The notes beneath the pieces are model-generated. The model saw only the letters and a program-made list of their open reading frames with translations. It had not been told where the DNA came from and searched no databases. Shown here one piece after another: positions 1-64,000 of a DNA stretch of 64,000 bases (within the stretch, counting starts at the first letter, position 1; each line of letters begins with the position of its first letter). The translations under genes and the position numbers were made by a program. The DNA is from an uncultured Methanosarcinales archaeon. Lineage in GTDB: Archaea > Nanobdellota > Nanobdellia > Woesearchaeales > CAZKBD01. The stretch spans positions 289 through 64,288 of the forward strand of contig CAZKBD010000001.1 in assembly GCA_964550945.1 (NCBI GenBank). Direction: 5' to 3'.

Positions 1-4
1 AGCT

Positions 5-2860
5 ATGCTTGTTGGAACTGGGTTTGAAAGGCAGACTTCTGGAGAGCTGGAGAAAGAACAAGAAACAGAGTTTTGCTTTCCAAGATCAGAAACCCAGCCA
101 AATCTTGTTGAGAGGATTTTGTCAGATAGTGCTCCTAGCGGCATTGGAAAAAAGGTTGTAGAGGAAACATATAGCAGGGCAGTTAGCAATACTCAGGGAT
201 ATTTTGTAATTCCTTTTATCTCTCGTGAGATTGTTGCAGATTCTAATGTACACCTGCCTTCTGGTTATGTTCAAGTAAGAATAGACCACCATTCAGAATT
301 AGCTGGTTATTCTCAAGGCATAACCTTTACAAGCTATGTCGCTCATTTGCCTTTAACTTCTTATTTGTCAGAACAGCCTTATAATTCTTATCATAGTGAA
401 GAACAAACTGCTGATGTATATGCTCCGCAACCAGAAGCAAGGCATTTTGGAATGGTTCTTGCAAGACCATCAGACATTTACACTGAACAACAAGGTTTAG
501 ATAATAATTATTCTTTAATGCATTATGATACATTTACGCAAGAGGGATTTGAAACCAGCAGTATATTCATGCCCAAAGCAAGCGATTATTATTTGCCTGC
601 CATCTTTAAACAAGAAAGGGATTTCCATAGACATTTAATGATTTCGGATTCGAGTAACAGAGGTATACCTCCCGTATACACCATTGATTACACTGCACCA
701 ATTCTTGAACCTCAAGCGAGTGATAATAATTATTCATCTCTTACGAACATGATTAAAGAAAGGGTAATGCCTCTGCAACAAGAAGCTCGAACCCAGCCAA
801 AGATTCATGAGATTGTAGATCTCACAATAAACTCGCTTGTTCTTTTTTCTACAAACCAGGACACAATACCCATGCCAGCTTATGCTCTACACCCTAGCCC
901 AGTCATTAATGAACATTTTCCAGGTAACCCAGCACTTGGCAATGAATATTTACCTCCCACTAATGCTATTGAGCCTAGATTAACACCTCAAGTAATGCTG
1001 GAAACGTATCTGGATCCGGCTTTTGATGAACAAATCCAGATTAGCAATACAGACAGAATAAACCCTATGCCTCTTGCAAACAGATCCGACCAATTAGTCA
1101 CGCTACCAAGCGAATTTCAACCACAAACACAGCTTCCTGGGTTAGATTCAAATCAGATTCCAATAGGATTGTTATTAATGGATCCTTCGGATAATATCGT
1201 GCCTTTCAAATACTCTACAGATAATACTCCAATAACTTTTGAACCTAGTTTAGTTGTTGTACTTCATCCAGATACCTCACAGATTGTTGATAAATATTCA
1301 CAACCCGAGATTCATACACGACAACAGACTCCTGAATTTACAAATCATAGAATAGAACCGTTGATTATTGTTTCTGATTCTGTATCGGTTCCTTTAATAT
1401 GTGCACCAGAGCATGCCTCCCCAATATTTGTTGAATCAGAAACCAGCAATGTTAATAATTACGTGGATTTTGCAAAGGCTATTGAGCAGTCAGATATGCT
1501 GGCAGCTATAGAGCATGAACCTTTAGGTTTTATGAGCGCTACAAATGTTAATCTCTTGGATAGAGGTATCCAATTGCGCTCTCCCGATTATGCTAATATG
1601 ATTGGACAGCATTATAGCAGCCCCACTACTCGTAATATTGACTATGTGTTTGTTGCTGTATCACCTACAGTCCAAGGTAACCCAATTGAATTAGAAACGC
1701 TGATTTCAAATGAATCAATGATGGGCTCATATGGAAAAATAACACCCCTGGCAAAAGACCGCTCTGAAACTAAGAGTCATTTTTCTCCACAGATTGATTC
1801 CTCCTTAGAGAGCATTAGTCAAATGCTACACCAAACAGAATCACAGAGTGGATCATACACTGATTCTAAAACCGATAATGTTGGTAGCGAGCCTAAATCA
1901 CAAAGTAATGATAACAGCTTAGAGGGAGCCAGAGACATACAAGCTATTATAAGTTCTGCATTGGTCCAAAAGAGTAATCACACTGTACAAGAAACAGAAG
2001 AATCTCCGTATGAAAGTGTTGGCTATGAACTAGCTAATCAAAAATTAGCCTTAGATGACAGGTTCTTTAAGAAAGCACCAGACCCCATCAAGCGATGTGA
2101 GAGGCCTTCTGAATGTTTTGAGGAGATCATCCAATGGATGGACGGTAAATTTGATGCAAAAGACCCGGAAATGATTCAAAAGTATCGCTCAATATCTGAA
2201 TGCTACGCAGACCAGATAGACCATATTAAAAAAGCAAGAGAATATATCAGACAAAGAAAAGATGGCTATACTTGTGGTGGAACGCGTTATAGCAGATTTC
2301 ATCATAATGACCCTGGCTTTAAACTACAGTATTATATTCGCAATGGAGAAGTTCAAAGAGGATTTAAGCTTGCTGAACGTATAGAAGTTTCAGAAGAAAC
2401 GTTAAGAAGAGGGACTACACATAAAGTTAGGGCATTCAATACAAAAACTGGAGAAATCGTTGAATATGGATTAGATAGAGATACAGTTTATGCGCAGCTT
2501 GATATTTTGACTAGGGGCACAATAATCTGGAAGGATTTTAGTTATATTGATACAGAGACAGGCCAAGAACGATCAGGGATGTTCATTGATGAAAAAACCG
2601 GAGAAGAAAAAGCTTGTCTGTATTTAGAAACAATAGCTGAATATCATGCCGAAGCTAAGAAATTTCTTGGAGATAAGGATGAACATGGTATGAAACTTAA
2701 CGGGATAATAATATTGATAAACGGAGTTGAGCCTGGAAAAGGCACAACATCATTACATAACTATAAATTGAGATCAGGAGATATCATTGAAATTGTATAT
2801 AAAAACGATGCTGCAAGATACGATTCTTCCAATAGGGTTGTTTTCAAGATCGCAGCTTAA
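5..2860 (+). CDS. Large Pro/Ser/Gln-rich protein, N-terminus cut by the window edge; C-terminal globular region of unknown function
   Basis: Uninterrupted 951-codon ORF running from the window start. The composition is low-complexity and extracellular-like. I recognise no catalytic motif. Confidence 0.55.
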   Translation: MLVGTGFERQTSGELEKEQETEFCFPRSETQPNLVERILSDSAPSGIGKKVVEETYSRAVSNTQGYFVIPFISREIVADSNVHLPSGYVQVRIDHHSELAGYSQGITFTSYVAHLPLTSYLSEQPYNSYHSEEQTADVYAPQPEARHFGMVLARPSDIYTEQQGLDNNYSLMHYDTFTQEGFETSSIFMPKASDYYLPAIFKQERDFHRHLMISDSSNRGIPPVYTIDYTAPILEPQASDNNYSSLTNMIKERVMPLQQEARTQPKIHEIVDLTINSLVLFSTNQDTIPMPAYALHPSPVINEHFPGNPALGNEYLPPTNAIEPRLTPQVMLETYLDPAFDEQIQISNTDRINPMPLANRSDQLVTLPSEFQPQTQLPGLDSNQIPIGLLLMDPSDNIVPFKYSTDNTPITFEPSLVVVLHPDTSQIVDKYSQPEIHTRQQTPEFTNHRIEPLIIVSDSVSVPLICAPEHASPIFVESETSNVNNYVDFAKAIEQSDMLAAIEHEPLGFMSATNVNLLDRGIQLRSPDYANMIGQHYSSPTTRNIDYVFVAVSPTVQGNPIELETLISNESMMGSYGKITPLAKDRSETKSHFSPQIDSSLESISQMLHQTESQSGSYTDSKTDNVGSEPKSQSNDNSLEGARDIQAIISSALVQKSNHTVQETEESPYESVGYELANQKLALDDRFFKKAPDPIKRCERPSECFEEIIQWMDGKFDAKDPEMIQKYRSISECYADQIDHIKKAREYIRQRKDGYTCGGTRYSRFHHNDPGFKLQYYIRNGEVQRGFKLAERIEVSEETLRRGTTHKVRAFNTKTGEIVEYGLDRDTVYAQLDILTRGTIIWKDFSYIDTETGQERSGMFIDEKTGEEKACLYLETIAEYHAEAKKFLGDKDEHGMKLNGIIILINGVEPGKGTTSLHNYKLRSGDIIEIVYKNDAARYDSSNRVVFKIAA

Positions 2861-2944
2861 AAAATGCAAAAACAAAAATTAAAACTAAAAAAGAAAAAAA
2901 AGGAAATTGTTATTGTAGAGCAGAAATCCAAATCAGCCCAGAGG

Positions 2945-3562
2945 ATGGCACTGCACGCTTTGCAGAAGCAGATGAGCGCCTTAAGGCTTAAGGAATATCT
3001 AGTATTAGCTAGCTTTATGTTCGGCGCTGCTGTGTTAAGGTCTTTAATGCAGGGCTTTCCAAGTGTAGAGCCTTTGACATTCTTTGCAATCCTTGCTGGC
3101 TGGCTTTTCGGAAAGAAAAAAGGATTTCTTGTTGGAGCAGGCTCTTTGTACATATCAAATTTTTTAGTATTTGGCGGCCAAGGGCCATGGACAGTATTCC
3201 AAGCTTTAGCTTTTGGGATAGCTGGTTTTTTAGGCGGCTTCCTGAATAAGAAATGGGGCGTTGTGAGAAAATTGATTGGAGGAGTTACAGTAGCAGTTTT
3301 GGCTACAGTTATTTTTGAATTTTTAATGAACATAAGCTGGGGAGCGATGTTTGGCAATCCTTTGTTCGCAATTGTCGCAGGGATACCATTCGGCATTATA
3401 CATGTGCTATCCAATCTTGTATTTGCCTTGTTTCTGCCTTTTGCAATGAGTTTCATCAATAAAAAAGGAAGATTTGATGAGATGGAAATTTGCAGGGAAT
3501 TGCTTAAAAAGTTCCCTAAAAAGATCAGGTCAAAGATCAAGATTGATGACAATGAACAATAA
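2945..3562 (+). CDS. Polytopic membrane protein, ECF-transporter S-component-like (substrate-capture subunit)
   Basis: Several Gly-rich TM helices (FGAAVLRSL..., AGWLFGKKKGFLVGAGSLYISNF..., IAGFLGGFLNKKW). The ORF as given starts at 2864 with a Lys-run encoded by A-rich DNA. An ATG at 2945 (MALHALQ) sits just before the first TM helix, so the start is uncertain. The antisense ORF 2857..3552 is low-complexity and rejected. Confidence 0.4.
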   Translation: MALHALQKQMSALRLKEYLVLASFMFGAAVLRSLMQGFPSVEPLTFFAILAGWLFGKKKGFLVGAGSLYISNFLVFGGQGPWTVFQALAFGIAGFLGGFLNKKWGVVRKLIGGVTVAVLATVIFEFLMNISWGAMFGNPLFAIVAGIPFGIIHVLSNLVFALFLPFAMSFINKKGRFDEMEICRELLKKFPKKIRSKIKIDDNEQ

Positions 3563-3899
3563 GATCATTTTTTTGATAATTGCTGCATTCATTATTAATG
3601 GCTGCAGTTACCAAGAGCAAAACACGAAAGGAGATACAACCTTAACTGTAAAATCAATAGGAAACACGACAACACAAGAATACAAAGTTAATGGTGTTAA
3701 TGCTTTAGATTTATTGAAGTTTAGCCATAATGTAAAATTAACATTTGGCAATTATCTGGAATGCATCGATGATGTCTGCGCAAATAAAGAGTATATCTGG
3801 ACGTTTTATGTTAATGGTGCTAAGTCTCCTTTAGGAGTGAAGCAGTATCAAGTAAAAAGTGGTGATAGTATAGAGTTTAGATTCAACAAAGGAGGATAA
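3546..3899 (+). CDS. Small secreted (lipo)protein, DUF4430-like
   Basis: Signal peptide with a lipobox-like FIINGC. C-terminal W.FYVNG...G...Y.VKSGD.IEFRF pattern typical of DUF4430. Internal ATG at 3546 chosen because the upstream part of the ORF overlaps the preceding gene. Confidence 0.5.
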   Translation: MTMNNKIIFLIIAAFIINGCSYQEQNTKGDTTLTVKSIGNTTTQEYKVNGVNALDLLKFSHNVKLTFGNYLECIDDVCANKEYIWTFYVNGAKSPLGVKQYQVKSGDSIEFRFNKGG

Positions 3900-3902
3900 A
3901 AA

Positions 3903-5252
3903 ATGAAAAGCATAGTCTATATTTTGGTTTTTTTAGTAGTGGTTAGCATTGTATCTGCTGTTGATGTTGGCGTAGTAGTTGAGTTTGAGGATAGCTCATT
4001 AGCTACAAAGTGCGTAACTGTTGATGAAGGAACTGATGGCAGGGTCATCTTAGAAAAAACAGGCCTTGATCTTCTTTGGTCTCCAACTACAGCTTATGGG
4101 AGCTTAATCTGCAAAATCAATGGCGAGGGCACTGATATTTCAGGAGATTATTGCGAATATTCTGGCAAATTCTGGAACTTCAACATATTGATGGATGACA
4201 CTTGGGAGCACATGCCTGTTGGAAATGATGCTCCGGGTGGTTGCTGGAATAGGGATTTAAGCTCATGGAGCGGACATTACTGCGGCATAGATGGGGATGT
4301 TATCGGCTACAAATTTACAGACTCCGGAGCTCCTCCTTTGATTAAATTTGACGAAATCTGCCCTGAAACAAGGATTGCAATATCTGATCTAAAAGTTAAA
4401 GTAGACGGCAAAGAAAGAAACCTAAATGATGGCGGCACAATAAAAAATGCCAAGCCAGGATCTGAGATTGAGTTCAAGATTGAGTTAGAAAACCTGAACA
4501 AGAAAAATGGATTGGACATCAATGAGGTTAATGCTGAAATAACAATAGAGGATATTGATGATGACCTAACAGAAGAAACAGACAGCTTTGATTTAAATTC
4601 AGGAACTAAGAAGACAAAGACACTGAAATTTAACATACCTTTAGAAGTTGATGAAGATAGCTATGATGTCATTATCCAAGCAAGAGGCGAGCAGGAAGAC
4701 GGCACTGATTTTTCTTTGGAATGGCTTTTAGATTTAGAGGTAGATAAGGACAAGCACTCTGTGGTTATAGAGAAAGCTGGTTTAGATGAAGATATTTTGG
4801 AATGCGGCGAATCAACCAGCCTTAATCTAAGACTGATGAACCTTGGCTCTGATGATGAATCCACAATTTTAAGGATTGAAAACAAAGATTTAGGAATCTC
4901 TATCAAAGAGGATCTTGTGCTAAAAGAAGGCCCTTATAGCAGCTCTTATACTATCCCGACAACAGAAGGCCTAGAATCTGGCATTTATCCAATTGCCATA
5001 ACTGCTTTGTACAGCGAAGAGCTAGAAAAAGAAACCGCTAATCTTAATGTAGAGTGCACTAAAGAAGAAACACAGCAACAACCCATTGCCAAAGAGCAAA
5101 AAAAACAGGAACAAACAACTAAATTAACAGGGCAAGCAGTAAATGCGCCTGTTGTTAACAAAAAAGGCCTTGCAATAGCCCTTATAGCGATTGGAGAGCT
5201 GGCATTTGCAGCTATCCTTATTTTCGTACTCATTAAGGTACTAAAGCATTAA
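3903..5252 (+). CDS. Anchored surface protein (signal peptide, acidic beta-rich repeats, C-terminal TM anchor)
   Basis: GGAGG RBS 8 nt upstream. N-terminal hydrophobic signal and a C-terminal TM segment followed by basic residues (LIKVLKH). Paralogous to 5353..6435. Confidence 0.65.
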   Translation: MKSIVYILVFLVVVSIVSAVDVGVVVEFEDSSLATKCVTVDEGTDGRVILEKTGLDLLWSPTTAYGSLICKINGEGTDISGDYCEYSGKFWNFNILMDDTWEHMPVGNDAPGGCWNRDLSSWSGHYCGIDGDVIGYKFTDSGAPPLIKFDEICPETRIAISDLKVKVDGKERNLNDGGTIKNAKPGSEIEFKIELENLNKKNGLDINEVNAEITIEDIDDDLTEETDSFDLNSGTKKTKTLKFNIPLEVDEDSYDVIIQARGEQEDGTDFSLEWLLDLEVDKDKHSVVIEKAGLDEDILECGESTSLNLRLMNLGSDDESTILRIENKDLGISIKEDLVLKEGPYSSSYTIPTTEGLESGIYPIAITALYSEELEKETANLNVECTKEETQQQPIAKEQKKQEQTTKLTGQAVNAPVVNKKGLAIALIAIGELAFAAILIFVLIKVLKH

Positions 5253-5352
5253 ATTTTTTTTATTACTATTATAAAATAGCAAAAAGTTTATATATGAGTA
5301 CCTTATTATCCTGTGTAATATTCATATAAAACTACAATTTCGGGGTGGAAAA

Positions 5353-6435
5353 ATGAAGAAAATCGGTTTATTGTTGATGGTAGTATGTTTGATTGCTGGC
5401 TTAAGCACTATTGCTTTTGCTGCTAATGACACGCAAAAACTAGATATAAAAAGCCTAAAAGTTTATGTTGATGGCAAATCCACAACAGTTGATGATGGAG
5501 ATACCATATCAAAAGAGGCTAGCCCTGGTTCTAAGGTTGAATTTAAAGTTGAGCTGGAAAACCAGTACACAAACGAGCAGGATCTTAATATCGAAGATAT
5601 CACTGTAACAACCACTATAGTGGAGATTGATGATGGCGAGGATATTGATAGTGATGCAGACATCACCGATATAAAGCCAGAGAAAGACAAAACAGTAACA
5701 TTAACATTTGATATTCCTTACCTGGTTGACCAGGACACTTATGATGTTGATATTGAAGTGGAAGGGGACGACGAAAACGGAACCGATCAAAGCTTCATTT
5801 GGACAGTTTATCTAGAAGTAAAAAAGGAAAAACACAATGTGATTTTCACGAAAGCAGGCTTGGAGAATGAAGGCCTAAAATGTGGGGATCTTGCTAATCT
5901 GGATGTGGCTCTTTTGAATGTTGGAGAAGAAGATGAAGATGTCAAGCTGGAGATTAAAAACAAGGACCTTGCTATTGACATAAAAGACTCATTTAGTTTG
6001 GATGGAGACACCATAGACGACGAAGCCAAATACAGCAAATCCTTCGAGATAACCATTCCAAAAAATGCAAAAAAAGGAGATTATCCTGTTCCTTTAAAGG
6101 CAACTTATAATGAAGGAAGCAATACAGAAACAAAAACAGTCACCTTAAGTTTAGGCGATTGTATTGTTGAGCCAATCATAATTTCAGGATGCACTAATGA
6201 GACAGCATTAAACTACAATCCAGATGCAACTAGAGAGGATGGCAGCTGTGAATACGAAGAAGAAATAGTAGGAGAAGATGCTACAGACGTCCCAGAAGCA
6301 GTTCCTGTTTCAGAAGGAACAGTAGCGCCATTCTCAATTGAAGGGATTGCAGTCATCAGCTTGATCATACTAGGAGCAGTGCTTGTGATAGTGCTGGTAA
6401 TCTTCTTGGTTGTAAGGGCTGCTAGAAGGCCATAA
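5353..6435 (+). CDS. Anchored surface protein, paralog of 3903..5252
   Basis: Signal peptide and C-terminal TM plus RAARRP tail. Shares the KV(Y)VDGK...PGSxxEFKxELEN...YDVxIxxxGxxEDGTDxS...KHxVxxxKAGL block with the upstream gene. Confidence 0.65.
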   Translation: MKKIGLLLMVVCLIAGLSTIAFAANDTQKLDIKSLKVYVDGKSTTVDDGDTISKEASPGSKVEFKVELENQYTNEQDLNIEDITVTTTIVEIDDGEDIDSDADITDIKPEKDKTVTLTFDIPYLVDQDTYDVDIEVEGDDENGTDQSFIWTVYLEVKKEKHNVIFTKAGLENEGLKCGDLANLDVALLNVGEEDEDVKLEIKNKDLAIDIKDSFSLDGDTIDDEAKYSKSFEITIPKNAKKGDYPVPLKATYNEGSNTETKTVTLSLGDCIVEPIIISGCTNETALNYNPDATREDGSCEYEEEIVGEDATDVPEAVPVSEGTVAPFSIEGIAVISLIILGAVLVIVLVIFLVVRAARRP

Positions 6436-6510
6436 GCCTTTTTCTTTTGTTTTTACTTTTAAGTAACAAAATTAGAAAGATTTAAAAACAGATTAATATT
6501 CCTCTATCCT

Positions 6511-7266
6511 ATGCCTGTCAAAAAGGAATTTTTAGAGAGAATAAAAAACAACCTCAATATCAACATATATGAGGTTAAGATATGGACTGCTCTGCTAAGC
6601 AGGGGCATTGCTACAGCTTCTCAATTGGCGGATATTTCCGGCGTTCCTCGCTCAAGATGCTATGATGTTCTTGAAACGTTAGAGAAAGAGGGATTTATTA
6701 TAACTAAGCTAGGCAAGCCGATAAAGTATATTGCAGTTGCGCCAGAGGAAGTGATCAGAAGGCAAAAAAAATCAATCAACAAGGAAGCTGAAACAAAGGC
6801 AAAATTTATTGATTCTATCAAAGAAACAGGCACTTTCAGAGAGCTACAGCTATTGCATAGGTCAGGAATAGAAAAGGTAAGCATAGAAGACTTAAGCACA
6901 GCAATAAAAGGAAAGAACGAATTAAAAAGGCATATCAAGGAAATGGTAAATGACGCCAAAAAGAGCATAACAATAGTGACTACAAAAGAAGATTTGCAGA
7001 AGTGGATGGGATTATTGAAAGGGGTTAAGCAAAATGGCGTAACAATAGAGATTGGTCTGCCATCAGATGCGCCTAAAATAAAAAACAATGGGTTCAAAAT
7101 AAGGAAAGTGGACATAAAAGCAAGGTTTATGAGCATTGACCGGCAAAAAGCCTTATTTATGATAAATGATTCAAATATCGATCCAAATAATGATACTGGC
7201 GTTTTAGTCAAAAGCGAATTCTTTACAAGCGCTCTGGATAATCTAATCAAGGCTAATATGCGGTAA
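6511..7266 (+). CDS. TrmB-family archaeal transcriptional regulator
   Basis: N-terminal wHTH (IYEVKIWTALLSRGIATASQLADISGVPRSRCYDVLETLEKEGFI) typical of TrmB, with a C-terminal effector domain. Confidence 0.7.
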   Translation: MPVKKEFLERIKNNLNINIYEVKIWTALLSRGIATASQLADISGVPRSRCYDVLETLEKEGFIITKLGKPIKYIAVAPEEVIRRQKKSINKEAETKAKFIDSIKETGTFRELQLLHRSGIEKVSIEDLSTAIKGKNELKRHIKEMVNDAKKSITIVTTKEDLQKWMGLLKGVKQNGVTIEIGLPSDAPKIKNNGFKIRKVDIKARFMSIDRQKALFMINDSNIDPNNDTGVLVKSEFFTSALDNLIKANMR

Positions 7267-7314
7267 ATTCAGCAATCTTTATATATTGTTTCTTATTCAA
7301 TTGTATAATCAAAT

Positions 7315-9279
7315 ATGAAAAAAAAGTTTTACATAACCACAGCTATCGCATATCCAAATTCAGCGCCTCATCTAGGGCATGCTTTGGAGATAATCCAGGC
7401 AGATGTAGCTGCACGATTTCATAGGCTGCTTGGCAAGGATGTTTTCTTCCAGACAGGAACAGACGAGCATGGAGTAAAAAACTGGAAGACTGCGCAAAAG
7501 CAGGGAAAAGATATTCTGGAATTTCTCGATGCCAATGTTGCTGCTTTCAAGGATTTATATAAAAGGTTAAGCGCATCTTATGATTTTTTCATAAGAACAA
7601 CCGACAAGAATATACACCAGCCAGGCGTAATAAAGCTCTGGAAAGAGTTGGCAAAAAATGGGGATATATACAAAAAAGATTACAAAGGCATGTATTGCTC
7701 TGGTTGTGAATCATTTAAAACAGAAAAAGACCTTGAGGATGGGAAATGCTCAAATCATCCGACTCTCGAAATAGAGCTTGTTCATGAAGAAAACTATTTC
7801 TTTAAGCTTTCAAAGTACAAGGATGAGATTACAAAAAAGATTGAATCAGATGAATACAAGATAGTCCCAAATGCGCGAAAAAATGAGATATTGTCTTTCT
7901 TAAAAAACGTCAAAGACATCAGTTTTTCAAGGCCAAAAGCATCATTGCCTTGGGGGATCCCTGTTCCAGGAGATGATAACCAGATAATGTATGTTTGGTG
8001 CGATGCCTTATCCAACTATATAACAGGAGCAGGGTATGGAAGAGATGAAAAAACCTTCAAAGAGATATGGCCGGCAGACGTCCACATCATTGGGAAAGAC
8101 ATACTAAGGTTTCATGCGGCTTTCTGGCCTGCAATGCTGATTTCTGCCAGGATTAAGCTGCCTAAGCTGTTGTTTGTTCACGGGTTTATCCTGTCAAAAG
8201 GGGCAAAGATGGGCAAATCAACAGGCAATGTAATTGGGCCTTTTGAGCAGATTGAAAGGTATGGTGTTGACCAATTCCGCTTCTATATAGCCGGATCAAT
8301 GCCAATTGATGGCGATGGAGAATATTCCGAAGAGCTGTTACTTGAAAAAGTAAACGCTGAATTGGTTGGAAACCTTTCAAATTTCTGCTATAGGGTTTTA
8401 TCTTTCACAAACAAGAATTTTAACTCTGAAATCAAAGAGATTGATAATAGTCTTGTGATTGAAAACATAACCAAAAAGTTCGATCAGATAAAAAAAGCTT
8501 ATGAAGAATTTGACTTTAAAAAGGCTATTGATGAGGTAATGGCTGTTTCAGCTATTGGCAACAAATATTTCCAGGATAATGAGCCATGGAAATTGATAAA
8601 GCAAGATAAAGAAAAAGCACACAAGATAGTTGGGCTTTGTGTCAATCTTGTAAAGGATCTCGGCATTTTAATGGGCCCTGTGATGCCTGGTTTTTCAGAT
8701 AATCTATTCAATCAGTTGAAATTAAAGAACCTTAAGTGGAAAGATCTGGATTTCAAGCTAAAGAATCATAAAATTGCAGATGCTAGGATATTGATAAACA
8801 AGATAACTGAAAAGATTAAGGAAGAGTTCCCTCTTGATTTAAGAATTGCAAAAATTTTATCAGTTGAGCAGCATCCAGGCGCTGATAGGTTATACATATT
8901 AAAAATAGACCTTGGAACAGAAAAAAGGCAGCTGGTTGCTGGTGTAAGGAAAAATTATACTGAAAAAGAGCTCCAGGGAAAGAATATAATTGTTGTATGC
9001 AATCTAAAGCCGGCTAAATTAAGGGGCATTATAAGCGAGGGTATGTTGCTGGCTGCTGATAACGGAAAAGAAATCGGCTTGTTGACTGTAGAAGGTTTGC
9101 CAGGCGACTCGCTTAATTTTGGCAGTATGGAGAACGCTAAAAAACGGATTGATATTGATAATTTTTCAAAAATTAAATTAGTAGCCAAAGAAGGCAAGGT
9201 TTATTATAAAGAATCAATATTAAAATCAAAAAAAGGCGATGTTTCAGTTGAAAGAGTCAATGAAGGAACAATTAGTTAG
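7315..9279 (+). CDS. metG: Methionyl-tRNA synthetase with C-terminal tRNA-binding (EMAP/Trbp111-like) domain
   Basis: HLGH (HIGH) motif and KMGKS (KMSKS) motif. The C-terminal stretch ILSVEQHPGADRLYILKIDLG is typical of an OB-fold tRNA-binding domain. Confidence 0.9.
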   Translation: MKKKFYITTAIAYPNSAPHLGHALEIIQADVAARFHRLLGKDVFFQTGTDEHGVKNWKTAQKQGKDILEFLDANVAAFKDLYKRLSASYDFFIRTTDKNIHQPGVIKLWKELAKNGDIYKKDYKGMYCSGCESFKTEKDLEDGKCSNHPTLEIELVHEENYFFKLSKYKDEITKKIESDEYKIVPNARKNEILSFLKNVKDISFSRPKASLPWGIPVPGDDNQIMYVWCDALSNYITGAGYGRDEKTFKEIWPADVHIIGKDILRFHAAFWPAMLISARIKLPKLLFVHGFILSKGAKMGKSTGNVIGPFEQIERYGVDQFRFYIAGSMPIDGDGEYSEELLLEKVNAELVGNLSNFCYRVLSFTNKNFNSEIKEIDNSLVIENITKKFDQIKKAYEEFDFKKAIDEVMAVSAIGNKYFQDNEPWKLIKQDKEKAHKIVGLCVNLVKDLGILMGPVMPGFSDNLFNQLKLKNLKWKDLDFKLKNHKIADARILINKITEKIKEEFPLDLRIAKILSVEQHPGADRLYILKIDLGTEKRQLVAGVRKNYTEKELQGKNIIVVCNLKPAKLRGIISEGMLLAADNGKEIGLLTVEGLPGDSLNFGSMENAKKRIDIDNFSKIKLVAKEGKVYYKESILKSKKGDVSVERVNEGTIS

Positions 9280-10027
9280 GATATTCAAGATAGATAAGAC
9301 GCTCTTGTTCGTTATAATTGCTGATATCTTGTTTTATTTGTGCTTAGCTGGCAGCTTATACTCATTAAACCTCATTATGATTGATAATTTCAAATCATTA
9401 GAAAGCACTTATTCTACACTTGAAAAGCTCAGCTCTATCTATAATGGAGATGCAATCTCATCTGCTGAGTCATTCACAGCTGAGCTGGAATCGACGCAAA
9501 ATATACTCCGTAAAGTGCTTATCAACTCAGCGATAATAAGCATTATCTTTTATTTTTTAATAATTACGTTGATATCCTTGATAAAAGGCTTTATTTGGTC
9601 TAGAATATCCAGCCAAAGATTCAGCTTCAGATATTTTTTGAAGAGTTGGCTGCTTAATTTATTATGGGTTAGTTTCTGGTGCATAATCCTTGCATCAACT
9701 ATAATCTTATTCAAGGCGAATATAAACTACTATATTGTTGCTTTGGAGCTGTTATTATTTATCTACAGCAGTTCTGTTATAAGAGCTTTATTCAACGAGA
9801 AGGAAAGCCTTTTTAGCCAGATTAAGAAAGGGATTAAATCTTGTTTTAAGTTTAGGAAATTGCCCCTGTTGTGTTTATTCATCAGCTTTATTATATTTGC
9901 TCTAATCTATTATCTGATGTTGTTTGTATCGCAGGGAATAACCTTTGTGGTTATAGTCCTTATCATGCTTGCACTATACTCTGCTTTGGCTAGAAGATAT
10001 ATCTTAGATAGCTTGCGCTTGGTTTAA
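9260..10027 (+). CDS. Polytopic membrane protein of unknown function
   Basis: Multiple hydrophobic helices. The start is ambiguous (ATG at 9239 or 9260, both overlapping the metG 3' end). Weak similarity in layout to 43388..44191. Confidence 0.45.
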   Translation: MKEQLVRIFKIDKTLLFVIIADILFYLCLAGSLYSLNLIMIDNFKSLESTYSTLEKLSSIYNGDAISSAESFTAELESTQNILRKVLINSAIISIIFYFLIITLISLIKGFIWSRISSQRFSFRYFLKSWLLNLLWVSFWCIILASTIILFKANINYYIVALELLLFIYSSSVIRALFNEKESLFSQIKKGIKSCFKFRKLPLLCLFISFIIFALIYYLMLFVSQGITFVVIVLIMLALYSALARRYILDSLRLV

Positions 10028-11212
10028 TGTCTGGCAAGAATCTCTTAGATAGCTATTAACTAATTTATCGCAAACTGAATAGTCTTTTTGGTCTAAAACA
10101 AAATTCATATAGCAGGAATCCCTTATCGATTCTTTGGCAATGCCTTCGCAAGCTGAACTGTCAATTTTTGCTTTTGCAATAGATGCATAACATCTGTCTT
10201 TTGACAATTCTTCTGCAATCTTGTCGCAGAAGATGGCATTTTTTGCCACTTCAGCAATGTTCCTGAAGCAGCTATCTCTGTACATTGCAATATCAACCAT
10301 ATCGCAATAATTTGCTGCTGATCTTACATCTGTTTCAGAGATTTTCTTGATTTTATCCAATGTCTCAGTCAAAGTAAGGCCTTCAAACATATCTGTTTGC
10401 TGCTCAATGCAGTCCTTAGAGCATTTTGCAGGAGTCTCTGATTCTTCGCAGATGTTATTGCCGCAGCACGGCATAATTTGTTTATGCTTGCATTCAGAAT
10501 TTTCATCACAATAGTCTTCTGTGCAAAGGTCATAATCATTGCAGCTTGGCGGGCATTTCTTTTCTGCCTCACATGGTTTGCATGCCCCTCCACAATCAAC
10601 GCCTTCTTCATTTTGGTTTTGTATCTTGTCAGTGCAGCTGGATTTTACTGATTCTTCATATATGCTGATTGTTAAAGCTGCTTTTGCTTCCTTGCCATCA
10701 TAAACAGAAACAGCATTTAGTACAGCATTGCCAGGGGCAGCATCGTCTGGAATCTTTATCTTTATTTGCTTGCTTGCTTTGGTCTCAACAGCAGCTGTTT
10801 CTTGATACGATGTTATTGTAGATGATGTATCAATAGTTACCAGGCTATAGCTGGTTGTTGCATCAACTCTTTTTCCGAAATTCGTTAGCTCTCTAATGAA
10901 AACAATCTCTTGGCCAGGCATTACGGTTGTCTGCACTGGCTCTAACTTAATGTCAAGAATAGCTTCCTGGCCAGGTTTAAGGTATATCACCAAAGAAGCA
11001 ACTACCAATGCAAGCCCTATCACAACAAATAACAATGTTAATACCGTTGTTTTTGAAAGATGATGCACTACATGTGTTGTTGAATAAGCCTTGCTAATCG
11101 AACTATTGATATCATTCTGGCTGTATCCAGAATTGATAAGATGGGCCCTTATGCTATCAATGTCATAGCCCTGCTCAAGGTACTGTTTTATGAATTCGAC
11201 TAGCTTTTGCAC
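10004..11212 (-). CDS. Single-pass membrane protein: small cytoplasmic N-domain, TM, extracellular beta-domain, Cys-rich module and (K/R)D(S/Y)C(F/Y/I) repeats
   Basis: Paralog of 19775..20893: MQKLVEFIKQYLEQGYDIDSIRAHLINSGY versus MPQKLTVYIKQQLDRGFDINSIREHLIQYGY. TM helix at residues ~57-78. GVDCGGACKPCE Cys cluster. Repeats YRDSCF / KDRCY / RDSCY / RDSCQ. The start codon is GTG at 11212. Confidence 0.65.
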   Translation of the reverse strand: MQKLVEFIKQYLEQGYDIDSIRAHLINSGYSQNDINSSISKAYSTTHVVHHLSKTTVLTLLFVVIGLALVVASLVIYLKPGQEAILDIKLEPVQTTVMPGQEIVFIRELTNFGKRVDATTSYSLVTIDTSSTITSYQETAAVETKASKQIKIKIPDDAAPGNAVLNAVSVYDGKEAKAALTISIYEESVKSSCTDKIQNQNEEGVDCGGACKPCEAEKKCPPSCNDYDLCTEDYCDENSECKHKQIMPCCGNNICEESETPAKCSKDCIEQQTDMFEGLTLTETLDKIKKISETDVRSAANYCDMVDIAMYRDSCFRNIAEVAKNAIFCDKIAEELSKDRCYASIAKAKIDSSACEGIAKESIRDSCYMNFVLDQKDYSVCDKLVNSYLRDSCQTLNQAQAI

Positions 11213-11340
11213 TTTAGTTCCCTAACTTCTTCTATTGTGAATTTTATTACCTTTCCTTTTTTTAGATTATAGATCCTTTTATCATCTACATCAAATATTA
11301 TTCCGATAGAATTTCCAATTCTTTTTACTATCTTTTCCAT
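11200..11340 (-). CDS. 46-aa micro-ORF, possible AbrB/MazE-like small regulator
   Basis: MEKIVKRIGNSIGIIFDVDDKRIYNLKKGKVIKFTIEEVRELKCKS. Overlaps the start of the downstream membrane-protein gene. Not in the ORF track because it is under 60 aa. Weak call. Confidence 0.25.
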   Translation of the reverse strand: MEKIVKRIGNSIGIIFDVDDKRIYNLKKGKVIKFTIEEVRELKCKS

Positions 11341-11447
11341 TATACAATGTAATACAATGTATAACCTGTTTAAATATTTTTCTATTTCTAATATGCTGAT
11401 AGAACTAAGCGATCAAGAAGATAGCTAACTAGGATTCTGCTACTGGA

Positions 11448-11924
11448 TTAAGATGTGCATGCCTGTTCTATGGCTGGTGTCCCAGTGCAACCTGTAGGTG
11501 TTGAGGAAGCTACTTCTCTTGTTTGTTTGCCGCCCACACACTCTCCCCACGCTGAATAAGTGTAAGTACATGTAGGGGTTGTTTGTTGCTGAGCTGGTGT
11601 ACAAGCCTGCTCTGTGGCAGGTATTCCGGTGCAACCTGTTGGAACAGCAGAAGCTACTGTGCGAATTTGTTTACTATTAGTGCATTCTCCCCACGCTGAA
11701 TAAGCATATGTGCATACAGCTGGTTGTGGAGCCTGCTGAGCTGTGGTCTGCTGGTAAGTTGGCGGTATGTTCGACACTTCAGTGGACTTCTTATCATCAT
11801 TTTTCTCCTCTTTGTTGCAGCATTCGCCGCAGCAATCACAACCACTACATCCAACCAAGAATACGGAAGCTAACAAAGAGGCAATAATCCCTGCAATAAT
11901 CAAAATCTTTGCTATTTTGTCCAT
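11448..11924 (-). CDS. Cys-cluster lipoprotein (lipobox LVGC, CSGCDCCGECC) with two tandem W..W..C repeats
   Basis: N-terminus MDKIAKILIIAGIIASLLASVFLVGCSGCDCCGECCNKEE. Two ~40-aa repeats CTYxYSAWGECxxxKQxRxVASxxPTGCTGxPAxEQACT. Confidence 0.6.
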   Translation of the reverse strand: MDKIAKILIIAGIIASLLASVFLVGCSGCDCCGECCNKEEKNDDKKSTEVSNIPPTYQQTTAQQAPQPAVCTYAYSAWGECTNSKQIRTVASAVPTGCTGIPATEQACTPAQQQTTPTCTYTYSAWGECVGGKQTREVASSTPTGCTGTPAIEQACTS

Positions 11925-11976
11925 CGTTAATGCTTCTTTTAGGGGTATATGAATTTTATCGCTAAACTAATGCATA

Positions 11977-12186
11977 TCATAAGGCATTAATTGGTTGAGA
12001 GCTTATTATTAAATGGTCTATAACTTCAGGCGCTTGAGTGTTACTTGAAGAGCTAGTATTGTTTTTGTCTTCCTTGTTGCAGCATTCTCCGCAGCAATCA
12101 CATCCGCTGCATCCAGTCAAGAAAACCATTATCAACAAAGAAGTGATAATTCCTGCAATAATCAAAATCTTTGCTATTTTACCCAT
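11977..12186 (-). CDS. Cys-cluster lipoprotein paralog (LTGC lipobox, CSGCDCCGECC)
   Basis: MGKIAKILIIAGIITSLLIMVFLTGCSGCDCCGECCNKEDKNN, then a Ser-rich tail. Near-identical N-terminus to 11448..11924. Confidence 0.55.
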   Translation of the reverse strand: MGKIAKILIIAGIITSLLIMVFLTGCSGCDCCGECCNKEDKNNTSSSSNTQAPEVIDHLIISSQPINAL

Positions 12187-12363
12187 ATAACCACCAGTTT
12201 AATTTGGAGTATATAAATCTTATTTCTATTATGGGAGTAGTGATAAATCAAATAGCTTGATTACCAACTTGAAGAAGTGCCACTATTGCTATCTTCCCAT
12301 CCATTATGCACTAAAAAGCCTTCTGCAAATGGGCCATCTATTTGGTCAAAAACCGACCATACA

Positions 12364-12606
12364 CTAAGCGCCAGCATCAGGAACAGCCTCCTCATTTATC
12401 CCCACTTTATAACAACTTCTCTCTGCGAGATTTGATGTACTAGATGCACTACTGTCTTTGTTGGTATCATCTTTATTAGGATTTTTGTCATCAGATTTTT
12501 CAGGATCGCAGCATTCGCCGCAGCAATCACAAGCAACTAAGAATATCAAAAGCAAAATTGATACTGTAAAACCCAATCTAATTAGGGCCCTTCCTAAATC
12601 TCCCAT
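12364..12606 (-). CDS. Cys-cluster lipoprotein paralog (LVAC lipobox, CDCCGECC)
   Basis: MGDLGRALIRLGFTVSILLLIFLVACDCCGECCDPEKSDDKN... Third member of the tandem family. Confidence 0.5.
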   Translation of the reverse strand: MGDLGRALIRLGFTVSILLLIFLVACDCCGECCDPEKSDDKNPNKDDTNKDSSASSTSNLAERSCYKVGINEEAVPDAGA

Positions 12607-12733
12607 ACCGACATTGATTCAACTGGAGATATATAAATCTTGTTATGCTCTAGAATATATCTCATAAAATATATCGCCTTAAAGATAGAAAAGCTTAATA
12701 AGAGGCTTATATGGATATTTTTGGGGGATTTGA

Positions 12734-14263
12734 ATGAAAGTACTATTTGTCAGACCACCAAGATATAAATGGCCTTTTCATTCGGAGAAAAGCAGCTTTT
12801 GGCAGCCATTAGGCTTTGCTTCAATGGCAGCTGTCTTAAGGGATGGAGTAGATGGACTTGACATAAAGATTATTGATTGCCCTGTACAACAATTTGGGTG
12901 GAAAACAACAGAAGAAATAATTTCAAGGGAAAATCCAGATATTCTTTGCGTAGGAGAAGAAACAGTCTCGGCTCATGAAGCAATCAAACTGGTGCATATC
13001 ACCAAATCTTTGTTTCCTTCTTGCATTGTTATTGCAGGAGGTAATCATTTTGCATATATGATCAAAGATAGTCTATTAAGTCAGCCTATCGACTTCATTG
13101 TAAGATTCGAAGGAGAACAAACTCTTTTGGAGCTCATAAGGGCTATCAAGAAAAACCCAAAACCTAACATTAAAAAACTAAAGAGAATAAAAGGAATAGC
13201 ATTTTTGCATGAAAATAAGATAATTGAAACTGAGTTAAGGCCTTTGCTCGATATGGAAAAGCTGCCATTGCCTGCTTATGACCTATTGCCTATGGAATTA
13301 TATGGTAAAGGAGCTAGGTCGCATCCAGACTTAGTTGCAGTCGAACATTCCCGCGGTTGCAGCTGTTCATGCAATTTTTGTATTTTGTGGAAGCAATTTG
13401 GCCAGGTTGACCTTAAAACCGGAGTTGTAAAACCATGCTACAGGACAAAGTCTCCAAAAAAAACCATTGATGAGGTTTTGTATCTGGCTAAAAAATACAA
13501 AAGAAAAACCTTCTGCTGGGTAGATCCAACATGGAATGTCAACTCCAAATGGAACTCAGAATTCTCAAAATTAATGATTGATTCTGGCCTTGATGTTGAC
13601 CATTCAGTATGGATGAGGGCAGACTGCCTTGTTAGGGACCATCAAAAAGGAATCTTTGCAAGCCAAATAAATGCAGGAATCAAACAAGTGATGATTGGCA
13701 TAGAAAGGACAGACAATGATGACCTTGCTTATTTTAACAAGAAGGGCTATTCATATGAAACAACAAAGAAAGCCTTCGAGATTGTAAAAGGCTATCCAGA
13801 GGTTTTGTCAGTTGCGAGTTATATATATGGTATACCTAATGAGACAAGGCAATCAATGAAGCGATTCTACGATTTATTGAGGGATATCCCTTTTGATATA
13901 GGGCTTGCGATCCCTTTGACCCCTAATCCAGGAACAAAATTCTTCGATGACCTTGAAAAGAGGAATCTTATCGAGATAAGGGAGTTTAAGTATTATAATT
14001 TCATTAATCCAGTCGCGAGAAGCAAATACCTTAGCAGAAATGCGTTAATGTTGAATATGGTTTGGAATGAAAACAGGGTAAGGGCAAGCAAAGAGCACCT
14101 GGTAAAATTCCAGTCAAGAGCAAAGAGAAGAAAAACAGCAACAATCAACCTAGCAAAAGGAAAGGCTCAAGTAATGTTCAGGTATGCCAAAGGAATATTG
14201 CAGGAAACCTTGCTTGGCAGATATTACAATTACAACATCAAGCCAGAGTGGTATGAGAAATGA
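12734..14263 (+). CDS. B12-binding-domain radical SAM enzyme
   Basis: N-terminal cobalamin-binding-like domain. Radical SAM Cys triad within EHSRGCSCSCNFCILW (C-x3-C-x2-C). GGGGG-type RBS upstream of the ATG. Confidence 0.8.
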   Translation: MKVLFVRPPRYKWPFHSEKSSFWQPLGFASMAAVLRDGVDGLDIKIIDCPVQQFGWKTTEEIISRENPDILCVGEETVSAHEAIKLVHITKSLFPSCIVIAGGNHFAYMIKDSLLSQPIDFIVRFEGEQTLLELIRAIKKNPKPNIKKLKRIKGIAFLHENKIIETELRPLLDMEKLPLPAYDLLPMELYGKGARSHPDLVAVEHSRGCSCSCNFCILWKQFGQVDLKTGVVKPCYRTKSPKKTIDEVLYLAKKYKRKTFCWVDPTWNVNSKWNSEFSKLMIDSGLDVDHSVWMRADCLVRDHQKGIFASQINAGIKQVMIGIERTDNDDLAYFNKKGYSYETTKKAFEIVKGYPEVLSVASYIYGIPNETRQSMKRFYDLLRDIPFDIGLAIPLTPNPGTKFFDDLEKRNLIEIREFKYYNFINPVARSKYLSRNALMLNMVWNENRVRASKEHLVKFQSRAKRRKTATINLAKGKAQVMFRYAKGILQETLLGRYYNYNIKPEWYEK

Positions 14264-14352
14264 CAAAAACAAAACACACTAGGGTTTTACCCACCAGAGA
14301 TATCTGAGAATAATCAATAAACCTCTTCGTGGGGCATTCTATCTTGCTCTTT

Positions 14353-15192
14353 TTATAATGTTTTAAAATCCTTTTTAGATTTATTGATTAAGTGATGGGA
14401 ATGTATCAAGGCGATAGAAGAAAATATTGATATCACCAACCCCGCCCACTGCCCAACACTCATCCCAAGATGCTTTGTAACTGGCACGCTCCTGCCCACA
14501 ACCAGGAAATCAATCCAGAAATTGGCAAAGCAATATAACAGCAAAAACCAGAGGATAACCTCTCCATCAAACCTTTTTCCGAATTTGCTTTTTTCTGTTT
14601 TCTCTTTCCCAAAAAACACCTTCAAGATTATAAAAATCAACAAAGCGCTTAAAGCCATATAACCTGAAGCAGGATGCCTGCAAATGCCATCAGGCCACAT
14701 GAAGCACCAAGGAAGGTCTGTTGGAGCGCCCTTAATATCGCCCCTTAATGTACAGCCAAACAAGCGATAGATAAAAAATGCCAAAGCAGCTGGAGCAGCT
14801 ATTATATCCGCAATCCTTGCGAACTCAATTTGCCAGACCTTCTTTTCTTTTTTGAACCTCACTAAAGCATAAACAACAAGCCCTATTGCCCCGCCAATAA
14901 TGCAGCCTATGCTGTATAACCCTCCTTTTGACAAATTAAAAATATCAATTATTGTCTTTAAGCCTTCCCAGTGAGCAATATAAAACCATATCCTTCCGCC
15001 TGCTAAAGCTGAAAAAAGCACTATAGAGAAGAAGACAAAATATTCCTTCACATCCATCTTCAGCTTTTGCTTTTCCAGGCCCTTGATAACCAAAAAGATA
15101 AAAATAGCAAAAGCCAAAGTCATTGCAACAGGCTCTGTCCCTAGTCTAAGCATCCCTATCTGATAATATTTTACTGGCGTGTAAATTATCAT
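14353..15192 (-). CDS. lgt: Prolipoprotein diacylglyceryl transferase
   Basis: Polytopic membrane protein with the Lgt signature region LAGGRIWFYIAHWEG (compare E. coli FLVGGRIGYVLFY) and matching overall size and topology. Confidence 0.75.
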   Translation of the reverse strand: MIIYTPVKYYQIGMLRLGTEPVAMTLAFAIFIFLVIKGLEKQKLKMDVKEYFVFFSIVLFSALAGGRIWFYIAHWEGLKTIIDIFNLSKGGLYSIGCIIGGAIGLVVYALVRFKKEKKVWQIEFARIADIIAAPAALAFFIYRLFGCTLRGDIKGAPTDLPWCFMWPDGICRHPASGYMALSALLIFIILKVFFGKEKTEKSKFGKRFDGEVILWFLLLYCFANFWIDFLVVGRSVPVTKHLGMSVGQWAGLVISIFSSIALIHSHHLINKSKKDFKTL

Positions 15193-15330
15193 ATTTTGTG
15201 TTTGAATGTCTTATCTTTATAAATGTTTTTTGATTTAGGCTCAGTAGAAATCCTAGCCGTATGTGCCACGTTTTCTGGAGAATGATTAGCATTTTCTAGA
15301 AGTTAGAAACCATTAGGTTTTCCAACTGCC

Positions 15331-15417
15331 TTGTTTGCGTAGCAAACAATGGCAAAGGCCAGACGTCTCAGCTTTGCAAAGCAAAGGTGAGGGGTTGGAA
15401 ATGTATGCATTTCCAAG
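15331..15417. promoter_or_regulatory. Cluster of four perfect palindromes in the leader of the 954-aa surface-protein gene
   Basis: ttgtttgc-gta-gcaaacaa (15331-15349), agacgtct (15361-15368), gctttgcaaagc (15371-15382), ttggaaatg-tatg-catttccaa (15396-15417). Confidence 0.4.
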
Positions 15418-15509
15418 CGAGCTTACCAAGTTCCTATACGAAGTATGGGGTTTTGGTAAGCAAAGTAGGGTATTTCGCAACATCCTCAGTTTTACCGAAA
15501 GATTTATTT

Positions 15510-18371
15510 ATGGCGGTTGCTAGAAACCAATTTGTGCTAAAAAAGAGGTGCAAGTTTATCAGCAAAAAATCTCAGATCACCATATTTATAATACTGGGGA
15601 TAATGCTAATTATCTCCATTGGCTTTGTGATAGTTATGAGGGGTCCTGAAGCAGAAATCCAGGAAAAAGAGATTATAAAGCCAACTCTTCCTAAAGTAGA
15701 AAAAGGCACATTCGAGATATACGTAAAGAATTGTATCCGTGATACAGCTATTCCTTTGATAATAGATTTTGCTAAGCATGGAGGCACTTTAGACTCATTA
15801 ACCCCGTTAAAGGATGCAAGAGTCTATTATAACGCTCCTTACAGATATCTATGCGCATACGATTTAGAGCATGGATGTGTCAATAAGATTATAACAAGAA
15901 ACGACATGGAGCAGGAGATTAATGAGCTGATAGAGCAGCCATTCCTTAAGTGCGTAAATCTTGACGCATTTACCGAGCAAAACTACAAGATCGAAACAGG
16001 CCTTTTAGCAATAAATACAACAATAAATGTGGATGATGTTGCTATTACACTAAACTATCCTATGAAAATATCCAGAGGAGAGCTTTTGTTTGAGTTAGAA
16101 ACATTCTCTGAGAAGATTGAAGTTCCTCTTGGCAGGCTTTATGATTTGGCTGTCCAGATTACAAATAGCGAAATAGTGAACAGGACATTTGACAAGGATG
16201 AATGGATGTACAAAAAAGGCGTAAATGTTATAATAGAAAAACATAAGCCCTATCCAGATATTATTTATAGATTAAATAAATACATAAAGGAGACAAATAC
16301 CAATCTGACATTCAATTTTGCAATACAAGGTTATGACACAGTTGCTTTAATTGGCTCAGAAGAGCCGATAAGCCTTTACAATTATTGCTATTTCCCAACA
16401 GAAAAAAATTGCTTTGCGAATTCTGACAAAAATAGATGCGAATCCAAAGGCGGAATCTCTGTAGAAACTCCCTTGGATTGCAGCAGTCCAACTGAATTTA
16501 CAGGCACAACCTTGTGTGATGGCCAACAATGCAACAACTGCAATGATAAGCGAAATGGTGAAACCTGGTGCTTGTATGACAGCATTTCTGGAGCAGGGCT
16601 TGATAGGGCTGGCTCAAGGCATTTCAAGCAAAGCTGCATAAACGGAAAAACATACACAGAAGAATGCAGGGATTTTAGGGAAGAATTATGCACAACAAAA
16701 GACAACAAAGCGGTTTGCAGGGAAAATAGGTGGCAGGATTGCGCCTTGCAAAATAATCTAATTGGCTGCCAGAATGAGGAATTAAGAGATTGCATCTGGT
16801 ATCCGCTGCTTTTTGACACCAAAAATTCTCTGGTTCCAAGATGCGGCCCTATTGTGCCTCCTGGATTTAGATTCTGGGCAGGAGAAGGGATGAATGTATG
16901 CGCCTTTGGCAATGATGTTGGTGAATGCCCAGACACAAAAACTTATTGCCCTGACAATTGGGATGACAGCGCTGCACAATACTGCTATTCAATAGGAGAC
17001 TGCGGAAATTATCTAAACTATCTAGGCCAGCTAACTGAAACCGGATTTTATAATTCTGATCTGATTGCTTATGATCTCCATGTACGTCCAATATTGTATT
17101 ATAAAAATCTCAAAGCAGATGACAGCAAGATTGATCTAGCTACAGGCAAGAATAATAGGGTAATTGCAAATTACGACAACCATCCTTACCCAGGCTCTTC
17201 CTACATAGCCCATGCAACTACTGATGAAATAACTGGATTTGTGAATGATTACATCGATAAAGTTTTAGATTGGGAAATTTGCGATATATTTGAATGTGAT
17301 TTTGGACTTATCCCTAAAAGGCCGCTATACAAACATTTTAAGAAATATGTTATTGGCATCAGCTTTTGCCTGCCTTGGGGCGCTCCTCCTGATGGTGATT
17401 GCGAGCAATGCAATGAAGATCCTGTTAAGCCATGCGGCGAATACAGATGTAGAAGCATCTCTAAAATATGCAATTATTATGAAGATATAAGTACAGGAAT
17501 AGGCAAGTGCGAAACACCAAGGCCAAGCTCGACAACATTAACTGTTGAGGTTGTAGAAGCGCCAGAAGGCTATAATTTCGTAAAGGATTATTTTGCCTGG
17601 AAATCCAAATTACTTGTCGGCAAAAAATTAATGCCTAAAGTTGGGCAGGATAGCGTAATGACATTAAAAGTTAATACAAACCAGGATGCAACATGCTGGA
17701 TAGCTCCTCTGCCTGAATATCTAGACACATTTATTGGAGGAGGGCAATACAGTAAAGAGCATAACCTCACAATGAATATACCTGGTGCAATTGAATTGTA
17801 TCTCAAAAAGATACAAAGCTTGATGAGTATAAGCAGCTTCTCTCAAGGCTATGCGCTTCCAGACAGCATGACTGCCAGTGATTATTTAAGATTTGAAGAT
17901 ATGCTCAAAGACACCTTCCCTGATCTTTCACCTGGAGAATTAAGGGCATTGCAAGCCTCATTAGAAAAAATAATAACAGATGCTGATTCAAGGAAATTTT
18001 ATATGTTCATCAAATGCATGGACAAATTCGGAAATATTAATAACAATAATTATATAACATTTGATATAAGCAGCGACGACAAGGCTCCAACAGTAAAGAT
18101 AGTTTCTCCTGGAAGGGATGAATCTGTTCCAGCAGGCACCATTGATTTCACTTATAAGCCAAAGGATAATATGGCATTAAAGTTATCATGCAGTTTATGG
18201 TACAACAGCACAACTGAAGAATGGCATAAGAGATCCGCTCTCCTAAGCTGGAACAATATAGAAGTCAAAATGCCTGTTGAGCTGGCTGCAGGCACATATA
18301 CCTGGAGCATTTCCTGCACAGACGGATTTAATGAAGCATTTGGAGAAAAAAGGACATTGATCGTTACTTGA
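15510..18371 (+). CDS. Large TM-anchored surface protein (954 aa): N-domain paralogous to 21371 and 35417 proteins, plus Cys-rich core and Ig-like C-terminus
   Basis: Start placed at MAVARNQFVLKKRCKFISKKSQITIFIILG, which matches the K-rich-then-QITVFIILG N-termini of the paralogs. The ORF track starts earlier at 15387. A Cys-dense segment spans residues ~360-560. Confidence 0.65.
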   Translation: MAVARNQFVLKKRCKFISKKSQITIFIILGIMLIISIGFVIVMRGPEAEIQEKEIIKPTLPKVEKGTFEIYVKNCIRDTAIPLIIDFAKHGGTLDSLTPLKDARVYYNAPYRYLCAYDLEHGCVNKIITRNDMEQEINELIEQPFLKCVNLDAFTEQNYKIETGLLAINTTINVDDVAITLNYPMKISRGELLFELETFSEKIEVPLGRLYDLAVQITNSEIVNRTFDKDEWMYKKGVNVIIEKHKPYPDIIYRLNKYIKETNTNLTFNFAIQGYDTVALIGSEEPISLYNYCYFPTEKNCFANSDKNRCESKGGISVETPLDCSSPTEFTGTTLCDGQQCNNCNDKRNGETWCLYDSISGAGLDRAGSRHFKQSCINGKTYTEECRDFREELCTTKDNKAVCRENRWQDCALQNNLIGCQNEELRDCIWYPLLFDTKNSLVPRCGPIVPPGFRFWAGEGMNVCAFGNDVGECPDTKTYCPDNWDDSAAQYCYSIGDCGNYLNYLGQLTETGFYNSDLIAYDLHVRPILYYKNLKADDSKIDLATGKNNRVIANYDNHPYPGSSYIAHATTDEITGFVNDYIDKVLDWEICDIFECDFGLIPKRPLYKHFKKYVIGISFCLPWGAPPDGDCEQCNEDPVKPCGEYRCRSISKICNYYEDISTGIGKCETPRPSSTTLTVEVVEAPEGYNFVKDYFAWKSKLLVGKKLMPKVGQDSVMTLKVNTNQDATCWIAPLPEYLDTFIGGGQYSKEHNLTMNIPGAIELYLKKIQSLMSISSFSQGYALPDSMTASDYLRFEDMLKDTFPDLSPGELRALQASLEKIITDADSRKFYMFIKCMDKFGNINNNNYITFDISSDDKAPTVKIVSPGRDESVPAGTIDFTYKPKDNMALKLSCSLWYNSTTEEWHKRSALLSWNNIEVKMPVELAAGTYTWSISCTDGFNEAFGEKRTLIVT

Positions 18372-19035
18372 TTGACTTCAGAAACAATTTTTCCAGGTCT
18401 GATTTTGGAATTTTTCTTTCAACAATCATCTTCCCATGGTCAATTATACCAATATCTGTGCAAACCTCTTTTATTACAGCCAGATCATGAGAGCTTATCA
18501 CTACTGTCTTGTTTTCAAGAGAGTTCATAAGGTCTTTTACTAGTTTGATGGCTTTGGGGTCTAATCCATTAGTAGGCTCATCCAGAATAATAAGCTCTGG
18601 ATCCCCTGTTAATGTTTTTGCTATTGACAGAAGCTTGGTCATGCCATGTGAAAGATTCTTCACCTTTGTATTTGACAACCCTACTTTAGATAATAAATCA
18701 GACGCTTCTTTCTTTGCATTCTCCACATTTTTCAGCTTTGCGAAAAAGGTTAGATTTTCTAATGCAGTCAATTCTGGATTCAAGCTCGAATTCTGCAAAA
18801 ATGCCCCTAATCTCTGCTGGATTTCATTAAAATTGTTTATGTCTACACCAAATAGTTTTATAGAGCCGGAATTAGGGTATCTTACCCTGCAGAACATAGA
18901 CAAAGTTGTTGTTTTGCCTGCTCCATTCCTTCCTATAAACCCGTATACAGAATTCTTTTTCACATTCATATCTAGCTTGTTCACCGCAATATTTTTCCCA
19001 TACTTTTTTGTCAGATCTTTTGTCTCAATTATCAT
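18364..19035 (-). CDS. ABC transporter ATP-binding protein
   Basis: Walker A GRNGAGKTT, signature LSHGM, Walker B LIILDEPTNGLD. Confidence 0.85.
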   Translation of the reverse strand: MIIETKDLTKKYGKNIAVNKLDMNVKKNSVYGFIGRNGAGKTTTLSMFCRVRYPNSGSIKLFGVDINNFNEIQQRLGAFLQNSSLNPELTALENLTFFAKLKNVENAKKEASDLLSKVGLSNTKVKNLSHGMTKLLSIAKTLTGDPELIILDEPTNGLDPKAIKLVKDLMNSLENKTVVISSHDLAVIKEVCTDIGIIDHGKMIVERKIPKSDLEKLFLKSIK

Positions 19036-19778
19036 AGTTCACGCCTTTTAAATGCCATTAAAGCTATTGCGATAAATATTGCTGCAGAGACTATGAGTAT
19101 TGCCAAAGGTGAAAACACCCTGCCAAAACTGTCAGTCAGCAGATAGAATCCATCAACATAATGTTTGTATGGAGACAGCCACCCGATTGTTGTGCTGATA
19201 AAAAACAAAGGCAGCGCATTTGCAATCAAGCCAAGGTAAAGGCTTCTTTGTGGATTTGATGTCAAGCTCGATGTCATCACAGAAAGCGCCACAAAATACA
19301 AAGAATAAATGCTAAGGAAAAGCCATAATAAGAATCCATCAAATAGCACATATTCTCCTGTTTTTTGGAATATGTAAAACACAGCAATAATATAGATCAA
19401 GAAGTTGATTGTTATATTAATCAAAAAGATGCCTAAAAACTTTCCAAGCACTATCGAGTTTCTTTTGGCTGCAACAACCAGATTTCTTATTGTCTCTTTG
19501 TGTATCTCTTTAGAGATGCAATCATAAGACAGCAATAAAGAGAATACTGGCAGTAGAAATATGGACATAAAATAAAACAGCACTAAAGTGTAAGGCACGC
19601 TTTTGCCATAGAAGCCAAATACCTGTATAAGGATCAGCCTGAAGTTCATTGCAAATGAAACACTTTGGCTGATGCCGAATACCAATAGTGCTACATAAAC
19701 AAATAATAAAAAAAGCACTTTTTTGTTTTTCAAAGACTGCTTGATTTCGTCTAGGGCTATTGTTAATGTTTGTCTCAT
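19032..19778 (-). CDS. ABC-2 family permease
   Basis: Six-helix membrane protein directly upstream of the ATPase. The ATG at 19778 overlaps the stop of the upstream gene (ATGA). The ORF track extends to a TTG at 19796. Confidence 0.6.
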   Translation of the reverse strand: MRQTLTIALDEIKQSLKNKKVLFLLFVYVALLVFGISQSVSFAMNFRLILIQVFGFYGKSVPYTLVLFYFMSIFLLPVFSLLLSYDCISKEIHKETIRNLVVAAKRNSIVLGKFLGIFLINITINFLIYIIAVFYIFQKTGEYVLFDGFLLWLFLSIYSLYFVALSVMTSSLTSNPQRSLYLGLIANALPLFFISTTIGWLSPYKHYVDGFYLLTDSFGRVFSPLAILIVSAAIFIAIALMAFKRREL

Positions 19779-20893
19779 TTGGATAATAAGGCGCAAGACT
19801 CCTTTAAATTCTTATTGGTTATAAGTTCGCAGTCTGAATAGTCATTTGTATTTATCGCAACATTCATTATGCACGAATCTTTTCTTACAATATCCGATAT
19901 CTGCATGCACAACCTGTTATTAGCTGAGCTAAGCGCTATCTCATTAAAGCAGTAATCTTTTCCAGCATTTTCTTCAATTTCAGCGCATAATTTTGCGGCT
20001 TTTTGCGGGTCTTTTTCAACTACAGCATTAACCTCCTTCATTCTCTCCTGAAGGTTCATAGATTCATTTTTCCCACAATCTATACATTCCTCTTGCTCGC
20101 AACCAATATCCTCACAGCATGGCTCGATTGCATCATGCTTGCATTCAAAATTCGTTGTCTCATTGCAATAATCAAAAGTGCAGCTGTTGTTGTCATCACA
20201 CTCTGGGCAGGGGTTTTCTTGTTTACATGCAGTGCATGGGCCTCCACAATCAATATCTTCTTCTCCATGGTTTTTTATGCCATCAAGACATGTTTCAGTA
20301 TTTTTGGTGATATCTGTTGTAAAGACAGAAAATTCAAATGATGCTGAGGCTGTTTTTTGCTGGTAATTGGCAGTAGTCTCTAATTTATAAGTTCCAGCCT
20401 TTGCTTCGCTAGGCATTCTTATTTCTGATAGCTTGGAAGCTCGTGTAATAACTCCAATTTCCTCTTCTAATGATGATACTACAGTCCCATTAGTATCTAT
20501 AATTTGGTGTACTAAGTGCACATCAAACTTTTGGTCGTGTCCAATATTAAAAAGATTTATCTTGAATTCAACAGGCTGTCCTGGCTCTACTGAAGTGGTT
20601 ACTGCATTAATTTCCAAGTCAAGAAGGTACTCCTTTTCTCCCTTAGGAGACATATAGATAAAGATAGATGCTATAACTATCGAGATTCCCATAAAGAAAA
20701 AGATCAATACCAAAGCAGAAGATTTTGAGAGGTGTATTGTGTGCCTTGCTTCCTTATGCCTGTATAGGTTTTCTATGGTATCATCCACTTGTTTAAATGA
20801 ATAGCCATATTGTATCAAATGTTCTCTTATAGAATTGATATCAAAGCCCCTGTCTAATTGCTGTTTGATGTATACTGTTAGCTTTTGGGGCAT
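19775..20893 (-). CDS. Single-pass Cys-rich membrane protein, paralog of 10004..11212; first gene of the ABC-2 operon
   Basis: Same architecture: cytoplasmic N-domain, TM, beta-domain, CGGPCTAC Cys module, KDYCF / KDSCI / KESCA repeats. Its stop overlaps the permease start. Confidence 0.65.
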   Translation of the reverse strand: MPQKLTVYIKQQLDRGFDINSIREHLIQYGYSFKQVDDTIENLYRHKEARHTIHLSKSSALVLIFFFMGISIVIASIFIYMSPKGEKEYLLDLEINAVTTSVEPGQPVEFKINLFNIGHDQKFDVHLVHQIIDTNGTVVSSLEEEIGVITRASKLSEIRMPSEAKAGTYKLETTANYQQKTASASFEFSVFTTDITKNTETCLDGIKNHGEEDIDCGGPCTACKQENPCPECDDNNSCTFDYCNETTNFECKHDAIEPCCEDIGCEQEECIDCGKNESMNLQERMKEVNAVVEKDPQKAAKLCAEIEENAGKDYCFNEIALSSANNRLCMQISDIVRKDSCIMNVAINTNDYSDCELITNKNLKESCALLSK

Positions 20894-21212
20894 ATAGTTT
20901 TTATTTTAATCTCAATTATTTAAAGGTTTTGTTTATTTGTATTACAAAAAATAGGCTATATTAAGTATAAATGAGGCATTAATCTAGCAAAATATTATTA
21001 TAATAGCTTAAAAAATACTTAAAAGATACTTAGTTTATACTAATTTTTGTATAAAAAATCTAATTTAATTTTTCTGAGAATTTTTTTAAAAGATTTTTAT
21101 ACCCAAATGATTCATCATTTATCCATTTTATAGCATAAATAATGGCTAAAATTCCATTTTACAGATTTTAACCAAAAGATTTAAATATGAGGAGTTAGAA
21201 AGGATGTAATGA

Positions 21213-21374
21213 ATGAGTGTCCAGATAAGGATAACCGTAAGCAAAGAAATTGATGAGCTTCTTTCTAAAGTAGCTAAAAAGCTTGGAAAAAAGAAGAGTA
21301 TGCTAGCCCGCGAACTGATGGAGCAAAAGATGTATGACCTGGAATTGATACAAAAAGGGCTAAAGGAAATATGA
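21213..21374 (+). CDS. Ribbon-helix-helix (CopG/Arc-like) small DNA-binding protein
   Basis: 53 aa: MSVQIRITVSKEIDELLSKVAKKLGKKKSMLARELMEQ... (beta-strand then two helices). The stop overlaps the ATG of the next gene (ATGA). Not in the ORF track because it is under 60 aa. Confidence 0.5.
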   Translation: MSVQIRITVSKEIDELLSKVAKKLGKKKSMLARELMEQKMYDLELIQKGLKEI

Positions 21375-23488
21375 AAAAAGGCAAAAAAGGCCAGATTACT
21401 GTATTTATAATATTGGGCCTTCTTTTGCTGGCTGCAGTTGTTGTTTATGTCAGCATAAATCAAACAGAAAAGGAGAAAGGATCAGCTGCTATTCCAAAAG
21501 TTGAAAAAGTTCCAATAGAATTCCAGCCAATCCAGAATTATGTCGAGAACTGCCTTAAGCTAACTGCTGAAGAAGGACTGAAGTTAGCGATGGACCACGG
21601 CGGCTATATAGATCCAATAACTTCCGGAATTAATTCAAATCCGACAGAGCCAACAAGCTCAAATGGTGTTTCGCTTCCTGGAGATTTCATAATTCCTTAT
21701 TGGTATTATCTAAAAAGCGATAATAGATGCATCAAAAATTGTGAATTCAGCTCAGAAAGGCCTCCATTAAGAAGAAATGAAGGCCCTAAATCAATAGAAG
21801 CCCAGCTTGATAGTTACATCAAAGTAAAAATCAAAGATTGTACAAGAAATTTTGAAGCATTTAAAGAAGACGCAAATGTTGTCGAGAATGGTGTAATAAG
21901 CATTACATCTAGTGTGTTGGATAGTGATGTATTATTTGTGATGGTATATCCATTGGCTGTCACAAAAGAAGGCGTTACAAAAGAGATGAATAATTTCTAT
22001 GTCAGGATTCCAGTCAGATTAAATGATATCTATGAGCTAGCCACAATAATGACTAATCTTGAGGAGAAATACAGGTTCTTAGAGAGAGATGCTGTCCAGC
22101 TTATTGTTGGATTTTCCGGGCTTGATGAAGACAAGCTGCCTCCAATGAGCGAATCCAGAGTCCAGTTTGGCAATGAAATCACATGGACAAAAAGCAAGGT
22201 TAAAAAAGATGTTGAATCAATGCTCTCGAGCTATATACAGCTTCTAAGGGCGCAAAATACCCTCAATTATCAGGAGTATAATTTTGGCGACCCTTACAAA
22301 GATGCATTATACAATCTGCATATGATAATCCCATTTGACCAGGATTATAATCATCTTGCTGCCAGTTTCAATTATCTCCCTGAAACTCCTATTTATTTTG
22401 ATTTGAATTGTGATGGCGAAACCTGCAAGCCTTTATCTGTTTCTCAAAACTTCATTGCCCTGTTCGGCCTCCAAAGATATGAGTTTGCCTATGATATAAG
22501 CTTCCCAGTGATGGTTGAGATATTTGACCCAGCTGCATTTGATGGTAAAGGTTATTATTTCAGGTATTATCTGGAAGCTAACATAGGGAATAATGAGGTT
22601 ATGCTGCATAATTTCACGCAATTAGAAAGCATAGATATGGCAGCTGGCTCTATGATGTGCGATGCTGACAAGAGAAATTCAGGAGAGATAGCCATAAATG
22701 TCAAAAACAAAAAAGGCCAGAATATTGATGGTGCTGATGTCGCATTTAGCTGCGCTGATGAAAGCTGCATTATAGGAGCAACTTCTAATGGCTTGCTTAA
22801 GGAAAAGCTGCCTGTTTGTATTGGAGGTTTTGTAACTGTCATGAAAGAAGGGTATGTTTCAACATCAAACCTATTAAGCACTGTGTTGGACAAGAAAGAC
22901 AGTGTTGACATTGTTTTAGATCCATTAATGGAAAAGCCATTCAAAGTCAAAAAGAAATTGATTGTTAGGGCAGGCGATAATTGGATATTCACCAATAACG
23001 AAGTTGATATTGGCAGGGATGAGCAAGCTATTGTAAGAATCACAAGAGTAGGCTCTTTAGGCGATGAAGAGCATAATTTTGCTGCTGAATATAATGGAAA
23101 TCAAAGCATCTATGGCGGAGAAGAAAGTTTCTTGACAATTGCGCCTGGAACCTATGATATTAGCATACAGGTCATCAACAATCAGAGATTTGTAATACCT
23201 CCAGAAAAAAGAGAAACCGGCAGCGGATTTTTTGGCATAGGCGATGAAGAATACACTATCCCTAAAGTTGAATTTAATGATTCATGGCCTTCTGGCGGAC
23301 TAAATCTAAGATATGAGTTCAAAGCAGAAGAACTTGACAAGAGCAAGAACATTGTATTTTTCGCTGCAGCTCCTGCATTAGACCTTATACCAGAAGAAGA
23401 CAGGCATGTTGAAGATTTAGAGCAGTTGTCCAAAACTGATGAATATTCAGCTGCATATGCAGAGCATTTAAAGCCAAGGCTGGAGTAA
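21371..23488 (+). CDS. TM-anchored surface protein (705 aa), module A gene 1
   Basis: MKKGKKGQITVFIILGLLLLAAVVV anchor. N-terminal ~250 aa paralogous to the 15510 and 35417 proteins. Confidence 0.65.
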   Translation: MKKGKKGQITVFIILGLLLLAAVVVYVSINQTEKEKGSAAIPKVEKVPIEFQPIQNYVENCLKLTAEEGLKLAMDHGGYIDPITSGINSNPTEPTSSNGVSLPGDFIIPYWYYLKSDNRCIKNCEFSSERPPLRRNEGPKSIEAQLDSYIKVKIKDCTRNFEAFKEDANVVENGVISITSSVLDSDVLFVMVYPLAVTKEGVTKEMNNFYVRIPVRLNDIYELATIMTNLEEKYRFLERDAVQLIVGFSGLDEDKLPPMSESRVQFGNEITWTKSKVKKDVESMLSSYIQLLRAQNTLNYQEYNFGDPYKDALYNLHMIIPFDQDYNHLAASFNYLPETPIYFDLNCDGETCKPLSVSQNFIALFGLQRYEFAYDISFPVMVEIFDPAAFDGKGYYFRYYLEANIGNNEVMLHNFTQLESIDMAAGSMMCDADKRNSGEIAINVKNKKGQNIDGADVAFSCADESCIIGATSNGLLKEKLPVCIGGFVTVMKEGYVSTSNLLSTVLDKKDSVDIVLDPLMEKPFKVKKKLIVRAGDNWIFTNNEVDIGRDEQAIVRITRVGSLGDEEHNFAAEYNGNQSIYGGEESFLTIAPGTYDISIQVINNQRFVIPPEKRETGSGFFGIGDEEYTIPKVEFNDSWPSGGLNLRYEFKAEELDKSKNIVFFAAAPALDLIPEEDRHVEDLEQLSKTDEYSAAYAEHLKPRLE

Positions 23489-23489
23489 G

Positions 23490-26400
23490 ATGAAAAAAAC
23501 ACTAACACTAGCAATGATTTACCTAGTGTTGATGCTTCCTGCCTATGTTTCTAATGTTTATGCGATTGACCGCAATATTAATAGCAGTTTCATTGGTAAT
23601 GATGATATCACAACAGGGAATTTTGGCAAAGTTACATCTATATCTGCTGAAAAAGTTGCTTCTAAAAATGGCCAGATTCTGCTTTTAAGCGCAGTCATTA
23701 ACAATCTAGAAGCTTATGGGCAAGATGGGATTAATGGCTACTTGAAAGCAGATGATCAGCTTACAGTAAAAGTTACAGCAGCTATTGACAGCGAGCCAAT
23801 AAATGAAGGGCAGCTTAAGATTGGGAATGTTAACTTCACAAGCTGTGTCGCTGCAATGGAAGGCTATGACTGCATCTTAGTTGCGCCTGCAACCGGCACA
23901 AGAAGGTTTTCAGGCTCTAATGAGTTTGCAGTTAATCTGTATAATAATCAAAGCAGGATAGTTGCAAGCATTAATGCCAATGTCAGGGTTGATGATAAAA
24001 GCCCTTCAATTAGCTCGTTTGCTGCGTCGCCAAAAATAGGAAATGCTAACAATATACTGCTTAATTACGCTCTGGAAGATTATGATTTTAGTGGCAGCAC
24101 AGCTTATTGCTCTGGCTTGAAGCGCATTGAATTCTATGAGAATGATCTGGCAGGAAATCTGTCTGGCACAACAGAGCTTGACAGCTCATGCACGATAACT
24201 GGCAGCTATAACTATAGCGCTGCAAGCGATGGAGATAAAAAAATATGTGCTATTGTATATGATGGTTTTGAGCAAGTTTCTTCAGTTGCCTGTGATAGTT
24301 TTAAAGTTGATAGTATTGCGCCTGAGATTTCTGATATTGTGATCTCTGACTTAAACAGCAGCATAATAACCCATATTAAAGACAGGACAGATGCCATTGT
24401 GAATGCCACCATTATTGGGGCTGACATAAACCAAAGTTCAGTTAAAGCTGATTTAAGGTCTCTCAACAATGAAAGCGCATATTCTGATAAAGCGCCTGGT
24501 TTATTCATAAACAGCAACAATAGTTTGACTGCCCTCTGGAGAGTTTGGATAAGAGCCAATGCTGATATAACCCCTCAGATAACAGTTAATGCAGTTGACC
24601 TTGCTGGAAATAATATAACCAAGACCTCAACTTTAAACACACTGTATTATGATAATGTTGCTCCTGTTGTTAGCTCGCTAACTACCGATATAGCCTATAA
24701 TGGAAGCTATTATGTTATATCTGGCCTGAATAATTTTTATGCTGATATTGTTGAAGATGGCGCTGGATTAGCTGAAGCGGTATTGGATATTCAAGATAAT
24801 TCTGTGATTGGCAACTGCAGTAATAACAAATGTTACTGGGAAAATATAAGCATAAGCGCTGGAACTGGCAGCATAACAGCAAAAGTCAGGGCTAAAGACA
24901 AGCTGGATAATAGCGCAGCTGAGTTTAGCGCAACACTTTTTGCAGATACGATAAGCCCTGTTCTTATTAGCGTGAATATATCATCAATTAGCGGCGCAAA
25001 TGATACAAGCCCTGGCTTCACAGCAACAGGAGACAAGATTTATGTTGTTGCCAGCTTTAGCGATGCAAACGGCATCTCAAATGCATATGCTGATTTCTCT
25101 AGCTTTGTTTCAGGAGCTGACCATGTTGCTGCAGACAGCTGCAAGGATGTGGGAAGAACAAAGCAATGCACATGGACAACCAGCTCAATTGACATTTCTG
25201 GCCATATCATCAGCGATATTATTTTCAGTCCAGTCGATAACATTGGTAATGTAGCTGGTATAACCCATCCTTTTGAATCCCTTGGCTATGATGAGGATCC
25301 TAATCCTAATTACTGGGCAAGCTCTGTTATTTGCACTCCAATGATGGTTGACAGGCAGGTTTCTGCATTGACTAACAGCAAGGTGTACTGCCATATCGCA
25401 TTAAGAAGCGCAGCTAAAGAGGTTAGAACTGTTGAGCTTGGCCTTTTAGGCTGCCAGGATATGCAGAATAATTCTCTTGCTTATGTTAGCGCTATTAATC
25501 TGTTAAACGCAGGCAATGGCAGTAGAAATCCATACTTGATGGTTGTTTTGAGATCAGATCCAATGCGGATTTCTAATCTGCAGTTTACCTGCTCGTTAGG
25601 CATTTTCTCAAGAACTAATGACTTATTGACAAAATTCCCTGAATTTGAGAATGTTACTGTAAATATTCAATTCTATAATATGCCTTTAGGTGAGATAAGC
25701 GACAATATTAAAGACAAGATAAAAGACGCAAAAGATTTCTCCTTCCTTTTAGGTGATTGGGTCGGAACAATGCAGAATATTCTCGGCTATGGCGAGAAGA
25801 TATGCAAATTGATTAATACTATTATGAAGATATATGGCGCAGTTGGTGCTGTTGCCTGGGCATTGAGTGGTAAGGAAGTTATTCCTATCTTAGGAGAAGC
25901 TGTAACTACGCCAAGGCAAGCAGTACAAACTGCCCAATCTGGTATGGGCGCTTTGAGCAAAGAAGGCTGGCAGAAATATGTTAATCAGTTCTGCAAATTC
26001 TTTTCATGCAGATTATTTTATGATGAGATGTGGGGAATAGGAAATACTCCAATTGGACAGTCATTAGGAAAATGGCAGCATACGGTTCTAAACACAGCAG
26101 ACTGGATTGCAGTTGGCGGATTCTTAAAAGGTGGTGGCGGAGGAAAGAGTAGTAGTGGAGAGAATAGTGCAACTAATCAACCCACAATAGAAAGTATACC
26201 CATTGGTGAGGAAAAGGTAGACATAAAAGTAATTGATCCAGAAAATATTGATATTCCGACAGCAGAAGTTGTTGCAACAATTACCGGTGCTGATGGTGCC
26301 ACACCTCCACCAGAAGAGGCAAGACTACCTCAACCAGAAGAGGCAAGACTAGATCCCTCTGCTGCACCTTCAGGAAGCAGCGGCGTAAGCCATGGTTTGC

Positions 26401-26999
26401 TTGAAAGCATTGGAATTGGTGGCGAGTATGGGGTCCATGCATGGGCAAATTCAAGAACCGGTTATGAAACTGTCATCAAAGATGGCGGTGTGTTAAACCC
26501 AAAAGACAGCATTGTAATTAGCACTCTAACATTATGCATCCCAGGCATTATCTATAATCTAAACAAACTAAGGCAGATACAATGCATGTATATTGATTGC
26601 ATGCAGAATTATGTTCAACAAGGGCTGCCATTAAAAGCATGCGAAGACCAGAAGCATTATGCAACATGCAAATATTGGTGGGGAGAAATATTCCAGCTAT
26701 TGCCGTTTACCGGGCTTTTGAATTTCTTTACAGGAATGATCAAGAATGTCTTGTCAAGCCCGCTAAATATAGTTGACGCTGTTATGGGTTTAGCTTGCAT
26801 GCCTTCTATAAAGGTGCCAAAAGGAGGGGTTTTTGCAAGCGGCTGTTTAGCGAATGATATTGCAGGATTGATATTTGACATCTGGTCTGATTTGGAAGGC
26901 ATGTTCACTAAGGATTATTGGAAATTCAAAGGCGGAGATTATTGCAGCAGGATTGATGATGTCAGCAGTAAAAAAGATTCAAAAGAGAAAGAAAAGTAA
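23490..26999 (+). CDS. Giant secreted protein (1169 aa), module A gene 2: Ig-like array, internal hydrophobic helices, Gly-rich linker, conserved Cys-containing core
   Basis: Signal peptide MKKTLTLAMIYLVLMLPAYVSNVYA. C-terminal block CIPGIIYNLNKLRQIQCMYIDC...ACEDQKHYATCKYWWGEIFQLL is homologous to CISGIYNRLQAIKNILGALQACLIQV...VCKELFSQWVCSLIWKVL in the 2017-aa protein. Confidence 0.65.
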   Translation: MKKTLTLAMIYLVLMLPAYVSNVYAIDRNINSSFIGNDDITTGNFGKVTSISAEKVASKNGQILLLSAVINNLEAYGQDGINGYLKADDQLTVKVTAAIDSEPINEGQLKIGNVNFTSCVAAMEGYDCILVAPATGTRRFSGSNEFAVNLYNNQSRIVASINANVRVDDKSPSISSFAASPKIGNANNILLNYALEDYDFSGSTAYCSGLKRIEFYENDLAGNLSGTTELDSSCTITGSYNYSAASDGDKKICAIVYDGFEQVSSVACDSFKVDSIAPEISDIVISDLNSSIITHIKDRTDAIVNATIIGADINQSSVKADLRSLNNESAYSDKAPGLFINSNNSLTALWRVWIRANADITPQITVNAVDLAGNNITKTSTLNTLYYDNVAPVVSSLTTDIAYNGSYYVISGLNNFYADIVEDGAGLAEAVLDIQDNSVIGNCSNNKCYWENISISAGTGSITAKVRAKDKLDNSAAEFSATLFADTISPVLISVNISSISGANDTSPGFTATGDKIYVVASFSDANGISNAYADFSSFVSGADHVAADSCKDVGRTKQCTWTTSSIDISGHIISDIIFSPVDNIGNVAGITHPFESLGYDEDPNPNYWASSVICTPMMVDRQVSALTNSKVYCHIALRSAAKEVRTVELGLLGCQDMQNNSLAYVSAINLLNAGNGSRNPYLMVVLRSDPMRISNLQFTCSLGIFSRTNDLLTKFPEFENVTVNIQFYNMPLGEISDNIKDKIKDAKDFSFLLGDWVGTMQNILGYGEKICKLINTIMKIYGAVGAVAWALSGKEVIPILGEAVTTPRQAVQTAQSGMGALSKEGWQKYVNQFCKFFSCRLFYDEMWGIGNTPIGQSLGKWQHTVLNTADWIAVGGFLKGGGGGKSSSGENSATNQPTIESIPIGEEKVDIKVIDPENIDIPTAEVVATITGADGATPPPEEARLPQPEEARLDPSAAPSGSSGVSHGLLESIGIGGEYGVHAWANSRTGYETVIKDGGVLNPKDSIVISTLTLCIPGIIYNLNKLRQIQCMYIDCMQNYVQQGLPLKACEDQKHYATCKYWWGEIFQLLPFTGLLNFFTGMIKNVLSSPLNIVDAVMGLACMPSIKVPKGGVFASGCLANDIAGLIFDIWSDLEGMFTKDYWKFKGGDYCSRIDDVSSKKDSKEKEK

Positions 27000-27146
27000 G
27001 ATGAATAAAAAGCATATTGTTTATAGTTAAAAAATAAGGGTCATAAACACCAAAAATTTAACAGTTAAAATGGAAGGCATATACGAAAAAGGGTTCAAGG
27101 AATTTTTGGAAGAGGGTATATCATCAGAAAAAAGAGAAAAACACAA

Positions 27147-27166
27147 TTGTCCAATATTATGGACAA
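27147..27166. promoter_or_regulatory. Inverted repeat TTGTCCA-N6-TGGACAA, 13 nt upstream of the HTH-MNT gene
   Basis: Perfect 7-bp arms, directly seen. Candidate autoregulatory operator. Confidence 0.35.
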
Positions 27167-27178
27167 TCATCCAAAAAA

Positions 27179-27709
27179 ATGGACAAGATAACTGAATTGT
27201 TTATGGAAGAGCCAGAGAAAGAGTTTCATGCTAGGGAGATCTCTAGGCTGGCTAAATTGTCACCTACCACCTCCTCTAAGTATCTTAACATTCTGCTTAG
27301 AAGAGGGATTGTCACATCCAGGAAGATGACCAATCTTGTGTTATTTAAGGCAGATACTGAAAATTTGAGCTATAAGGCTATGAAAAGGTCATACAATCTT
27401 CAAAGGCTGAATCAATCCGGTCTTATTAATCACCTTGTTGAAGAATATAATGAACCGGAGGCAATAGTGCTATTTGGCTCTTTTGATAAAGGCGAGGACT
27501 CAAAAAGGAGTGACATAGACCTTTTAGTTGTCACTCCACTAAAGAAAACAGTTGATGTTGCTTTGTTTGAAAAAAAACTAAAGAGGACTATCCAGATTTT
27601 TGTACATCCAAAAAAAGAGATTGAATCCATGAAGACTAAAAACAAAAGGTTGCTTAATAATTTAGTTAATGGGTCAGTGATTTATGGCTATTGGGAGGCA
27701 TTTAGATGA
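27179..27709 (+). CDS. wHTH-fused minimal nucleotidyltransferase (MNT)
   Basis: AIVLFGSFDKGEDSKRSDIDLLVV matches the GS-x9-13-DxD nucleotidyltransferase motif. N-terminal HTH. Confidence 0.75.
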   Translation: MDKITELFMEEPEKEFHAREISRLAKLSPTTSSKYLNILLRRGIVTSRKMTNLVLFKADTENLSYKAMKRSYNLQRLNQSGLINHLVEEYNEPEAIVLFGSFDKGEDSKRSDIDLLVVTPLKKTVDVALFEKKLKRTIQIFVHPKKEIESMKTKNKRLLNNLVNGSVIYGYWEAFR

Positions 27710-28113
27710 AATTTGATGATTTCATAACCAAAGGGATGGTAAGAAAGGCTTCAATTGATGAACAGCTAATCAAATCAATAACCGAAACCTCAGAATTAGA
27801 TCTGAGATTCTTAGATGGGCTTAAGATAGATAAGCTATCATCAAGGAAAATATTCACAAATTATTATGATGTCCTTAGAAGTATTTTAGAGGCGTGTGCA
27901 TTAAAAGCAGGATATAAGGTTTACAGCCACGAAGCTTTCACTTTTTTTCTTAAGGATGGTAGGGAAGAGGAACTAGCCAAGAAATTCGATAGGTTCAGGC
28001 ATATTAGAAATAAAATAAACTATTATGGGAAAGACATCTCCCCAGAAGAAGTAGCCCAATATAAAACTGACATAATCAAGCTGATCAATGAAATAAAATC
28101 TAAACTAAAATGA
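27706..28113 (+). CDS. HEPN-domain protein, partner of the MNT
   Basis: All-helical. DRFRHIRNKINYYG matches the HEPN R-x4-6-H-like region. ATGA overlap with the MNT gene. Confidence 0.6.
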   Translation: MKFDDFITKGMVRKASIDEQLIKSITETSELDLRFLDGLKIDKLSSRKIFTNYYDVLRSILEACALKAGYKVYSHEAFTFFLKDGREEELAKKFDRFRHIRNKINYYGKDISPEEVAQYKTDIIKLINEIKSKLK

Positions 28114-28247
28114 AGCAAGCTCAATCACTCAGCTCAGGAATCTTGTTCATGGTTATAGTCATGGCCATCTTCACCTTTGCAATGTTCGAGTCGGGGGATA
28201 AAATCACCGGGAATATGGTTAAAGTTAGCGGGATAGGTAACAAATGA
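28110..28247 (+). CDS. 45-aa TM micro-ORF, leader copy 1 (duplicate of the N-terminus of the 941-aa protein)
   Basis: MKQAQSLSSGILFMVIVMAIFTFAMFESGDKITGNMVKVSGIGNK. ATGA overlaps at both ends. Contains a 71-nt core identical to copy 2. Confidence 0.5.
   Translation: MKQAQSLSSGILFMVIVMAIFTFAMFESGDKITGNMVKVSGIGNK
28122..28192 (+). repeat. 71-nt leader core repeat, copy 1 (identical to 29212..29282; 3 mismatches to 31260..31330)
   Basis: caatcactcagctcaggaatcttgttcatggttatagtcatggccatcttcacctttgcaatgttcgagtc, read directly. Confidence 0.9.
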
Positions 28248-29203
28248 GAAAGCAACCAATAGAACTTGAGGGGTACAACCAAGTACTTAATGATATAAAA
28301 TTCTTGCTTGACAAAGCCAAAGCACAGGCCTATAAGGCTGTTGATAACATAAGGGTTCAAACATATTGGCAAGTAGGAGATAGGATTATAAGAGAAGAAC
28401 TTCAGCATAAGGAAAGAGCAGAGTATGGTAAAAAATTAATTGAAAATTTGGCTAAGGATTTGGGATTTGAAAAAAGATTGATTTTTGAAATAATCCAATT
28501 TTATAAGGTATACCCAATAGTGCACGCACTGAGTGCACAATTAAGCTGGACACATTATAACCTCTTAGTTCGAATAAATAATCGGGAAGAGAGGCAATTT
28601 TACGAGTCTCAAACAGTACAAAACGGATGGAGTACAAGGGAACTAGAAAGGCAAATAAAAAATCGCCTTTATTATGATGCTAAGAAGATAGGCAAATTAA
28701 TTTTGAATAAACCTTTGGATCTAGCAATAAAACCAGAAGACATCTTTAAAAATACTTATAACTTTGAATTCTTAGATCTAAAGTCAGAATACAAAGAAGA
28801 GGATTTTAAAAATGGATTATTGAATAAGTTAAAAAAATTCTTGCAGGAATTGGGCCCTGACTTTTTTGTTGGAAGGAGAGAAGTTCCAATACTTATTGCA
28901 GGCAATTATGATAAGGTTGATTTGGAATTATTTCATGCTGGGCTTATGTGTTATATCCTTGTTGAAGTCAAGGTAGAGCCATTTAAACATTCCCATGTCA
29001 GCCAGATGTACTCTTACTTAAACTGGTATAAGGAAAATAAATTGAAGAAAGGGCAGCGTTTACCCATTGGTTTAATAATATGCAAATCTAAGGATGAAGA
29101 GACTGTGCATTACGCACTTGGCGAATTGAGAAAAGAGATATTTGTATCTGAATATAAAGTTAAGTTGCCATCTGAAAAAGAAATAGTAAAAAGATTAAAA
29201 TGA
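28244..29203 (+). CDS. DUF1016/YhcG-like PD-(D/E)xK nuclease-family protein
   Basis: C-terminal VDLELFHAGLMCYILVEVKVEPFKHSHVSQMYSYL matches the YhcG-type D...E-x-K nuclease core with the conserved GQ(M/L)xFY tail. Confidence 0.75.
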   Translation: MRKQPIELEGYNQVLNDIKFLLDKAKAQAYKAVDNIRVQTYWQVGDRIIREELQHKERAEYGKKLIENLAKDLGFEKRLIFEIIQFYKVYPIVHALSAQLSWTHYNLLVRINNREERQFYESQTVQNGWSTRELERQIKNRLYYDAKKIGKLILNKPLDLAIKPEDIFKNTYNFEFLDLKSEYKEEDFKNGLLNKLKKFLQELGPDFFVGRREVPILIAGNYDKVDLELFHAGLMCYILVEVKVEPFKHSHVSQMYSYLNWYKENKLKKGQRLPIGLIICKSKDEETVHYALGELRKEIFVSEYKVKLPSEKEIVKRLK

Positions 29204-29337
29204 AACGCGCGCAATCACTCAGCTCAGGAATCTTGTTCATGGTTATAGTCATGGCCATCTTCACCTTTGCAATGTTCGAGTCTGGGAATAAGATTACTAG
29301 GAATATTGTAGGGATTAGTGGGATGGATAACAAATGA
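29200..29337 (+). CDS. 45-aa TM micro-ORF, leader copy 2
   Basis: MKRAQSLSSGILFMVIVMAIFTFAMFESGNKITRNIVGISGMDNK. ATGA overlaps with both neighbours. Confidence 0.5.
   Translation: MKRAQSLSSGILFMVIVMAIFTFAMFESGNKITRNIVGISGMDNK
29212..29282 (+). repeat. 71-nt leader core repeat, copy 2
   Basis: Identical to 28122..28192. Confidence 0.9.
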
Positions 29338-29858
29338 GAGAAGATAACTTGCCGAAGAATAAGGCCAATGGAGTACAAGCTAAAGAGGGATATAAAAAAA
29401 CAGAGAGCAACAAACTGGAATGGTGCTGCAACAAAAAAAATGGCATAACCTTAATTGAGCCTAATGACAATCTAAGTGATGAATATATGAAGGAGTCTGA
29501 CAAAACACTGGACTCATTAGACCTAATAAACGATAAATGGGGATTGATAATGGGATACTACGCGTGTTACAATGCATTGTATTCCCTAATGATGAAAATG
29601 GGCATAAAGTCTGAGATACACGATTGTTCGATTGAGCTGATGAAGATGATCCCCCAATTTTCTGATGATGACATTAACTTTATTAAGAATCTAAAAAAGG
29701 ATAGGATTGATGCGCAATACTACCTAAAAGATAAAGTCCTTGACGATAAAGGCAAAGTGAAAGAATTTGTGCTGAAATGCAAACAAATTAAGGGTGAACT
29801 GGACACTCCTTCAATAAGAGAAAAACTGCGCAGAATTATAAAAGGTGATAAAAATTAG
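29334..29858 (+). CDS. Helical HEPN-like partner protein
   Basis: All-alpha, precedes an MNT gene, has a KDRIDAQYY region. The canonical Rx4-6H His is absent, so this is a HEPN-like call only. Confidence 0.4.
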   Translation: MREDNLPKNKANGVQAKEGYKKTESNKLEWCCNKKNGITLIEPNDNLSDEYMKESDKTLDSLDLINDKWGLIMGYYACYNALYSLMMKMGIKSEIHDCSIELMKMIPQFSDDDINFIKNLKKDRIDAQYYLKDKVLDDKGKVKEFVLKCKQIKGELDTPSIREKLRRIIKGDKN

Positions 29859-29862
29859 ACAT

Positions 29863-30438
29863 ATGTCTAAAAAAATAGACATAGTATCCTTGTTCACCAA
29901 AGACTACTCTAAAAGGATGTCTGGGAGGGAAATTGCGAGGCTATTGAACACAAATCACCAGACAGCATTAAACAATCTAAATGAGCTTGTTAAAGAAGAC
30001 ATCATAAAATATGAATTAAAAGGAAGAAATAAAGAATACTCATTAAACTTGAATAGCCTAAAAACTAACTTAATGGCGGTTATGTCAGAGGTTAAACTAT
30101 CCTTAGATAGCTTACAAAATAAAGAGCTGAAGATTGTCATTGAAGAAATCGTGCCTAACACTGAAGCGATAATACTGTTTGGATCATTTGCTTCCTCAAG
30201 CCATGATAAGGACTCTGATATGGACTTGATTTTAGTCGGAAAATCTGATAAAGAAAGCATAAGCAAAATCATAAAGAGGCACAACAGGGAGATAAATGCA
30301 GAATATGCAAGTTTTGAGGATTTTGCAGGCTCTTTGAACAAGAAAAATGCTTTGGCAATAGAGATAGCCAAAAACCACCTCTTTTATGGAGACATATCCA
30401 GGATTACTGGCATCTTGTTAAAATGGCACTTAAGATGA
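29863..30438 (+). CDS. wHTH-fused minimal nucleotidyltransferase (MNT)
   Basis: AIILFGSFASSSHDKDSDMDLILV. ATG at 29863, 5 nt after the partner stop. The ORF track begins at an upstream GTG. Confidence 0.75.
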   Translation: MSKKIDIVSLFTKDYSKRMSGREIARLLNTNHQTALNNLNELVKEDIIKYELKGRNKEYSLNLNSLKTNLMAVMSEVKLSLDSLQNKELKIVIEEIVPNTEAIILFGSFASSSHDKDSDMDLILVGKSDKESISKIIKRHNREINAEYASFEDFAGSLNKKNALAIEIAKNHLFYGDISRITGILLKWHLR

Positions 30439-30578
30439 AAACAAAAAGATCACCATCGCTGAAAGGAGGACTGATGTTTATTTTGATAGCGATGGCTGTA
30501 TTTGGGTTTGTGATGTTCGAGTCTGGGAATAAAATCATTGGTAATAGGGTTAAGGTTAGCGAGATGAAATGGATATGA
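30435..30578 (+). CDS. 47-aa TM micro-ORF, leader copy 3 (diverged)
   Basis: MKTKRSPSLKGGLMFILIAMAVFGFVMFESGNKIIGNRVKVSEMKWI. ATGA overlaps with both neighbours. Confidence 0.45.
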   Translation: MKTKRSPSLKGGLMFILIAMAVFGFVMFESGNKIIGNRVKVSEMKWI

Positions 30579-31075
30579 AAAGGATACTGTTTGATACAAA
30601 CATATATGGGAGATTAATTGAAGAACCTGACGTTGTACTAAGAATTGCAAAACACATTCCATCTTATTTTGTTGTATATGGGATCACCATTATTCGAAAT
30701 GAATTGAGGTCATTATCCAAAGAGGCGAAATTGGACGGAAAGAGCAAAAGGATTCTTCTTTTAAATGTTTATGACAGCTTCATAAAGAAAGAAAACCATA
30801 ACCTTAAAATTACAGGTATTATAGAAATTATTGCGCATGACTATTTTGTGGAGTACAAAAAAGCAGGCGGCTCATTATCCTTAAAAGAGGTAATAAATGA
30901 TTTTCGAATAGTTGCGTGCGCTTCTGTACACAATCTAGACATAGTGGTGTCAGAAGACAATAAGAGCATGCTGTCTTCGCATTCATTAAAATCATATAAC
31001 CAAGTAAATAAGAGTAATCAACTGAAGAATCCAGAATTTGTATCATTCAATAAATTTAAGGAGGCCTATCTATGA
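30575..31075 (+). CDS. PIN-like domain protein
   Basis: MKRILFDTNIY... with spaced acidic residues (D7, RNEL, SEDN) in PIN order. Start taken at the second ATG to give an ATGA overlap with leader copy 3. Confidence 0.5.
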   Translation: MKRILFDTNIYGRLIEEPDVVLRIAKHIPSYFVVYGITIIRNELRSLSKEAKLDGKSKRILLLNVYDSFIKKENHNLKITGIIEIIAHDYFVEYKKAGGSLSLKEVINDFRIVACASVHNLDIVVSEDNKSMLSSHSLKSYNQVNKSNQLKNPEFVSFNKFKEAYL

Positions 31076-31241
31076 TTACAAGCCAATCTAATAAATCTCT
31101 GAATCCCAGCCCTGAATTTTGGATCTTTATTAGCTTCCTTAATCTTCTTTATAAGGCTTTTAAATTCAGCGGTGTCAGCAAAGGATTTTTGTTTCATAGT
31201 ATCAGTAATAATGAAACTGTATATATAAATTTTTCGTTAAA

Positions 31242-34067
31242 ATGAAACACAAAAGATCACAATCACTCAGCTCAGGAATCTTGTTCATAGCTGTAGTCAT
31301 GGCCATCTTCACCTTTGCAATGTTCGAGTCTGAGAATATTACTGGAATGTCTGTTTCTGGAGATGTTAATTCTAATAGATTTAACCTTTATTTCAGCAGC
31401 AGCGACCCAATTAGTAAAGCTGGAGAAACGTATGGCACAGATAATAAAGTTAATGGTTATTTATTGCAGCAGGGTAATGAAAAGTATTGGTTAACCAATT
31501 CTATTCCTGATATAGGGTTTGCAGTTTTACACTGGAATAAAGAAAAGGGTAAGTGGGGTACTGGAACATTAAATTATGACAGAGTGGGCCCATTTAATAG
31601 TCAAATAGATTCCTATAAGACCTTAGAGGATTATGATGCTAATTCTGGTTATACTAAAGAGCCAATTCAGACTAAAGACACGTATGATAGCAGTAAGTAC
31701 GACCCTAATACAAAAGGAACGGTTCTTCCAAATTGGATTAAGGATGAGTCCCCAACACCACCACCTACGCCCACGCCTGCACCTGCTGCCGCGCCACCAG
31801 CTGCTGCTCCTGCTGTTGTATCTTGGACTGCTGGCACAGATCCTAGTACAGATGGTAACTTAAATGGGTGGGAATATAACTATAATCCTACTACAAAAAC
31901 CCAAGAAGTTGAGTATGAAGGTCAAAAGATGAGTGATATTAACATTCCAGAAGGAGCAATTGCTCGACAGAGACAGTCTGACGGGAGTTACAAATATACC
32001 CAATACAAAAGTGGAAACTGGGTTGATAGTAGTTCTACTCTTCCAACTCCAACTGCTACTGTTAGCACTAAAAGAATTACTGTGGCTAATATTAAATCAG
32101 TTGAAGGACAACAAGCGAACTGTGTTGAAGCTGTTAAGTGTGCAGCGCAAAACGCAGGCATATCTATTAAGGGAACAAAAGGGAGCACTATGTTTCCAGA
32201 AGTTGGAACCCAAGTAGCAGCTAGCTCTCCTAGCAGTTTAGATCTATCAAAATTAGATAAGTCGCAAGTGTACTATGCTGGTTTTGGGCAACCTTATACA
32301 GAAAGTACTACAAATCCAGATGGAATTGATGTTAGGCATACAGGATTAATTTATTGGGATGGTTCAACAAACCAATGGATGTGGTCGTCAGGAAGTGAGA
32401 ATAGCAAAGGTGAAAAAACTCAAGTTAAATCTGTACCTCTAACAGAATATGCCAACGGGTGGGTTAAGGGTTATGATTCAGCCTTTCCTAAAATAGCTAT
32501 CGACCCAAATAAAGCAAAATTTTATGTCTATGACCAATCAAAAGCGGGTAAACCTACAACAACCCCAGTCCCACCTACTGAAGAGAAAAAAACCATTGAA
32601 GAGATTGCAAAAGAGTTTGGTGCAACTATTGTCAAGCCAAAAGAAGGAGCCGCTGCTATTGGCCCTGGAGCAAAAGAGGAAAAACCACCTGAATCATACG
32701 TTGTTATACCCTTGTTAGATGGTAGCACAATGGTTGTGGATGAGAATAAATTTGATGAATTATGGGCTAATTTCGAAAAAAACGGTATAGATTCACTTAA
32801 GGTAATAAAGAATGAAAAATTCGCCATTCTTACCAAACAACAAGCTGATGCTTATCAGCGAGGAGGAATAATAAGTGAAAAGAATGGGCAAACCGTAGTC
32901 ACAGAAACCATTTCATCTTCAGCCAAAAAAACGCAAACTACAACTGAAACAATTTATTATACTGACCATGCAACAAGTGAAAAGGTCAAAACAACCTACA
33001 ACAAAAAGTTTGACAAATATGCACCGGAAGAATTAACAGGCAAAGGTGGAACGCCAATCGACACAGAAGTCACAGAAATACAAACAACACAAACAACATT
33101 GGATGCCAATAATCGAGTAACTTCTACATCAGTTGAAACAAAAAGAATGAAAGACGGCAAAGAAGTTGATTACACAAAAACAGAGGAAAGATCCCATTAC
33201 GATGAAAAAGGAAAGAAGGTGATTGATTCTAAAGCAGCTACAAAGATGGAAGATGGAGTAAAAGTTAAAACAGTTTACAGCCTAAAGGACGGAAGCCCTG
33301 AAGATGTTTTATTTTGGGATGAAACAAAGAAGCAATTTATTCATGATGAAAATCTGCTCAAAGCAAAGCAGCAAAACTACAAAGCTGGAACTAAATTGAA
33401 GAATGTTATGGCTGCTCTGCAAACTCCCGGAGTTGGGAGGTTTGTTGGATTATTCATGGATGATGACGCTTTTGCTGAATGGAGAGAAGGAGTTGATAAA
33501 ATCTTCTGCGAAACAGTGCTCCTAGGCGGAGCTGACTGCTGGACTTCAAAGCTATGCTCATCCTATTCTGACATGGAAGGTAAAAGCTATCTTAATATCC
33601 AGTCCCCATACGGGATGCTAGAGCTTGCTGCCCATATTGAAGGCCAAAGAACTTCCATGATTTATGGCAATGAAACTGGAATCCAGATGGAATACATCTA
33701 CAAGATATCAGCGATGGCCAGAAACCCTGCAAACAGCAATAAGGAGATGAAATTCAATATAGTCCTGTCTGGAGACAGGACAATAGAGCTTTATGAAAAT
33801 GACATCACTTTAGAAGAAGGAAATTCATTCCAAAGAACAGGCTCTGCAATAATTGTCCAGTACAGCCAGCATCTTTACAATAAGATATGCATCAAATTCC
33901 AGGATTCTATTGATGCTGGTGGAGGAAGATATTTCGATGAGGTTTGCAATAAGATCACTGAATATACAGGCGGGCCTATGAGTTATGAAGAAGCTGTAAC
34001 ACAAACCACTCAAAGCGGCGGTGATGGCTCTGATAACGGGCTGAACCAGGCAGAAAGGCTTATTTAG
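31242..34067 (+). CDS. Large surface protein (941 aa) carrying the same N-terminal TM leader, a Pro/Thr/Ala linker and a C-terminal Cys-containing domain
   Basis: MKHKRSQSLSSGILFIAVVMAIFTFAMFESENITG... then PTPPPTPTPAPAAAPPAAAP linker. TATA-like ATATATAAAT upstream. Confidence 0.65.
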   Translation: MKHKRSQSLSSGILFIAVVMAIFTFAMFESENITGMSVSGDVNSNRFNLYFSSSDPISKAGETYGTDNKVNGYLLQQGNEKYWLTNSIPDIGFAVLHWNKEKGKWGTGTLNYDRVGPFNSQIDSYKTLEDYDANSGYTKEPIQTKDTYDSSKYDPNTKGTVLPNWIKDESPTPPPTPTPAPAAAPPAAAPAVVSWTAGTDPSTDGNLNGWEYNYNPTTKTQEVEYEGQKMSDINIPEGAIARQRQSDGSYKYTQYKSGNWVDSSSTLPTPTATVSTKRITVANIKSVEGQQANCVEAVKCAAQNAGISIKGTKGSTMFPEVGTQVAASSPSSLDLSKLDKSQVYYAGFGQPYTESTTNPDGIDVRHTGLIYWDGSTNQWMWSSGSENSKGEKTQVKSVPLTEYANGWVKGYDSAFPKIAIDPNKAKFYVYDQSKAGKPTTTPVPPTEEKKTIEEIAKEFGATIVKPKEGAAAIGPGAKEEKPPESYVVIPLLDGSTMVVDENKFDELWANFEKNGIDSLKVIKNEKFAILTKQQADAYQRGGIISEKNGQTVVTETISSSAKKTQTTTETIYYTDHATSEKVKTTYNKKFDKYAPEELTGKGGTPIDTEVTEIQTTQTTLDANNRVTSTSVETKRMKDGKEVDYTKTEERSHYDEKGKKVIDSKAATKMEDGVKVKTVYSLKDGSPEDVLFWDETKKQFIHDENLLKAKQQNYKAGTKLKNVMAALQTPGVGRFVGLFMDDDAFAEWREGVDKIFCETVLLGGADCWTSKLCSSYSDMEGKSYLNIQSPYGMLELAAHIEGQRTSMIYGNETGIQMEYIYKISAMARNPANSNKEMKFNIVLSGDRTIELYENDITLEEGNSFQRTGSAIIVQYSQHLYNKICIKFQDSIDAGGGRYFDEVCNKITEYTGGPMSYEEAVTQTTQSGGDGSDNGLNQAERLI
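31260..31330 (+). repeat. 71-nt leader core repeat, copy inside the 941-aa gene 5' end
   Basis: 68/71 identical to copies 1 and 2. Confidence 0.85.
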
Positions 34068-34135
34068 TTCTGATTCGAAAGATTTATATACTATTGAATA
34101 CATTTAGTATACAAATGAATTAAAAAAGTATACAG

Positions 34136-34828
34136 ATGATTGAGACATTAATCACATCCCAAACAAGAAGAAAATTGCTGAAGATCTTTTTGAACAATGT
34201 AGAGAAAAGATTCTACATTAGGGAGCTCACTAGAAAAACAAATGAGAATATAAACTCTATAAGAAAAGAATTGAGCAGCCTTGAAAAGATAGGCCTTTTG
34301 AAAACAGAAAGAGTGGCAAATCTCCAGTATTTCTTTGCTAACAAGGACTTTAAGATATTCAAGGAACTCAAGTCAATATTCATAAAGACAGACCCTGTAA
34401 ATGATCTTATTCTAAAGATAGAAAAAAAGGCCAAGGATAAATTTGGGAAGGAGCTTAGCTCGATTGTTTTGTTTGGCAGCCAGGCAAGATATGAGGCCAG
34501 GGAATATTCTGATGTTGATATATTAGTCATCTGCAAAACAGCCCAAAAGGACTGGAGGAAAAGAGATGACACAATTGTAGAGATTGAAAAAGCAGGCTTT
34601 GAGTTTGGCATTCCTGTGCATATCGAACTATTGACTGAAGAAGAATTTACCTTCTCAGTAAATGAAGGAGCGCCTTTATTATTCGGCTTAGCCGAGAACT
34701 TCAGGTTAGTTTATGACAATGGTTATTTTCAGGATGCAATCAGCCTATTCAGGAAAAATATGGCAAAGTGGGGAGCTAAAAAGATCAAAAATGTCTGGGA
34801 GGTGCCTGAGCTTGCAATCAAAGTATAG
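34136..34828 (+). CDS. wHTH-fused minimal nucleotidyltransferase (MNT)
   Basis: SIVLFGSQARYEAREYSDVDILVI. Confidence 0.75.
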   Translation: MIETLITSQTRRKLLKIFLNNVEKRFYIRELTRKTNENINSIRKELSSLEKIGLLKTERVANLQYFFANKDFKIFKELKSIFIKTDPVNDLILKIEKKAKDKFGKELSSIVLFGSQARYEAREYSDVDILVICKTAQKDWRKRDDTIVEIEKAGFEFGIPVHIELLTEEEFTFSVNEGAPLLFGLAENFRLVYDNGYFQDAISLFRKNMAKWGAKKIKNVWEVPELAIKV

Positions 34829-35246
34829 GGATATCTGCAATGCATTGATCATAGATGCAAGAGAGGATTTAAAGGCAGCTAAAGTTTTGATGGAAAAAGG
34901 AATTTTCAGCAAATCTGTCTTTCATTCACAGCAGGCCGTTGAGAAATTCTTAAAGTCAGTATTAGCCTTAAACAGCATAATAATCACTGATGAGCATAAA
35001 GTTTCTGATAAGTTCAGCTTGTTATTTTCAAGATTCAATAGCCTGGATAAGGTCGCTGAAGAAGCTAAATACTTGGAAAGGCACGGCCTGAAATCACGCT
35101 ATCCTTTGTTTGGCGACCCAATAAGGCCAATATGGATCCCAAGCGAAGAATACAAAAAAGAAGATTCGGAAAAGTCGCTTAAAAAAGCTAGATTTGTGGA
35201 AGAAAAAATAATTAACTTTTTAAAGGAAAAATACAATATTCAATAA
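34812..35246 (+). CDS. HEPN-domain partner protein
   Basis: Helical. DICNALIIDAREDLKAAKVLMEKGIFSKSVFHSQQAVEKFLK is typical of a HEPN N-terminal helix pair. The start is uncertain: the ORF track starts at 34713 inside the MNT gene, and a TTG at 34812 is proposed. Confidence 0.5.
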   Translation: MQSKYRDICNALIIDAREDLKAAKVLMEKGIFSKSVFHSQQAVEKFLKSVLALNSIIITDEHKVSDKFSLLFSRFNSLDKVAEEAKYLERHGLKSRYPLFGDPIRPIWIPSEEYKKEDSEKSLKKARFVEEKIINFLKEKYNIQ

Positions 35247-35416
35247 AAAAAGAGGCAGCGAAAAACCAAAAGGTTTTTCTGGTCTCTTTTTTGTCAAAAA
35301 CCACCCATCATAGATTGGTATCATGTTTGAAGCCACCATGATTTTATGGTGGTTTTTGAGCATGCTCAGAAATATATTTATAGTATATTTCTGACATATT
35401 AAAAAAAGAGGCAATA

Positions 35417-37318
35417 ATGTTTAACAAGAAAGCTCAACTGACTATTTTCATAATTATTGGCTTAATAATTTTAATTGCAATAGGCGCATATCTTTACTAC
35501 AATAGCCTGGCAATAGGGGAGCCTGAGATATCAACAGAAGAGACAGAGCCAGTAAGGAGTTTTGTTGAGCAATGCATTAAAGATGCTGCGCAGGAAGCTA
35601 TTGATACTGTTGGCTTTAACGGAGGCTATATCACGCTACCGGAAAATATCGAAAAAAACCCTAAAAGTTACTTAAAAATATCTCCACTAGTTGATGTAAA
35701 GCTCCCTTACTGGTGGTATGATGGGGTTATGTCTATCCCTACAGCAGATTTTATAAGAAGCCAGATATCGCAATATGTCAAAGACCAGTTAAAGATTTGC
35801 GTTGCTGATTTTGAAAGTTTCGAAGACGAATTCAGCGTAAGGGAATTAGGAGAGATAACAGCCTCAACACAATTTGACAAGAATGATGTGGCTGTTAAAG
35901 TAAAATATCCCTTATTAGTAAATAATAAGGTAGGCGACACAAGAGTGAAGCTAAAATCAGATTATAATGTTAAGGTGCCAGTAAGGCTGGAAACAGTATA
36001 CAACCTTGCAAAGATGATTATGGAAACAGAAGACTCAGAATGGTTTTTAGAGGAAAAAACTGTTGATCTGATGGCTTTAGATGGCTCTATCCCATTGACT
36101 GGTGTTGAGGTCACTTGCTCAAAAAAGATATGGGAAGTGCCAAAAGTAAGGAGTAAACTAAAAAGATTGTTAGAAGTAAACCTTCCTTATATAAGGATCA
36201 AAAACACAGGCTATGATGAAAATATTTATGTCCCAAACCCTTTTTCAAAAACAGAGGTGTTCAATGAAAGCTATTATTTCTACCATTATATCTGGGATGT
36301 TAAAGCATTGGAAGACAAAAACATTCACATCAGCTTTAGCTATGATCAAAACTGGCCAATGGAGTTCTATGCAAGGCCAAGCAATGGCCAGATAATGAAA
36401 TCAAATGCCCAGAAAGGCCAGGAGATGCTTTCATGGTTCTGCCTGCATATATGGCATTTTACCTATGACGTAAAATATCCTGCCATGGCAACCATCACAG
36501 ATGAGAAAACAGAAGAGCATGACAGCTATACTTTTAGTTTTCCTTTTAAGGTAAACATAGACCATAACAAGCCAGCAAGATACAATTCCGGCTCAAATAT
36601 CCTGGAAGGAACAGAGAAATTGACAGATGAGGAATTCTGCAGCGACACCAGCCATCAGATCACAATATTCACAGTAAGCAATAGCTCAAAAGCAATTGAG
36701 GATATTGCTGATGTTAACTTGACGTTTGTATGCGGAGCATTCCAATGCGATTTAGGCGCAAGCAAATGGATAAGCTTTGGAGCGGCAGCTGGCTTGCAAA
36801 AACCAATGCCCTATTGCGTTTTAGGGATTATAAAAGGAACAAAGAAAGGCTATGCAGATGCTCAGATGTTCATACAGGCAGAAGAGGACAAAAGTTATAC
36901 CCTCCATATGGCTCCTATAAAAGAGCTATATAATTACACTGTTGTAAAACATTCCTCATTAAGCCCTGCAGCAGCGCAAAATCTTGAAAGTGATGAAAGG
37001 GCATTAATCATGATAAAAACTCCGCTTGGCAACACATACGGCCTTTATCCAAACAATGAAAGCTCTCCAATTATATTATCAGCTGAAGAAGATAAGGCCT
37101 ATGATGTGGATATTTATTTAATAAGCGGCGAAGATATAATTGGAGGCTATAAGGCGCAATGGAGTGTAAACTCAAAAGAGCTTGACAAGGCAAAATCAGC
37201 AAGGTTCCATGTCATAGAGCAGGAGCCCAGGCAGACAGATGAGATGAAAAGATATGAATATATTGCTGAGATCGAAAAGCATTCAGAGCAAATACCATCA
37301 ACAGAGTTGATAAGATGA
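35417..37318 (+). CDS. TM-anchored surface protein (633 aa), module B gene 1
   Basis: MFNKKAQLTIFIIIGLIILIAIGAY anchor. AAGAGG RBS. Paralog of 21371..23488. Confidence 0.65.
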   Translation: MFNKKAQLTIFIIIGLIILIAIGAYLYYNSLAIGEPEISTEETEPVRSFVEQCIKDAAQEAIDTVGFNGGYITLPENIEKNPKSYLKISPLVDVKLPYWWYDGVMSIPTADFIRSQISQYVKDQLKICVADFESFEDEFSVRELGEITASTQFDKNDVAVKVKYPLLVNNKVGDTRVKLKSDYNVKVPVRLETVYNLAKMIMETEDSEWFLEEKTVDLMALDGSIPLTGVEVTCSKKIWEVPKVRSKLKRLLEVNLPYIRIKNTGYDENIYVPNPFSKTEVFNESYYFYHYIWDVKALEDKNIHISFSYDQNWPMEFYARPSNGQIMKSNAQKGQEMLSWFCLHIWHFTYDVKYPAMATITDEKTEEHDSYTFSFPFKVNIDHNKPARYNSGSNILEGTEKLTDEEFCSDTSHQITIFTVSNSSKAIEDIADVNLTFVCGAFQCDLGASKWISFGAAAGLQKPMPYCVLGIIKGTKKGYADAQMFIQAEEDKSYTLHMAPIKELYNYTVVKHSSLSPAAAQNLESDERALIMIKTPLGNTYGLYPNNESSPIILSAEEDKAYDVDIYLISGEDIIGGYKAQWSVNSKELDKAKSARFHVIEQEPRQTDEMKRYEYIAEIEKHSEQIPSTELIR

Positions 37319-40300
37319 GAGAAGCTTGGATTCAACTAACTGCATTATTGATAATAGAGCTAATGCTATTGCTTCCTATATCGTTTGTTGATGCCCTTAC
37401 AATAAATTCTGTCAGGGTGCGCGATTTTAACGATAAAAATGCTACAATTGAATGGACAACAGATGTAGAAAGCGACAGCAGAGTCAGCTATGGAAAAACA
37501 ACAGCTCTAGGTCTTTTAGAAACTAGCTATGAAAAGTTAAGAGCTCATGTTGTAAAGCTGGCCAATCTGGAAGGCAACACATTATATTATTTCAGCGCAA
37601 TATCAAGCGACGGCACTGATACAATCACCGAAGATAACAACGGCAATTTTTACAGTTTCACGACAAAAGCAGACATCACAAAGCCATTCATTAAAGTAAT
37701 CCTTCCAAGATATTACACCAGCTATGAGATTGACATTGATGGAGAGGTTGAGCCAGGATCCAAGGTCATGCTTTATGTGAATGACATGAGCGGGTCTGCA
37801 AGAACGATGGATAACATTGAAACAGCGGATGGGAAATTCTCTTTCAGCAAAGTAAGGCTGCAGGCAAATAACAAGATAAGGATATACGCAAAAGACTCAG
37901 CTGGAAATGAAAACCAGGTTGATTCTGATATTACTGTAGATATTAACGCGCCTATCCTCACATTAGACAAGCTGCCGAAATATGCATTCACGAGAAACGC
38001 CACATTAAAAGGAAGTGTTAGTGAGCAGTCTTTAGTCAATGTCTACATGACAAGAACCTCTGCAGATACAAATCCGCCAGCAAAAGTTAATGGCTTAAAA
38101 TTAACAGATATAGGCAGTAATTTAGTAGAGCTTGAATGGGATGCGAATAATGAGCAGGATTTTGAGCAGTACGTCATTTACAGGAATGATATTGGCCCAA
38201 TAGCCACTGCTCGGCCTTCAAGCTACACCAATCTTGTTGATGTAAAAGTAAAAACCAATACAGAATACATTTATCAGATTAGTGCAATAGACAGGTCAGG
38301 AAATGAAGGAGAGAAATCCGATCCATTGGTTGTCAAAACTTTAGAAGGGGGAAATCCTGACACAATTATGCCCCGAGCAATCAATCTTAGCGAGAGGGTT
38401 GAAACTGGCTTGGTTGAAAAATTAAATGTTACTGGCGCATTCTTAATCAATTTAAGGTTTGATAAGGGAGATGGCATCTATCATATAAAAGTAGAATCCA
38501 AAGACAGTTCAGGAAATGCCGCTTTCCTTGAAGACAGCATTACTTTAGATACAAAACCTCCTAAAATCAAGATATCATCTCCAAGAACCCATACAAGAAT
38601 CTATGAGAATTTTGCAGATGATGTGACAATAGAAGGAGAGACAGAGCCAAATGCAAAAGTTGATTTGTGGGTGCAGAGGACTCCTTTAGGCTATCTAAAC
38701 AAGAGTGTTGAGGTTAGCGGCTTATTAAATGATATTGAAGAGTTAGACGAGTCAAGATTAAGGGCTGACTGCAGATTTGCAGTATCAAGCGGAAATTATT
38801 GCGATACAGGAGCAGATTTCTCAACAACTGCTGATGAGAATGGCTATTTCAGGGTTGAGCATGTTGACCTGACATCTATTTTCGGAGGAGCTATAGATAT
38901 TACAATGGTGCCTCCTGGAGACCGCTATGTAAACGATTACATGAACCGCCATTATAACCAATTCGGCCAGATTGCTGTTCCTGTTGAAAGTGACGTATTT
39001 ATTATGGTTACTGAAGAAAGCGGCCAAAGAGCTGCTGAAATTGCTAATTATGGCATTGTAACTTGCTGGTCTGGCAATATGACTTATGATATTGTTCCGA
39101 TAAATGACTACCAAAGCCCCACTTTCTTAAGCACAGAAAGGATTGCAGAAGGAACTGAAACAATTTATTTCTTGCTGAATTTCAGTTATAGGGGTTATGG
39201 AACAAATGCCATAGTAAACAGCGTTTCCTTCAGCAAGGCTTGTGATGATTATATAAGGAATGCTGACCAAAAATATAATGTTAGCTGCCAGATAATGCCT
39301 TCTGGCTGCATTGCAAAATCAAATCAAGAAAGAACAACATGGTATGTTGCCTGCCATCTAGGCGCATACAAGGATTTCAATAGGTTCCTTAAAGACGACT
39401 GGAAAGAATTTATGAAATCAATAAACAATGAGATGGTGTTCCCATTCCAGATAAGGTTGACTTATACGCATGAGATTGAAGGCAAAAAGGTTTCTGAAGT
39501 GCAGACAATGTGCGAGCCTGTTACTTATGTTGTCGATAACTCAAAAATAAATTTTAAGGAAGTGCTTCCTGACTGGCTTTTATACGATGCTGTAAATTGG
39601 ATAAATGATACAATCACAACCTTAGATAAGGTGATGGAGAAGATTTATCTTGTATTAGAGTATGTTGCAATCGGCTGTGTTGCTTCTTTTGTGATCAAAT
39701 TTGTATTGACTGTTTACAGAAGATTCCAGTGCTACTGGGATGGTTTCCAGGATTCTGTCAAAAAACTTGTTGACACTAAAGGAGATAGGCAAGCGTCAGA
39801 GCAGGCTTGCCCATTTGGTGAAAAGAAAGTAGGCATTGGCTGGGAACAGCAGCAAAACACATTAACAAATGCAGAGCTAAAATTAGATTGCGACAAATGC
39901 GCTGCTGCATGGGAGATTGAAGCTAAATTATACACAACTTACAGGTGGCTTTGCGACAGAGTATTCTGCCACAGCGCTCCTGCAAAATGGACTCAAGATA
40001 CCGAAGATCTTCAGCTGGAACAGAAAGCACTTGAAGAGACAAAGCAATGCGGCGATGTTGAAGATAAATCACTATTCGGGCAGACTTTAATCGAAGCTAA
40101 GTGTAGTGGCTTTAAAGAAGATTATTTGCAGCAAGATGTCATCAACGATGAAGGAGCAGCAAATAAATGTTATAGAGCTTCAGTCAAACAAGGCAGTATA
40201 GAAGAGCGCCTTGTTTTTGTAAAAACAAAGGAGCAAACAGGAAGTTCAGATAAGTATTACAAGTTCACAGTTGTTTCTGCTCAATCACAAACTATTGGAA

Positions 40301-43300
40301 GAAGTGGTAATATATGGGCAAGAGAGATAGGGGATAGATATTACACAGCAAGAGCAGAAACTTGCGAAGAACTATGCAAACAAAAAGGAGATGTTGCTTA
40401 TAGCTGCGGAAATTCTCAGGCATGCATTGATTTAGGAAGCAATGTTGATGCTGAGAGAAGCAAAGAGAGAGAAACAGCATTTAAAGCACTTGGTACTGTA
40501 AAATCTGTTCCAAAACAGGTTCCAACTAAGGAATTCGAATTTAATGCTAATATGAACTATGGCACAGCGCGCTATGGATATACCTCTGACTGTGTCTTTG
40601 GCAATGAAGGAGCTGATGCAGTAAAAACTGATCCTCAACAAACAGGAACAACATTAAGCGAAACAAAAGAATGCTGTTGCATTGGCAAAGGAACTGCAAG
40701 CCAGACAGGAAAGTATTACCTCTTCAAAGAATCAAGCAGCAGCAAAGCTTGCGCAGAAGGTAAAAGAATAGATTCTGAATTATGCGAGGTCTTCGATGAA
40801 GTTGAACCCGGAACTACTGATTATCCTGCATTTGACTACCGTTATTATCATATAAAATACAAGACAAAAGATGAGAGTAATCAATACAACCCTTATAGGT
40901 ATGTCTCTGGCAGGGATTTGCCAGCTTGTTTTGGATTCAATAGTTTCTTTACATCAGGAAAAAAATTAATGAACAATCCTGCAAAAGACCATTGGGCAGC
41001 ATTCCAATGCTTATGCATAAGCGGCATTTACAATAGGTTGCAGGCAATAAAAAATATCCTTGGCGCTTTGCAGGCCTGCCTTATACAGGTAAGGACAACT
41101 GGAACTGCTGATGCAGGCGTTTGCAAAGAATTATTTTCTCAATGGGTTTGTTCTCTAATCTGGAAAGTGCTTGTTACATTTAAGGATGGCTGCATGCCTT
41201 GGGACAGCTGGGGCAAGGATGACAATGCTCAGATTAGTGATGTGCAAGCATTCATGCAAGGCGGCACCCAAGCTTTAGTTGGCGGTGTTGGCGAGTCATT
41301 AAATGAAATAACTGAGGAATATGGAGGGACAGTTGCCACAAATTTATTAGGTGAAAGTGAAGAAGCTGTTGCAAGAAAAGTATGCTTGGCTGCATTCGGC
41401 TATGATTGGGAGCTTAGCATGGAAGATGTCATTGATGTCGCTTACCAAACGCCTTTTGCAACCTTGGTGCAGCCTGTCTTGCCATTTAGAGAATATCTGA
41501 CATTTGATCCATTCAACGGCTATTCAAGCTATGAATACAGGACTTCATGGCTGATTAATCCTGGCTGTGATTTTGATGATTATGACATCTATTTAAGCTG
41601 CGTCTCAAATAACGAGCTTTATGGAGACGATAAAAGGAAAGGATATAGTGGCGTTGACTGCACTAAGCAAGGTGATCCAGAAGGCAGCAATTGCGATTGC
41701 CTTGGCCTAGATAGAGAACAAGTAAGGAAGTTCTATGATGGAAAAAGATTAAAGCAGAATGTTTTGGAAAACAAGGATTATCACGAAGTTATCCAGGCTC
41801 CATACAGATTTGATCATCTCAAGTTTGTATTAAGGACTAGCAGGAATATTAAAGGTGATATTGCTAAAAATTGCTTCCCAGACGGCCATGATGATGGAAT
41901 ATTCTATTTCCCAATCAAAGACAGGACAGCGCAAGATATTGCTGCCTGCTATGTTGATGCATCTGGCGGAACATTCAAATGCGTCTCAGGAGACGTCTTC
42001 TTTGGCCAGAAAGGCAACTCATACATACAAGGTGTTAAGCTTGTTAATGAAAAAAATGATGTCCAAGCAAATGAAAACCAAGAAACGCAATTCACAAGAG
42101 GCCAACCTTTAGATATAAAGCCAACAGTCTGGAGATCATCAGGCAAAGACCAATGCATGAGGATTGTTTTAGAGTCAGCTTTTGAATCTCGCGTTGATAA
42201 AGTGTTAGCTATTGATGTGGACGGCTTGCATGAATATGGGCCTATCCAGCTAGTTCCTAATCTCGAAATCGCGCGTTCAAGGTTAGGCGTGCCTCAAGGA
42301 GTTACTGCATCCATAGTAACCTCTGAAAATGTAAAGGAAGTCCGTTGGTCAGTCAAGTTTGAAGATGGGGGCAATGATGGAGATTTTATTATAAGCACTA
42401 CATCCCCAGACATGCTTGGAATAGATAATAAACATCAACAATTGACTAAGTGGTTCGAAGAACAAAATAAAGAACAAAATCCAAATGTCTACATACAAGA
42501 TGGGGCTATTTTCATGAAACAAAACGACGAACAAGGTAAACTGGTTACCATCAAGATTACCGGAGTGCAACTTCCAAAATCAACTGAAAAATCAACTGAA
42601 GGAATTGTAAGCAAAGTAGGCGCAATCAGCGATAATATTGTGGTAGCAGCTCCTGGAGATTTCTCTGAATTAAAAACGCTGACAGTAGAATTGTTCCATA
42701 TGAGAGACCTTAGCGAGCAGCAGTATTACAGCAGCTTTGAGGACTGCAACCTGAATGATCCTGTTACCTACCAGAATGATATCCAAAAGAAAGTTTACAA
42801 GATAAGGGTTGTTCCAAAACCTTCTGACACAACTACTGAAGGCAAGATTACTTCTCCTGCGCAAAGGCAGGCTGCAACTGCAGCTCAAGACAAGGAGTTA
42901 GTTACCACACCCACAGTTATCAGGCAACAGCTAATAAACTATTTCAACGAAAAGGTTACTAAAAATCCAACATTGCAAGCGCAAGCTGGGAAATTTTTTG
43001 ATTTAGGAGGAATATATGGAGTTGACCCTGCTTTTGCTGCTGCTGTCGCAATGCTTGAAAGTGCCTATGGTGCAAGTGATATTGCTCTTAACAAATACAA
43101 TTACTTTGGGATAACCGCCGGCGGAGAAGGCGGGGGCTATAAATCATATGGTTCAGCAGAAGAGGGGATAGACGCGTTTTATCGCCTAATAAAAAACGAT
43201 TATATCAACTGTGGACAAGATACAATAAATGAGATTGCAACAGGTACAGGTTATATCAAAAGTGACAACTGTAAATCAGATAACCATGCTTATGTAGGCG

Positions 43301-43368
43301 ATTCAGGAAGAACCAGTTGGCTTACTAACATACCTGCAATCAGAACACAAATTCAAAACCAAAAGTGA
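37315..43368 (+). CDS. Giant secreted protein (2017 aa), module B gene 2: Fn3/Ig-like domains, internal hydrophobic helix, conserved Cys core, C-terminal glucosaminidase (FlgJ-like lysozyme family) domain
   Basis: Signal peptide. Fn3-like blocks (IEWTTDVESDSRVSYGKT..., LVELEWDANNEQDFEQYVIYRN...SAIDRSGNEG). C-terminus AAAVAMLESAYGASDIALNKYNYFGITAGGEGGGYKSYGSAEEGIDAFYRLI matches the glucosaminidase motif (ALESGWG...NNLFGIK). ATGA overlap with the preceding gene. Confidence 0.7.
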   Translation: MREAWIQLTALLIIELMLLLPISFVDALTINSVRVRDFNDKNATIEWTTDVESDSRVSYGKTTALGLLETSYEKLRAHVVKLANLEGNTLYYFSAISSDGTDTITEDNNGNFYSFTTKADITKPFIKVILPRYYTSYEIDIDGEVEPGSKVMLYVNDMSGSARTMDNIETADGKFSFSKVRLQANNKIRIYAKDSAGNENQVDSDITVDINAPILTLDKLPKYAFTRNATLKGSVSEQSLVNVYMTRTSADTNPPAKVNGLKLTDIGSNLVELEWDANNEQDFEQYVIYRNDIGPIATARPSSYTNLVDVKVKTNTEYIYQISAIDRSGNEGEKSDPLVVKTLEGGNPDTIMPRAINLSERVETGLVEKLNVTGAFLINLRFDKGDGIYHIKVESKDSSGNAAFLEDSITLDTKPPKIKISSPRTHTRIYENFADDVTIEGETEPNAKVDLWVQRTPLGYLNKSVEVSGLLNDIEELDESRLRADCRFAVSSGNYCDTGADFSTTADENGYFRVEHVDLTSIFGGAIDITMVPPGDRYVNDYMNRHYNQFGQIAVPVESDVFIMVTEESGQRAAEIANYGIVTCWSGNMTYDIVPINDYQSPTFLSTERIAEGTETIYFLLNFSYRGYGTNAIVNSVSFSKACDDYIRNADQKYNVSCQIMPSGCIAKSNQERTTWYVACHLGAYKDFNRFLKDDWKEFMKSINNEMVFPFQIRLTYTHEIEGKKVSEVQTMCEPVTYVVDNSKINFKEVLPDWLLYDAVNWINDTITTLDKVMEKIYLVLEYVAIGCVASFVIKFVLTVYRRFQCYWDGFQDSVKKLVDTKGDRQASEQACPFGEKKVGIGWEQQQNTLTNAELKLDCDKCAAAWEIEAKLYTTYRWLCDRVFCHSAPAKWTQDTEDLQLEQKALEETKQCGDVEDKSLFGQTLIEAKCSGFKEDYLQQDVINDEGAANKCYRASVKQGSIEERLVFVKTKEQTGSSDKYYKFTVVSAQSQTIGRSGNIWAREIGDRYYTARAETCEELCKQKGDVAYSCGNSQACIDLGSNVDAERSKERETAFKALGTVKSVPKQVPTKEFEFNANMNYGTARYGYTSDCVFGNEGADAVKTDPQQTGTTLSETKECCCIGKGTASQTGKYYLFKESSSSKACAEGKRIDSELCEVFDEVEPGTTDYPAFDYRYYHIKYKTKDESNQYNPYRYVSGRDLPACFGFNSFFTSGKKLMNNPAKDHWAAFQCLCISGIYNRLQAIKNILGALQACLIQVRTTGTADAGVCKELFSQWVCSLIWKVLVTFKDGCMPWDSWGKDDNAQISDVQAFMQGGTQALVGGVGESLNEITEEYGGTVATNLLGESEEAVARKVCLAAFGYDWELSMEDVIDVAYQTPFATLVQPVLPFREYLTFDPFNGYSSYEYRTSWLINPGCDFDDYDIYLSCVSNNELYGDDKRKGYSGVDCTKQGDPEGSNCDCLGLDREQVRKFYDGKRLKQNVLENKDYHEVIQAPYRFDHLKFVLRTSRNIKGDIAKNCFPDGHDDGIFYFPIKDRTAQDIAACYVDASGGTFKCVSGDVFFGQKGNSYIQGVKLVNEKNDVQANENQETQFTRGQPLDIKPTVWRSSGKDQCMRIVLESAFESRVDKVLAIDVDGLHEYGPIQLVPNLEIARSRLGVPQGVTASIVTSENVKEVRWSVKFEDGGNDGDFIISTTSPDMLGIDNKHQQLTKWFEEQNKEQNPNVYIQDGAIFMKQNDEQGKLVTIKITGVQLPKSTEKSTEGIVSKVGAISDNIVVAAPGDFSELKTLTVELFHMRDLSEQQYYSSFEDCNLNDPVTYQNDIQKKVYKIRVVPKPSDTTTEGKITSPAQRQAATAAQDKELVTTPTVIRQQLINYFNEKVTKNPTLQAQAGKFFDLGGIYGVDPAFAAAVAMLESAYGASDIALNKYNYFGITAGGEGGGYKSYGSAEEGIDAFYRLIKNDYINCGQDTINEIATGTGYIKSDNCKSDNHAYVGDSGRTSWLTNIPAIRTQIQNQK

Positions 43369-43387
43369 GTATCTTAGTTAAAATACA

Positions 43388-44191
43388 ATGAAAAACCCAA
43401 TAACCTCATCAATAAAAGAAACATTCACGTTGATCAACAAGCACAGGAATCTCTTTGCTTTGCTGTTTATCCTGCAGTTTGTGTTTATTGTTTTAATGTT
43501 CTATGTCAATATTTATTATCAGATGAAGATAATGGATAGTGCTACAATAATTATTGACACATTAGACAAGCAGCAATTAACAGATGAGGATGTTGCTAAG
43601 AATTTCCTGCAGCAGGGAGACTTAATCCAGGATTCTTTTGAACTTTATAATGCTTCTCAAGAGGTTATAAAGAATGTGGGTGTTTTAGTGGCCATTAGCA
43701 TGATTATATACATTCTATTAGGGGGCCTTCTATGGGCTTTGACTGATCAGCTAATCAACAAAAAGAAGCTAAATCAGTTTTTCATTTACATTGGAAGATT
43801 TGCTGCAATAACTATTGTGTACAGCCTTATTGTATTCATCATTTTAATGCAGGCAGGCAGCGGATTAAAAGAAGAGCTGTCATTTAATTACTTCTGGCTT
43901 GTTTTGATTGTTATACCTTTTTATTTTATCTTCATCTCTTATGCTTTAGCCAGCAAGCTAAAATTAAAAGACTTGGCAAAACAAACCTTCTTGATTGGAA
44001 TTAAAAAAGCTCATTATATATTGTTAGTATACTTCATAAATATAGTAATTTTGTGCTTGTTAGGATTGATTATGTACCTTCTACTGGAAAGGACTATCCT
44101 GCTATTGACGATAGCAATGATATTATTTATTTTGTGTTATACCTGGACAAGGTTGTTTTTGGCCGTGGTTGTTGAAAGCATAAGAAATTGA
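43388..44191 (+). CDS. Polytopic membrane protein of unknown function
   Basis: At least six predicted TM helices. Follows the giant gene by 20 nt. Confidence 0.5.
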   Translation: MKNPITSSIKETFTLINKHRNLFALLFILQFVFIVLMFYVNIYYQMKIMDSATIIIDTLDKQQLTDEDVAKNFLQQGDLIQDSFELYNASQEVIKNVGVLVAISMIIYILLGGLLWALTDQLINKKKLNQFFIYIGRFAAITIVYSLIVFIILMQAGSGLKEELSFNYFWLVLIVIPFYFIFISYALASKLKLKDLAKQTFLIGIKKAHYILLVYFINIVILCLLGLIMYLLLERTILLLTIAMILFILCYTWTRLFLAVVVESIRN

Positions 44192-44365
44192 TTAAACTTT
44201 CAGTACGTTCAATCCTTCTATTCTGCTAAAATGGTTTATATTTTCGGTTATTAGAAATCTCTGATTTCTAAAAGGCTGGTGGTATATTTCTGACATATAA
44301 ATTATGTAACAACTAGTATAGGCAGCGAAAAGTATATAAGTTAAGGGGCATTATTTGTTTATACA

Positions 44366-44560
44366 ATGACAGAAGTCACCCTTGAAAAAATTAATGAGAA
44401 CATCCTGGTATTAAAGAAAGAACTAGATTATATTAAAGAAATATTAGAAGAGTCTGAGTTCGAGTTAACAGATGAAGTAAAAGAACAAATAGATGAATCT
44501 AGGAATAGGCCTGTCTCTGAATTCAAAACTCAAAAAGAAATAGAAAAGAATTTCTTATGA
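44366..44560 (+). CDS. Small helical protein, putative antitoxin of the RelE/ParE-like toxin
   Basis: 64 aa, acidic. Stop overlaps the toxin start (ATGA). Confidence 0.4.
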   Translation: MTEVTLEKINENILVLKKELDYIKEILEESEFELTDEVKEQIDESRNRPVSEFKTQKEIEKNFL

Positions 44561-44814
44561 AATACGAGGTTCTTTACGACCCTAAATCAGAAAAGCAACT
44601 AGATAAATTACCTAGGAATACTGCTGTAAGGATAATTAAAAAGATGAGAGAAGTGGGAGACACAGGCAGAGGGATTGAGACATTAAAAGATGAGAACTAC
44701 AAATATAAGGTTAGGGTAGGAAATTATCGAGTTCTAATAGACATAACCAATAATCCAAGTAGGATATGGGTAAGATATGTGGATCACAGGAGCAGGATAT
44801 ATAAGCGGTTTTGA
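44557..44814 (+). CDS. RelE/ParE-family toxin
   Basis: YKYKVRVGNYRVLIDITNNPSRIWVRYVDHRSRIY matches the RelE/ParE core (YKLRVGDYRVIY...HRKD.Y). Confidence 0.65.
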   Translation: MKYEVLYDPKSEKQLDKLPRNTAVRIIKKMREVGDTGRGIETLKDENYKYKVRVGNYRVLIDITNNPSRIWVRYVDHRSRIYKRF

Positions 44815-44866
44815 GATACTTGAGTCTTAATTCGTAAAACTTACGCGCATCACAGAAATCCGACCA

Positions 44867-44896
44867 CTCTGGACTATCGTCCAGAGTTATCTTTTT
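44867..44896 (+). terminator. Hairpin ctctggac-tatcg-tccagag followed by a T-rich run
   Basis: Perfect 8-bp inverted repeat then ttatcttttt, downstream of the RelE gene. Confidence 0.4.
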
Positions 44897-44977
44897 CTTA
44901 GTATATCCTCGTCATTAATCGTTGTCAAGAAAACTTTATAAACACTTCTGCAATAACATAGGCATATTGGGGGAATC

Positions 44978-46867
44978 ATGGATAGCCAATTTTCAGTAGA
45001 TATAGAAACAAATTTCTTAGATATGATTAGTTCCCCATCTGAACTAAAATTATTGAACAGAAAGCAGATAAAGCTGCTAACTAAAGAAGTAAGAAGCAGG
45101 ATAATAAAAACAGTTTCAAAAAATGGCGGCCATTTGGCCTCAAATTTAGGGGTGGTAGAGCTGACAATAGCCTTAAACTATGTGTTCAGCCCTCCAAAAG
45201 ATAGGATCGTATTTGATGTTGGCCATCAAAGCTACACATATAAGCTTCTTACCGGCAGGAGCAAGAATTTTGGCAGTTTAAGGCAGCATAAAGGGATTTC
45301 AGGATTCCCGAAAAGGGAAGAAAGCATTTGCGATTCTTTCAACACAGGCCATGCCTCTACTTCAATCTCAGCTGCCCTTGGGATTGCTAAAGCAAGAGAC
45401 TTAAAAAATGAAAATTATAAGGTAATTGCGGTGGTTGGTGACGGAGCTTTAACAGGCGGAATGTCATTTGAAGCGCTAAACCATGCAGGAGCGTTAAAAA
45501 CAGATTTATTAGTGGTATTGAATGACAATGAGATGTCTATAAGCCCTAATGTCGGAGCCTTATCCAAATATCTCACGAGGATGGTTACTAGCCCAAAATA
45601 CCATGAAATAAGGCAAAAGACAGAGCTATTGCTGAAAAAACTGCCAAAATTCGGAGATATTGCTGCAAAAAAAGCCTTTGAATTAGAAGATTGGATCAGG
45701 GCAATGTCTGCCCAAGGGTTATTTTTCAAAGAAATGGGTTTCCATTATTTCGGGCCTATTGACGGCCATAATCTTGATGAGCTGGTATTAGCATTAAATA
45801 ACATAAAGTCAATAAAAGGCCCTGTTTTGCTCCATGTGATAACAAAAAAAGGCAAGGGCTATAGCCACGCAGAAAACAATAACGCAAAATTCCACGGCGT
45901 AAACCAGTTCAACATCTACAATGGAGAAGACACTAATTGCAGCACTAATATGACGTTTACATCTGCTTTTTCAAAAGCGCTGACAAAACTGGCTGAGCAA
46001 GACAAGAGTATAGTTGCAATAACAGCTGCAATGAAATTAGGAACTGGCCTTGAGGAATTTGCAAAAAACTATCCTAACAGGTTTTTTGATGTTGGCATTG
46101 CTGAGCAGCATGCTGTTACTTTTGCAGCCGGCTTGGCTAGCCAAGGCTTTAAGCCTGTATGTGCAATCTATTCAACATTTTTGCAGCGAAGTTATGACCA
46201 GATTTTACATGACGTTTGCCTGCAGAATCTGAATGTTACTTTTGCAATTGACAGGGCAGGATTAGTTGGAGAAGATGGGCCAACACACCATGGCTCTTTT
46301 GATTTAAGCTTTTTAAGGCACATACCTAATATGGTTATTGCTGCTCCAAAAGATGAAAATGAACTGCAGCATTTATTAAAAACCGCCATTGACTATAATG
46401 GCCCCGCGGCAATCAGGTATCCAAGAGGTTGCGGTATTGGTGCAAAAATGGACAAGACTCCTATGAGATTAAAAATTGGCAAATCAGAGGTTGTAAAGCA
46501 TGGCTCTGATGTTGCAATATTCGCAGTTGGCCACTTAGTTTATGAGGCAATTGAAGCTGCAAAGGAATTAAAGGAAAAAGGCATAAAAGCAATGGTTATA
46601 AACGCAAGATTCATTAAGCCATTAGATGAAAAATTGATTTTATACTTAACAAAAAAGATAAAAAATATAATCACCATAGAAGAAAACTCTTTGCAAGGTG
46701 GGTTTGGCTCTTCATTATTAGAGCTTTTGGAGAAAAATAAGATAAAGGCAAATATAAAAAGGATAGGGCTTCCTGATAAATTCATTGAGCATGGTCCTTT
46801 GGAAATTTTAAGGAAGAATTATGGCTTAACCAAAGAGAATATTGTAAAGGCGGTTGAGGATTTATGA
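44978..46867 (+). CDS. dxs: 1-deoxy-D-xylulose-5-phosphate synthase
   Basis: TPP-binding GDGALTGGMSFEALNHAG. Transketolase-like pyrimidine and C-terminal domains. Length 629 aa. Confidence 0.9.
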   Translation: MDSQFSVDIETNFLDMISSPSELKLLNRKQIKLLTKEVRSRIIKTVSKNGGHLASNLGVVELTIALNYVFSPPKDRIVFDVGHQSYTYKLLTGRSKNFGSLRQHKGISGFPKREESICDSFNTGHASTSISAALGIAKARDLKNENYKVIAVVGDGALTGGMSFEALNHAGALKTDLLVVLNDNEMSISPNVGALSKYLTRMVTSPKYHEIRQKTELLLKKLPKFGDIAAKKAFELEDWIRAMSAQGLFFKEMGFHYFGPIDGHNLDELVLALNNIKSIKGPVLLHVITKKGKGYSHAENNNAKFHGVNQFNIYNGEDTNCSTNMTFTSAFSKALTKLAEQDKSIVAITAAMKLGTGLEEFAKNYPNRFFDVGIAEQHAVTFAAGLASQGFKPVCAIYSTFLQRSYDQILHDVCLQNLNVTFAIDRAGLVGEDGPTHHGSFDLSFLRHIPNMVIAAPKDENELQHLLKTAIDYNGPAAIRYPRGCGIGAKMDKTPMRLKIGKSEVVKHGSDVAIFAVGHLVYEAIEAAKELKEKGIKAMVINARFIKPLDEKLILYLTKKIKNIITIEENSLQGGFGSSLLELLEKNKIKANIKRIGLPDKFIEHGPLEILRKNYGLTKENIVKAVEDL

Positions 46868-47907
46868 GAAATAAATCAACAAAGCGGATAAAAGTTGGAA
46901 ATGCGCTTATAGGAGGCAATGCAGATATTACTGTCCAGTCTATGACAAACACAGATACAAAGAACATCAACGCAACAATAGGCCAGATAAAAAGGCTGGA
47001 AGAAGCTGGTTGCGAGATCATCAGGTTAGCTGTTCCTGATATGGAATCAGTAAGTGCCTTAAAAGAGATTAAAGATAACATTAACATTCCATTGGTTGCT
47101 GACATTCATTTTGATTATAGGTTAGCAGTTGAAGCTGCAAAGTATGTAGACAAGATAAGGATTAATCCAGGCAATATTGGAAATAAGATTCCAGAGGTTG
47201 TTAAAGCTGCAAAAGAACATTCCATCCCGATAAGAGTTGGCATTAACTTAGGCTCTTTAGAAAAAGATATCGAGAAAGAATTCGGCCTTACAGCAAAAGC
47301 AATGGTTGAGTCTGCTTTAAGAAACATCAAAATTTTAGAAGATTTGGATTATTATGATATTGTGGTTTCGTTAAAGGCAAATGATGTTGTAAGGACAATA
47401 GAAGCAAATAAATTATTTTCAAAAATTAGCAACTATCCTCTGCATTTAGGTGTTACAGAATCAGGCTCCAGCTTTTCCGGCACAATAAGCTCAGCAGTAG
47501 GGATTGGAAGCTTGCTTGCAGAAGGCATTGGAGACACAATAAGGGTTTCCTTATCAGCTGATCCTGTTGACGAAGTTAAAGCTGGATGGCAGATATTGAA
47601 GGCACTAAAATTAAGAAAGAGGGGCATTGATATAACAAGCTGCCCAACATGCGCAAGAGCTCATTTTGATGTAATAAAAGTTACAAAAGAATTAGAGGAG
47701 AAAACATCTGGAATAAAAAAACCATTGCATATAGCAATTATGGGCTGTGAAGTCAATGGGCCAGGAGAAGCAAAGGAAGCAGATATTGGTGTTGTGGGGG
47801 GCAAAGGAGAGCATCTTATTTATAAAAAAGGAGCAATAATTAAAAAATTGAAAGAAGATGATATAATCGATTCTGTTATGGAAGAGATTGATAGGGTTAT
47901 TCTTTAG
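46864..47907 (+). CDS. ispG: 4-hydroxy-3-methylbut-2-enyl diphosphate synthase (GcpE)
   Basis: ITSCPTCAR...IAIMGCEVNGPGE Fe-S Cys ligands. ATGA overlap with dxs. Confidence 0.9.
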   Translation: MRNKSTKRIKVGNALIGGNADITVQSMTNTDTKNINATIGQIKRLEEAGCEIIRLAVPDMESVSALKEIKDNINIPLVADIHFDYRLAVEAAKYVDKIRINPGNIGNKIPEVVKAAKEHSIPIRVGINLGSLEKDIEKEFGLTAKAMVESALRNIKILEDLDYYDIVVSLKANDVVRTIEANKLFSKISNYPLHLGVTESGSSFSGTISSAVGIGSLLAEGIGDTIRVSLSADPVDEVKAGWQILKALKLRKRGIDITSCPTCARAHFDVIKVTKELEEKTSGIKKPLHIAIMGCEVNGPGEAKEADIGVVGGKGEHLIYKKGAIIKKLKEDDIIDSVMEEIDRVIL

Positions 47908-47927
47908 ATGTGAGTTGTCAAGAACCG

Positions 47928-48030
47928 CCGCCCTGAAGGGCAGGGTGTGTTCTTGAGCACACTCAGAAACCGCCCTCTTGCCATAAGCTGAAGCAAAGGG
48001 ATTGCGAGTGGCGGTTTCTGATGTTTCAAA
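47928..48030. other. GC-rich structured element (nested inverted repeats) between ispG and a convergent gene
   Basis: gccctgaagggc hairpin. gtgtgttc/gagcacac stem. 12-bp perfect IR tcagaaaccgcc...ggcggtttctga with ~35-nt spacer. GC content far above the local background. Confidence 0.35.
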
Positions 48031-48133
48031 ATGGAGCATTATTAATAATCTAACTCATCACTATTGCTTTTTTCTTTTTATTCAAAGGCTAGGTAACTAA
48101 TGGATCAAATAGTTATGTTAATTCTCTAACAGA

Positions 48134-48715
48134 TTATTTTTCGAATTTAGTCCACAGAATGATTATTAAAATGTATGCAATAAAAATCATTAACGGTTTG
48201 AGATAGCCAGTCAGCTCAAAATTACCTAAGGATAGTTTATCAGCAAACAAATAAGAACACAATAACGCAATAAATGTTATACCCATAATTTTATCAAAAC
48301 TTTTGTTATTATAACTCTTTAATTCAAAAATAGAATAGATGGATACCAACAGAGGGATAAGGCTTCTGTTTAATTGCAATAATGCTGTCGTAAAATCTTT
48401 CCATATTAACGATTGGATTAACGAAATGAATGAGCCCCACATATAGCTAGGATTTGTTGGCACATGCATAGGATTGAACAAAAAGATTAGAGAAGCTGTC
48501 AATGCAAGAACCCAAGCAATTTTTTTCGTTTTATTTGTATTGATAAACAGAAGGGCTATTGAAACCAAATATAAAAATAAGTATAGCAACAAAAATTTTG
48601 CATAGAGAAAAGTTTGAATGCTAAACAAACTTCCGATGACCATATTGAAATTTAGAATAATAACCAAAATTACAAAAATAATAAATGTTTTTTCTTTGAG
48701 ATTAAATCTTGCCAT
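48134..48715 (-). CDS. Polytopic membrane protein of unknown function
   Basis: Five or six hydrophobic helices. ATG start. Confidence 0.45.
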   Translation of the reverse strand: MARFNLKEKTFIIFVILVIILNFNMVIGSLFSIQTFLYAKFLLLYLFLYLVSIALLFINTNKTKKIAWVLALTASLIFLFNPMHVPTNPSYMWGSFISLIQSLIWKDFTTALLQLNRSLIPLLVSIYSIFELKSYNNKSFDKIMGITFIALLCSYLFADKLSLGNFELTGYLKPLMIFIAYILIIILWTKFEK

Positions 48716-48796
48716 TTATATTAAATATAAAATTGAGCATATATAAACATTTTGACCAAAAGGAGGCATACAACAACATATCAATCAATCCAGTAA

Positions 48797-49111
48797 CTAG
48801 CTTACCGTAATCACTTTTTTCTTTTTATTCAACGGCTCAATAACTAATGAGTCAAATAGCTCTACTAATTTTTTAACAAATGGGTTTTCAGTATTTAATT
48901 TGTAAAGCTTGGCATTTCCGATATCCCTGGTGTGGGTTATGATTCCTAAACCTATCAAATCAGCCCATAGCCTAAATAAGGTTGTCCTTCCAATGCCAGC
49001 TCCTTCTGCTATGTCAGAGATAGAATAGTCCAGCTCTCTGCCCTCAATCAGGAACTCTAATACTCTTATTTTTGGTGTGTCTCCAACTGCTTTAGTAAAT
49101 AGCGTTTCCAT
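48797..49111 (-). CDS. Small winged-HTH transcriptional regulator
   Basis: PKIRVLEFLIEGRELDYSISDIAEGAGIGRTTLFRLWADLIGLGII. Paralog of 59162..59533. Confidence 0.6.
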   Translation of the reverse strand: METLFTKAVGDTPKIRVLEFLIEGRELDYSISDIAEGAGIGRTTLFRLWADLIGLGIITHTRDIGNAKLYKLNTENPFVKKLVELFDSLVIEPLNKKKKVITVS

Positions 49112-49216
49112 ACAACTACGTTAAAACGAACCAATATTTAAATGTTTCTATTTTGGAACGTATCAGTTCCATATTTAGAGTTAACTTTTATAAATAAGCG
49201 CCTATTCCATCTGCCT

Positions 49217-49474
49217 ATGGATAAGATATTTATTATGAAAAGATTTTTAAGAAAATTGATTAATCTCGAGATTTGGGGTGGCAGGCATACTGAATTAACT
49301 AATCTAAAGAAATGTATACCAAAACACCTTAGAGGAGAAAAAGTTACTTCAGAAGCTATTAAAGAGCTTGTTGGTGATGGCTTAATCATAGTCAAACAAT
49401 CAACTGGAGAAATTCATGTTGCATTAAATTCACAAAAACAGCATGAGATTTATGAATTTGTAAAAGAAGAATGA
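49217..49474 (+). CDS. Small hypothetical protein, translationally coupled to dxr
   Basis: Internal [17 protein letters not shown].... The stop overlaps the dxr ATG. Function unknown. Confidence 0.35.
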
Positions 49475-50601
49475 AACAACTATCAATCTTAGGCTCAACT
49501 GGAAGCATCGGAACCCAAACACTGGATATTGTTAGAGAAAACCCTAATGATTTCAAGATAGTTGCTTTGACAACAAATAAAAATATCCAACTTTTGAAAA
49601 AGCAGATTGAGGAGTTCAAGCCAGAGCTTGTCTGCGTTTTTGACAAGGAGGCTGCAGATAACCTAAAAATAGAAATTCCGATCCACAAAGGGATGGACGG
49701 TTTGATAAAAGCTGCTACAATTGACAATGCAGACACTATTGTCAATTCTTTAGTCGGCTCAATTGGAGTGATGCCCACTTACAAAGCAATTAAGGCAGAA
49801 AAGGATATTGCTTTAGCAAATAAAGAAACATTGGTCACTGCAGGAAGCATAATAATGGATGAAGTTAAAAAAAATAATGTCAAGCTAATGCCCATTGACT
49901 CAGAGCACAGCGCAATCTTCCAGTGTTTAAACGGTGAAGACATCAAGACAGTTAACAAGATAATAATTACCTGCTCAGGAGGTGCTTTTAGAGACAAAGC
50001 AAACCTAGAAAACCTAAATGCAGCAGACGCACTAAAACACCCAACATGGAATATGGGAGCAAAAATCACAATTGATTCTGCAACTTTGATGAACAAAGGA
50101 TTTGAGGTTATTGAAGCCCATTTCCTCTATAGTATTCCTTATGAAAAGATTGAAGTTATCATCCATCCTCAATCAATAATCCACTCATTAGTTGAATTTA
50201 ATGATCATTCTGTCATGGCTCAGTTAGGATTGCCTGACATGAGGATTCCTATACAGTATGCCCTGGCTTATCCAAGAAGGATAAAGAACCAGCTGAAATC
50301 ACTAAACCTGAAAGAAATAAAATCCCTTGATTTTAAAGAGTATGACGAAAAAAGGTTCCCCTGCCTAAAATACGCTTATGAAGCAGGCAAGATTGGGGGA
50401 ACATTGCCGGCAGTTATGAATGCAGCTAATGAAGTTGCAGTTGCCTCATTCCTCAAAAACAAGATCAGCTTTGTAGATATTCCGATGACAGTTAGAAAAG
50501 CGATGGACGAGCATAAGGTAATCAAGAATCCTGAGCTGGATGAGATTTTGGAAGTTGATAAGGAAGTTAAGGAAAAATGGGAAATGTTTTTAATGTACTA
50601 G
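49471..50601 (+). CDS. dxr: 1-deoxy-D-xylulose-5-phosphate reductoisomerase
   Basis: N-terminal [23 protein letters not shown]-binding motif. Length 376 aa. Confidence 0.9.
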
Positions 50602-50939
50602 CAAGGTTATTAAGAAACCCTCGGAAAAGCGCTCAAAATCAAAGAGATCGCCCAAGAGTGGATGTACGTGAGCTGAATATAGAAGCGATTATTGACACCA
50701 ATTTACAAAGATGCCATATTGGAAAGCTGGTTAATTTGAGCTGTAGTGGTGCATTAGTGCATTATCCAATTGAATTGCATCCAGGAACTGAGTATCCATG
50801 GGCATTATCTGGCCGCAAATATAAAATAACTGGAACTGCAGTATACAGTTGTTTTAATACCAAAGGAGGTTATATGATAGGAGTTCAGTTTAAAGCGCCG
50901 ATCCAGGATGTAAACATAATCAAAGAATACGGCCTATAA
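50577..50939 (+). CDS. PilZ-like small protein
   Basis: [13 protein letters not shown] (RxxxR) ... NLSCSGALV ((D/N)xSxxG) spacing resembles a PilZ c-di-GMP-binding motif. Tentative. Confidence 0.35.
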
Positions 50940-50941
50940 GA

Positions 50942-52093
50942 ATGGCAATAGCAATAATAACCGCAGCAGGAACTGGAAAAAGAATGAATCACACAACCAA
51001 TAAGATACTTCTCTCGCTGGCTGATAAGCCCATAATATACTGGACAATAAAAGCATTTGATGATTGCAAATCAATTAATGACATTGTTGTAGTTGTCAAC
51101 AGAGGAGATAAGATAGAAATCACTAATATAATAAAAAAGTCAAATTTTAAGAAAGTGAGAACCATTGTGGAGGGGGGTGAGAGACGGCAGGAGTCTGTGC
51201 ATAATGGATTAAATGCAATAGACGCAAACGATGATGACATCATTTTGATCCATAATGGAGCAAATCCTTTTGTTTCAGAAAAATTGATTGAAGATGTTAT
51301 CAAGGCAGCAGATGAATTTGGCGCAGCAGGGCCTGCAAATCCAGCGCGAGATACAATAAAGGAAGTGGATAAAGATAATTTTGTAGTGAAAACATTGGAC
51401 AGGAGCAAACTAAGGAACATGCAGACGCCTCAGGCAATAAAATATAGTGTTGCCAAAAAAGCATTTCAGCAGGCAGTTAAAGATGGTTTTTATGGCACAG
51501 ATGACCTGGCTTTGGTTGAAAGGCTGGGAGAAAGGGTTAAGATTGTTAAAAACGAGGCTGAAAATATCAAGATAACCTATCCTCTTGATCTTAAATTTGC
51601 AAACCTTTTGAAAGATTCTATCAGAGTTGGCATTGGCCAGGACTCCCATAAGTTCGCAAATGAGGAAAAGCCATTGATGATGGGCGGGATTAAAATAGAA
51701 AATGAAAGGGGTTTAGAGGCAAACTCTGATGGAGATGTTATCCTTCATGCCATATTTAATGCTATTGCATCTTCAATTGGAGAGCGCTCAATAGGCCATT
51801 ATGCAGACGATATGTGCAAAAAAGGCATTAAAGACAGCAAGGAATACCTTAAATTTATTTTAAACATCTTAAAAGAAAAGGAATATATTATAAACAATAT
51901 CGGAATTGCGTTAGAATGCAAAACCCCCAGTATATCTAATATTGAAGATAAGATAAAAGGATCCTTGTCAAGATTGTTAAGCATAAATGACAACCAGATC
52001 GGGATTACTGCAACATCAGGAGAAGAGTTAACAGAATTCGGGAAAGGGAATGGCATTCAGTGTTTTGTTATAGTGGGCGTTAAGAGGAAATAA
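50942..52093 (+). CDS. ispDF: Bifunctional IspD/IspF (MEP cytidylyltransferase / MEcPP synthase)
   Basis: N-terminal IITAAGTGKRMN (IspD P-loop-like). C-terminal GIGQDSHKF (IspF metal site). 383 aa. Confidence 0.85.
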   Translation: MAIAIITAAGTGKRMNHTTNKILLSLADKPIIYWTIKAFDDCKSINDIVVVVNRGDKIEITNIIKKSNFKKVRTIVEGGERRQESVHNGLNAIDANDDDIILIHNGANPFVSEKLIEDVIKAADEFGAAGPANPARDTIKEVDKDNFVVKTLDRSKLRNMQTPQAIKYSVAKKAFQQAVKDGFYGTDDLALVERLGERVKIVKNEAENIKITYPLDLKFANLLKDSIRVGIGQDSHKFANEEKPLMMGGIKIENERGLEANSDGDVILHAIFNAIASSIGERSIGHYADDMCKKGIKDSKEYLKFILNILKEKEYIINNIGIALECKTPSISNIEDKIKGSLSRLLSINDNQIGITATSGEELTEFGKGNGIQCFVIVGVKRK

Positions 52094-52094
52094 A

Positions 52095-52946
52095 ATGCAA
52101 TTAAAAGCTTATGCAAAAATAAACCTGACATTGGATATTTTAGGAAAGAGAAAAGACGGCTTTCACGAGTTAGAATCCGTTATGCAGCAGGTGGATTTAG
52201 CAGATGATATCTCAATGAAAAGGCTGAATAACAATAAGATCAGCATTGATTGCGAAGGCATTCCTCAAAAAAAGAATCTTGTCTTTAAATCAGCATTCTT
52301 CCTAAAGCGTAATTTTAATGTCAACGCAGGAGTTGAAATAAAAATAAAGAAAAACATTCCGATTGCAGCAGGGCTTGGCGGCGGCTCTACAGATGCTGCT
52401 GCTGTCATAAAAGGATTAAATAGGTTATGGAACCTTAATCTAACTATAGATGAATTGATTGAGTTCGCTGCAAAAACTGGCTCTGATGTCCCATTTTCAA
52501 TTGTTGGAGGAGCTGCTCTTGCAAAAGGCAGGGGCGAGATAATTAAAAAACTGGACAATTTTCCCGCCCTTGACTTAGTGATTATAAACCCTGGTTTTGG
52601 GATAAAGACCATAGACGCTTACAAAGGCCTGGATTCCTCAAATTTTGGCAAGCATAGAAAAACCGCTGTCTTGCTAAAAAAACTGACAAAGGGAAATATA
52701 ACAAAAAACCTTAATAATGATTTTGAAGAGACTATTTTCAAAAAATATCCTAAGATTAAATCTATAAAAGACGACCTTATGAAAAATGGGGCTATGAATG
52801 CCCTGATGTCAGGCTCTGGCTCTAGCGTTTTTGGCATATTCAAAACTAAAACCCAAGCCAAAACTGCTGAAAACAGCCTAAAAGATAAGTATAAATTTGT
52901 ATATGCAACAAAAACAATCACCAATGAAAGTAACAATAGCAAATAA
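52095..52946 (+). CDS. ispE: 4-diphosphocytidyl-2-C-methyl-D-erythritol kinase
   Basis: GHMP kinase motif PIAAGLGGGSTDAAA. Confidence 0.85.
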   Translation: MQLKAYAKINLTLDILGKRKDGFHELESVMQQVDLADDISMKRLNNNKISIDCEGIPQKKNLVFKSAFFLKRNFNVNAGVEIKIKKNIPIAAGLGGGSTDAAAVIKGLNRLWNLNLTIDELIEFAAKTGSDVPFSIVGGAALAKGRGEIIKKLDNFPALDLVIINPGFGIKTIDAYKGLDSSNFGKHRKTAVLLKKLTKGNITKNLNNDFEETIFKKYPKIKSIKDDLMKNGAMNALMSGSGSSVFGIFKTKTQAKTAENSLKDKYKFVYATKTITNESNNSK

Positions 52947-53736
52947 TTCAGGATTTTGTTTTGGAGTTAAGAGGGCATTAGACATAGCCCTAAAACAAAA
53001 AGATTCTTTTAGTTTAGGTCCCTTAATTCACAACCCTCAAACAATTAAAGAACTGGAAAAAAAAGGCATAAAATCAATTGAGTCAATTGATGATATAAAC
53101 AACGGCACTTTGCTTATCAGGACCCATGGCGTTCCAGGAGCATTAATCAAAAAAGCAAAGGAAAAAGGCCTTAATGTAATTGATCTGACATGCCCTTTTG
53201 TAAAAAAAGCCCAGAATCTTGCAAAAGAGTTCTATGCTAAAGGATGTAAGGTCATCATAATAGGGGAAGCTAACCATCCAGAGATTATCGGAATAAGAGG
53301 GAATATAAAAGATGCTGAGGTATTGGAAAGTTTAGAAGATGCAAACAACATTGGTTTTTATGATAAAATTGGTGTAGTTATCCAGACAACACAATCAAAA
53401 GGTAGAGTAGACAAGATTATCAAAAAATTAAGAAGCCATTGCAAGAGATTAAAGATTGCTGAAACAATATGCAATACCACAGCTGAAAGGCAGGATCTGG
53501 CAACAGGCCTTGCAAGAAAAGTCGATCTTATGCTCGTGATTGGTGGAAAAGAATCTGCAAATACAAAAAGGTTGTATGAGTTGTGTAAAAATATAGTAGA
53601 GACCAAGCATGTTGAAATGATATCTGATTTAAAAAAGAGTTGGTTCAAAAATAAGAAGCATATAGGCATTACAGCAGGCGCTTCAACACCAAGATGGCTC
53701 ATAAAAGACATCGCAGAAAAGATAAAGAATGGATAA
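52924..53736 (+). CDS. ispH: 4-hydroxy-3-methylbut-2-enyl diphosphate reductase (LytB)
   Basis: MKVTIANNSGFCFGVKRALD with the first conserved Cys. Start moved to the internal ATG because the ORF track start overlaps ispE by 50 nt. Confidence 0.85.
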   Translation: MKVTIANNSGFCFGVKRALDIALKQKDSFSLGPLIHNPQTIKELEKKGIKSIESIDDINNGTLLIRTHGVPGALIKKAKEKGLNVIDLTCPFVKKAQNLAKEFYAKGCKVIIIGEANHPEIIGIRGNIKDAEVLESLEDANNIGFYDKIGVVIQTTQSKGRVDKIIKKLRSHCKRLKIAETICNTTAERQDLATGLARKVDLMLVIGGKESANTKRLYELCKNIVETKHVEMISDLKKSWFKNKKHIGITAGASTPRWLIKDIAEKIKNG

Positions 53737-54790
53737 TCCATTAGATCATTACAAAAAGATTGTTGATAGTGAATTAGATAATTTTTTTGGTATGGCAGCT
53801 AAAGAGGCTAAGGATGGCTTCTTAAAGACCAATCAAGGTTATATAAGAGAATACATTAAAGATGGGAAGAGGCTTAGGCCTATTTTGTTGATCATGGCAT
53901 ATAAGGCATTCTGTGACAATGATAAGATAATTCCTGCATCTCTATCTGTAGAGCTTCTTCATAACTCAACATTGATTCATGATGACATAATGGATGAGGA
54001 TGATTTCAGGAGAGCCAAGCCAACAGTTTATAAGAGATTAAAAGACAGTTATCTTGCTGATCATAAAGAAGATTCATATGATGGGCCTTTGTTTAATAAA
54101 TCAAGCTCTAAGTTTGCAGTTTCTAATGCCATATTATGCGGAAATATCCTGATCCCATTGGGTGCAGATATGATATCCAATTCTGATTTTCCAGATGAAC
54201 TGAAAAACAATGCGCTAAAAATCTATAATAATGCCTATCGTCTGGTCAATTATGGCCAGTTCCTTGACATACTCTTAGAAAAAAGAAAGGACGTTAAAGA
54301 AAAAGAATATTTAGATATGATTGAAAAGAAGACAGCATGCTTGTTTTCTGCATCTGTTGCTATTGGAGCTGTATTAGCCGATGCTAAGCCTGAAAAGATA
54401 AAACAGCTGGAAGAGTACGCAAAAGAATTGGCAATCGCATTCCAGCTTGTTGACGATATAATGGATATCTCAGAAGACATGGCAAAAGGCCATGAGCTTG
54501 GTTCTGACATAAAAAGAGGCAAAAAGACGCTTCTTGTTATAAAAGCGCTGGAGAATGGGACAGGCAAAGAGAGAAAAGAGCTTCTAAGCATATTAGGAAC
54601 AAGCGCTTCAAAAGAAGAAATAATCAGGGCAATAGGCATAATCAAAAAAAATTCATTGGCTTATGTTAGATCAGAGGCTGATAAACGAGTTATAAAAGCC
54701 AAAGAAATATTAAATAAGATGGGTATAAACAAGGAAAGCAGGGATTTTTTTAATGAGTTTGCGGATTATATGGCCTTAAGGAAGAGATAA
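53729..54790 (+). CDS. Polyprenyl (geranylgeranyl) diphosphate synthase
   Basis: FARM LIHDDIMDEDDFRR and SARM VDDIMDI aspartate-rich motifs. Confidence 0.85.
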   Translation: MDNPLDHYKKIVDSELDNFFGMAAKEAKDGFLKTNQGYIREYIKDGKRLRPILLIMAYKAFCDNDKIIPASLSVELLHNSTLIHDDIMDEDDFRRAKPTVYKRLKDSYLADHKEDSYDGPLFNKSSSKFAVSNAILCGNILIPLGADMISNSDFPDELKNNALKIYNNAYRLVNYGQFLDILLEKRKDVKEKEYLDMIEKKTACLFSASVAIGAVLADAKPEKIKQLEEYAKELAIAFQLVDDIMDISEDMAKGHELGSDIKRGKKTLLVIKALENGTGKERKELLSILGTSASKEEIIRAIGIIKKNSLAYVRSEADKRVIKAKEILNKMGINKESRDFFNEFADYMALRKR

Positions 54791-54806
54791 TCAGAACAAT
54801 AAACAA

Positions 54807-55850
54807 TCAAAAAGAGCCTATATCAATTATCTTCTTTGAAACCCTTTTTTTTCGTAATAGTATCAAACAGAGCTCATGCAGCACTGTAGTGAGGTATCTG
54901 TTTATTCTTAGTTTCTTTAGTATTTTGCCATGCGTTGATTTTATTTTTAGGATTCTATTTATCTTTGGAAAATTATAATCCTTATTTAGATCCTTATTTA
55001 GATTCTTGTTTAATATTCCCTCAGCAACATCCTCTGCAGACGTAATAGCTTGGTATATGCCTTCTCCTGTGAGTTCTGAAGCAAATCCAGCTGCGTCTCC
55101 TACTAAAAACTTATTGCCAAATTTGAAGCCTTGGTAATCAGTATTTACCAAAGCAGCTTCAAATTTTGCTTTTTTATAGCCTATCCCTTTTGACTCTAAA
55201 AATTCTTCAAGATGCTTTTTGACAATCCTTGCATTATTAGCTTGGCTTCCTGTCCCTATAGATGTATAGCCTTTATGGGGGAATATCCACAAATACCAAG
55301 AACCAAAACTTTTATAATCAAGGAATACCTCCACCTTATCAAAACTCTCTTTTACTTTGTAGTGCATTGCCAGGCCCATACCTTTTGTTTTTAACCCTAG
55401 GCTGTTTCTAACAAAGGAATTGCTTCCGTCTGCCCCTATCAGATATTTGAAATTGATTCGTTTGTTGTTGCAGATCAAGTAATCATCCTTTATCTCTTTT
55501 ACTCTTGAATTGAACTGGATTTTAGCTCCTGATTTTTTTACTTCAGCAAGTTGAAGTCTTGCCAGAATTTTCCTGCTTATCATCCAGATAAACGGATGCT
55601 CTTGCCTTATAGTTATGCTCTGAAATCTTGAATGGACAGTTACTGAATTATACCCCTTTTGGATAGCCTTCTCTGGGATAGATTGCCTAGACTTGACAGT
55701 TACGCCTTCTGCACAAACTTTATCTCCCACAGAAGGATTTTTCTCCAGAACCAGAACTCTCTTGAGGTTATTAGCAAGCACTTTAGCAGCAGTTAGACCA
55801 GCAGGGCCTGCCCCTACTATAACCACATCATATTCCATTTCTATAGGCAT
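54807..55850 (-). CDS. Geranylgeranyl reductase-family FAD-dependent oxidoreductase
   Basis: N-terminal VVIVGAGPAGLTAA Rossmann FAD motif. ~350 aa, typical of the archaeal lipid-saturating reductase family. Confidence 0.7.
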   Translation of the reverse strand: MPIEMEYDVVIVGAGPAGLTAAKVLANNLKRVLVLEKNPSVGDKVCAEGVTVKSRQSIPEKAIQKGYNSVTVHSRFQSITIRQEHPFIWMISRKILARLQLAEVKKSGAKIQFNSRVKEIKDDYLICNNKRINFKYLIGADGSNSFVRNSLGLKTKGMGLAMHYKVKESFDKVEVFLDYKSFGSWYLWIFPHKGYTSIGTGSQANNARIVKKHLEEFLESKGIGYKKAKFEAALVNTDYQGFKFGNKFLVGDAAGFASELTGEGIYQAITSAEDVAEGILNKNLNKDLNKDYNFPKINRILKIKSTHGKILKKLRINRYLTTVLHELCLILLRKKRVSKKIIDIGSF

Positions 55851-56251
55851 AGTTTATTTAGTTTTTCCCAGTCCACTTCAGTCTCAACACAGCCGTCTTT
55901 TGATAACAGCAAGCCTTGAGTGATTAAATGAGATTTTAATTTTGATTTTGCAATATTCATCTCGTTTTTGCAGCTTATTCCCACAACTGCTTTGGGTTTG
56001 TGTGTATCTATCAGTTTCTTTACTAAGCTGAAGCCAGGGACGATAAAGACCCTATAGCCAAGATTCTCTGCCTTTTTTTTAAAATCACTTATGTTGCATC
56101 TTCCGCAATTAATGCAGATCCACCCCTCATCAGAATTAGCTGCTTTGCAATCCCTATTCCTCAGGCAGTGCGGCAAAAAGATAGCTCTCTCTTTGTAAGG
56201 CACAGATTTGAACTTTTTTTCATTCGATTTGTTTAGGTTATCCAAATCCAT
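55841..56251 (-). CDS. DUF116-family Cys-rich protein
   Basis: LPHCLRNRDC...CINCGRC pattern. ATG at 56251; the ORF track starts at an upstream TTG. Confidence 0.5.
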   Translation of the reverse strand: MDLDNLNKSNEKKFKSVPYKERAIFLPHCLRNRDCKAANSDEGWICINCGRCNISDFKKKAENLGYRVFIVPGFSLVKKLIDTHKPKAVVGISCKNEMNIAKSKLKSHLITQGLLLSKDGCVETEVDWEKLNKLCL

Positions 56252-56252
56252 C

Positions 56253-56708
56253 TTATCCGACAAAGATATTTACCTTCTCTGGGTCATATTTCCATTCTGA
56301 GCTTAATCTTCCTGATCTCTTGTAGTATTTTATCAATCTTTTTATCTTAGATTCAGTTAGTGTAAGGCCTCTTTTGGCGGTGTTATCCTTCTTGTTTCTT
56401 TCGATATGCTTTTTGACATTGACTGCCTTCTTGATTAAAGCAATAAGGTCTTCTGGGACATCTCCAAGGATGTTTTTCTTCTTTAGTATCGCAGTTATTC
56501 TCTTGCTGGTTATCTTTCTTTCGTCGGGTATGCCATAAGTATCCCTTAAAGTAGTTCCTATCTGCGAAGATGTCTGCCCTTCTTTAGCCAATTTGACTAT
56601 CAATAATTCCACTTCTTTTGATTTATACCTCACCCATGTTGGCAAAGTTGTTTTTAAAGGTTTTTTTGATCCGGATTTTCCTTTTCTTCCTGAGTGCATT
56701 CTAGCCAT
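56253..56708 (-). CDS. rps15: 30S ribosomal protein S15P/S13e (archaeal/eukaryotic type)
   Basis: MARMHSGRKGKSGSKKP...GIPD...RGLTLTESKIKRLIKYYKRSGRL...WKYDP aligns along its length with archaeal S15P. ATG at 56708, three codons downstream of the GTG in the ORF track. Confidence 0.85.
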   Translation of the reverse strand: MARMHSGRKGKSGSKKPLKTTLPTWVRYKSKEVELLIVKLAKEGQTSSQIGTTLRDTYGIPDERKITSKRITAILKKKNILGDVPEDLIALIKKAVNVKKHIERNKKDNTAKRGLTLTESKIKRLIKYYKRSGRLSSEWKYDPEKVNIFVG

Positions 56709-56956
56709 TAATTCCACCCTGTTTAGTTTTTTAGTTGAATAGGGAAATATAAGAATACGCTTATATCTCCAGTATAAACCAGCAGCGCCGTTAAATTCAC
56801 GCAGTGAATTTATGGCATTTCACAACCGATTTATCTCTTGATGCTCGTTAGAAATAGAAGCTGATTTATAAAGGTTACGAAAATCTCTTGGGTTGTTAAA
56901 CTTATATCAAATTGCAAAAATAATGGAACTTTTTTGATGCAATTTGCTATTATATG

Positions 56957-57595
56957 TTAGCTCCTTCTACCAAATATAGCTGTTCCCAACCTTATAAGGT
57001 TAGCTCCTTCCTCAATAGCTATCTTGTAGCTGTCAGACATCCCCATAGAGAGGATAGCTATAGAGGGATATTTCTTATGAATCTTGTCAAACAATCTTTT
57101 CATTTCTTTAAAATAAGGCCTTATCTTTTCAATATCTTCAAAAAAAGGGGCCATGGTCATTAGGCCGGTTATTTTAACATTTTTTAATTTCGAGATTTCT
57201 TCAATTAATATTTCAAGATTTTCTGGAAGAACTCCTGTTTTTTTTGTTTCTTTGCCAATGTTGACTTCTATATAGGTGGGAATCTGTTTTTTAGTTCTTT
57301 TATCTATTTCTTTTGCTATATCCAAAGAATCAACAGTCTCAATTACATCAAATATCTCAAGAGCTTTCTTTATTTTGTTTTTTTGCAGATGGCCTATGCA
57401 GTGCTTTTCAATATCTCCTTTTATATAGGGGTATTTCTTTTCAGCTTCCTGCACATAATTTTCTCCAATAATAGATATTCCTGAATCTACTGCTTCTTGT
57501 ATTTCAGCTGTTGTTCTTGTTTTTGTTGCTGCTAAAATCTTTACATTAGCAGGTATTTCTTTTTTGATTTTGTTGATAGTTTGAGTTAGAGCCAT
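56957..57595 (-). CDS. YggS-family PLP homeostasis protein
   Basis: ILAATKTRTTAEI...IGENYVQEA with the conserved PLP-binding Lys. 212 aa. Confidence 0.8.
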   Translation of the reverse strand: MALTQTINKIKKEIPANVKILAATKTRTTAEIQEAVDSGISIIGENYVQEAEKKYPYIKGDIEKHCIGHLQKNKIKKALEIFDVIETVDSLDIAKEIDKRTKKQIPTYIEVNIGKETKKTGVLPENLEILIEEISKLKNVKITGLMTMAPFFEDIEKIRPYFKEMKRLFDKIHKKYPSIAILSMGMSDSYKIAIEEGANLIRLGTAIFGRRS

Positions 57596-58950
57596 TATAC
57601 CTTGGGCAGATCTTTCAGTGCCTCTAAGATTTTATCTTTTGGATAGTCAAAGTCTTTTAGCTTTCCAGCAAAATATGCTTCATAAGCAGCCATATCAAAG
57701 TGGCCATGGCCAGAGCAGTTAAACGCAATTGTCTTTTTTTCTCCGGTTTTTTTGCACTTCAGCGCTTCATCAATTGTGGCTTTAACAGCATGGGATGTTT
57801 CTGGAGCTATAATAATCCCCTCTGTTCTTGCAAAGGTTACTGCTGCTTCAAAACAACCAAGCTGAGGTAATGCAACTGCATCAATATAATTTTGATTGAC
57901 TAAAGCGCTGATTATAGGAGACATTCCATGATACCTAAGGCCACCAGCATGTATCCCGGGGGGCATAAACCCATGGCCAAGAGTATACATCTTTGCAATA
58001 GGAGCCATTTTTGCTGTGTCACCATAATCATAGGCAAAAGGGCCTTTTGTTAGTGTTGGGCAAGATGCTGGTTCAACAGCAATAAACTTAGTTTTGGTTT
58101 TTCCTTTTATTTTATCTTTTACAAAAGGTAGTATAAAACCGCCAAAATTAGAACCACCACCAACACAACCAATCATAATGTCTGGCTCCACTTCTGCTAT
58201 TTTTAATTGCTCTTTTGTTTCTAATCCAACAATCGTTTGGTGCAATAACACATGATTGAGAACAGAGCCTAATGAATATTTTGTGTTTTCATGCTTTACA
58301 GCATCTTCAACAGCTTCGCTGATAGCCATTCCTAAGCTGCCTGGGCAGTCTGGGTCTTTTTTAAGCATGGCTTTTCCTGATTCTGTGTCTTTGCTTGGAG
58401 AAGCAACACATTCTGCTCCCCATGTTTCCATCATTAGCTTTCTATATGGCTTTTGATCAAAGCTGCACCTTACCATATACACTTTGCATTTTAAATCAAA
58501 CAGATTACATGCAAATGCAAGTGATGAGCCCCACTGTCCTGCTCCAGTCTCAGTGCTTAATCTTTCTACACCTTCTTTCATATTATAGTATGCTTGAGCA
58601 ACTGAGGTATTTGGCTTATGAGATCCTGGAGGGGATACACCTTCCCATTTATAGAAAATCTTTGCTGGCGTCTTAAGAAATCTTTCAAGCCTATGAGCGC
58701 GATATAAAGGAGAAGGCCTCCACATCCTATAAATATCAATAAGTTCTTCTGGAATCTGTATATAATTTTCTTGAGAAACTTCTTGTTTGATAAGCCCCAT
58801 TGGAAATATTGGAGCTAAATCCTGCGGGCCTAATGGTTTTTTTGTAGCTGGATGCAATGGCGGATCTAACGGCTTTGGCAGATCTGGCAAGATATTATAC
58901 CATCTTCTTGGTATTTCATTTTCATCTAGAGTTATTTTTGTTTGTTGCAT
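57595..58950 (-). CDS. trpB: Tryptophan synthase beta-subunit-like PLP enzyme (TrpB2 type)
   Basis: [11 protein letters not shown] Gly-rich loop. PLP-fold order. 451-aa long form. Confidence 0.8.
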
Positions 58951-59161
58951 GATTATACCCCCTGATAAGTTTTTACTTTAAAAAATTGAAATTGTTTTAT
59001 AAATCTTTATAAAAAATGGATAGTAGAAAATATATTTTAAAATATAACTATTAAAAGATATTTCATCTGGTTTTATTTGTATATGGTTATAATCATTGTA
59101 ACATTAATAAAACTGGGATAATTGAAAGATTTATATAAATGAACATTTTCCTATCTAAACA

Positions 59162-59533
59162 ATGAAAGAAAGATCAGTTTTTTTGGAAAGAGAAGGATTT
59201 ACACCTAAAAACAAAGTCCTTGATTTTTTGATTAGTGCCCAGGATTTTGATTATTCAATAAAAGATATTGCTAAATTTTCCAATATTAGCTACCCTTACA
59301 TGAAGCAGTTAAAAAAAGAGCTAGTAAAAGGCAAATGGATTATATTGACAAGAAAGGTTGGCAAAGCGCAGATGTATAAGATTACTCTAAGCAATAAAAA
59401 AGTAGAGAAGTTTATTGATTTTTTCTGGACAGTTGTAAATGAAGAAGTTGACAAGCATCTTGGCATTGAGGAAACTCGTGACTATTCGGCTGCTGGAACT
59501 ATCTCAATGCCTATTTCTGCCAGGCATGGATAA
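59162..59533 (+). CDS. Small winged-HTH transcriptional regulator (paralog of 48797..49111)
   Basis: PKNKVLDFLISAQDFDYSIKDIAKFSNISYPYMKQLKKELVKGKWII. Confidence 0.55.
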   Translation: MKERSVFLEREGFTPKNKVLDFLISAQDFDYSIKDIAKFSNISYPYMKQLKKELVKGKWIILTRKVGKAQMYKITLSNKKVEKFIDFFWTVVNEEVDKHLGIEETRDYSAAGTISMPISARHG

Positions 59534-59646
59534 GGTGTTATTGAAGGGATTATAATGGATTGTTTTTATGAGCTATTAAGTGAATGTCACTTAGGCTATG
59601 CTTCAAATAAGAAAAGATTATATTACATATCAAATTCTTGATACAT

Positions 59647-60000
59647 ATGTACAGATATTATTTTACTTTTGATGGGATAGATTGTAATAAACTAGAGAAA
59701 TTAATAGATTATGTAGAAACCAAATTCAAGATTAAATATTTAGAAACTAGAAATTTCAAACCTTTGCTTTCTATTACTACTTGGGTTACTCTTAACAAGG
59801 GATTTAAACAAATAGTTTTCAATGGTACAATTAAGAATAACTTTTTTTGTAGAGATTGTAATTTTCCGATTGATGTTACTTGGGAAAAAACACATCATAA
59901 AAAAACAATAATCCATTGTGTTAATTGCAATTTGGAAGTAATTGAAAAAAGTGGTAAAAAATATAGGCCTATTAAAGATAAAATTATCTATTCAAAATAA
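59647..60000 (+). CDS. Small Zn-finger-like protein
   Basis: CRDCN...HCVNCN paired-Cys motifs. ATG at 59647; the ORF track starts at a TTG at 59638. Confidence 0.35.
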   Translation: MYRYYFTFDGIDCNKLEKLIDYVETKFKIKYLETRNFKPLLSITTWVTLNKGFKQIVFNGTIKNNFFCRDCNFPIDVTWEKTHHKKTIIHCVNCNLEVIEKSGKKYRPIKDKIIYSK

Positions 60001-60270
60001 CTAGCAATTATGATTAGTTATATGCTTAGGACAAAAATGTTTACCACATTTTTTGCATTTATGAGCACAATCTTCACATAGATTATTATGTGTTACAATA
60101 GCTAAATCTTTATTCGCAAAGTTAAAAGCAAGGTGGGTTCCACATTGTCCATTCCATAAAGAGATATGTTGACACGATGCCTTCATTTTTCCTTGCTTTC
60201 CACAGTGAGTACATACTTTAGTTTGTTCCTTTAATTCTTCGTACTTTCTTTTTTCTTCCCAATACCCCAT
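60001..60270 (-). CDS. Cys/His-rich zinc-ribbon protein
   Basis: CTHCGKQGK...CQH...CEDCAHKCKKCGKHFCPKH. Confidence 0.4.
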   Translation of the reverse strand: MGYWEEKRKYEELKEQTKVCTHCGKQGKMKASCQHISLWNGQCGTHLAFNFANKDLAIVTHNNLCEDCAHKCKKCGKHFCPKHITNHNC

Positions 60271-60325
60271 AATGATTTATTATCGAGAATAAGTATTTAA
60301 ACTTTGCTCAAAAAAATAAAAAAAA

Positions 60326-61999
60326 TTAATTGGCTGTGCTTGTTGCTAAACACATATCATCATATGGATCATTCTTGACATATTTATCAATGTAACAATC
60401 ATTAGGCTGCATTTTCTTGCCTTTTCCGCCAACAGCTTCATTACCTTTCCAATCAGCGCTCACACATAATTTTCTGTTTGGGTTTTTCTGACTAGTAAGT
60501 GGATTAAACTTGTCACAGAACTGAGCAGCAGAACAACCGTTAGTATCCACTTCTACTCCTAACGGTGTGTTGGGACATAAATCAATAGTATCTGGTATAC
60601 CATCATTATCGTCATCGGAATCACGCTCTGGATCGTATATAGAGCTTATCGCTTCACATGAATAAATCTCAGTTATTTCTCCAGCTACGCAAGTATCATT
60701 ACCATCATCTGGATAATCTATCCAGTTTTCTCCTTCACATTGGTCAGTTGGACAATCTCTGAATGGTATTGTTATTTGTGTGCAAGAGCAGCCATTTATG
60801 TTAACAGCTTCATCCAATGGTGTGCTAGGGCACAAGTCCCTACTATCTGGAACTCCATCACCATCAAGGTCATATCCTAATTTAACTAGCCAAATATCAT
60901 ATCCCCCGGCTCCAAACGATTCAGTATATCCAGTTACAATATACCCTCCTTCAGTTGTTTGCTGTATTGAGGTAGCGTAGTCATAGTTTACACCACCAAC
61001 GGTCTTATTCCATTCTTCATTTCCACTTGAATCCGTATTTATAACCCACATATCATAAGCTCCTTCTCCAGACGAACCAGTGGGACCAGCCACAATATAA
61101 CCCCCGTCATTAGTTTGTTGGACTGAATAAGCATTGTCGTCACCAATATCACCATAAGTTTTATTCCATTGCTCATTACCACCTGAATCTGTTTTTATAA
61201 TCCAGAAGTCATAACTGGTTAGAAAAGAATGTGACCACCCAGCAACAATAAATCCGCCATCACTCGTTTGCTGAACTGAATGTGCCGTTTGTTCACTGCC
61301 AGTGCCAAATACATTATTCCATTGCTCATTACCACCTGAATCTGTTTTTACTAACCAAAAATCTGTATTAAACCCCCAAGAAAATGTTTTTGTATACCCT
61401 GCTATTATGTACCCACCATCAGAGGTTTGGTCTAAAGAATGAGCCTCTTCCCATTCTACACCACCATAGGTTTTATTCCATTGCTCATTCCCAGTTGAAT
61501 CTGTTTTAATAAGCCAGAAATCACCAGAACCAAATCCTACTCTTTTATATCCTGCTCCGATATATCCACCATCAGAAGTTTGTTGAATCTCGTTAACAAT
61601 GTACTCAGATTGTTCAGGAAGCCCCCCATATGATTTATCCCATTCTATATTACCACTAGAGTCTGTTTTTATCAATCTAAAGTAAGCTATCCAATCACGT
61701 TTATAGTATCCAGCCACAATATAACCACAGTCATTAGTTTGTTGGACTGAGTAACCATGCATAGCACCAAAATTTTTATCCCATTCTATATTACCACTAG
61801 AGTCTGTTTTGATTAACCAGAAATTTTCAGCATTTTTAGTTCCAACTACAATATATCCTCCATCTGAAGTTTGTTGTACTTCCCGTCCATAATCATTTAA
61901 CCCTTCACCAAATGTATTAGCCCATTCTACCATTGGAACAGCCGAAACTAAACTCATACCCAAAACTAACCCAACCAATACTAGAATTATCTTTTTCAT
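60326..61999 (-). CDS. Secreted beta-propeller-repeat protein with C-terminal thrombospondin type-3-like Ca-binding repeats
   Basis: Signal peptide MKKIILVLVGLVLGMSLVSA (ATG at 61999 preceded by a GGTGGAGG RBS). About eight repeats of QQTSDGGYI(V/I)AG...FWLIKTDSSGN(E/I)(E/Q)W(N/D)K. Two DxDxDGxxDxxDxCPNTP motifs. Confidence 0.65.
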   Translation of the reverse strand: MKKIILVLVGLVLGMSLVSAVPMVEWANTFGEGLNDYGREVQQTSDGGYIVVGTKNAENFWLIKTDSSGNIEWDKNFGAMHGYSVQQTNDCGYIVAGYYKRDWIAYFRLIKTDSSGNIEWDKSYGGLPEQSEYIVNEIQQTSDGGYIGAGYKRVGFGSGDFWLIKTDSTGNEQWNKTYGGVEWEEAHSLDQTSDGGYIIAGYTKTFSWGFNTDFWLVKTDSGGNEQWNNVFGTGSEQTAHSVQQTSDGGFIVAGWSHSFLTSYDFWIIKTDSGGNEQWNKTYGDIGDDNAYSVQQTNDGGYIVAGPTGSSGEGAYDMWVINTDSSGNEEWNKTVGGVNYDYATSIQQTTEGGYIVTGYTESFGAGGYDIWLVKLGYDLDGDGVPDSRDLCPSTPLDEAVNINGCSCTQITIPFRDCPTDQCEGENWIDYPDDGNDTCVAGEITEIYSCEAISSIYDPERDSDDDNDGIPDTIDLCPNTPLGVEVDTNGCSAAQFCDKFNPLTSQKNPNRKLCVSADWKGNEAVGGKGKKMQPNDCYIDKYVKNDPYDDMCLATSTAN

Positions 62000-62071
62000 C
62001 TTAACCTCCACCCAATAATTGACTAATTATAGACGTAACTATTTAAAACTTTCTCAAAAACTGCCTTAAGA

Positions 62072-62200
62072 ATGCTGGTTGATTCTCAATTTCTTATTAA
62101 CCGCCTTCTCCAAAATCGCTTGCCTTTTTTCATGGATTCCAAAGCCAATCTCATCACAAGTATAGTTGGCCAAAATATTACTCAGTCCAAACATTTATTT
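62072..62200 (-). pseudogene. Truncated 3' fragment of a second LAGLIDADG endonuclease gene copy
   Basis: Encodes ...CDEIGFGIHEKRQAILEKAVNKKLRINQHS*, which matches the C-terminus YDEIGFGIHEKRQVILEKAINKKLRVNQYC of 62822..63823. About 88% nt identity over ~70 nt (62083-62150 versus 62838-62905). Confidence 0.6.
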
Positions 62201-62419
62201 GAATTTATTAAAGAAATCTTCTCTAGACATGTTTATTTCTTCCAAAATGACCTTCAACAAACCTCTGCTTATATCTTTTCCTGTATGAAAAGGAACTACC
62301 GTAGTTCTTCCATCTGGGTGCCTATAGAACATATGACTTCCTTTCTGGCGGATTAGTAGAAAACCTTCTTTCTCTAATAATTTGCACAACTCCTTTGCGG
62401 AGAGAAGCGGCAATTTCAA
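62195..62419 (-). CDS. hicA: HicA-family mRNA interferase toxin
   Basis: SAKELCKLLEKEGFLLIRQKGSHMFYRHPDG. TTG start. Confidence 0.7.
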   Translation of the reverse strand: MKLPLLSAKELCKLLEKEGFLLIRQKGSHMFYRHPDGRTTVVPFHTGKDISRGLLKVILEEINMSREDFFNKFK

Positions 62420-62421
62420 GT

Positions 62422-62640
62422 TTACATCACTTCAACTTCTTGTATCCCAACAAACTTGTTAATATCTCTTGAATCATCATCATTTTTGACTTCAAGGCAA
62501 AGTTCAATCGCCTCTCTAATATTTTTCATTAATTCATCTAATGTATCGCCCTGACTGACACAACCTCTTAATTCTGGAACTTTACCTACAAAAACACCAT
62601 CTTCATCTTGTTCAATTAATACATGATATATCCTTTTCAT
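62422..62640 (-). CDS. hicB: HicB-family antitoxin
   Basis: MKRIYHVLIEQDEDGVFVGKVPELRGCVSQGDTLDEL. Sits 2 nt upstream of hicA. Confidence 0.65.
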   Translation of the reverse strand: MKRIYHVLIEQDEDGVFVGKVPELRGCVSQGDTLDELMKNIREAIELCLEVKNDDDSRDINKFVGIQEVEVM

Positions 62641-62821
62641 ACTTGGGTGTATATCTAGTCTTGTTTATATATATTACGGTTGGTCGGCCCTCCGTCATAC
62701 TTCTCCCCCACTTCGTAGTGGTCGGTTCGGCTAAAAGCGTGCATATGTTAATCATTCTTTTTATTTTCTAACCTTTTCTTCTCTTTCTGCAAATCTAAAT
62801 AATTTTCATCAGAAACTACTT

Positions 62822-63823
62822 TTAGCAATATTGATTTACCCTCAATTTCTTATTAATCGCCTTTTCCAGAATCACTTGTCTTTTTTCATGAATTCCAAAG
62901 CCAATCTCATCATAATATTTCATTAATTGCTTTGCACTAATGTATATGCTCCACATATCATGCCTTTCATTTCTTAAAGAAGGTTTGCATTCAAATCCTA
63001 AAAGAGTAAATAACTGATGCAAATATTTAATTTCCTTTTCGTTCCTCATTTCTATTCGCACATACCTGCTTTTGTTGAAGTAGGCTGTGCCTTCTCCAAT
63101 CATCATACCTCTGGTGTAAGCTGCTGCTAGTTTCTTGTCTTTCTTGCACAATTCTTTGATTTTATCTTCTATTGCTAAAATCAAATCAATGATAACTGCA
63201 CTGTCAACACAAAGTCTATATTTTACGACCTGATTATACGAGTCTTCTTTAAATCTTATTTGATCATTATTTATTAATCTTCCAACATTTTCAAAATTAA
63301 TATCATTTCCGCTGGGATTGATTACATTCACATAAGATTCAATCTTAGGAAGATAAGTGCTGATCCATCTGATCATATGATTAATTACAGTGATTTCAGA
63401 ATTAGTAAATCTGAATTTTCTGGGTCTTGTATCACCGCTAAAACCAGTATCTCCTTCTGCAAGATAAAGTGCATATCCTTCAACAAAAAATTCATCAATC
63501 TCTAATAATTTAGGGATTTGAATACAATCTTTGTGAGAACCCCAATGATAAAACCCAATAATATGGGTGTATAACTCTTCTTTTGAAATACCTAAGTGGC
63601 CTGTTATCATCAGTAGCCTACAAAACGGATGATAAGCGTTCCTTTTGAATTCCCACCTAAGAGTCCCTATATTTGTTTTTAAAGCTCCACTGAATATGTT
63701 TAATGTGCCATATTTTTTAATAATCGTTTCATTAATCTTGTTAAAAAATTCATCTGTAATTTTAACATGCACTCTCTTAAAATCTTTCAAATAATCATAA
63801 GTTACAATTTGATTCATCTTCAT
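62822..63823 (-). mobile_element. Free-standing double-motif LAGLIDADG homing endonuclease
   Basis: Two LAGLIDADG-type motifs, YALYLAEGDTGFSGD and TRGMMIGEGTAYF, about 110 aa apart in a 333-aa protein. Confidence 0.7.
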
Positions 63824-64000
63824 CGCCTCATTTTAATCTTTTTTTTTATTTCCTCAAAAAAGAGATTATTGAGGCACAAAAAAGAAAGCGTTGAGCGAAA
63901 CTGCATAATAGATTTTTGTGTCAACGACCGAAAATTTTAATTTAACAATTTTGCGTGCTCTCTTTATCAAGAACCACCAGTCAATAGACATGGTGGTATG

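Follow-up and report, generated by a model that had tools for sequence, protein, structure and literature searches.

Two genes on the minus strand of the 64,000-nt stretch of DNA analysed here (the window) encode Cys-rich, single-pass membrane proteins, and one of them heads an operon with an ABC-2 permease and an ATPase. Are such proteins sensors or accessory subunits of a transporter, as an earlier note on this DNA had proposed, or do they serve the cell surface in some other way? The genes, famA (10004..11212; 402 aa, GTG start) and famB (19775..20893; 372 aa, ATG start), were read as ORFs supported by gene context, together with paralogy for famA and an AF2 model for famB. BLASTP shows that the two genes are paralogs over their full length, with 34% identity and 52% positives (E 2e-74), a similarity far above chance. 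Every descriptive element of the earlier note, including the pair of Cys-rich paralogs itself, was found at the coordinates that it gave. The 8.5-kb block between the genes holds Cys-rich lipoproteins, a B12-rSAM enzyme, Lgt, the large protein big994 and the ABC-2 genes. In a neighbor-joining tree famA is sister to the branch uniting famB with the homolog at locus L003; famA and famB are old paralogs within a family of single-pass membrane proteins of type II (N-in) topology that extends across the Woesearchaeota.

Both proteins begin with a cytoplasmic three-helix domain (aa 1-45 of famA, 11078..11212, HMM E 3e-20; aa 1-47 of famB, 20753..20893, HMM E 8e-24), for which the AF2 model of famB places helices at residues 2-14, 19-28 and 33-45. 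Only ~10 residues separate this N-domain from the membrane, which is spanned by a TM helix at aa ~55-78 of famA (10979..11050; hydrophobic stretch TTVLTLLFVVIGLALVVASLVIYL) and aa 57-81 of famB (20651..20725). The pattern IKQ.L..G[YF]DI[DN]SIR.HLI..GYS is common to both proteins and is kept in homologs on other contigs, and the N-domain HMM finds matches in 25 other loci (E 1e-11 to 1e-25); the domain thus aligns well beyond its source contig, a point on which the earlier note had staked its claim. Family members carry a mean of 0.09 Cys within the first 85 residues versus 18.8 beyond them, with an even number beyond residue 85 in 97% of members, and their net charge is +1.26 ahead of the TM helix and -0.07 behind it. 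Two tandem copies of the N-domain occur in ~20 family representatives. The domain is also found as a cytoplasmic tail module, placed after a TM helix at the C-terminal ends of giant Cys-module surface proteins (three copies at L032, two at L065); it likewise lies behind a TM helix in a type I protein of 281 aa (L134/L104), and at L136 a 94-aa protein consists of the N-domain and a TM helix alone.

The beta-rich ectodomain that had been described is borne out by the AF2 model of famB, in which the helices of residues 2-45 and the TM helix are followed by a seven-strand beta-sandwich (90-190, pLDDT ~85-93), a poorly modelled Cys region (194-279, pLDDT <50) and a helical C-terminal domain (281-371, pLDDT ~81-91). 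Outside the cell each protein thus described has a beta-sandwich of CARDB/MG-like type, then between one and three disulfide-knot modules, and at the distal end an alpha-solenoid. The sandwich spans aa ~83-188 of famA (10649..10966; Ig HMM E 7e-37, with a sub-threshold match to Ig_VWA7) and aa 90-190 of famB (20324..20626). Its likeness to CARDB/MG-type sandwiches of archaeal and bacterial surface proteins (such as the CARDB domain of Pyrococcus furiosus PF1109, PDB 3idu) concerns one family domain of five, comes with profile scores that are all under curated cut-offs, and is uninformative on function. The Cys-knot region of famA (aa 193-268, 10409..10636) combines one C.D..N..E..DCGG.C..C module with one resembling Dicty_CTDC (PF00526, 25 bits against a cut-off of 27), and that of famB (aa 202-273, 20075..20290; low pLDDT) was delimited by its Cys positions and a PF00526 score of 23 bits. 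Both contain the CGG(A/P)C..C module that had been reported, as DCGGACKPC in famA and DCGGPCTAC in famB. The C.D..CT.D.C module of the family resembles the Dictyostelium CTDC repeat at 23-25 bits, with 38 of 88 members matching, although these scores lie below the Pfam cut-off and no NCBIfam model matches; moreover, CTDC and Myxococcus-type cysteine-rich repeats form long arrays, whereas the modules of famA and famB are one to three spacers.

The units of the form (K/R)D.C(Y/F/I)..(I/V)A that had been noted are real and fall in a C-terminal repeat with an exact period of 26 residues, four times in famA (10007..10306; C-x11-C-x13; Crep HMM E 1e-51) and three times in famB (19778..19987; pLDDT 81-91), which has one unit deleted relative to most family members. 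The solenoid is made of three or four helical hairpins of 26 residues, each with a conserved Cys pair (303/315, 329/341 and 355/367, and in famA also 381/393), so spaced that intervals of 12 and 14 residues alternate; these Cys and the Asp of the repeat are the most conserved columns of the family. From their spacing, the pairs are putative disulfides, although the conserved D-x-C/C pairs may instead bind metal. Pfam searches with the famA repeat gave no match even at E<=5, Sel1 and TPR models included. The Sel1-like repeats of Helicobacter cysteine-rich proteins are disulfide-bridged tandem helix-turn-helix units of ~36 aa with one conserved Cys pair each. The family repeat, also built of tandem helix-turn-helix units with a Cys pair per unit, resembles them by analogy only, its unit being 26 aa with C-x11-C.

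A profile search recovered ~110 members with the full architecture among the best 150 representatives (50%-identity clusters), all restricted to Woesearchaeota/Nanoarchaeota-type genomes, that is, to tiny DPANN archaea. No member scores above threshold in Pfam or NCBIfam, and homologs with an experiment or annotation were not found, all matches being labelled 'hypothetical'. These membrane-anchored, disulfide-rich surface proteins make up a family that has had no name so far. For gene context we compared 43 non-redundant family loci, ~26 of them with sufficient downstream flank. Four loci of 20 kb each were picked through the surface protein big705, and all others through the family itself.

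That famB is the first gene of an operon was confirmed by direct reading of both ATGA overlaps, one joining the famB stop to the start of a 248-aa permease (19032..19778, minus strand; PF12679, E 3e-15) and one joining the permease stop to the start of a 223-aa, DrrA/NodI-like ATPase (18364..19035, minus strand; PF00005, E 1e-29). The permease start was first placed at a TTG at 19796 and is replaced here by the ATG at 19778. An ABC-2 pair lies directly 3' of the family gene in four of the 43 loci (famB, L003, L005 and L015), with overlaps of 4-8 nt at three of the junctions and a 1-nt gap at L005, and ~1-5 kb away in three more (L001, L014 and L016); no ABC pair is present at ~22 further loci whose downstream flank is at least 2.5 kb long. 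Because the four operons span two distant clades and their permeases are at most 26% identical, the coupling is probably functional where it occurs. Across the family, however, the ABC link is an exception and not a defining trait: the linkage to ABC transporters that the earlier note expected in other genomes holds for these coupled loci, but most members have no ABC genes nearby. Two of its labels find no support. The N-domain bears no signalling or DNA-binding signature that would suit a sensor, and the designation 'antimicrobial-peptide-type' is backed neither by the permease, a plain ABC-2 protein (PF12679) that is not of the BceB/FtsX type, nor by the ATPase, for which all NCBIfam matches are below threshold (lantibiotic-protection models, 170 versus 310 bits; GldA, also below threshold, ranks fourth).

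The steadier neighbours of the family are an operon of surface proteins on one side and the genes for TM262 and MetRS on the other. The operon begins divergently from famB with a 53-aa RHH-like protein (21213..21374, plus strand; a weak match to DUF6290), which is 74-94% identical over ~35 loci, always lies 5' of big705 and overlaps its start by ATGA. It continues with big705 (21371..23488, plus strand), a surface protein conserved in Woesearchaeota that carries a class-III-like signal (KKG|QITVFIILG), and with a second large surface protein, big1169 (23490..26999, plus strand), co-linear with big705 in most loci; giant surface proteins with a pilin signal are what this operon encodes. It is divergent from or adjacent to the family gene in the majority of the 43 loci, and two of the four loci fetched through big705 have an N-domain gene divergent from big705. 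On the other side, the polytopic membrane protein TM262 (9239..10027, plus strand; no match in Pfam) is convergent with famA and overlaps the 3' end of MetRS, TM262 is a conserved convergent neighbour at no fewer than 9 loci, and TM262/MetRS is convergent with the family gene in at least 13 of the 43; relatives of TM262 lie within the big-protein operon at L134 and L136. At the usual site the family gene is present once and has a TATA box of its own, flanked by a divergent RHH-led operon upstream and by convergent TM262/MetRS downstream; in the window famA retains the ancestral TM262/MetRS side and famB the ancestral RHH/big705 side. Nor is famA the orphan that it had been called: it sits in the family's usual place, and a 46-aa ORF overlaps its start. 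Since MetRS, for which a functional relationship is unlikely, is kept beside the family gene almost as often as big705, the argument from gene context is weakened, and much of the synteny could be inherited gene order within one archaeal order.

The family is probably a general component of the surface apparatus rather than a transporter subunit. As the likeliest reading we tentatively propose that its members serve the cell-surface apparatus as membrane-anchored adaptors or receptors, and that a minority of copies, famB included, are auxiliaries of ABC-2 exporters. In this model the distal helical repeat would provide the binding site for a partner, which could be a surface protein from the adjacent operon or a ligand on the host surface; a rigid stalk would be made up of the beta-sandwich and the Cys knots; and at the inner face of the membrane the cytoplasmic tail domain would serve for docking or oligomerisation. 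Translationally coupled to its permease, famB would most likely act as an extracytoplasmic auxiliary of the exporter, like GldG with GldAF, a candidate partnership suggested by gene coupling. In Bacteroidota gliding motility, GldG accompanies the ABC-2 transporter GldA/GldF as a transmembrane auxiliary, and the three are thought to form one transporter (PMC5682007). Like famB it has a membrane anchor, a large extracytoplasmic part and a gene beside an ABC-2 (PF12679-type) permease and ATPase. Unlike GldG, famA and famB do not match PF09822 (ABC_transp_aux) and have a single N-terminal TM helix where GldG is anchored at each end; famB is archaeal, differs in domain content and is encoded ahead of the permease, and most of its family is not beside a transporter.

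It is unlikely that every member of the family works as a sensor or accessory subunit dedicated to an ABC-2 system (export or antimicrobial-peptide-type), with unlinked copies using a transporter encoded elsewhere. The four coupled operons in two distant clades and the three loci with an ABC pair 1-5 kb off speak for it, and in all seven ABC-bearing loci seen the family gene is at most 5.2 kb away; yet that last count weighs little in a sample selected through the family, and the operon is found in only four of ~26 loci with enough flank, in none of the four loci ascertained through big705 is there any ABC gene, and ABC-linked members are confined to sub-clades. The ABC pair follows big994 (15387..18371, plus strand, convergent with the ABC operon; N-terminal domain paralogous to big705, BLASTP E 6e-18) no less tightly, since big994 adjoins it in every ABC-bearing locus seen. 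The N-domain is present, too, on giant adhesin-like proteins that have no relation to a transporter, and models of GldG (PF09822), NosD or the BceB type gave no match.

More plausible, though still doubtful, is a membrane-anchored surface protein of a generic kind, adhesive or structural and without a specific partner, whose ABC-2 and big705 neighbours reflect inherited order in a surface-protein-rich, rearrangement-prone region. The equal conservation of MetRS, the gene content between big705 and MetRS, which differs among genomes, and ectodomain modules all of kinds frequent in adhesins are consistent with this; permease junctions that overlap or nearly abut at <=26% permease identity in two clades argue against it, as does the 94-aa protein at L136, which holds the spot divergent from big705 and so suggests that position and tail domain matter. 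Least probable of all is a membrane-tethered regulator, ToxR-like or anti-repressor-like, whose N-domain would act by binding DNA or by sequestering the RHH repressor while the ectodomain senses contact or a ligand, with the RHH-big705 operon as target. The divergent layout, with 130-600 nt between the genes in most loci, fits such a regulator, and direct repeats TAG(G/T)(C/A)TAAA between the TATA box and the RHH start suggest operator control. The N-domain also resembles the RecX three-helix repeat (PF21982, RecX_HTH1), an HTH-like fold, as a ~45-aa three-helix unit with the pattern L..G(Y/F)....I...L...GY, but the matches are weak and confined to 14 of 88 members (best E 8e-5, all below threshold). 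Unlike the RecX repeat, it is membrane-proximal, charge-neutral (mean -0.01, range -4 to +6) and without RecA context; it recurs in two to three copies on the tails of giant surface proteins, no DNA-binding family scores above threshold in profile searches, and its best sequence match in the PDB is a designed HHH (three-helix) miniprotein.

Upstream of famB, a TATA box (TTTAAATA, 20917..20924, minus strand) preceded by AAAACC lies 23 nt ahead of the ATG, and an AACAA(C/T)xTTTAAATA element with spacing identical to famB's recurs in 11 of 16 orthologous loci. The 46-aa ORF at the famA start (11200..11340, minus strand; 13-nt overlap), which occurs in this window only among the loci compared, has a TATA-like TATTTAAA ~30 nt upstream and, with no Pfam match, a possible AbrB/SpoVT-like sequence pattern. 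With the Cys-module HMM of the family, matches were found in many surface proteins of DPANN, CPR and Bacteroidota, and giant proteins of deltaproteobacteria carry 80-95 of the modules in tandem.

FamA (10004-11212, minus strand; 402 aa, GTG start) and famB (19775-20893, minus strand; 372 aa), paralogous Cys-rich single-pass membrane proteins, align over their full length (34% identity, E 2e-74). They are encoded in DNA with a G+C content of ~37%, and the other contigs most closely related to it bear the label Candidatus Woesearchaeota or Nanoarchaeota. The famB gene is followed by genes for an ABC-2 permease (PF12679, E 3e-15) and an ATPase (PF00005, E 1e-29), and both junctions, read directly, are ATGA overlaps. 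Specifically, the famB/permease junction reads 'tcc aaa TGA', with ATG inside 'aaATGAgaca', which places the permease start at 19778, and the permease/ATPase junction reads 'cta TGA', with 'ctATGAtaatt'. The open reading frames, paralogy, domain order and ATGA-joined ABC-2 operon are as the earlier note described them. We note that a 46-aa ORF (11200-11340, minus strand; MEKIVKRIGNSIGIIFDV...) with an AbrB/SpoVT-like pattern and its own TATA-like box overlaps the start of famA by 13 nt and is found in this window only.

An AlphaFold2 model of famB built from nine homologs (mean pLDDT 74.5) predicts three short helices (residues 2-45; the N-domain), a transmembrane (TM) helix (57-81), a seven-strand beta-sandwich (90-190), a Cys-rich stretch that is modelled poorly (194-279) and six helices (281-371), in agreement with the beta-rich ectodomain proposed previously. 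The sandwich resembles CARDB/MG2 domains in fold, with profile scores below the Pfam gathering thresholds (18.6 bits versus 32.8 for MG2; 17.1 versus 24.6 for DUF11). Dicty_CTDC (PF00526; gathering threshold 27 bits) scores 25 bits in famA and 23 bits in famB and matches 38 of 88 family members (best E 7e-9), some homologs carrying a precomputed PF00526 annotation. The repeated D-x-C motif remarked on in the earlier note is real: the C-terminal domain has an exact 26-residue period (C-x2-[IVL]-x5-[KR]-D-x-C-[YF]-x2-[IV]-A), with Cys at 303/315/329/341/355/367, plus 381/393 in famA, giving four units in famA and three in famB. The C-terminal 130 aa of famA have no match in Pfam, helical-repeat families such as Sel1/TPR included, even at E<=5. 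Across the 88 members, Cys residues average 0.09 in the first 85 positions versus 18.8 in the remainder, and net charge averages +1.26 in the 12 residues before the TM helix versus -0.07 after it, which together indicate an N-in, C-out topology. In 97% of members an even number of Cys lies beyond residue 85, which fits an ectodomain held by disulfide bonds. The best-conserved columns are the Cys and Asp of the repeat and a few Gly, Leu and Tyr residues in the N-domain and sandwich. The family alignment also shows, adjoining the TM helix on its cytoplasmic side (~48-56 of famB), an H-x-x-H-x-S motif, present in 29 of the 88 members, famA and famB among them, with H-x-x-H in 44.

A word-indexed homolog search with famB returned only 9 proteins, eight of them relatives, far fewer than the 757 (E<=1e-30) that an exhaustive profile search recovered from 1.8 billion cluster representatives. 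Among the best 150 of these, ~110 (330-460 aa) have the complete order of N-domain, TM helix, sandwich, Cys module and repeat, ~20 have two tandem N-domains, and the other strong matches are giant proteins similar through the Cys module only. No member is named among the homologs found, we found no literature on the family, and a search of viral contigs yielded no relatives. Names are lacking for the family and for two of its modules, and all homologs are uncharacterised; as kinds, however, both Cys-rich surface proteins anchored in the membrane and auxiliary partners of ABC-2 pumps are known. Altiarchaeota contigs (L024, L027, L028 and L047) encode proteins of ~280-330 aa that consist mainly of the 26-residue Cys-paired repeat (repeat HMM E 1e-22 to 1e-28) and have neither N-domain nor sandwich.

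To determine whether homologs are always linked to ABC-2 transporters, we assembled 43 non-redundant family loci (7 through look-ups of encoding contigs, 14 from reference genomes and the rest from metagenomes, the last scanned with a 7-sequence N-terminal alignment, a 20-sequence alignment being too diverse) and annotated neighbours by transitive phmmer seeded from the window proteins. They are not: a permease/ATPase pair lies directly downstream of the family gene in only four loci, namely at famB and in L003 (4-nt overlap each), L005 (1-nt gap) and L015 (8-nt overlap); L015 has two family genes in tandem, followed by a highly divergent permease. L001 carries the pair 1 kb upstream of the family gene, in a transcription unit of its own, whereas in L014 and L016 it is found 4.5 kb downstream and on the opposite strand. 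ABC genes are absent from ~22 further loci whose downstream flank extends for 2.5 kb or more. In a neighbour-joining tree the ABC-linked members fall into two separated clades, the window clade and a basal L014/L015/L016 group, and a homolog of big994, a large surface protein, adjoins the ABC pair in every ABC-bearing locus. These counts rest on loci chosen through the family, as a homolog search with the permease recovered nothing beyond the window's own protein and a fragment. With four coupled loci in two clades and ~22 loci without ABC genes, the coupling is recurrent and probably meaningful where present, and it is not a family property; the link noticed in the window is a lineage-specific recruitment. 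The earlier functional reading, a sensor or accessory subunit of an ABC exporter, is partly supported for famB and unsupported for the family at large.

A proposed analogue for famB with its permease and ATPase is GldG, the auxiliary of the GldAF ABC-2 transporter (PMC5682007). Location in the same operon as an ABC-2 permease and ATPase is seen for famB, L003, L005 and L015 and not for famA or most of the 43 loci; neither paralog matches the GldG-type family ABC_transp_aux (PF09822) at E<=0.1, and PF09822 is not among the 25 families that match most of the 88 members at E<=1. Unlike NosD, the partner of NosFY, famB is modelled as a beta-sandwich plus helical repeat and not as a right-handed beta-helix, and no NosD match was found. 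The antimicrobial-peptide-type system suggested earlier did not hold up: the 248-aa permease is of the PF12679/PF12698 ABC-2 type and not, as in BceAB-like systems, of the FtsX type with a large extracellular loop, and the ATPase scores 170.3 bits against the TIGR03740 (LanFEG, lantibiotic immunity) cut-off of 309.75, with DrrA and NodI scoring similarly. No histidine kinase was found among the window ORFs scanned against Pfam, a set that omits several smaller ORFs. Assignment to a defence system was likewise rejected, as famA, famB and the permease have no PADLOC match and the ATPase has generic ABC-fold matches only.

At most loci the family gene is divergent from an ORF for a 53-aa protein (in the window 21213-21374, plus strand) that has the strand-helix-helix pattern of a ribbon-helix-helix (RHH) repressor and a weak DUF6290 match. 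The two genes are separated by 130-600 nt in 16 loci and by up to ~1.8 kb in others, where small genes intervene. Across ~35 loci the RHH-like protein is 74-94% identical, versus 25-40% for the family protein and 30-45% for the large surface protein big705, whose start the RHH-like gene always overlaps or abuts; in the window it overlaps big705, and the gene for big1169, another large surface protein, comes next. Two or three TAG(G/T)(C/A)TAAA direct repeats, spaced about one helical turn apart, lie between the RHH TATA box and start codon at most loci and are a probable operator. On the family-gene side, 11 of 16 loci, famB included, have AACAA(C/T)xTTTAAATA at a distance of ~25-30 nt from the ATG, ahead of it.

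On the opposite flank, genes for TM262, a polytopic membrane protein (window 9239-10027), and MetRS usually run convergently to the family gene. In the window this side is kept by famA and the RHH/big705 side by famB, and between the two copies lie three Cys-rich lipobox proteins, bracketed as proposed earlier, together with a B12-radical-SAM enzyme, Lgt, big994 and the ABC pair. In the tree, the branch of famB and L003 has famA as its sister, and gene order in L003 is that of the window as far as its contig extends; the duplication is therefore old and shared with at least one other lineage. A similar block separates RHH-big705 from the single family gene of L001, and the site has the look of a variable island of surface genes. 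In each of the three small proteins (11448-15192) a lipobox-like L(V/T/A)(G/A)C precedes a (D)CCGECC motif, which in two of them reads CSGCDCCGECC; they adjoin the B12-binding radical SAM enzyme, BchE/HpnJ-like below threshold, and the Lgt homolog (PF01790, E 6e-28). The Lgt/radical SAM/ABC-2 set recurs in L001, and L003 has Lgt and the ABC-2 pair up to its contig end.

Archaeal class III (prepilin-like) signal peptides end in Gly, with Gln at +1 (PMC3875500). The big705 N-terminus (KKG|QITxFIIxG, with Q8, F12 and G16 invariant) fits such a signal, and similar ones occur in big994 (KKS|QITIFIILG) and a 633-aa protein (KKA|QLTIFIIIG). These three paralogs (big705, 21371-23488; big994, 15387-18371; 633 aa, 35417-37318) have the signal K-K-(G/S/A)|Q-(I/L)-T-(V/I)-F-I-I in common and a homologous N-terminal alpha/beta domain of ~250 aa, for which no structural match was found. 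All 155 detectable big705 homologs are hypothetical proteins of Woesearchaeota or Nanoarchaeota. No prepilin peptidase or pilus ATPase was found among the window ORFs scanned. In four loci fetched with big705 the operon goes on with proteins of ~700-930, 250-290, 610-660 and 1800-2100 aa, and a similar series resumes in the window after a 4-kb insertion and ends in a 2017-aa protein (37315-43368, plus strand) with a C-terminal glucosaminidase domain (PF01832, E 3e-10). An archaeon here encodes a domain of murein-hydrolase type, and its target is possibly a bacterial host wall. The insertion (27179-31075) comprises ~4 kb of small genes, among them a YhcG/DUF1016 PDDEXK nuclease (28244-29203), and breaks a surface operon that is co-linear from big705 to the 2017-aa protein in L134, L136 and L139. 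TM262-like ORFs lie inside the big705 operon in L134 and L136. Of the four loci ascertained through big705, L134 has a full, divergent family gene, L136 has in that position a 94-aa protein of N-domain plus TM helix, and two have neither.

The N-domain aligns well beyond this contig. Outside the family, its HMM matches the C-termini of 2904-aa (L032, 2402-11113) and 1219-aa (L065, 2-3658) proteins built of the same Cys modules as the family, in which three and two copies, respectively, follow a TM helix and a basic stop-transfer stretch; it also matches a 281-aa type I protein with a signal peptide (L134, 2288-3130, and L104), after the C-terminal TM helix, and the 94-aa protein (L136, 9572-9886). 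The N-domain is thus a mobile module, cytoplasmic and membrane-adjacent whatever the membrane orientation of the protein. RecX three-helix repeats (PF21982) give weak matches at E<=1 for 14 of the 88 members, the best at 7.8e-5; the window N-domain alone has no such match. At the family level the N-domain also resembles a designed three-helix miniprotein (PDB 8skx, E 4e-5), and RecX in the PDB is reached at E 0.48.

We tentatively favor, at somewhat less than an even chance, a model in which the family protein is a type II membrane-anchored adaptor or receptor of a Woesearchaeal surface apparatus. One ancient duplicate in the window lineage, famB, would have been recruited as an extracytoplasmic auxiliary partner of an ABC-2 exporter. 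The architecture, the topology, the family itself and its gene contexts are established here, and the binding role and the partnership with the transporter are inferences from them. That the whole family serves as ABC accessories or sensors is improbable. The cytoplasmic, juxtamembrane placement of the N-domain in either orientation argues for docking or oligomerisation and against a role that is transporter-specific or DNA-binding. The latter bears on the notion that the protein is a membrane-tethered, DNA-binding regulator of the divergent RHH operon, which we consider very improbable: the mean net charge of the N-domain is ~0 across the 88 members, and no match to the ToxR/CadC-type winged helix (Trans_reg_C) was found.

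Alternatively, the protein may be a generic one of the cell surface, its neighbours being a legacy of inherited gene order; this explanation is unlikely, and the main argument in its favor is that MetRS is an equally conserved neighbour. A bolder extension of the adaptor model, which we doubt, would make the N-domain a new docking module that ties many DPANN surface proteins (the family, type I Cys-rich proteins and giant adhesins) to one intracellular partner. The family protein would then act solely as membrane adaptor for a conserved apparatus of host attachment, comprising the putatively RHH-controlled operon of giant proteins with class III signals, the last being the 2017-aa glucosaminidase protein, and the ABC-2 ATPase would power assembly or remodelling in some lineages.

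Woesearchaeota and their relatives are abundant, uncultivated and probably host-dependent archaea, and to our knowledge essentially nothing is known of how their cell surface contacts the host. Our analyses define a membrane-protein family that is widespread and has no name, as have two of its modules, a juxtamembrane three-helix domain in the cytoplasmic tail and a helical repeat of 26 residues with paired Cys, and place the family beside a strikingly conserved RHH-led operon of giant surface proteins with pilin-type signals. If the adaptor idea is true, the family offers a handle with which to pull down the attachment apparatus; if false, it is a clean case of a single-locus operon misleading functional inference for a whole family. 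Elsewhere in the window, 44978-55850 encodes a complete bacterial-type MEP isoprenoid pathway (Dxs, IspG, Dxr, an IspD-IspF fusion, IspE and IspH), followed by a polyprenyl synthase, with an FAD-dependent oxidoreductase, possibly geranylgeranyl-reductase-like, on the other strand; the genome that carries this pathway appears to be Woesearchaeal.

Follow-up and report, generated by a model that had tools for sequence, protein, structure and literature searches.

Three adjacent genes in a 64-kb stretch of DNA, hereafter called the window, from a groundwater DPANN archaeon that apparently belongs to the Woesearchaeota, encode small proteins in which an N-terminal hydrophobic helix runs directly into a dense cluster of cysteines. 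Judged from their sequences, they are probably lineage-specific paralogs of a small Woesearchaeal surface-protein family with a variable ectodomain, which we name CysP (an N-in helix, 3–8 clustered Cys, an acidic stalk and an ectodomain). In related genomes, genes of this type flank a pair consisting of a cobalamin (B12)-dependent radical SAM (rSAM) gene and a gene of the Lgt family. We tentatively propose, as a possible reading of this arrangement, that the Lgt-like enzyme S-lipidates CysP proteins within their Cys patch and that the rSAM enzyme acts on the lipid.

Structure of the three CysP genes

The genes and their elements, all on the minus strand, are the following.

11448..11924, minus: ORF1, 158 aa; helix, lipobox LVGC, Cys patch, acidic/Lys stalk and two repeats
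aa 7-25 of ORF1, minus: hydrophobic helix, predicted N-in
11817-11849, minus: ORF1 Cys patch CSGCDCCGECC, aa 26-36
11454-11714, minus: ORF1 repeats, two of 48 aa with 4 Cys each (CTYxYSAWGEC...GCTG...QACT)
11946..11953, minus: ORF1 TATA-like box TTCATATA, about 22 nt ahead of the ATG
11977..12186, minus: ORF2, 69 aa; ORF1-type N-terminal module (N-module) with lipobox LTGC and a 33-aa tail, no ectodomain
12079-12111, minus: ORF2 Cys patch CSGCDCCGECC
12210..12217, minus: ORF2 TATA box TTTATATA
12364..12606, minus: ORF3, 80 aa; diverged helix, lipobox LVAC and acidic tail, no recognisable ectodomain
12508-12531, minus: ORF3 core CDCCGECC
12630..12637, minus: ORF3 TATA box TTTATATA

The initial annotation had described three adjacent minus-strand Cys-cluster genes, and their reading frames, strands and motif were confirmed: the back-translated pattern of CDCCGECC occurs three times in the window versus 0 times in 100 shuffles. 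It had also reported near-identical N-termini carrying CSGCDCCGECC after a lipobox. This description stands for ORF1 and ORF2, whose N-termini share 85-89% DNA identity across ~125 nt. It does not extend to ORF3, whose N-terminal module has just 47% identity with that of ORF1 and which retains the core CDCCGECC only. Since ORF3 lacks the 'CSG', its core begins at the lipobox Cys itself (LVA followed at once by CDCCGECC). The core, the N-terminal hydrophobic helix and a canonical lipobox are thus common to all three proteins. Between ORF1 and ORF2, the first 45 codons show 11 synonymous and 9 non-synonymous differences; within the lipobox and Cys segment the counts are 6 and 2, respectively. 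This pattern indicates that the N-terminal Cys-module peptide of ORF1 and ORF2 is under selection.

An archaeal-type TATA box lies about 22-30 nt ahead of the ATG of each gene, and alignment of the copies shows that this box is also conserved in a distant relative, P0007. Essentially the same locus is present in 8 assemblies of the same groundwater site, and an identical ORF2 protein is found on 8 contigs from there. Scans of the window for tRNA genes and Rfam families were empty.

The repeats of ORF1 correspond to a 144-nt direct repeat at the DNA level, and homologs of them occur in bacterial secreted proteins and cytochrome c proteins. An AF2 model of ORF1 reached a pLDDT >90 across most of the repeats, and a fold search with this model returned no significant match. 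Its weak top fold matches all belonged to thrombospondin type 1 repeat (TSR) proteins (properdin, pleiotrophin and the semaphorin-5A TSR). As a lead drawn from these non-significant matches, the ORF1 ectodomain might consist of two TSR-like repeats.

Neither ORF2 nor ORF3 has an ectodomain, their tails are without homologs, and searches downstream of them in every frame (tblastn and a CysP C-terminal HMM) revealed no ORF1-like repeat and no C-terminal domain of the CysP type. Such features would be expected if both genes were decaying tandem duplicates that encode functionless anchor modules, only ORF1 being at work, an explanation that fits either of the anchoring models considered below. However, each of the two keeps an intact reading frame, its own TATA box and an intact Cys core, the differences between ORF1 and ORF2 across the motif are mainly synonymous, and ORF2 and ORF3 are intact in 8/8 assemblies. 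We regard decay as unlikely.

Search for relatives and variation of the Cys patch

The family had not been recognised in the initial annotation, and Pfam and NCBIfam scans of ORF1-ORF3 and of the isolated N-modules indeed gave nothing above noise. When 5.8 billion protein clusters were queried with a profile of the N-module by word-indexed search, the sole matches were ORF2 and ORF3. HMMER, run exhaustively against 1.84 billion representatives, gave self matches and a single true relative, P0007; a further, fungal-like match was discarded as a chance combination of a transmembrane helix followed by CC. The exact Cys motif is known in two organisms only among 1.8 billion representative proteins, the window population and the source of a 206-aa relative. 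At the DNA level, the pattern CDCCxECC was found in 112 stretches of the GTDB species genomes, none with a helix followed by a patch, and all were set aside as chance matches or unrelated contexts. The same pattern extended by [DN] gave 30 stretches and 0 family members in JGI metagenomes; some of these stretches encode eukaryote-like proteins with a C-terminal CDCCTECCD. Our search of the literature on Cys-rich DPANN surface proteins or on Lgt in Woesearchaeota found nothing.

We also screened ~212 kb of Woesearchaeal DNA by a fixed criterion, which required a helix followed by 3 or more Cys in a stretch of 10 aa and, after these, 5 or more acidic residues in a stretch of 25 aa. The matches were CysP genes only, and the acidic-residue step dropped ORF2 of the window. 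The relatives are 186-360 aa long and contain folded domains. Their patches include CDCCxECC, CCC, CCGGCC, CCGCSGCGCC and CYKICFCDAC, and differ in the number and spacing of the cysteines. This variation weakens the suggestion, made for the window genes beforehand, of a metallothionein-like protein with a defined metal site. It would be tolerable for lipidation sites.

Lipobox, helix and membrane topology

The first Cys of each window protein had been placed in a lipobox (LVGC, LTGC and LVAC), and this assignment was upheld by two patterns: ORF1, ORF2 and ORF3 all conform to the strict form of the lipobox, [LVI][ASTVI][GAS]C, as well as to the G+LPPv2 lipoprotein pattern, with the Cys at position 26. 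None of ~8 other signal-bearing proteins of the window matches either pattern, a restriction that favours lipidation. The n-regions are positive (MDKIAK, MGKIAK and MGDLGR) and precede an h-region of 19 aa, which is long for a cleaved signal. Among the relatives, the L156 protein has a lipobox (ITGC). A canonical lipobox is absent from 5/9 CysP proteins (P0007, L154, L157, L159 and L161, the last two by inspection), and several of these carry a Gly/Ser spacer ahead of the patch.

In all nine CysP proteins, the net charge lies between 0 and +8 in the N-terminal flank and between 0 and -9 in the 30-residue stretch past the helix. This asymmetry implies an N-in/C-out orientation, with the Cys patch predicted on the extracellular side of the membrane. 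The hydrophobic segment measures 19-21 aa in 7/9 of the proteins; the 19-aa segment has the length of a transmembrane helix and may be an uncleaved anchor. No gene for LspA (signal peptidase II) was detected among the proteins of the 64-kb window scanned against Pfam.

The helix length, the failure to detect an LspA gene in the 64-kb window and the relatives without a canonical lipobox all speak against lipidation, and the first and last of them are what would be expected of plain type II membrane-anchored proteins. The helix would then stay uncleaved and carry no lipid, and the patch, with 5-6 Cys in 8-11 residues and D/E interspersed, would bind metal (Fe, Zn, Ni or Cu thiolate clusters) or form intermolecular disulfides that tie stalks together. 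One relative even weakly matches a FeoB-associated Cys-rich family (E 0.0013, below the cut-off). However, the unconserved spacing of the cysteines argues against a defined metal site, and it also counts against plain anchoring that the three window copies satisfy two independent lipobox patterns that no other exported protein of the window satisfies.

A conserved neighbourhood with rSAM and Lgt-like genes

Three further features of the window bear on the function of CysP.

12734..14263, plus: rSAM gene, 509 aa, BchE-like; B12-binding PF02310 2.6e-13, Radical_SAM PF04055 1e-10
14353..15192, minus: Lgt-family gene (PF01790), 279-aa polytopic membrane protein, convergent with the rSAM gene across an 89-nt gap
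18364-19796: ABC transporter gene pair, about 3 kb from the Lgt-like gene

The cobalamin-dependent rSAM gene pointed out in the initial annotation has both expected domains and is divergent from ORF3, 127 nt apart. Of all neighbours, the Lgt-family gene, which had been overlooked, is the most informative. Co-occurrence with the rSAM gene had been proposed as a check, and we found that a CysP-type gene flanks the rSAM/Lgt-like pair in 6/7 Woesearchaeal loci with both sides visible (the window, L154, L156, L157, L159 and L161; absent from L160 only). The refuting outcome named in the initial annotation, homologs that never accompany a radical SAM gene, thus did not arise. In these loci CysP lies within two genes of the rSAM ortholog, on varying sides and strands. 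It directly adjoins the Lgt-like gene more often than the rSAM gene, namely in 4/6 loci, at a distance of 72 nt (L156), 32 nt (L157) or 25 nt (L159) or with a 44-nt overlap (L161). The Lgt-like gene itself is found near the rSAM gene in 9/9 Woesearchaeal loci with that side of the contig visible. Since all loci were sampled via the rSAM gene, the link between Lgt-like and CysP genes is conditional on the presence of rSAM. A coincidental insertion between conserved neighbours was considered as the origin of the rSAM adjacency and dropped once relatives had turned up next to this gene pair in five further genomes.

Isoprenoid or glycosyl enzymes are often encoded alongside the pair. The Lgt-like gene of L159 carries a fused squalene/phytoene-synthase domain, and in L155 a polyprenyl synthase gene adjoins the Lgt-like gene. 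The wider region is syntenic as well: MCM is found close by in L154, L156 and L157, and further recurring features of the loci are a giant pilin-like protein and a Cys-rich protein of 400 aa. As the synteny is broad and takes in unrelated genes such as MCM, part of the CysP adjacency may be inherited gene order. Plain membrane anchoring would explain the adjacency in this way, as inherited synteny within an envelope gene island. Yet CysP remains next to the Lgt-like gene even where side and strand have been rearranged, and we consider plain anchoring rather improbable, if still a serious competitor. The same persistence, together with the position of an Lgt-family gene two genes away from the window copies, favours the lipidation of CysP.

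The Lgt-like protein as a candidate lipid transferase

Assignment to the Lgt family is based on PF01790 (E 6.2e-28, 98 bits vs a cut-off of 24.9); the match to NCBIfam TIGR00544 (lgt) is below the equivalog cut-off (4e-11). A phmmer search of the PDB with the single protein gave nothing, and a profile of 6 archaeal copies was needed to reach E. coli Lgt (5AZB, 1.2e-18). The homology spans both halves of the protein. A single-sequence AF2 model had a mean pLDDT of 52.8, too low for a fold search.

In E. coli Lgt, we take Y26, N146, E151, G154 and E243 to be catalytic or essential residues. The window copy keeps R143, G154, the H196-P motif, Y235 and R246, and has E151 replaced by D, E243 by D, Y26 by E, N146 by C and R239 by N. 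The relatives retain R239. Across the Lgt-like proteins, 8/11 copies have Cys at N146, and Y26 is not kept. R143 and R239 are the two arginines called essential in Lgt (PMC12462473). The catalytic or essential set (Y26, R143, N146, E151, G154, R239 and E243) is thus only partly kept in the window copy, and the missing Y26 and N146, as well as R239 in the window, weigh against lipidation. With this qualification, we propose that the Lgt-like protein is a lipid transferase which could act on the Cys patch.

The rSAM enzyme: peptide or lipid as substrate

The rSAM protein belongs to class B (B12-binding) according to its N-terminal B12-binding domain and its CxxxCxxC core, read from the translation as C-SCS-C-NF-C. 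Its best NCBIfam matches, all below cut-offs, are BchE (6e-58), followed by HpnJ and HpnR, enzymes that act on hydrophobic substrates. B12 rSAM enzymes are established modifiers of lipids in archaea, which also favours a lipid as the substrate.

The initial annotation had raised the idea of a RiPP-like substrate, in which the B12 rSAM enzyme would methylate the Cys patch or install thioether cross-links before export. The divergent rSAM gene so close to ORF3, its recurrence near CysP in related loci and a weak similarity to the RiPP B12 rSAM enzymes ApyD (1e-21) and TIGR03975 (1e-17) would be consistent with this idea. However, BchE, HpnJ and HpnR are better matches, and Pfam finds only the B12-binding and Radical_SAM domains in the protein, with no SPASM or RRE domain. 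The two distributions also differ: at E<1e-30 the rSAM family counts 591 homologs and reaches Planctomycetota, far beyond the few carriers of the exact Cys motif. The single planctomycete locus examined (L158) has neither a CysP nor an Lgt-like gene. The constant partner of rSAM is the Lgt-family gene, with lipid and glycosyl enzymes, and it is this gene that CysP mostly abuts. Moreover, Sec-type anchors with folded ectodomains in proteins of up to 360 aa are unlike RiPP precursors, no RiPP-type peptidase gene lies beside ORF1-ORF3, and the ABC transporter pair has no RiPP link. A peptide-modifying role is, in our judgement, very improbable.

The BchE, HpnJ and HpnR matches, the squalene/phytoene-synthase fusion and the adjoining polyprenyl synthase instead favour a lipid role. 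The target of the rSAM enzyme, and of the prenyl synthases and glycosyltransferases of related loci, would then be the lipid and not the peptide. Under the proposed lipidation, CysP would first be exported by Sec, after which the Lgt-like enzyme would alkylate the lipobox Cys, joining it to a membrane lipid by a thioether bond. Other patch cysteines might be alkylated as well, with or without cleavage of the signal, and the product would be a lipid-anchored surface protein.

A more specific version of this proposal is a dedicated Woesearchaeal three-part anchoring system, in which the diverged Lgt-like enzyme and the B12 rSAM enzyme would install one or more thioether isoprenoid lipids on the poly-Cys patch of CysP. 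It would provide the first functional archaeal Lgt homolog, parallel to or instead of AliA/AliB. We consider this version doubtful; if true, it would represent a new kind of multi-lipid protein anchor.

Significance and comparison with known systems

DPANN archaea are usually thought to depend on a host for lipids, and the loci described here point to an undescribed isoprenoid-lipid gene cluster in these organisms. They also offer a concrete pair of enzyme and candidate substrate, an Lgt-like protein and a poly-Cys surface protein often bearing a lipobox, which can be cloned and tested. Multiple lipidation of the patch, should it be borne out, would represent a prokaryotic protein anchor of a new form; otherwise CysP would be an orphan Cys-rich surface-protein family in a syntenic envelope island.

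Variable Cys clusters serve as multi-lipid attachment sites in eukaryotes, in juxtamembrane poly-Cys S-acylation and in the CC/CXC double prenylation of Rab proteins. The analogy to the CysP patch is functional only, as those sites are cytoplasmic and their enzymes unrelated, with no homology.

Metallothioneins and other Cys-cluster metal binders share with CysP the CxC, CC and CxxC motifs and a very high Cys density. In contrast to them, CysP is predicted to be membrane-tethered and extracellular, and has 3-8 Cys with unconserved spacing. The FeoB-associated Cys-rich membrane protein (PF12669) is likewise small, its single helix leading into a patch rich in Gly and Cys, and no function is known for either family. 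However, only the L157 relative matches PF12669 (19.3 bits vs a cut-off of 27), the five N-modules compared with it gave no match at E up to 10, and no feoB occurs in the CysP gene context. SCIFF/ranthipeptide systems and B12 rSAM RiPP methyltransferases resemble the locus in that a short Cys-rich ORF adjoins a radical SAM gene. They differ from it in their SPASM/RRE domains, leader/core logic and protease, whereas here the rSAM gene is conserved far beyond the peptide family.

The bacterial Lgt/LspA lipoproteins come close to CysP in their n- and h-regions, in the lipobox with its Cys at position 26 and in a PF01790 gene in the neighbourhood. Unlike them, CysP belongs to an archaeal host and carries 4-5 more Cys within 10 residues after the +1 Cys. 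The 19-aa h-region, the Cys at N146 and the missing Y26 of the Lgt-like protein, the window without a detected LspA gene and the several lipobox-free relatives also set it apart. Among archaea, lipoproteins are predicted to be prevalent in DPANN (PMC12462473), and the lipidation of archaeal lipobox proteins was an open question until the AliA/AliB report in 2025 (PMC12462473). The Haloferax volcanii lipobox proteins of the AliA/AliB system are, like ORF1-ORF3, archaeal surface proteins with a lipobox (PMC12462473). In contrast to that system, the Woesearchaeal loci hold a clear PF01790 homolog beside the candidate substrates.

Layout and sequence of the three poly-Cys genes

The minus-strand layout and the Cys patch described in the initial annotation were both recovered, and the B12 radical SAM gene (rSAM) does lie divergently on the opposite strand, 127 nt from ORF3. 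However, ORF3 is not near-identical to the other copies (47% identity over the module) and is devoid of CSG. A gene of the Lgt family, convergent with rSAM, was absent from that description. The features of the locus are:

11448-11924, minus strand: ORF1, 158 aa
11977-12186, minus strand: ORF2, 69 aa
12364-12606, minus strand: ORF3, 80 aa
12734-14263, plus strand: rSAM
14353-15192, minus strand: Lgt-like gene (PF01790, 98 bits for a cut-off of 24.9)

In all three proteins, a short positive stretch is followed by a 19-residue hydrophobic segment and a dense Cys patch, which reads LV(T)G-CSGCDCCGECC-NKE in ORF1 and ORF2 and LVA-CDCCGECC-DPE in ORF3. The window holds three instances of the back-translated Cys core, and none was seen in 100 shuffles. 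ORF1 and ORF2 form a tandem duplication with a spacing of 262 nt and a common module 85-89% identical in DNA; ORF3 is far more diverged, with non-synonymous changes in 16 of the 25 first codons. In the lipobox and Cys segment, ORF1 and ORF2 differ by six synonymous and two non-synonymous changes, showing that the peptide is under selection. That ORF2 and ORF3 are decaying duplicates, which would be compatible with the other readings discussed later in the text, seems quite improbable. An archaeal-type TATA box, TTTATATA or TTCATATA, is located ∼25-30 nt 5' of each ATG and is also present in a distant relative, P0007; the three genes are independent archaeal transcription units. The poly-Cys locus is nearly identical across eight assemblies from a single groundwater site.

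The C-terminal part of ORF1 is a four-Cys repeat of 48 aa that occurs there twice; secreted and cytochrome c proteins of bacteria have this repeat too. The AF2 model is confident over most of the repeats (pLDDT >90), and a fold search with the ORF1 model gave only non-significant matches, to thrombospondin type 1 repeat proteins.

A 24-nt core, TGTGATTGCTGCGGCGAATGCTGC, is the same in ORF1 (11817-11840) and ORF3 (12508-12531) despite heavily diverged adjacent helix codons. Gene conversion might account for this, as might a strong preference for particular codons. The corresponding sequences of ORF2 and P0007 depart from the core at 1 nt and 3 nt, respectively. Among the copies of the locus, L007 carries nine substitutions within the ORF1 stalk. 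In L004 (ENA ERZ5996431), one low-coverage assembly (1.9x), a run of A immediately 3' of the ORF1 Cys patch (∼11804) has lost 2 nt, which splits the gene; this is probably an assembly error but could be a true variant.

The exact Cys motif is almost unique

In line with the initial view that the family was unrecognised, the exact motif is almost unique. When 5.8 billion protein clusters were searched by index, the window's own proteins alone came back, and an exhaustive search across 1.84 billion representatives yielded a single true relative in addition, P0007, a protein of 206 aa starting MRKITQIVISIAVTVLILAAIYPSLG-CDCCDECC-DKEEKEED. Its 1.6-kb contig is syntenic with the window, since the gene adjoins one whose product is homologous to a 262-aa membrane protein of the window. 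DNA-pattern scans of the Cys core in GTDB species genomes and JGI metagenomes gave chance or unrelated matches only. Four metagenome matches (L127, L135, L142 and L146) are eukaryote-like repeat proteins ending ...ADCxG...(V/I)xCDCCTECCD, an unrelated recurrent use of the motif.

An Lgt-family gene is the constant partner of rSAM

Loci were sampled through rSAM, taking the surroundings of its orthologs, ten of them archaeal (40-71% identity) and one from a planctomycete. An Lgt-family gene was found near rSAM at every archaeal locus with that contig side visible, so that the Lgt-like gene is the constant partner of rSAM, in a lipid/glycosyl context.

Genes near rSAM at archaeal loci
Window: Lgt-like gene, convergent with rSAM
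L152: partial Lgt-like gene, at the contig end
L154: two further rSAM genes, a GT2 gene and an Lgt-like gene
L155: two Lgt-like genes with a polyprenyl synthase beside them
L156: GT4 gene and Lgt-like gene
L157: Lgt-like gene
L159: Lgt-like gene and an Lgt-squalene/phytoene-synthase fusion (5675-7186)
L160: GT4 gene and Lgt-like gene
L161: Lgt-like gene

The L153 contig stops at rSAM and so gives no information, and the one planctomycete locus taken (L158) has no Lgt-like gene near rSAM. PF01790 genes occur in DPANN archaea (window, L152, L154-L157 and L159-L161), always near a B12 rSAM ortholog. According to the literature consulted, no Lgt homologs were known in archaea, and our literature searches found no report of Lgt in Woesearchaeota. 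The neighbourhood of Lgt-like, B12 rSAM and poly-Cys surface protein genes appears to be undescribed.

The host is a DPANN archaeon. The window codes for a TrmB regulator, an archaeal/eukaryotic-type ribosomal protein (S13_N/S15 domains) and giant Cys-rich proteins with N-termini resembling type IV pilin (class III) signals. Its putative assignment to Woesearchaeota rests on the record names of rSAM orthologs (Woesearchaeota, Nanobdellota or Nanoarchaeota) rather than on marker-gene phylogeny.

The region is broadly syntenic, with MCM, giant pilin-like proteins and Cys-rich proteins of 400 aa encoded repeatedly. The giant proteins of 994, 705 and 633 aa (15387-18371, 21371-23488 and 35417-37318) have the N-terminal pattern KKGQ(I/L)T(I/V)FII(L/I)G; orthologs of the first adjoin the Lgt-like gene in L154 and L157, and in L156 and L161 they are no more than a few genes away from the rSAM/Lgt-like pair. 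Two paralogs of 402 and 372 aa (10004-11212 and 19775-20893) combine a cytoplasmic N-domain and a single transmembrane helix with an Ig-like domain and a Cys-rich region (weak Dicty_CTDC match), and their orthologs are near the pair in L153, L157, L159 and L161. A 2017-aa secreted protein (37315-43368) with a C-terminal glucosaminidase domain (PF01832) may be a cell-wall hydrolase against a bacterial host. Among the surface-protein genes are a YhcG PDDEXK nuclease (28244-29203) and three nucleotidyltransferase-containing gene pairs (27179-28113, 29334-30438 and 34136-35246), possible toxin-antitoxin modules. A complete bacterial-type MEP pathway (dxs, ispG, dxr, ispDF, ispE and ispH/LytB) is encoded at 44978-55850, together with a polyprenyl synthase and a geranylgeranyl-reductase-like flavoprotein.

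A wider family of Cys-patch proteins

The rSAM loci hold proteins with the architecture of the window ORFs and other Cys patterns, here named CysP (N-in helix, clustered Cys patch, acidic stalk, variable ectodomain).

CysP proteins at rSAM loci
L154: 206 aa, VVIVGASNGGGDSGS-CCGCSGCGCC-DTTNQDLDDEED; one gene from rSAM, divergent
L156: 360 aa, LFITG-CCC-GEED, with a canonical lipobox; divergent from the Lgt-like gene, 72 nt away
L157: 186 aa, SGGSSSGG-CCGGCC-SSSDVED; on the strand of the Lgt-like gene, 32 nt upstream of it
L159: 213 aa, GECQECCVNEKNNDDE; 25 nt downstream of the Lgt fusion gene
L161: 193 aa, CYKICFCDAC, then acidic stalk; 44-nt overlap with the Lgt-like gene

These five share with P0007 a C-terminal domain of ∼100 aa with four conserved Cys (YxYSFxIxAC), which connects them through P0007 to the window ORFs; no copy of the domain was found in the window. 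A fixed rule (helix, then at least three Cys within 10 aa, then at least five acidic residues within 25 aa) applied to ∼212 kb of Woesearchaeal DNA retrieved CysP genes only, and ORF2, which fails the acidic-residue step, is the single member missed. The expected co-occurrence with rSAM was borne out, a CysP gene being present at six of the seven loci where both sides of the rSAM/Lgt-like pair are visible; L160 has none. In the nine CysP proteins, the net charge is 0 to +8 in the N-flank and 0 to -9 in the 30 residues after the helix, and the Cys patch is therefore predicted outside the cell.

Possible lipidation of the Cys patch

Position (the membrane's outer face, just past the helix), Cys richness and the acidic stalk behind are conserved across CysP proteins, whereas Cys spacing is not. 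The patch therefore fits a lipid acceptor better than a defined metal centre, which weakens the metallothionein-like role first considered. ORF1-ORF3 fall outside PF12669, the metallothioneins and every RiPP class tested.

Lgt enzymes move a glycerolipid onto the thiol of the Cys just after a signal helix, an acceptor geometry that matches the CysP patch. The canonical lipobox rules are obeyed by ORF1, ORF2, ORF3 and the L156 CysP, and by none of ∼8 other exported window proteins. S-lipidation is thus favoured by the Cys-patch pattern, the Lgt geometry and the lipobox matches. Tentatively, the Lgt-like enzyme may S-lipidate the patch, with rSAM acting on the lipid side. Modification of archaeal lipids by B12 rSAM enzymes is established. 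Cys-rich proteins with a canonical single-Cys lipobox (LVASC, LLMGC, FLSAC) are also encoded in L159 (10239-10931) and L161 (16265-17116 and 17165-17803), <6 kb from the pair.

The caveats to S-lipidation are serious. The catalytic residues of the Lgt-like enzymes have diverged. A six-copy archaeal profile gives a match of 1.2e-18 to E. coli Lgt (5AZB) that spans both protein halves, and R143, G154, the HP motif, Y235 and R246 are retained across the archaeal copies. By contrast, position E243 holds D or E, Y26 is not retained, Cys takes the place of N146 in 8 of 11 copies and the window copy has Asn for R239. The window protein is a diverged homolog of Lgt rather than an equivalog. The Lgt signature may covary with CysP type in this small sample, GCxxxGCCYG accompanying spacer-type patches (L154, L157), and GCTLRGDIKG and GCFLDGHLLG lipobox-type patches (window, L156). 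In L160, the single locus lacking a CysP gene, R143 is lost.

Furthermore, five of the nine CysP proteins are without a lipobox, hydrophobic segments across the family are as long as a transmembrane helix, LspA was not found in the 64-kb window, regional synteny is broad, and the loci were chosen through rSAM. The proteins could instead be unlipidated type II anchors with a metal-binding or disulfide-forming stalk, the Lgt/rSAM adjacency arising from synteny, which we consider somewhat unlikely. Modification of the Cys peptide itself by rSAM, the RiPP-like arrangement suggested initially, is highly unlikely: the enzyme has B12-binding and Radical_SAM domains only, with neither SPASM nor RRE, it is much more widely distributed than CysP, and CysP proteins have Sec anchors and folded ectodomains. 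The rSAM enzyme is also closer to BchE (6e-58), HpnJ and HpnR than to RiPP enzymes, all matches being below family cut-offs.

Returning to S-lipidation, among known kinds ORF1-ORF3 come nearest to the Lgt-dependent lipoprotein. Its enzyme is matched in the window only in part, and lipidation is putative here, whereas the three proteins carry both its signal and its lipobox.

Follow-up and report, generated by a model that had tools for sequence, protein, structure and literature searches.

The lgt-like gene and its surroundings

The window, the whole 64-kb stretch of DNA analyzed, encodes an Lgt-like integral membrane protein, three small proteins bearing clusters of cysteines, a B12-binding radical SAM (rSAM) protein and a large surface protein (Table 1). 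A preliminary description of the sequence had given the limits of the lgt-like open reading frame exactly; the frame lies on the minus strand, starts with ATG and encodes 279 aa. Archaeal TATA spacing is identical for this gene and for the two small genes with TTTATATA boxes.

Table 1. Features of the locus, with positions in the window.
Feature	Position	Strand	Description
ECF S-component-like gene	2864-3562		
DUF4430 protein	3546..3899	+	Signal peptide and INGC; Pfam DUF4430, 42 bits; downstream of the ECF S-component-like gene
p402	10004..11212	-	Cytoplasmic N-domain, one TM segment, Cys-rich extracellular region; in syntenic block
sm158	11448..11924	-	158 aa; signal/TM segment, LVGC, SGCDCCGECC, acidic/polar linker, two CTYxYSAWGxC...GCTG repeat domains
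sm69	11977..12186	-	69 aa; signal/TM segment, LTGC, then SGCDCCGECC
TATA box of sm69	12210-12217		
sm80	12364..12606	-	80 aa; signal/TM segment, LVAC, then DCCGECC
TATA box of sm80	12630-12637		
B12-binding rSAM protein	12734..14263	+	509 aa; convergent with lgt-like gene, divergent from small genes
Lgt-like integral membrane transferase	14353..15192	-	279 aa, 7-TM; 'R-x-G-C' sub-family, archaeal E26 clade
Archaeal TATA-box-like element TTTATAAA	15216..15223	-	Ends 23 nt upstream of lgt-like ATG
Large surface protein big994	15510..18371	+	N-terminal class-III (pilin-like) signal KKSQITIFIILG; probable start Met-42 at 15510; divergent from lgt-like gene
p372	19775-20893		Paralog of p402

A divergent member of the LGT family

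The window protein scores 98.2 bits with the Pfam LGT profile (PF01790; cut-off 24.9), over profile positions 16-239 of 240. A PDB search with the single sequence (phmmer) returned zero matches; a profile built from 14 homologs matched E. coli Lgt (5AZB; E = 4e-16) and allowed the two to be aligned residue by residue. When the AF2 model (pLDDT 83.5, pTM 0.83) was compared with the PDB by Foldseek, 5AZB was the sole significant match (probability 1.00, TM 0.69/0.68). The NCBIfam lgt equivalog TIGR00544 was not reached (42.8 bits, cut-off 118.9), and scores against the remaining NCBIfam lgt models likewise fell far under their cut-offs. By profile and predicted fold, then, the homology to Lgt proposed in the preliminary description is confirmed: the protein is a genuine LGT-family member, divergent and not canonical. 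The 'GGRIW' motif to which that description drew attention occupies residues 65-69 and corresponds to a conserved motif of TM2 that surrounds R73 in E. coli Lgt. The formal Lgt signature, G142-G154, is a different element, of which the window protein keeps only a part (YRLFGCTLRGDIKG): R143, G145 and G154 are retained, Y stands in place of G142, and one additional residue separates the R from the GC.

Active-site residues

Residues of the window protein correspond to those of E. coli Lgt (in brackets) as follows: E20 (Y26), R67 (R73), I95 (H103), D129, R143, C147 (N146), D152 (E151), G155 (G154), H173-P174 (H196-P197), Y220 (Y235), N224 (R239) and D228 (E243). Column 103 looked unreliable in a 78-sequence MAFFT alignment and the region was re-read directly. 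Conservation of the catalytic residues, proposed earlier as a check on the assignment, proved partial: besides the three signature residues, D129, H196-P197 and Y235 are retained, whereas Y26 is replaced by E, N146 by C, H103 by I and R239 by N. The change of E243 to D is conservative. R143 is present in 150 of 150 representatives.

The replaced positions differ in how they vary among relatives. Position 26 is invariably E in the archaeal clade to which the window protein belongs, W in its CPR relatives and H in Dehalococcoidia; in E. coli Lgt, Y26 hydrogen-bonds the sn-2 ester of phosphatidylglycerol and is essential. Cysteine replaces N146 in 144 of the 150 nearest representatives, and changes of N146 and of E151 (D in the window protein) have been recorded as variants of distant Lgt proteins (PMC13251419). 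Even among canonical Lgts of the GRWGN type, position 103 may be P, Q, Y, F or H, and H103, of the HGGL motif, has been described as 'not absolutely conserved' (PMC13251419); as a sequence character H103 does not define the LGT family. R239 is retained in 134 of 150 relatives and in 34 of 42 members of the archaeal clade.

Six residues have been reported as absolutely required in E. coli Lgt (mBio 2026), four of which – Y26, H103, N146 and R239 – are altered here. R239 is described as the most conserved Lgt residue, and its mutations inactivate the E. coli enzyme (PMC4728403). These facts raise the possibility that the window copy is a weakened or dead relic, a pseudo-enzyme with a structural or chaperone-like role or a gene heading for loss, and the apparent truncation of two of the three adjacent small genes (69 and 80 aa) would fit. 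We consider this improbable: the reading frame is full-length, the archaeal promoter is intact, the remaining clade-conserved residues and a conserved loop (below) are in place, and the protein, N224 included, is identical in a second assembly (L082, 99.6% DNA identity). Moreover, replacement of R239 in 8 of 42 clade members suggests that the clade tolerates loss of this residue, rather than that a single copy has decayed. The wider implication is that R239, H103, Y26 and N146 are not universally required across the LGT family. A search of the literature for biochemical data on R-x-G-C-type enzymes found none; the single characterized protein combining Y26H and N146C is MSMEG_5408, for which low activity is presumed (PMC13251419).

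The loop, EKTEKSKFGKRFDGE (about residues 197-211), contains a basic, 9-residue cytoplasmic insertion between TM5 and TM6 that is specific to the clade. Together with Y26E, N146C and the relaxed R239 it may reflect adaptation to another lipid donor (for example an ether/isoprenoid lipid), to another acceptor, or to both.

An archaeal host and a probable bacterial ancestry

The window carries ribosomal protein S13e/S15P with its Ribosomal_S13_N domain, TrmB regulators, DUF116 and archaeal TATA boxes; tRNA and Rfam scans of it gave nothing informative on taxonomy. On an independent contig (L082), 99.6% identical over positions 13336-15469 of the window, the same lgt-like gene is linked to fibrillarin and Nop. 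The archaeal-type context noted in the preliminary description is thus borne out, and the host is a small-celled DPANN archaeon, probably of the Woesearchaeota.

The LGT family is otherwise bacterial, and the closest non-archaeal relatives of the window protein are from CPR bacteria, a group found in the same habitats as DPANN archaea; bacterial DNA could in principle have been mis-assembled or mis-binned into an archaeal contig. This is effectively refuted by the archaeal genes that flank the lgt-like gene in numerous independent assemblies (fibrillarin/Nop in L082, EF1A/S10 in L073 and L075, MCM/RadA in L080), by the archaeal TATA box at its neighbors' spacing, by uniform composition around the gene (GC 0.36-0.39) and by other LGT lineages that sit in closed archaeal chromosomes among genes for S6e, L31e, S19e and aIF2.

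Among the 150 nearest representatives of 50%-identity clusters, 43 form an archaea-only clade. In a Poisson-distance tree the archaeal clade is monophyletic in 100 of 100 bootstraps, with a CPR-only sister group in 81 of 100. This placement is consistent with lateral acquisition, as had been suggested, and the clade is best explained as descending from a bacterial Lgt of the R-x-G-C type. The bacterial MEP pathway, too, is present in the DPANN archaea of this clade.

Small proteins with cysteine clusters

The four lipobox-like motifs listed in the preliminary description (LVGC, LTGC, LVAC and INGC) are all present. Three of them belong to paralogs (sm158, sm69 and sm80), so that within the window they are not independent observations. 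sm69 looks like a truncated paralog of sm158: over 44 comparable codons, 25 are identical, 11 differ synonymously only and 8 non-synonymously, a codon pattern indicative of purifying selection on the small genes. The fourth motif is that of the DUF4430 protein, which lies outside the conserved cluster; it is a candidate separate lipoprotein and does not belong to the set to which it had been assigned.

Searches by tblastn with the three small proteins, whose sequences are too short and simple for the method, returned no homologs at E<=1e-5. Database matches to sm158 were confined to its C-terminal CTYxYSAWGxC repeats, which match a widespread small domain, with none to the Cys-cluster N-terminus; the spread of the partner family was therefore judged by synteny alone, partner genes in other loci (given L numbers here) being located by regular-expression scans. 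A gene encoding a signal/TM segment followed by [GAS]C and further cysteines is present no more than 5 kb from the lgt-like gene in seven of nine archaeal-clade loci and in one of 63 other loci, where the case looks spurious (Fisher p=1.9e-7). Cys-cluster genes adjoin lgt in the window (three copies), L001, L002, L003, L005, L073, L075 and L083, with a variant in L080. In L073, L075, L002 and L083 the gene is co-oriented with and directly upstream of lgt in an operon-like arrangement, the gap in L083 being 1 bp.

The boxes of these partner proteins are relaxed (SVGC, TPGC, IGGC); [GA]-C-C motifs of relaxed form occur in the partner genes of seven of the nine clade loci, and in L080 the first Cys stands about 11 residues past the hydrophobic segment. 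The partner protein of L073 and L075 has a Pro in the h-region. What is constant among partners is a juxtamembrane Cys cluster with a relaxed, non-classical lipobox: the motifs reported earlier exist, yet a classical lipobox is not the defining feature. The functional link between Lgt and small lipobox-type surface proteins that had been suggested from the window finds strong backing in this conserved synteny. Within the window, sm158 is the likely principal acceptor substrate.

Other conserved neighbors

Two further kinds of neighbor, B12-rSAM/GT2 genes and genes for large surface proteins, are also conserved; neither figured in the preliminary description. The most constant neighbor of the archaeal Lgt clade is big994, which matched no Pfam family. 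Homologs with 28-38% identity adjoin lgt in L001, L004, L005 and L073-77; proteins of ~950-1090 aa, divergent from lgt, are found in L081 and L080, their likeness to big994 being one of N-terminal signal (QITIFIILG / GQVSLFMVIG) and position; in L085 only the N-terminal part of a big994-like protein is present, the contig ending there. Homologs of p402 occur beside the large protein in L004, L005 and L073-77.

The window's B12-rSAM protein has the Pfam B12-binding and Radical_SAM domains. Its NCBIfam scores all lie far under the cut-offs (BchE 197, HpnJ 92 and HpnR 90 bits) and a PDB search gave a weak match to AprD4. Orthologs with 36-42% identity lie near lgt in L002, L004, L073 and L075/76, and there is an ortholog in L080 also. 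Genes near lgt include rSAM, three B12-rSAM, GT2 and epimerase genes in L073; UbiA, B12-rSAM and type III PKS genes in L075; rSAM, GT2, rSAM and B12-rSAM genes in L080; a CMAS-like methyltransferase and GT2 in L084; and a deacetylase-like gene and GT2 in L085. A RiPP-type interpretation (SCIFF/ranthipeptide-like, a Cys-rich peptide with its radical SAM enzyme) was not adopted: the position of the Cys cluster after an N-in signal anchor predicts that it is extracytoplasmic, and the rSAM protein is B12-binding with lipid-type best matches.

These neighbors bear on a different account of the locus, in which the Lgt-like protein takes part in membrane-lipid metabolism with the B12-rSAM, rSAM, GT2, UbiA and methyltransferase proteins, acting on a non-protein acceptor or remodeling head groups, while the Cys-cluster proteins are neighbors for some other reason, for example as rSAM substrates. 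The rSAM ortholog recurs near lgt in five independent loci, rSAM/GT2-type neighbors are present in L073, L075, L080, L084 and L085, and their conservation equals that of the Cys-cluster genes. In genomes with two paralogs the loop-less copy lies within or beside GT2/rSAM genes (the main copy of L004, and L006), the B12-rSAM gene and the Cys-cluster genes point away from each other both in the window and in L080, and Y26E, N146C and the relaxed R239 would permit an altered substrate. We nonetheless regard this account as unlikely. To our knowledge no member of the LGT family has a non-protein acceptor, and searching found none; the closest bacterial relatives are encoded in lspA-lgt operons; the Cys-cluster gene is operon-like upstream of lgt in the four loci named above; and radical SAM enzymes are cytoplasmic, whereas the Cys cluster is predicted to lie outside the membrane.

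Absence of Lsp from the archaeal loci

An Lsp HMM built on CPR sequences, run over the six-frame window and the archaeal loci, found no Lsp (best E=0.06); the identical HMM gave 15 strong bacterial matches. An LspA homolog is encoded immediately upstream of the R-x-G-C-type lgt in eight CPR loci, L013 and L017, and in L086 the lgt gene is directly preceded by two genes for classical LVGAGC lipoproteins. Since the R-x-G-C Lgt of CPR bacteria is encoded in lspA-lgt operons, it is there a lipoprotein-maturation enzyme. In the archaeal loci searched, this enzyme type was found without an lspA partner, and the bacterial-style maturation route envisaged in the preliminary description is not upheld.

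A model for lipidation of Cys-cluster proteins

Taken together, the above favors a functional Lgt of bacterial origin that lipidates Cys-cluster proteins in a DPANN archaeon without a bacterial-style Lsp step, a reading to which we assign a probability of roughly 55%. On this model the lgt gene would have gained an archaeal promoter and lost its lspA partner in the archaeal clade, becoming fixed in a block of cell-surface genes beside the small proteins. Each partner would begin with an N-in signal anchor, followed by a relaxed lipobox ([GA]-C) and a string of additional cysteines exposed on the outer side of the membrane. On that side the enzyme would take the glyceryl-lipid group from a phosphoglycerol lipid and couple it to the first Cys thiol, possibly to more than one, producing a thioether anchor; without Lsp the signal segment would either be retained or be cut off by an unrelated peptidase.

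A bolder extension, which we consider rather doubtful, is that the E26 Lgt clade and its 'cysteine-string' proteins constitute an undescribed DPANN surface-anchoring system, independent of both Lsp and AliA/AliB. Here the enzyme would have been re-tooled (Y26E, N146C, a dispensable R239 and the new cytoplasmic loop) for archaeal or unusual lipids, perhaps tailored by the neighboring B12-rSAM and GT2 enzymes, and would place lipid on one or several cysteines of the juxtamembrane cluster. Along with the giant pilin-signal proteins encoded beside them, the products may serve the surface of an episymbiotic cell.

Lgt homologs are said to be missing from archaea (FEMS Microbiol Rev 2018, Nat Commun 2025, mBio 2026; PMC6098224, PMC12462473, PMC13251419), in keeping with the earlier remark that Lgt is not a standard archaeal enzyme, and the same premise motivated the search that led to AliA and AliB (PMC12462473). 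PF01790 genes in at least three separate DPANN lineages, two of them on closed chromosomes, contradict this published absence. One of these lineages has given rise to a substantial clade, confined to archaea, with a conserved gene neighborhood of its own. Whether a bacterial-type Lgt works on an archaeal membrane, and which residues must change for it to do so, is a long-standing question that is now directly testable, for which each lgt-like gene and its Cys-cluster protein provide a natural candidate enzyme-substrate pair for heterologous tests. The finding is also relevant to the way in which the cell surface of DPANN archaea is assembled from mixed bacterial and archaeal parts.

Comparison with known systems

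E. coli Lgt (5AZB/5AZC) and the window protein belong to the same Pfam family and have the same 7-TM fold (TM 0.69), the retained residues given above in common, and active-site motifs at the outer ends of TM4 and TM6. They differ in sequence (about 17% identity) and at positions 26, 103, 146, 151 and 239; the window protein also has a much smaller periplasmic head domain and the extra basic cytoplasmic loop, and its host is archaeal, with no lspA partner found in the window or the archaeal loci.

Closer likeness is seen with the bacterial R-x-G-C Lgts of CPR/Patescibacteria, Dehalococcoidia, Elusimicrobia and others (including MSMEG_5408, per PMC13251419), which share N146C, a short head domain and an acidic residue, His or Cys at position 151. 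Unlike the archaeal clade, they lack the loop insertion, and their position 26 is occupied by W, H or Y. The CPR, Actinomycetota (L013) and L017 members have lspA directly upstream, an arrangement not shared by every bacterial R-x-G-C locus. The archaeal clade is set apart by its invariant E26, the relaxed R239 and its Cys-cluster, pilin-signal and rSAM neighbors.

AliA and AliB of Haloferax volcanii (arCOG02177; PMC12462473) resemble the proposed system in the job assigned to them: thioether lipidation of the lipobox Cys in an archaeon. The window protein matches PF01790 strongly, whereas AliA resembles that family only marginally (PMC12462473); membership of the window protein in arCOG02177 is therefore very unlikely. 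Two further LGT proteins are encoded among archaeal informational genes: that of L053 (OZ242164.1, Woesearchaeota) is fully canonical (GRLANFINQELVG; Y26, H103, R239; 215 bits), that of L019 (CP070794.1) is of the GC...CC type (171 bits). Neither belongs to the archaeal clade of the window protein; that clade is monophyletic in their absence (100 of 100 bootstraps), so they look like independent acquisitions.

An LGT-family protein in an archaeal genome

The preliminary description had claimed an Lgt homolog whose coordinates proved exact (see the table of features). The encoded protein matches nearly the entire Pfam profile PF01790 (LGT) with 98.2 bits (cut-off 24.9 bits); against the NCBIfam lgt equivalog it reaches 42.8 bits, far from the cut-off of 118.9. 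A PDB search with the single sequence gave no match, and a profile built from the protein and 13 homologs (alignment A1) matched E. coli Lgt (5AZB/5AZC, E=4e-16). E. coli Lgt is also the sole significant PDB structural match (probability 1.00, TM-score 0.69) of the AlphaFold2 model (pLDDT 83.5, pTM 0.83). Given these three matches, membership of the LGT family by profile and fold is secure.

The window also encodes an S13e/S15P ribosomal protein with a Ribosomal_S13_N domain, TrmB-type regulators, a DUF116 protein and a geranylgeranyl-reductase-like flavoprotein; GC content is uniform over the region, and among species-level genomes the nearest are MAGs of archaea, with the label Woesearchaeota, Nanoarchaeota or 'archaeon'. 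In an independent JGI contig (L082), 99.6% identical to window positions 13336-15469, an identical Lgt-like protein is joined to fibrillarin and Nop. Homolog contigs L073 and L075 carry EF-1alpha/S10, and L080 carries MCM/RadA. A TATA box (TTTATAAA) ends 23 nt ahead of the lgt-like ATG, with TTTATATA at equal spacing ahead of two of the small neighbor genes; the gene is predicted to be expressed from an archaeal promoter. That it is contaminant bacterial DNA is scarcely credible, given the archaeal genes flanking it in the window, L082, L073, L075 and L080, the even GC content and the TATA box shared with small neighbors, and this reading was dropped.

The identity between L082 and the window spans the 3′-end of the radical-SAM gene and the lgt-like gene. 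The two depart at ∼15469, within the intergenic region between lgt and big994 (a large surface protein), beyond which L082 has Nop, fibrillarin and an AIR-synthase-like gene in place of big994. The difference reflects either rearrangement at strain level or a breakpoint of the assembly.

Features of the window and their coordinates (a slash follows the lipobox-like cysteine)
Feature	Position	Strand	Remarks
DUF4430 protein	3546-3899		signal peptide, INGC; adjoins ECF S-component-like gene
p402	10004-11212		membrane protein, paralog of p372
sm158	11448-11924	minus	...VFLVGC/SGCDCCGECC
sm69	11977-12186	minus	...VFLTGC/SGCDCCGECC
sm80	12364-12606	minus	...IFLVAC/DCCGECC
B12-rSAM	12734-14263	plus	B12-binding radical SAM protein
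lgt-like gene	14353-15192	minus	279 aa
big994	15510-18371	plus	pilin-like class-III signal
ABC-2 transporter pair	18364-19796		follows p372
p372	19775-20893		membrane protein, paralog of p402
Large-protein region	21371-26999		pilin-like class-III signal
HTH and nucleotidyltransferase genes	27179-30438, 34136-35246		NTP_transf_2/Polbeta
YhcG/DUF1016 nuclease	28244-29203		PDDEXK
Large-protein region	35417-43368		pilin-like class-III signal
dxs	44978-46867		MEP/DOXP cluster
ispG	46864-47907		MEP/DOXP cluster
dxr	49471-50601		MEP/DOXP cluster
120-aa ORF	50577-50939		dxr/ispDF interval
ispDF (fused)	50942-52093		MEP/DOXP cluster
ispE	52095-52946		MEP/DOXP cluster
ispH	52897-53736		MEP/DOXP cluster
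Polyprenyl synthase	53729-54790		after ispH
GGR-like flavoprotein	54807-55850	minus	geranylgeranyl-reductase-like

Altered residues and the R-x-G-C sub-family

Residues were audited against the true E. coli Lgt sequence (L078) and 148 family representatives. The catalytic set, whose conservation the preliminary description had made the point to check, is kept in part: R143 (150/150 relatives) and G145, G154, D129, R73, H196-P197 and Y235 (conserved among relatives) are retained, E243 and E151 are each conservatively replaced by D, and Y26, H103, N146 and R239 are changed to E, I, C and N (N224 of the protein). E. coli Lgt absolutely requires Y26, H103, R143, N146, G154 and R239 (PMC4728403, Mao et al. 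2016; PMC13251419, mBio 2026); its Y26 hydrogen-bonds the sn-2 ester oxygen of phosphatidylglycerol (PMC4728403). H103 varies among relatives; the position is already P, Q, Y, F or H in canonical GRWGN-type Lgts, and has been termed not absolutely conserved (PMC13251419). The same paper records N146C for 'more distantly related Lgt proteins' and presumes low activity for an M. smegmatis Y26H/N146C paralog. N146C (C in 144 of 150 relatives) marks an entire sub-family, here named R-x-G-C.

Y26 and the motif GRWGNxxNQExxG characterize canonical Lgts. Within the R-x-G-C sub-family, a CPR group has GRIGCxLINDHQG with W26, a Dehalococcoidia group GRIGCTINGDAYG with H26, another type is the 'GC..GCCYG' group, and the archaeal clade (the window protein, L001-L006, L073 and L075) has R(x)xGC...G(H/D)..G with invariant E26. 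This E26 family is sizeable: the residue is found in 43 of the 150 nearest representatives at 50% identity. Specific to the clade is also a basic insertion of 9 residues, (E/K)KTxKxKFGKRFDGE, which lies in the cytoplasmic loop between TM5 and TM6.

R239 is R in 134/150 relatives; it is replaced in 8 of 42 archaeal-clade members, as against about 6% elsewhere, so the window's R239N belongs to a clade-wide relaxation. The protein sequence, including N224, is identical in a second assembly. R239N might instead mean that the enzyme is weakened or dead in this genome, but this is improbable, as the ORF, the promoter and the clade-conserved residues are all intact and R239 has been lost repeatedly within the clade.

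Ancestry and loss of the lspA linkage

Homologs were taken from 72 taxonomically labelled GTDB loci and from metagenome loci. In a neighbor-joining tree (100 bootstrap replicates) the archaeal clade is monophyletic (100/100) and its sister group comprises only CPR R-x-G-C sequences, with or without L019 (81/100): the LGT-fold enzyme is of bacterial (CPR-like) ancestry. Two LGT genes on closed chromosomes are unrelated to this clade. One (L053; OZ242164.1, 9878-10621, 215 bits) is fully canonical (GRLANFINQELVG, with Y26, H103 and R239) and sits among S6e, L31e, S19e and aIF2-alpha genes of a Woesearchaeota chromosome; the other (L019; CP070794.1, 9671-10447, 171 bits) is of GC..CC type and adjoins aIF2-gamma and S6e in a DPANN archaeon. 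LGT-family genes thus seem to have come into DPANN archaea on at least three occasions. The L019 locus further includes a LAAGC lipoprotein gene of classical type (1901-2233).

Signal peptidase II was searched for with E. coli LspA (L079) and then with an Lsp profile made from CPR sequences. Its gene lies immediately upstream of R-x-G-C-type lgt at eight CPR loci, one Actinomycetota locus and one unclassified locus, and at L086 (101-2325) two classical LVGAGC lipoprotein genes are directly upstream. In bacteria the sub-family is thus set within lipoprotein-maturation operons, which argues that N146C-type enzymes probably function as Lgts. L086, with bacterial-type surroundings (MacB, PG_binding, PMT), makes a useful positive control for the association of the sub-family with lipoprotein genes. 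Applied to six-frame translations of the 64-kb window and of every archaeal locus, the Lsp profile found no match (best E=0.06). The lspA linkage is ancestral and has since been lost in the archaeal clade.

Cys-cluster proteins paired with the Lgt-like gene

All four lipobox proteins claimed near lgt (LVGC, LTGC, LVAC and INGC) were recovered; a lipobox cysteine occurs in about 4 of the ∼13 exported proteins of the window whose N-termini were inspected. Three (sm80, sm69 and sm158) are tandem paralogs with a short basic n-region, a ∼19-residue hydrophobic h-region, a lipobox-like motif and then a dense Cys cluster. They are real genes: of 44 codons compared between sm158 and sm69, 25 are identical, 11 differ synonymously only and 8 non-synonymously. 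The C-terminal half of sm158 consists of a small domain, CTYxYSAWGxC...GCTG, present twice; unrelated proteins have it too. The fourth, the INGC/DUF4430 protein, lies outside the conserved cluster and has no link to the Lgt cluster in other loci. With the preceding ECF S-component-like membrane protein (weak Pfam matches) it forms a segment (2864-3899) that resembles a bacterial-style module for substrate capture whose partner is of lipoprotein type.

Comparable partners accompany lgt in other loci: directly upstream on the same strand (L073, L075; PILGC/CEGCCED), with the stop 1 bp ahead of the lgt start (L083; ITPGC/CGSCCGGG), directly upstream (L002; LMSGC/KCCGPD), about 1.2 kb upstream (L001; ISVGC/CAQCCGC), near lgt (L003, PLMAC/CSQGD; L005, IIGGC/CGGDEG), and just past the radical-SAM genes (L080; ...GSCCGCSGCGCCDT). 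Under a strict pattern that required a hydrophobic run, then Cys, with 4 or more Cys within 12 residues, matches were confined to the window and archaeal-clade loci; a loose pattern gave 9 matches in 159 kb of clade loci versus 1 implausible match in 943 kb of other loci. By locus, pairing occurs in 7/9 clade versus 1/63 other loci (Fisher p=1.9e-7), the clade loci without a partner being mostly short contigs. The lipobox is relaxed (-1 always G or A, +1 C, +2 usually C), and in L080 the first Cys lies ∼11 residues beyond the membrane segment, so the constant feature is a Cys cluster at the outer membrane face. The Lgt-like gene is linked to signal-anchored Cys-cluster proteins across deep divergence.

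The conserved archaeal neighborhood

A gene block recurs across loci whose Lgt-like proteins share only 34-63% identity with the window's. It comprises a p372/p402-like membrane protein; a ∼930-1090-aa protein, divergent from lgt, with a class-III (pilin-like) signal (K/R)(G/S)Q(I/L)(T/S)xF(I/V)(I/V)xG; a small signal-anchored Cys-cluster protein; the Lgt-like gene; and convergent B12-radical-SAM, radical-SAM and GT2 genes. Some loci add UbiA, a type III PKS, a CMAS-like methyltransferase or a deacetylase. The big994 family is the most constant neighbor. Some archaeal genomes have two Lgt-like paralogs (L004, 4644-5447 and 9953-10801; L005, 7136-7942, with L006, 627-1412): the one with the basic loop insertion adjoins the large surface protein, and the one without it lies inside or beside the GT2/B12-rSAM array, which suggests sub-functionalization.

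Three large proteins of the window carry pilin-like signals (KKSQITIFIILG, KKGQITVFIILG, KKAQLTIFIIIG), two of them trailed by giant proteins (1169 and 2017 aa) whose signal peptides are ordinary; Pfam found no domain in any of these. p402 and p372 are built alike: a single TM joins a conserved N-domain, on the cytoplasmic side, to a Cys-rich extracellular part in which weak Dicty_CTDC-like repeats occur. In L004, L005 and L073-77, homologs of the pair are found alongside the large surface protein; L080 and L081 again have an ABC ATPase. Between surface-protein clusters, the several HTH and nucleotidyltransferase genes, each trailed or overlapped by a small ORF (without Pfam match or not scanned), and the YhcG/DUF1016 nuclease gene look like a small toxin-antitoxin or defense island.

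The best NCBIfam matches of B12-rSAM are BchE, HpnJ and HpnR, all far under cut-offs, and its sole PDB match, a weak one, is AprD4. GT2 and B12-rSAM modules presumably resemble hopanoid (HpnI/HpnJ) and calditol head-group chemistry, which we take as a lead only.

Proposed function

We favor, at a probability of roughly 55%, glyceryl-lipid transfer to Cys-cluster proteins. At the outer membrane face the Lgt-like enzyme would take a phosphoglycerol lipid and move its glyceryl-lipid part to the first Cys thiol, and possibly to further cysteines. No bacterial-type Lsp step would come after this, so the signal segment may be kept as a second anchor or be cut by another peptidase. A role of the Lgt-like protein in lipid metabolism, with the radical-SAM/GT2 genes, is rather unlikely. 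In its favor, that neighborhood shows as much conservation as do the Cys-cluster genes, and the active site is altered; but the operon-like Cys-cluster partner genes point to protein substrates, and LGT-family members are not known to act on a non-protein acceptor.

For glyceryl-lipid transfer to proteins, E26, N146C and a relaxed R239 would suit another donor; a switch to, for example, ether-linked isoprenoid lipids is speculation. The window holds a complete bacterial MEP/DOXP isoprenoid pathway (44978-55850), a polyprenyl synthase and a GGR-like reductase, and the pathway genes bear on the choice of lipids open to the enzyme. The bacterial pathway is not new in archaea, having been described from a monophyletic Woesearchaeota clade (PMC8204110). 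The 120-aa ORF, an odd insertion in the cluster, has a borderline PilZ match (22.0 bits, cut-off 22.5).

Comparison with known systems

Archaea have been stated to lack Lgt homologs (PMC6098224; PMC12462473; from RefSeq genomes, PMC13251419). Some of these archaeal proteins already bear the name Lgt in public annotation (P0011, a database homolog), and databases thus show that such a gene exists; our literature search found no paper reporting LGT-family genes in archaea. To our knowledge, the archaea-specific clade with its residue changes, its loss of the lspA linkage, and its conserved pairing with Cys-cluster proteins, pilin-signal giants and radical-SAM/GT2 genes are new. The archaeal lipidation proteins AliA and AliB very probably belong to a different family from the Lgt-like protein of the window.
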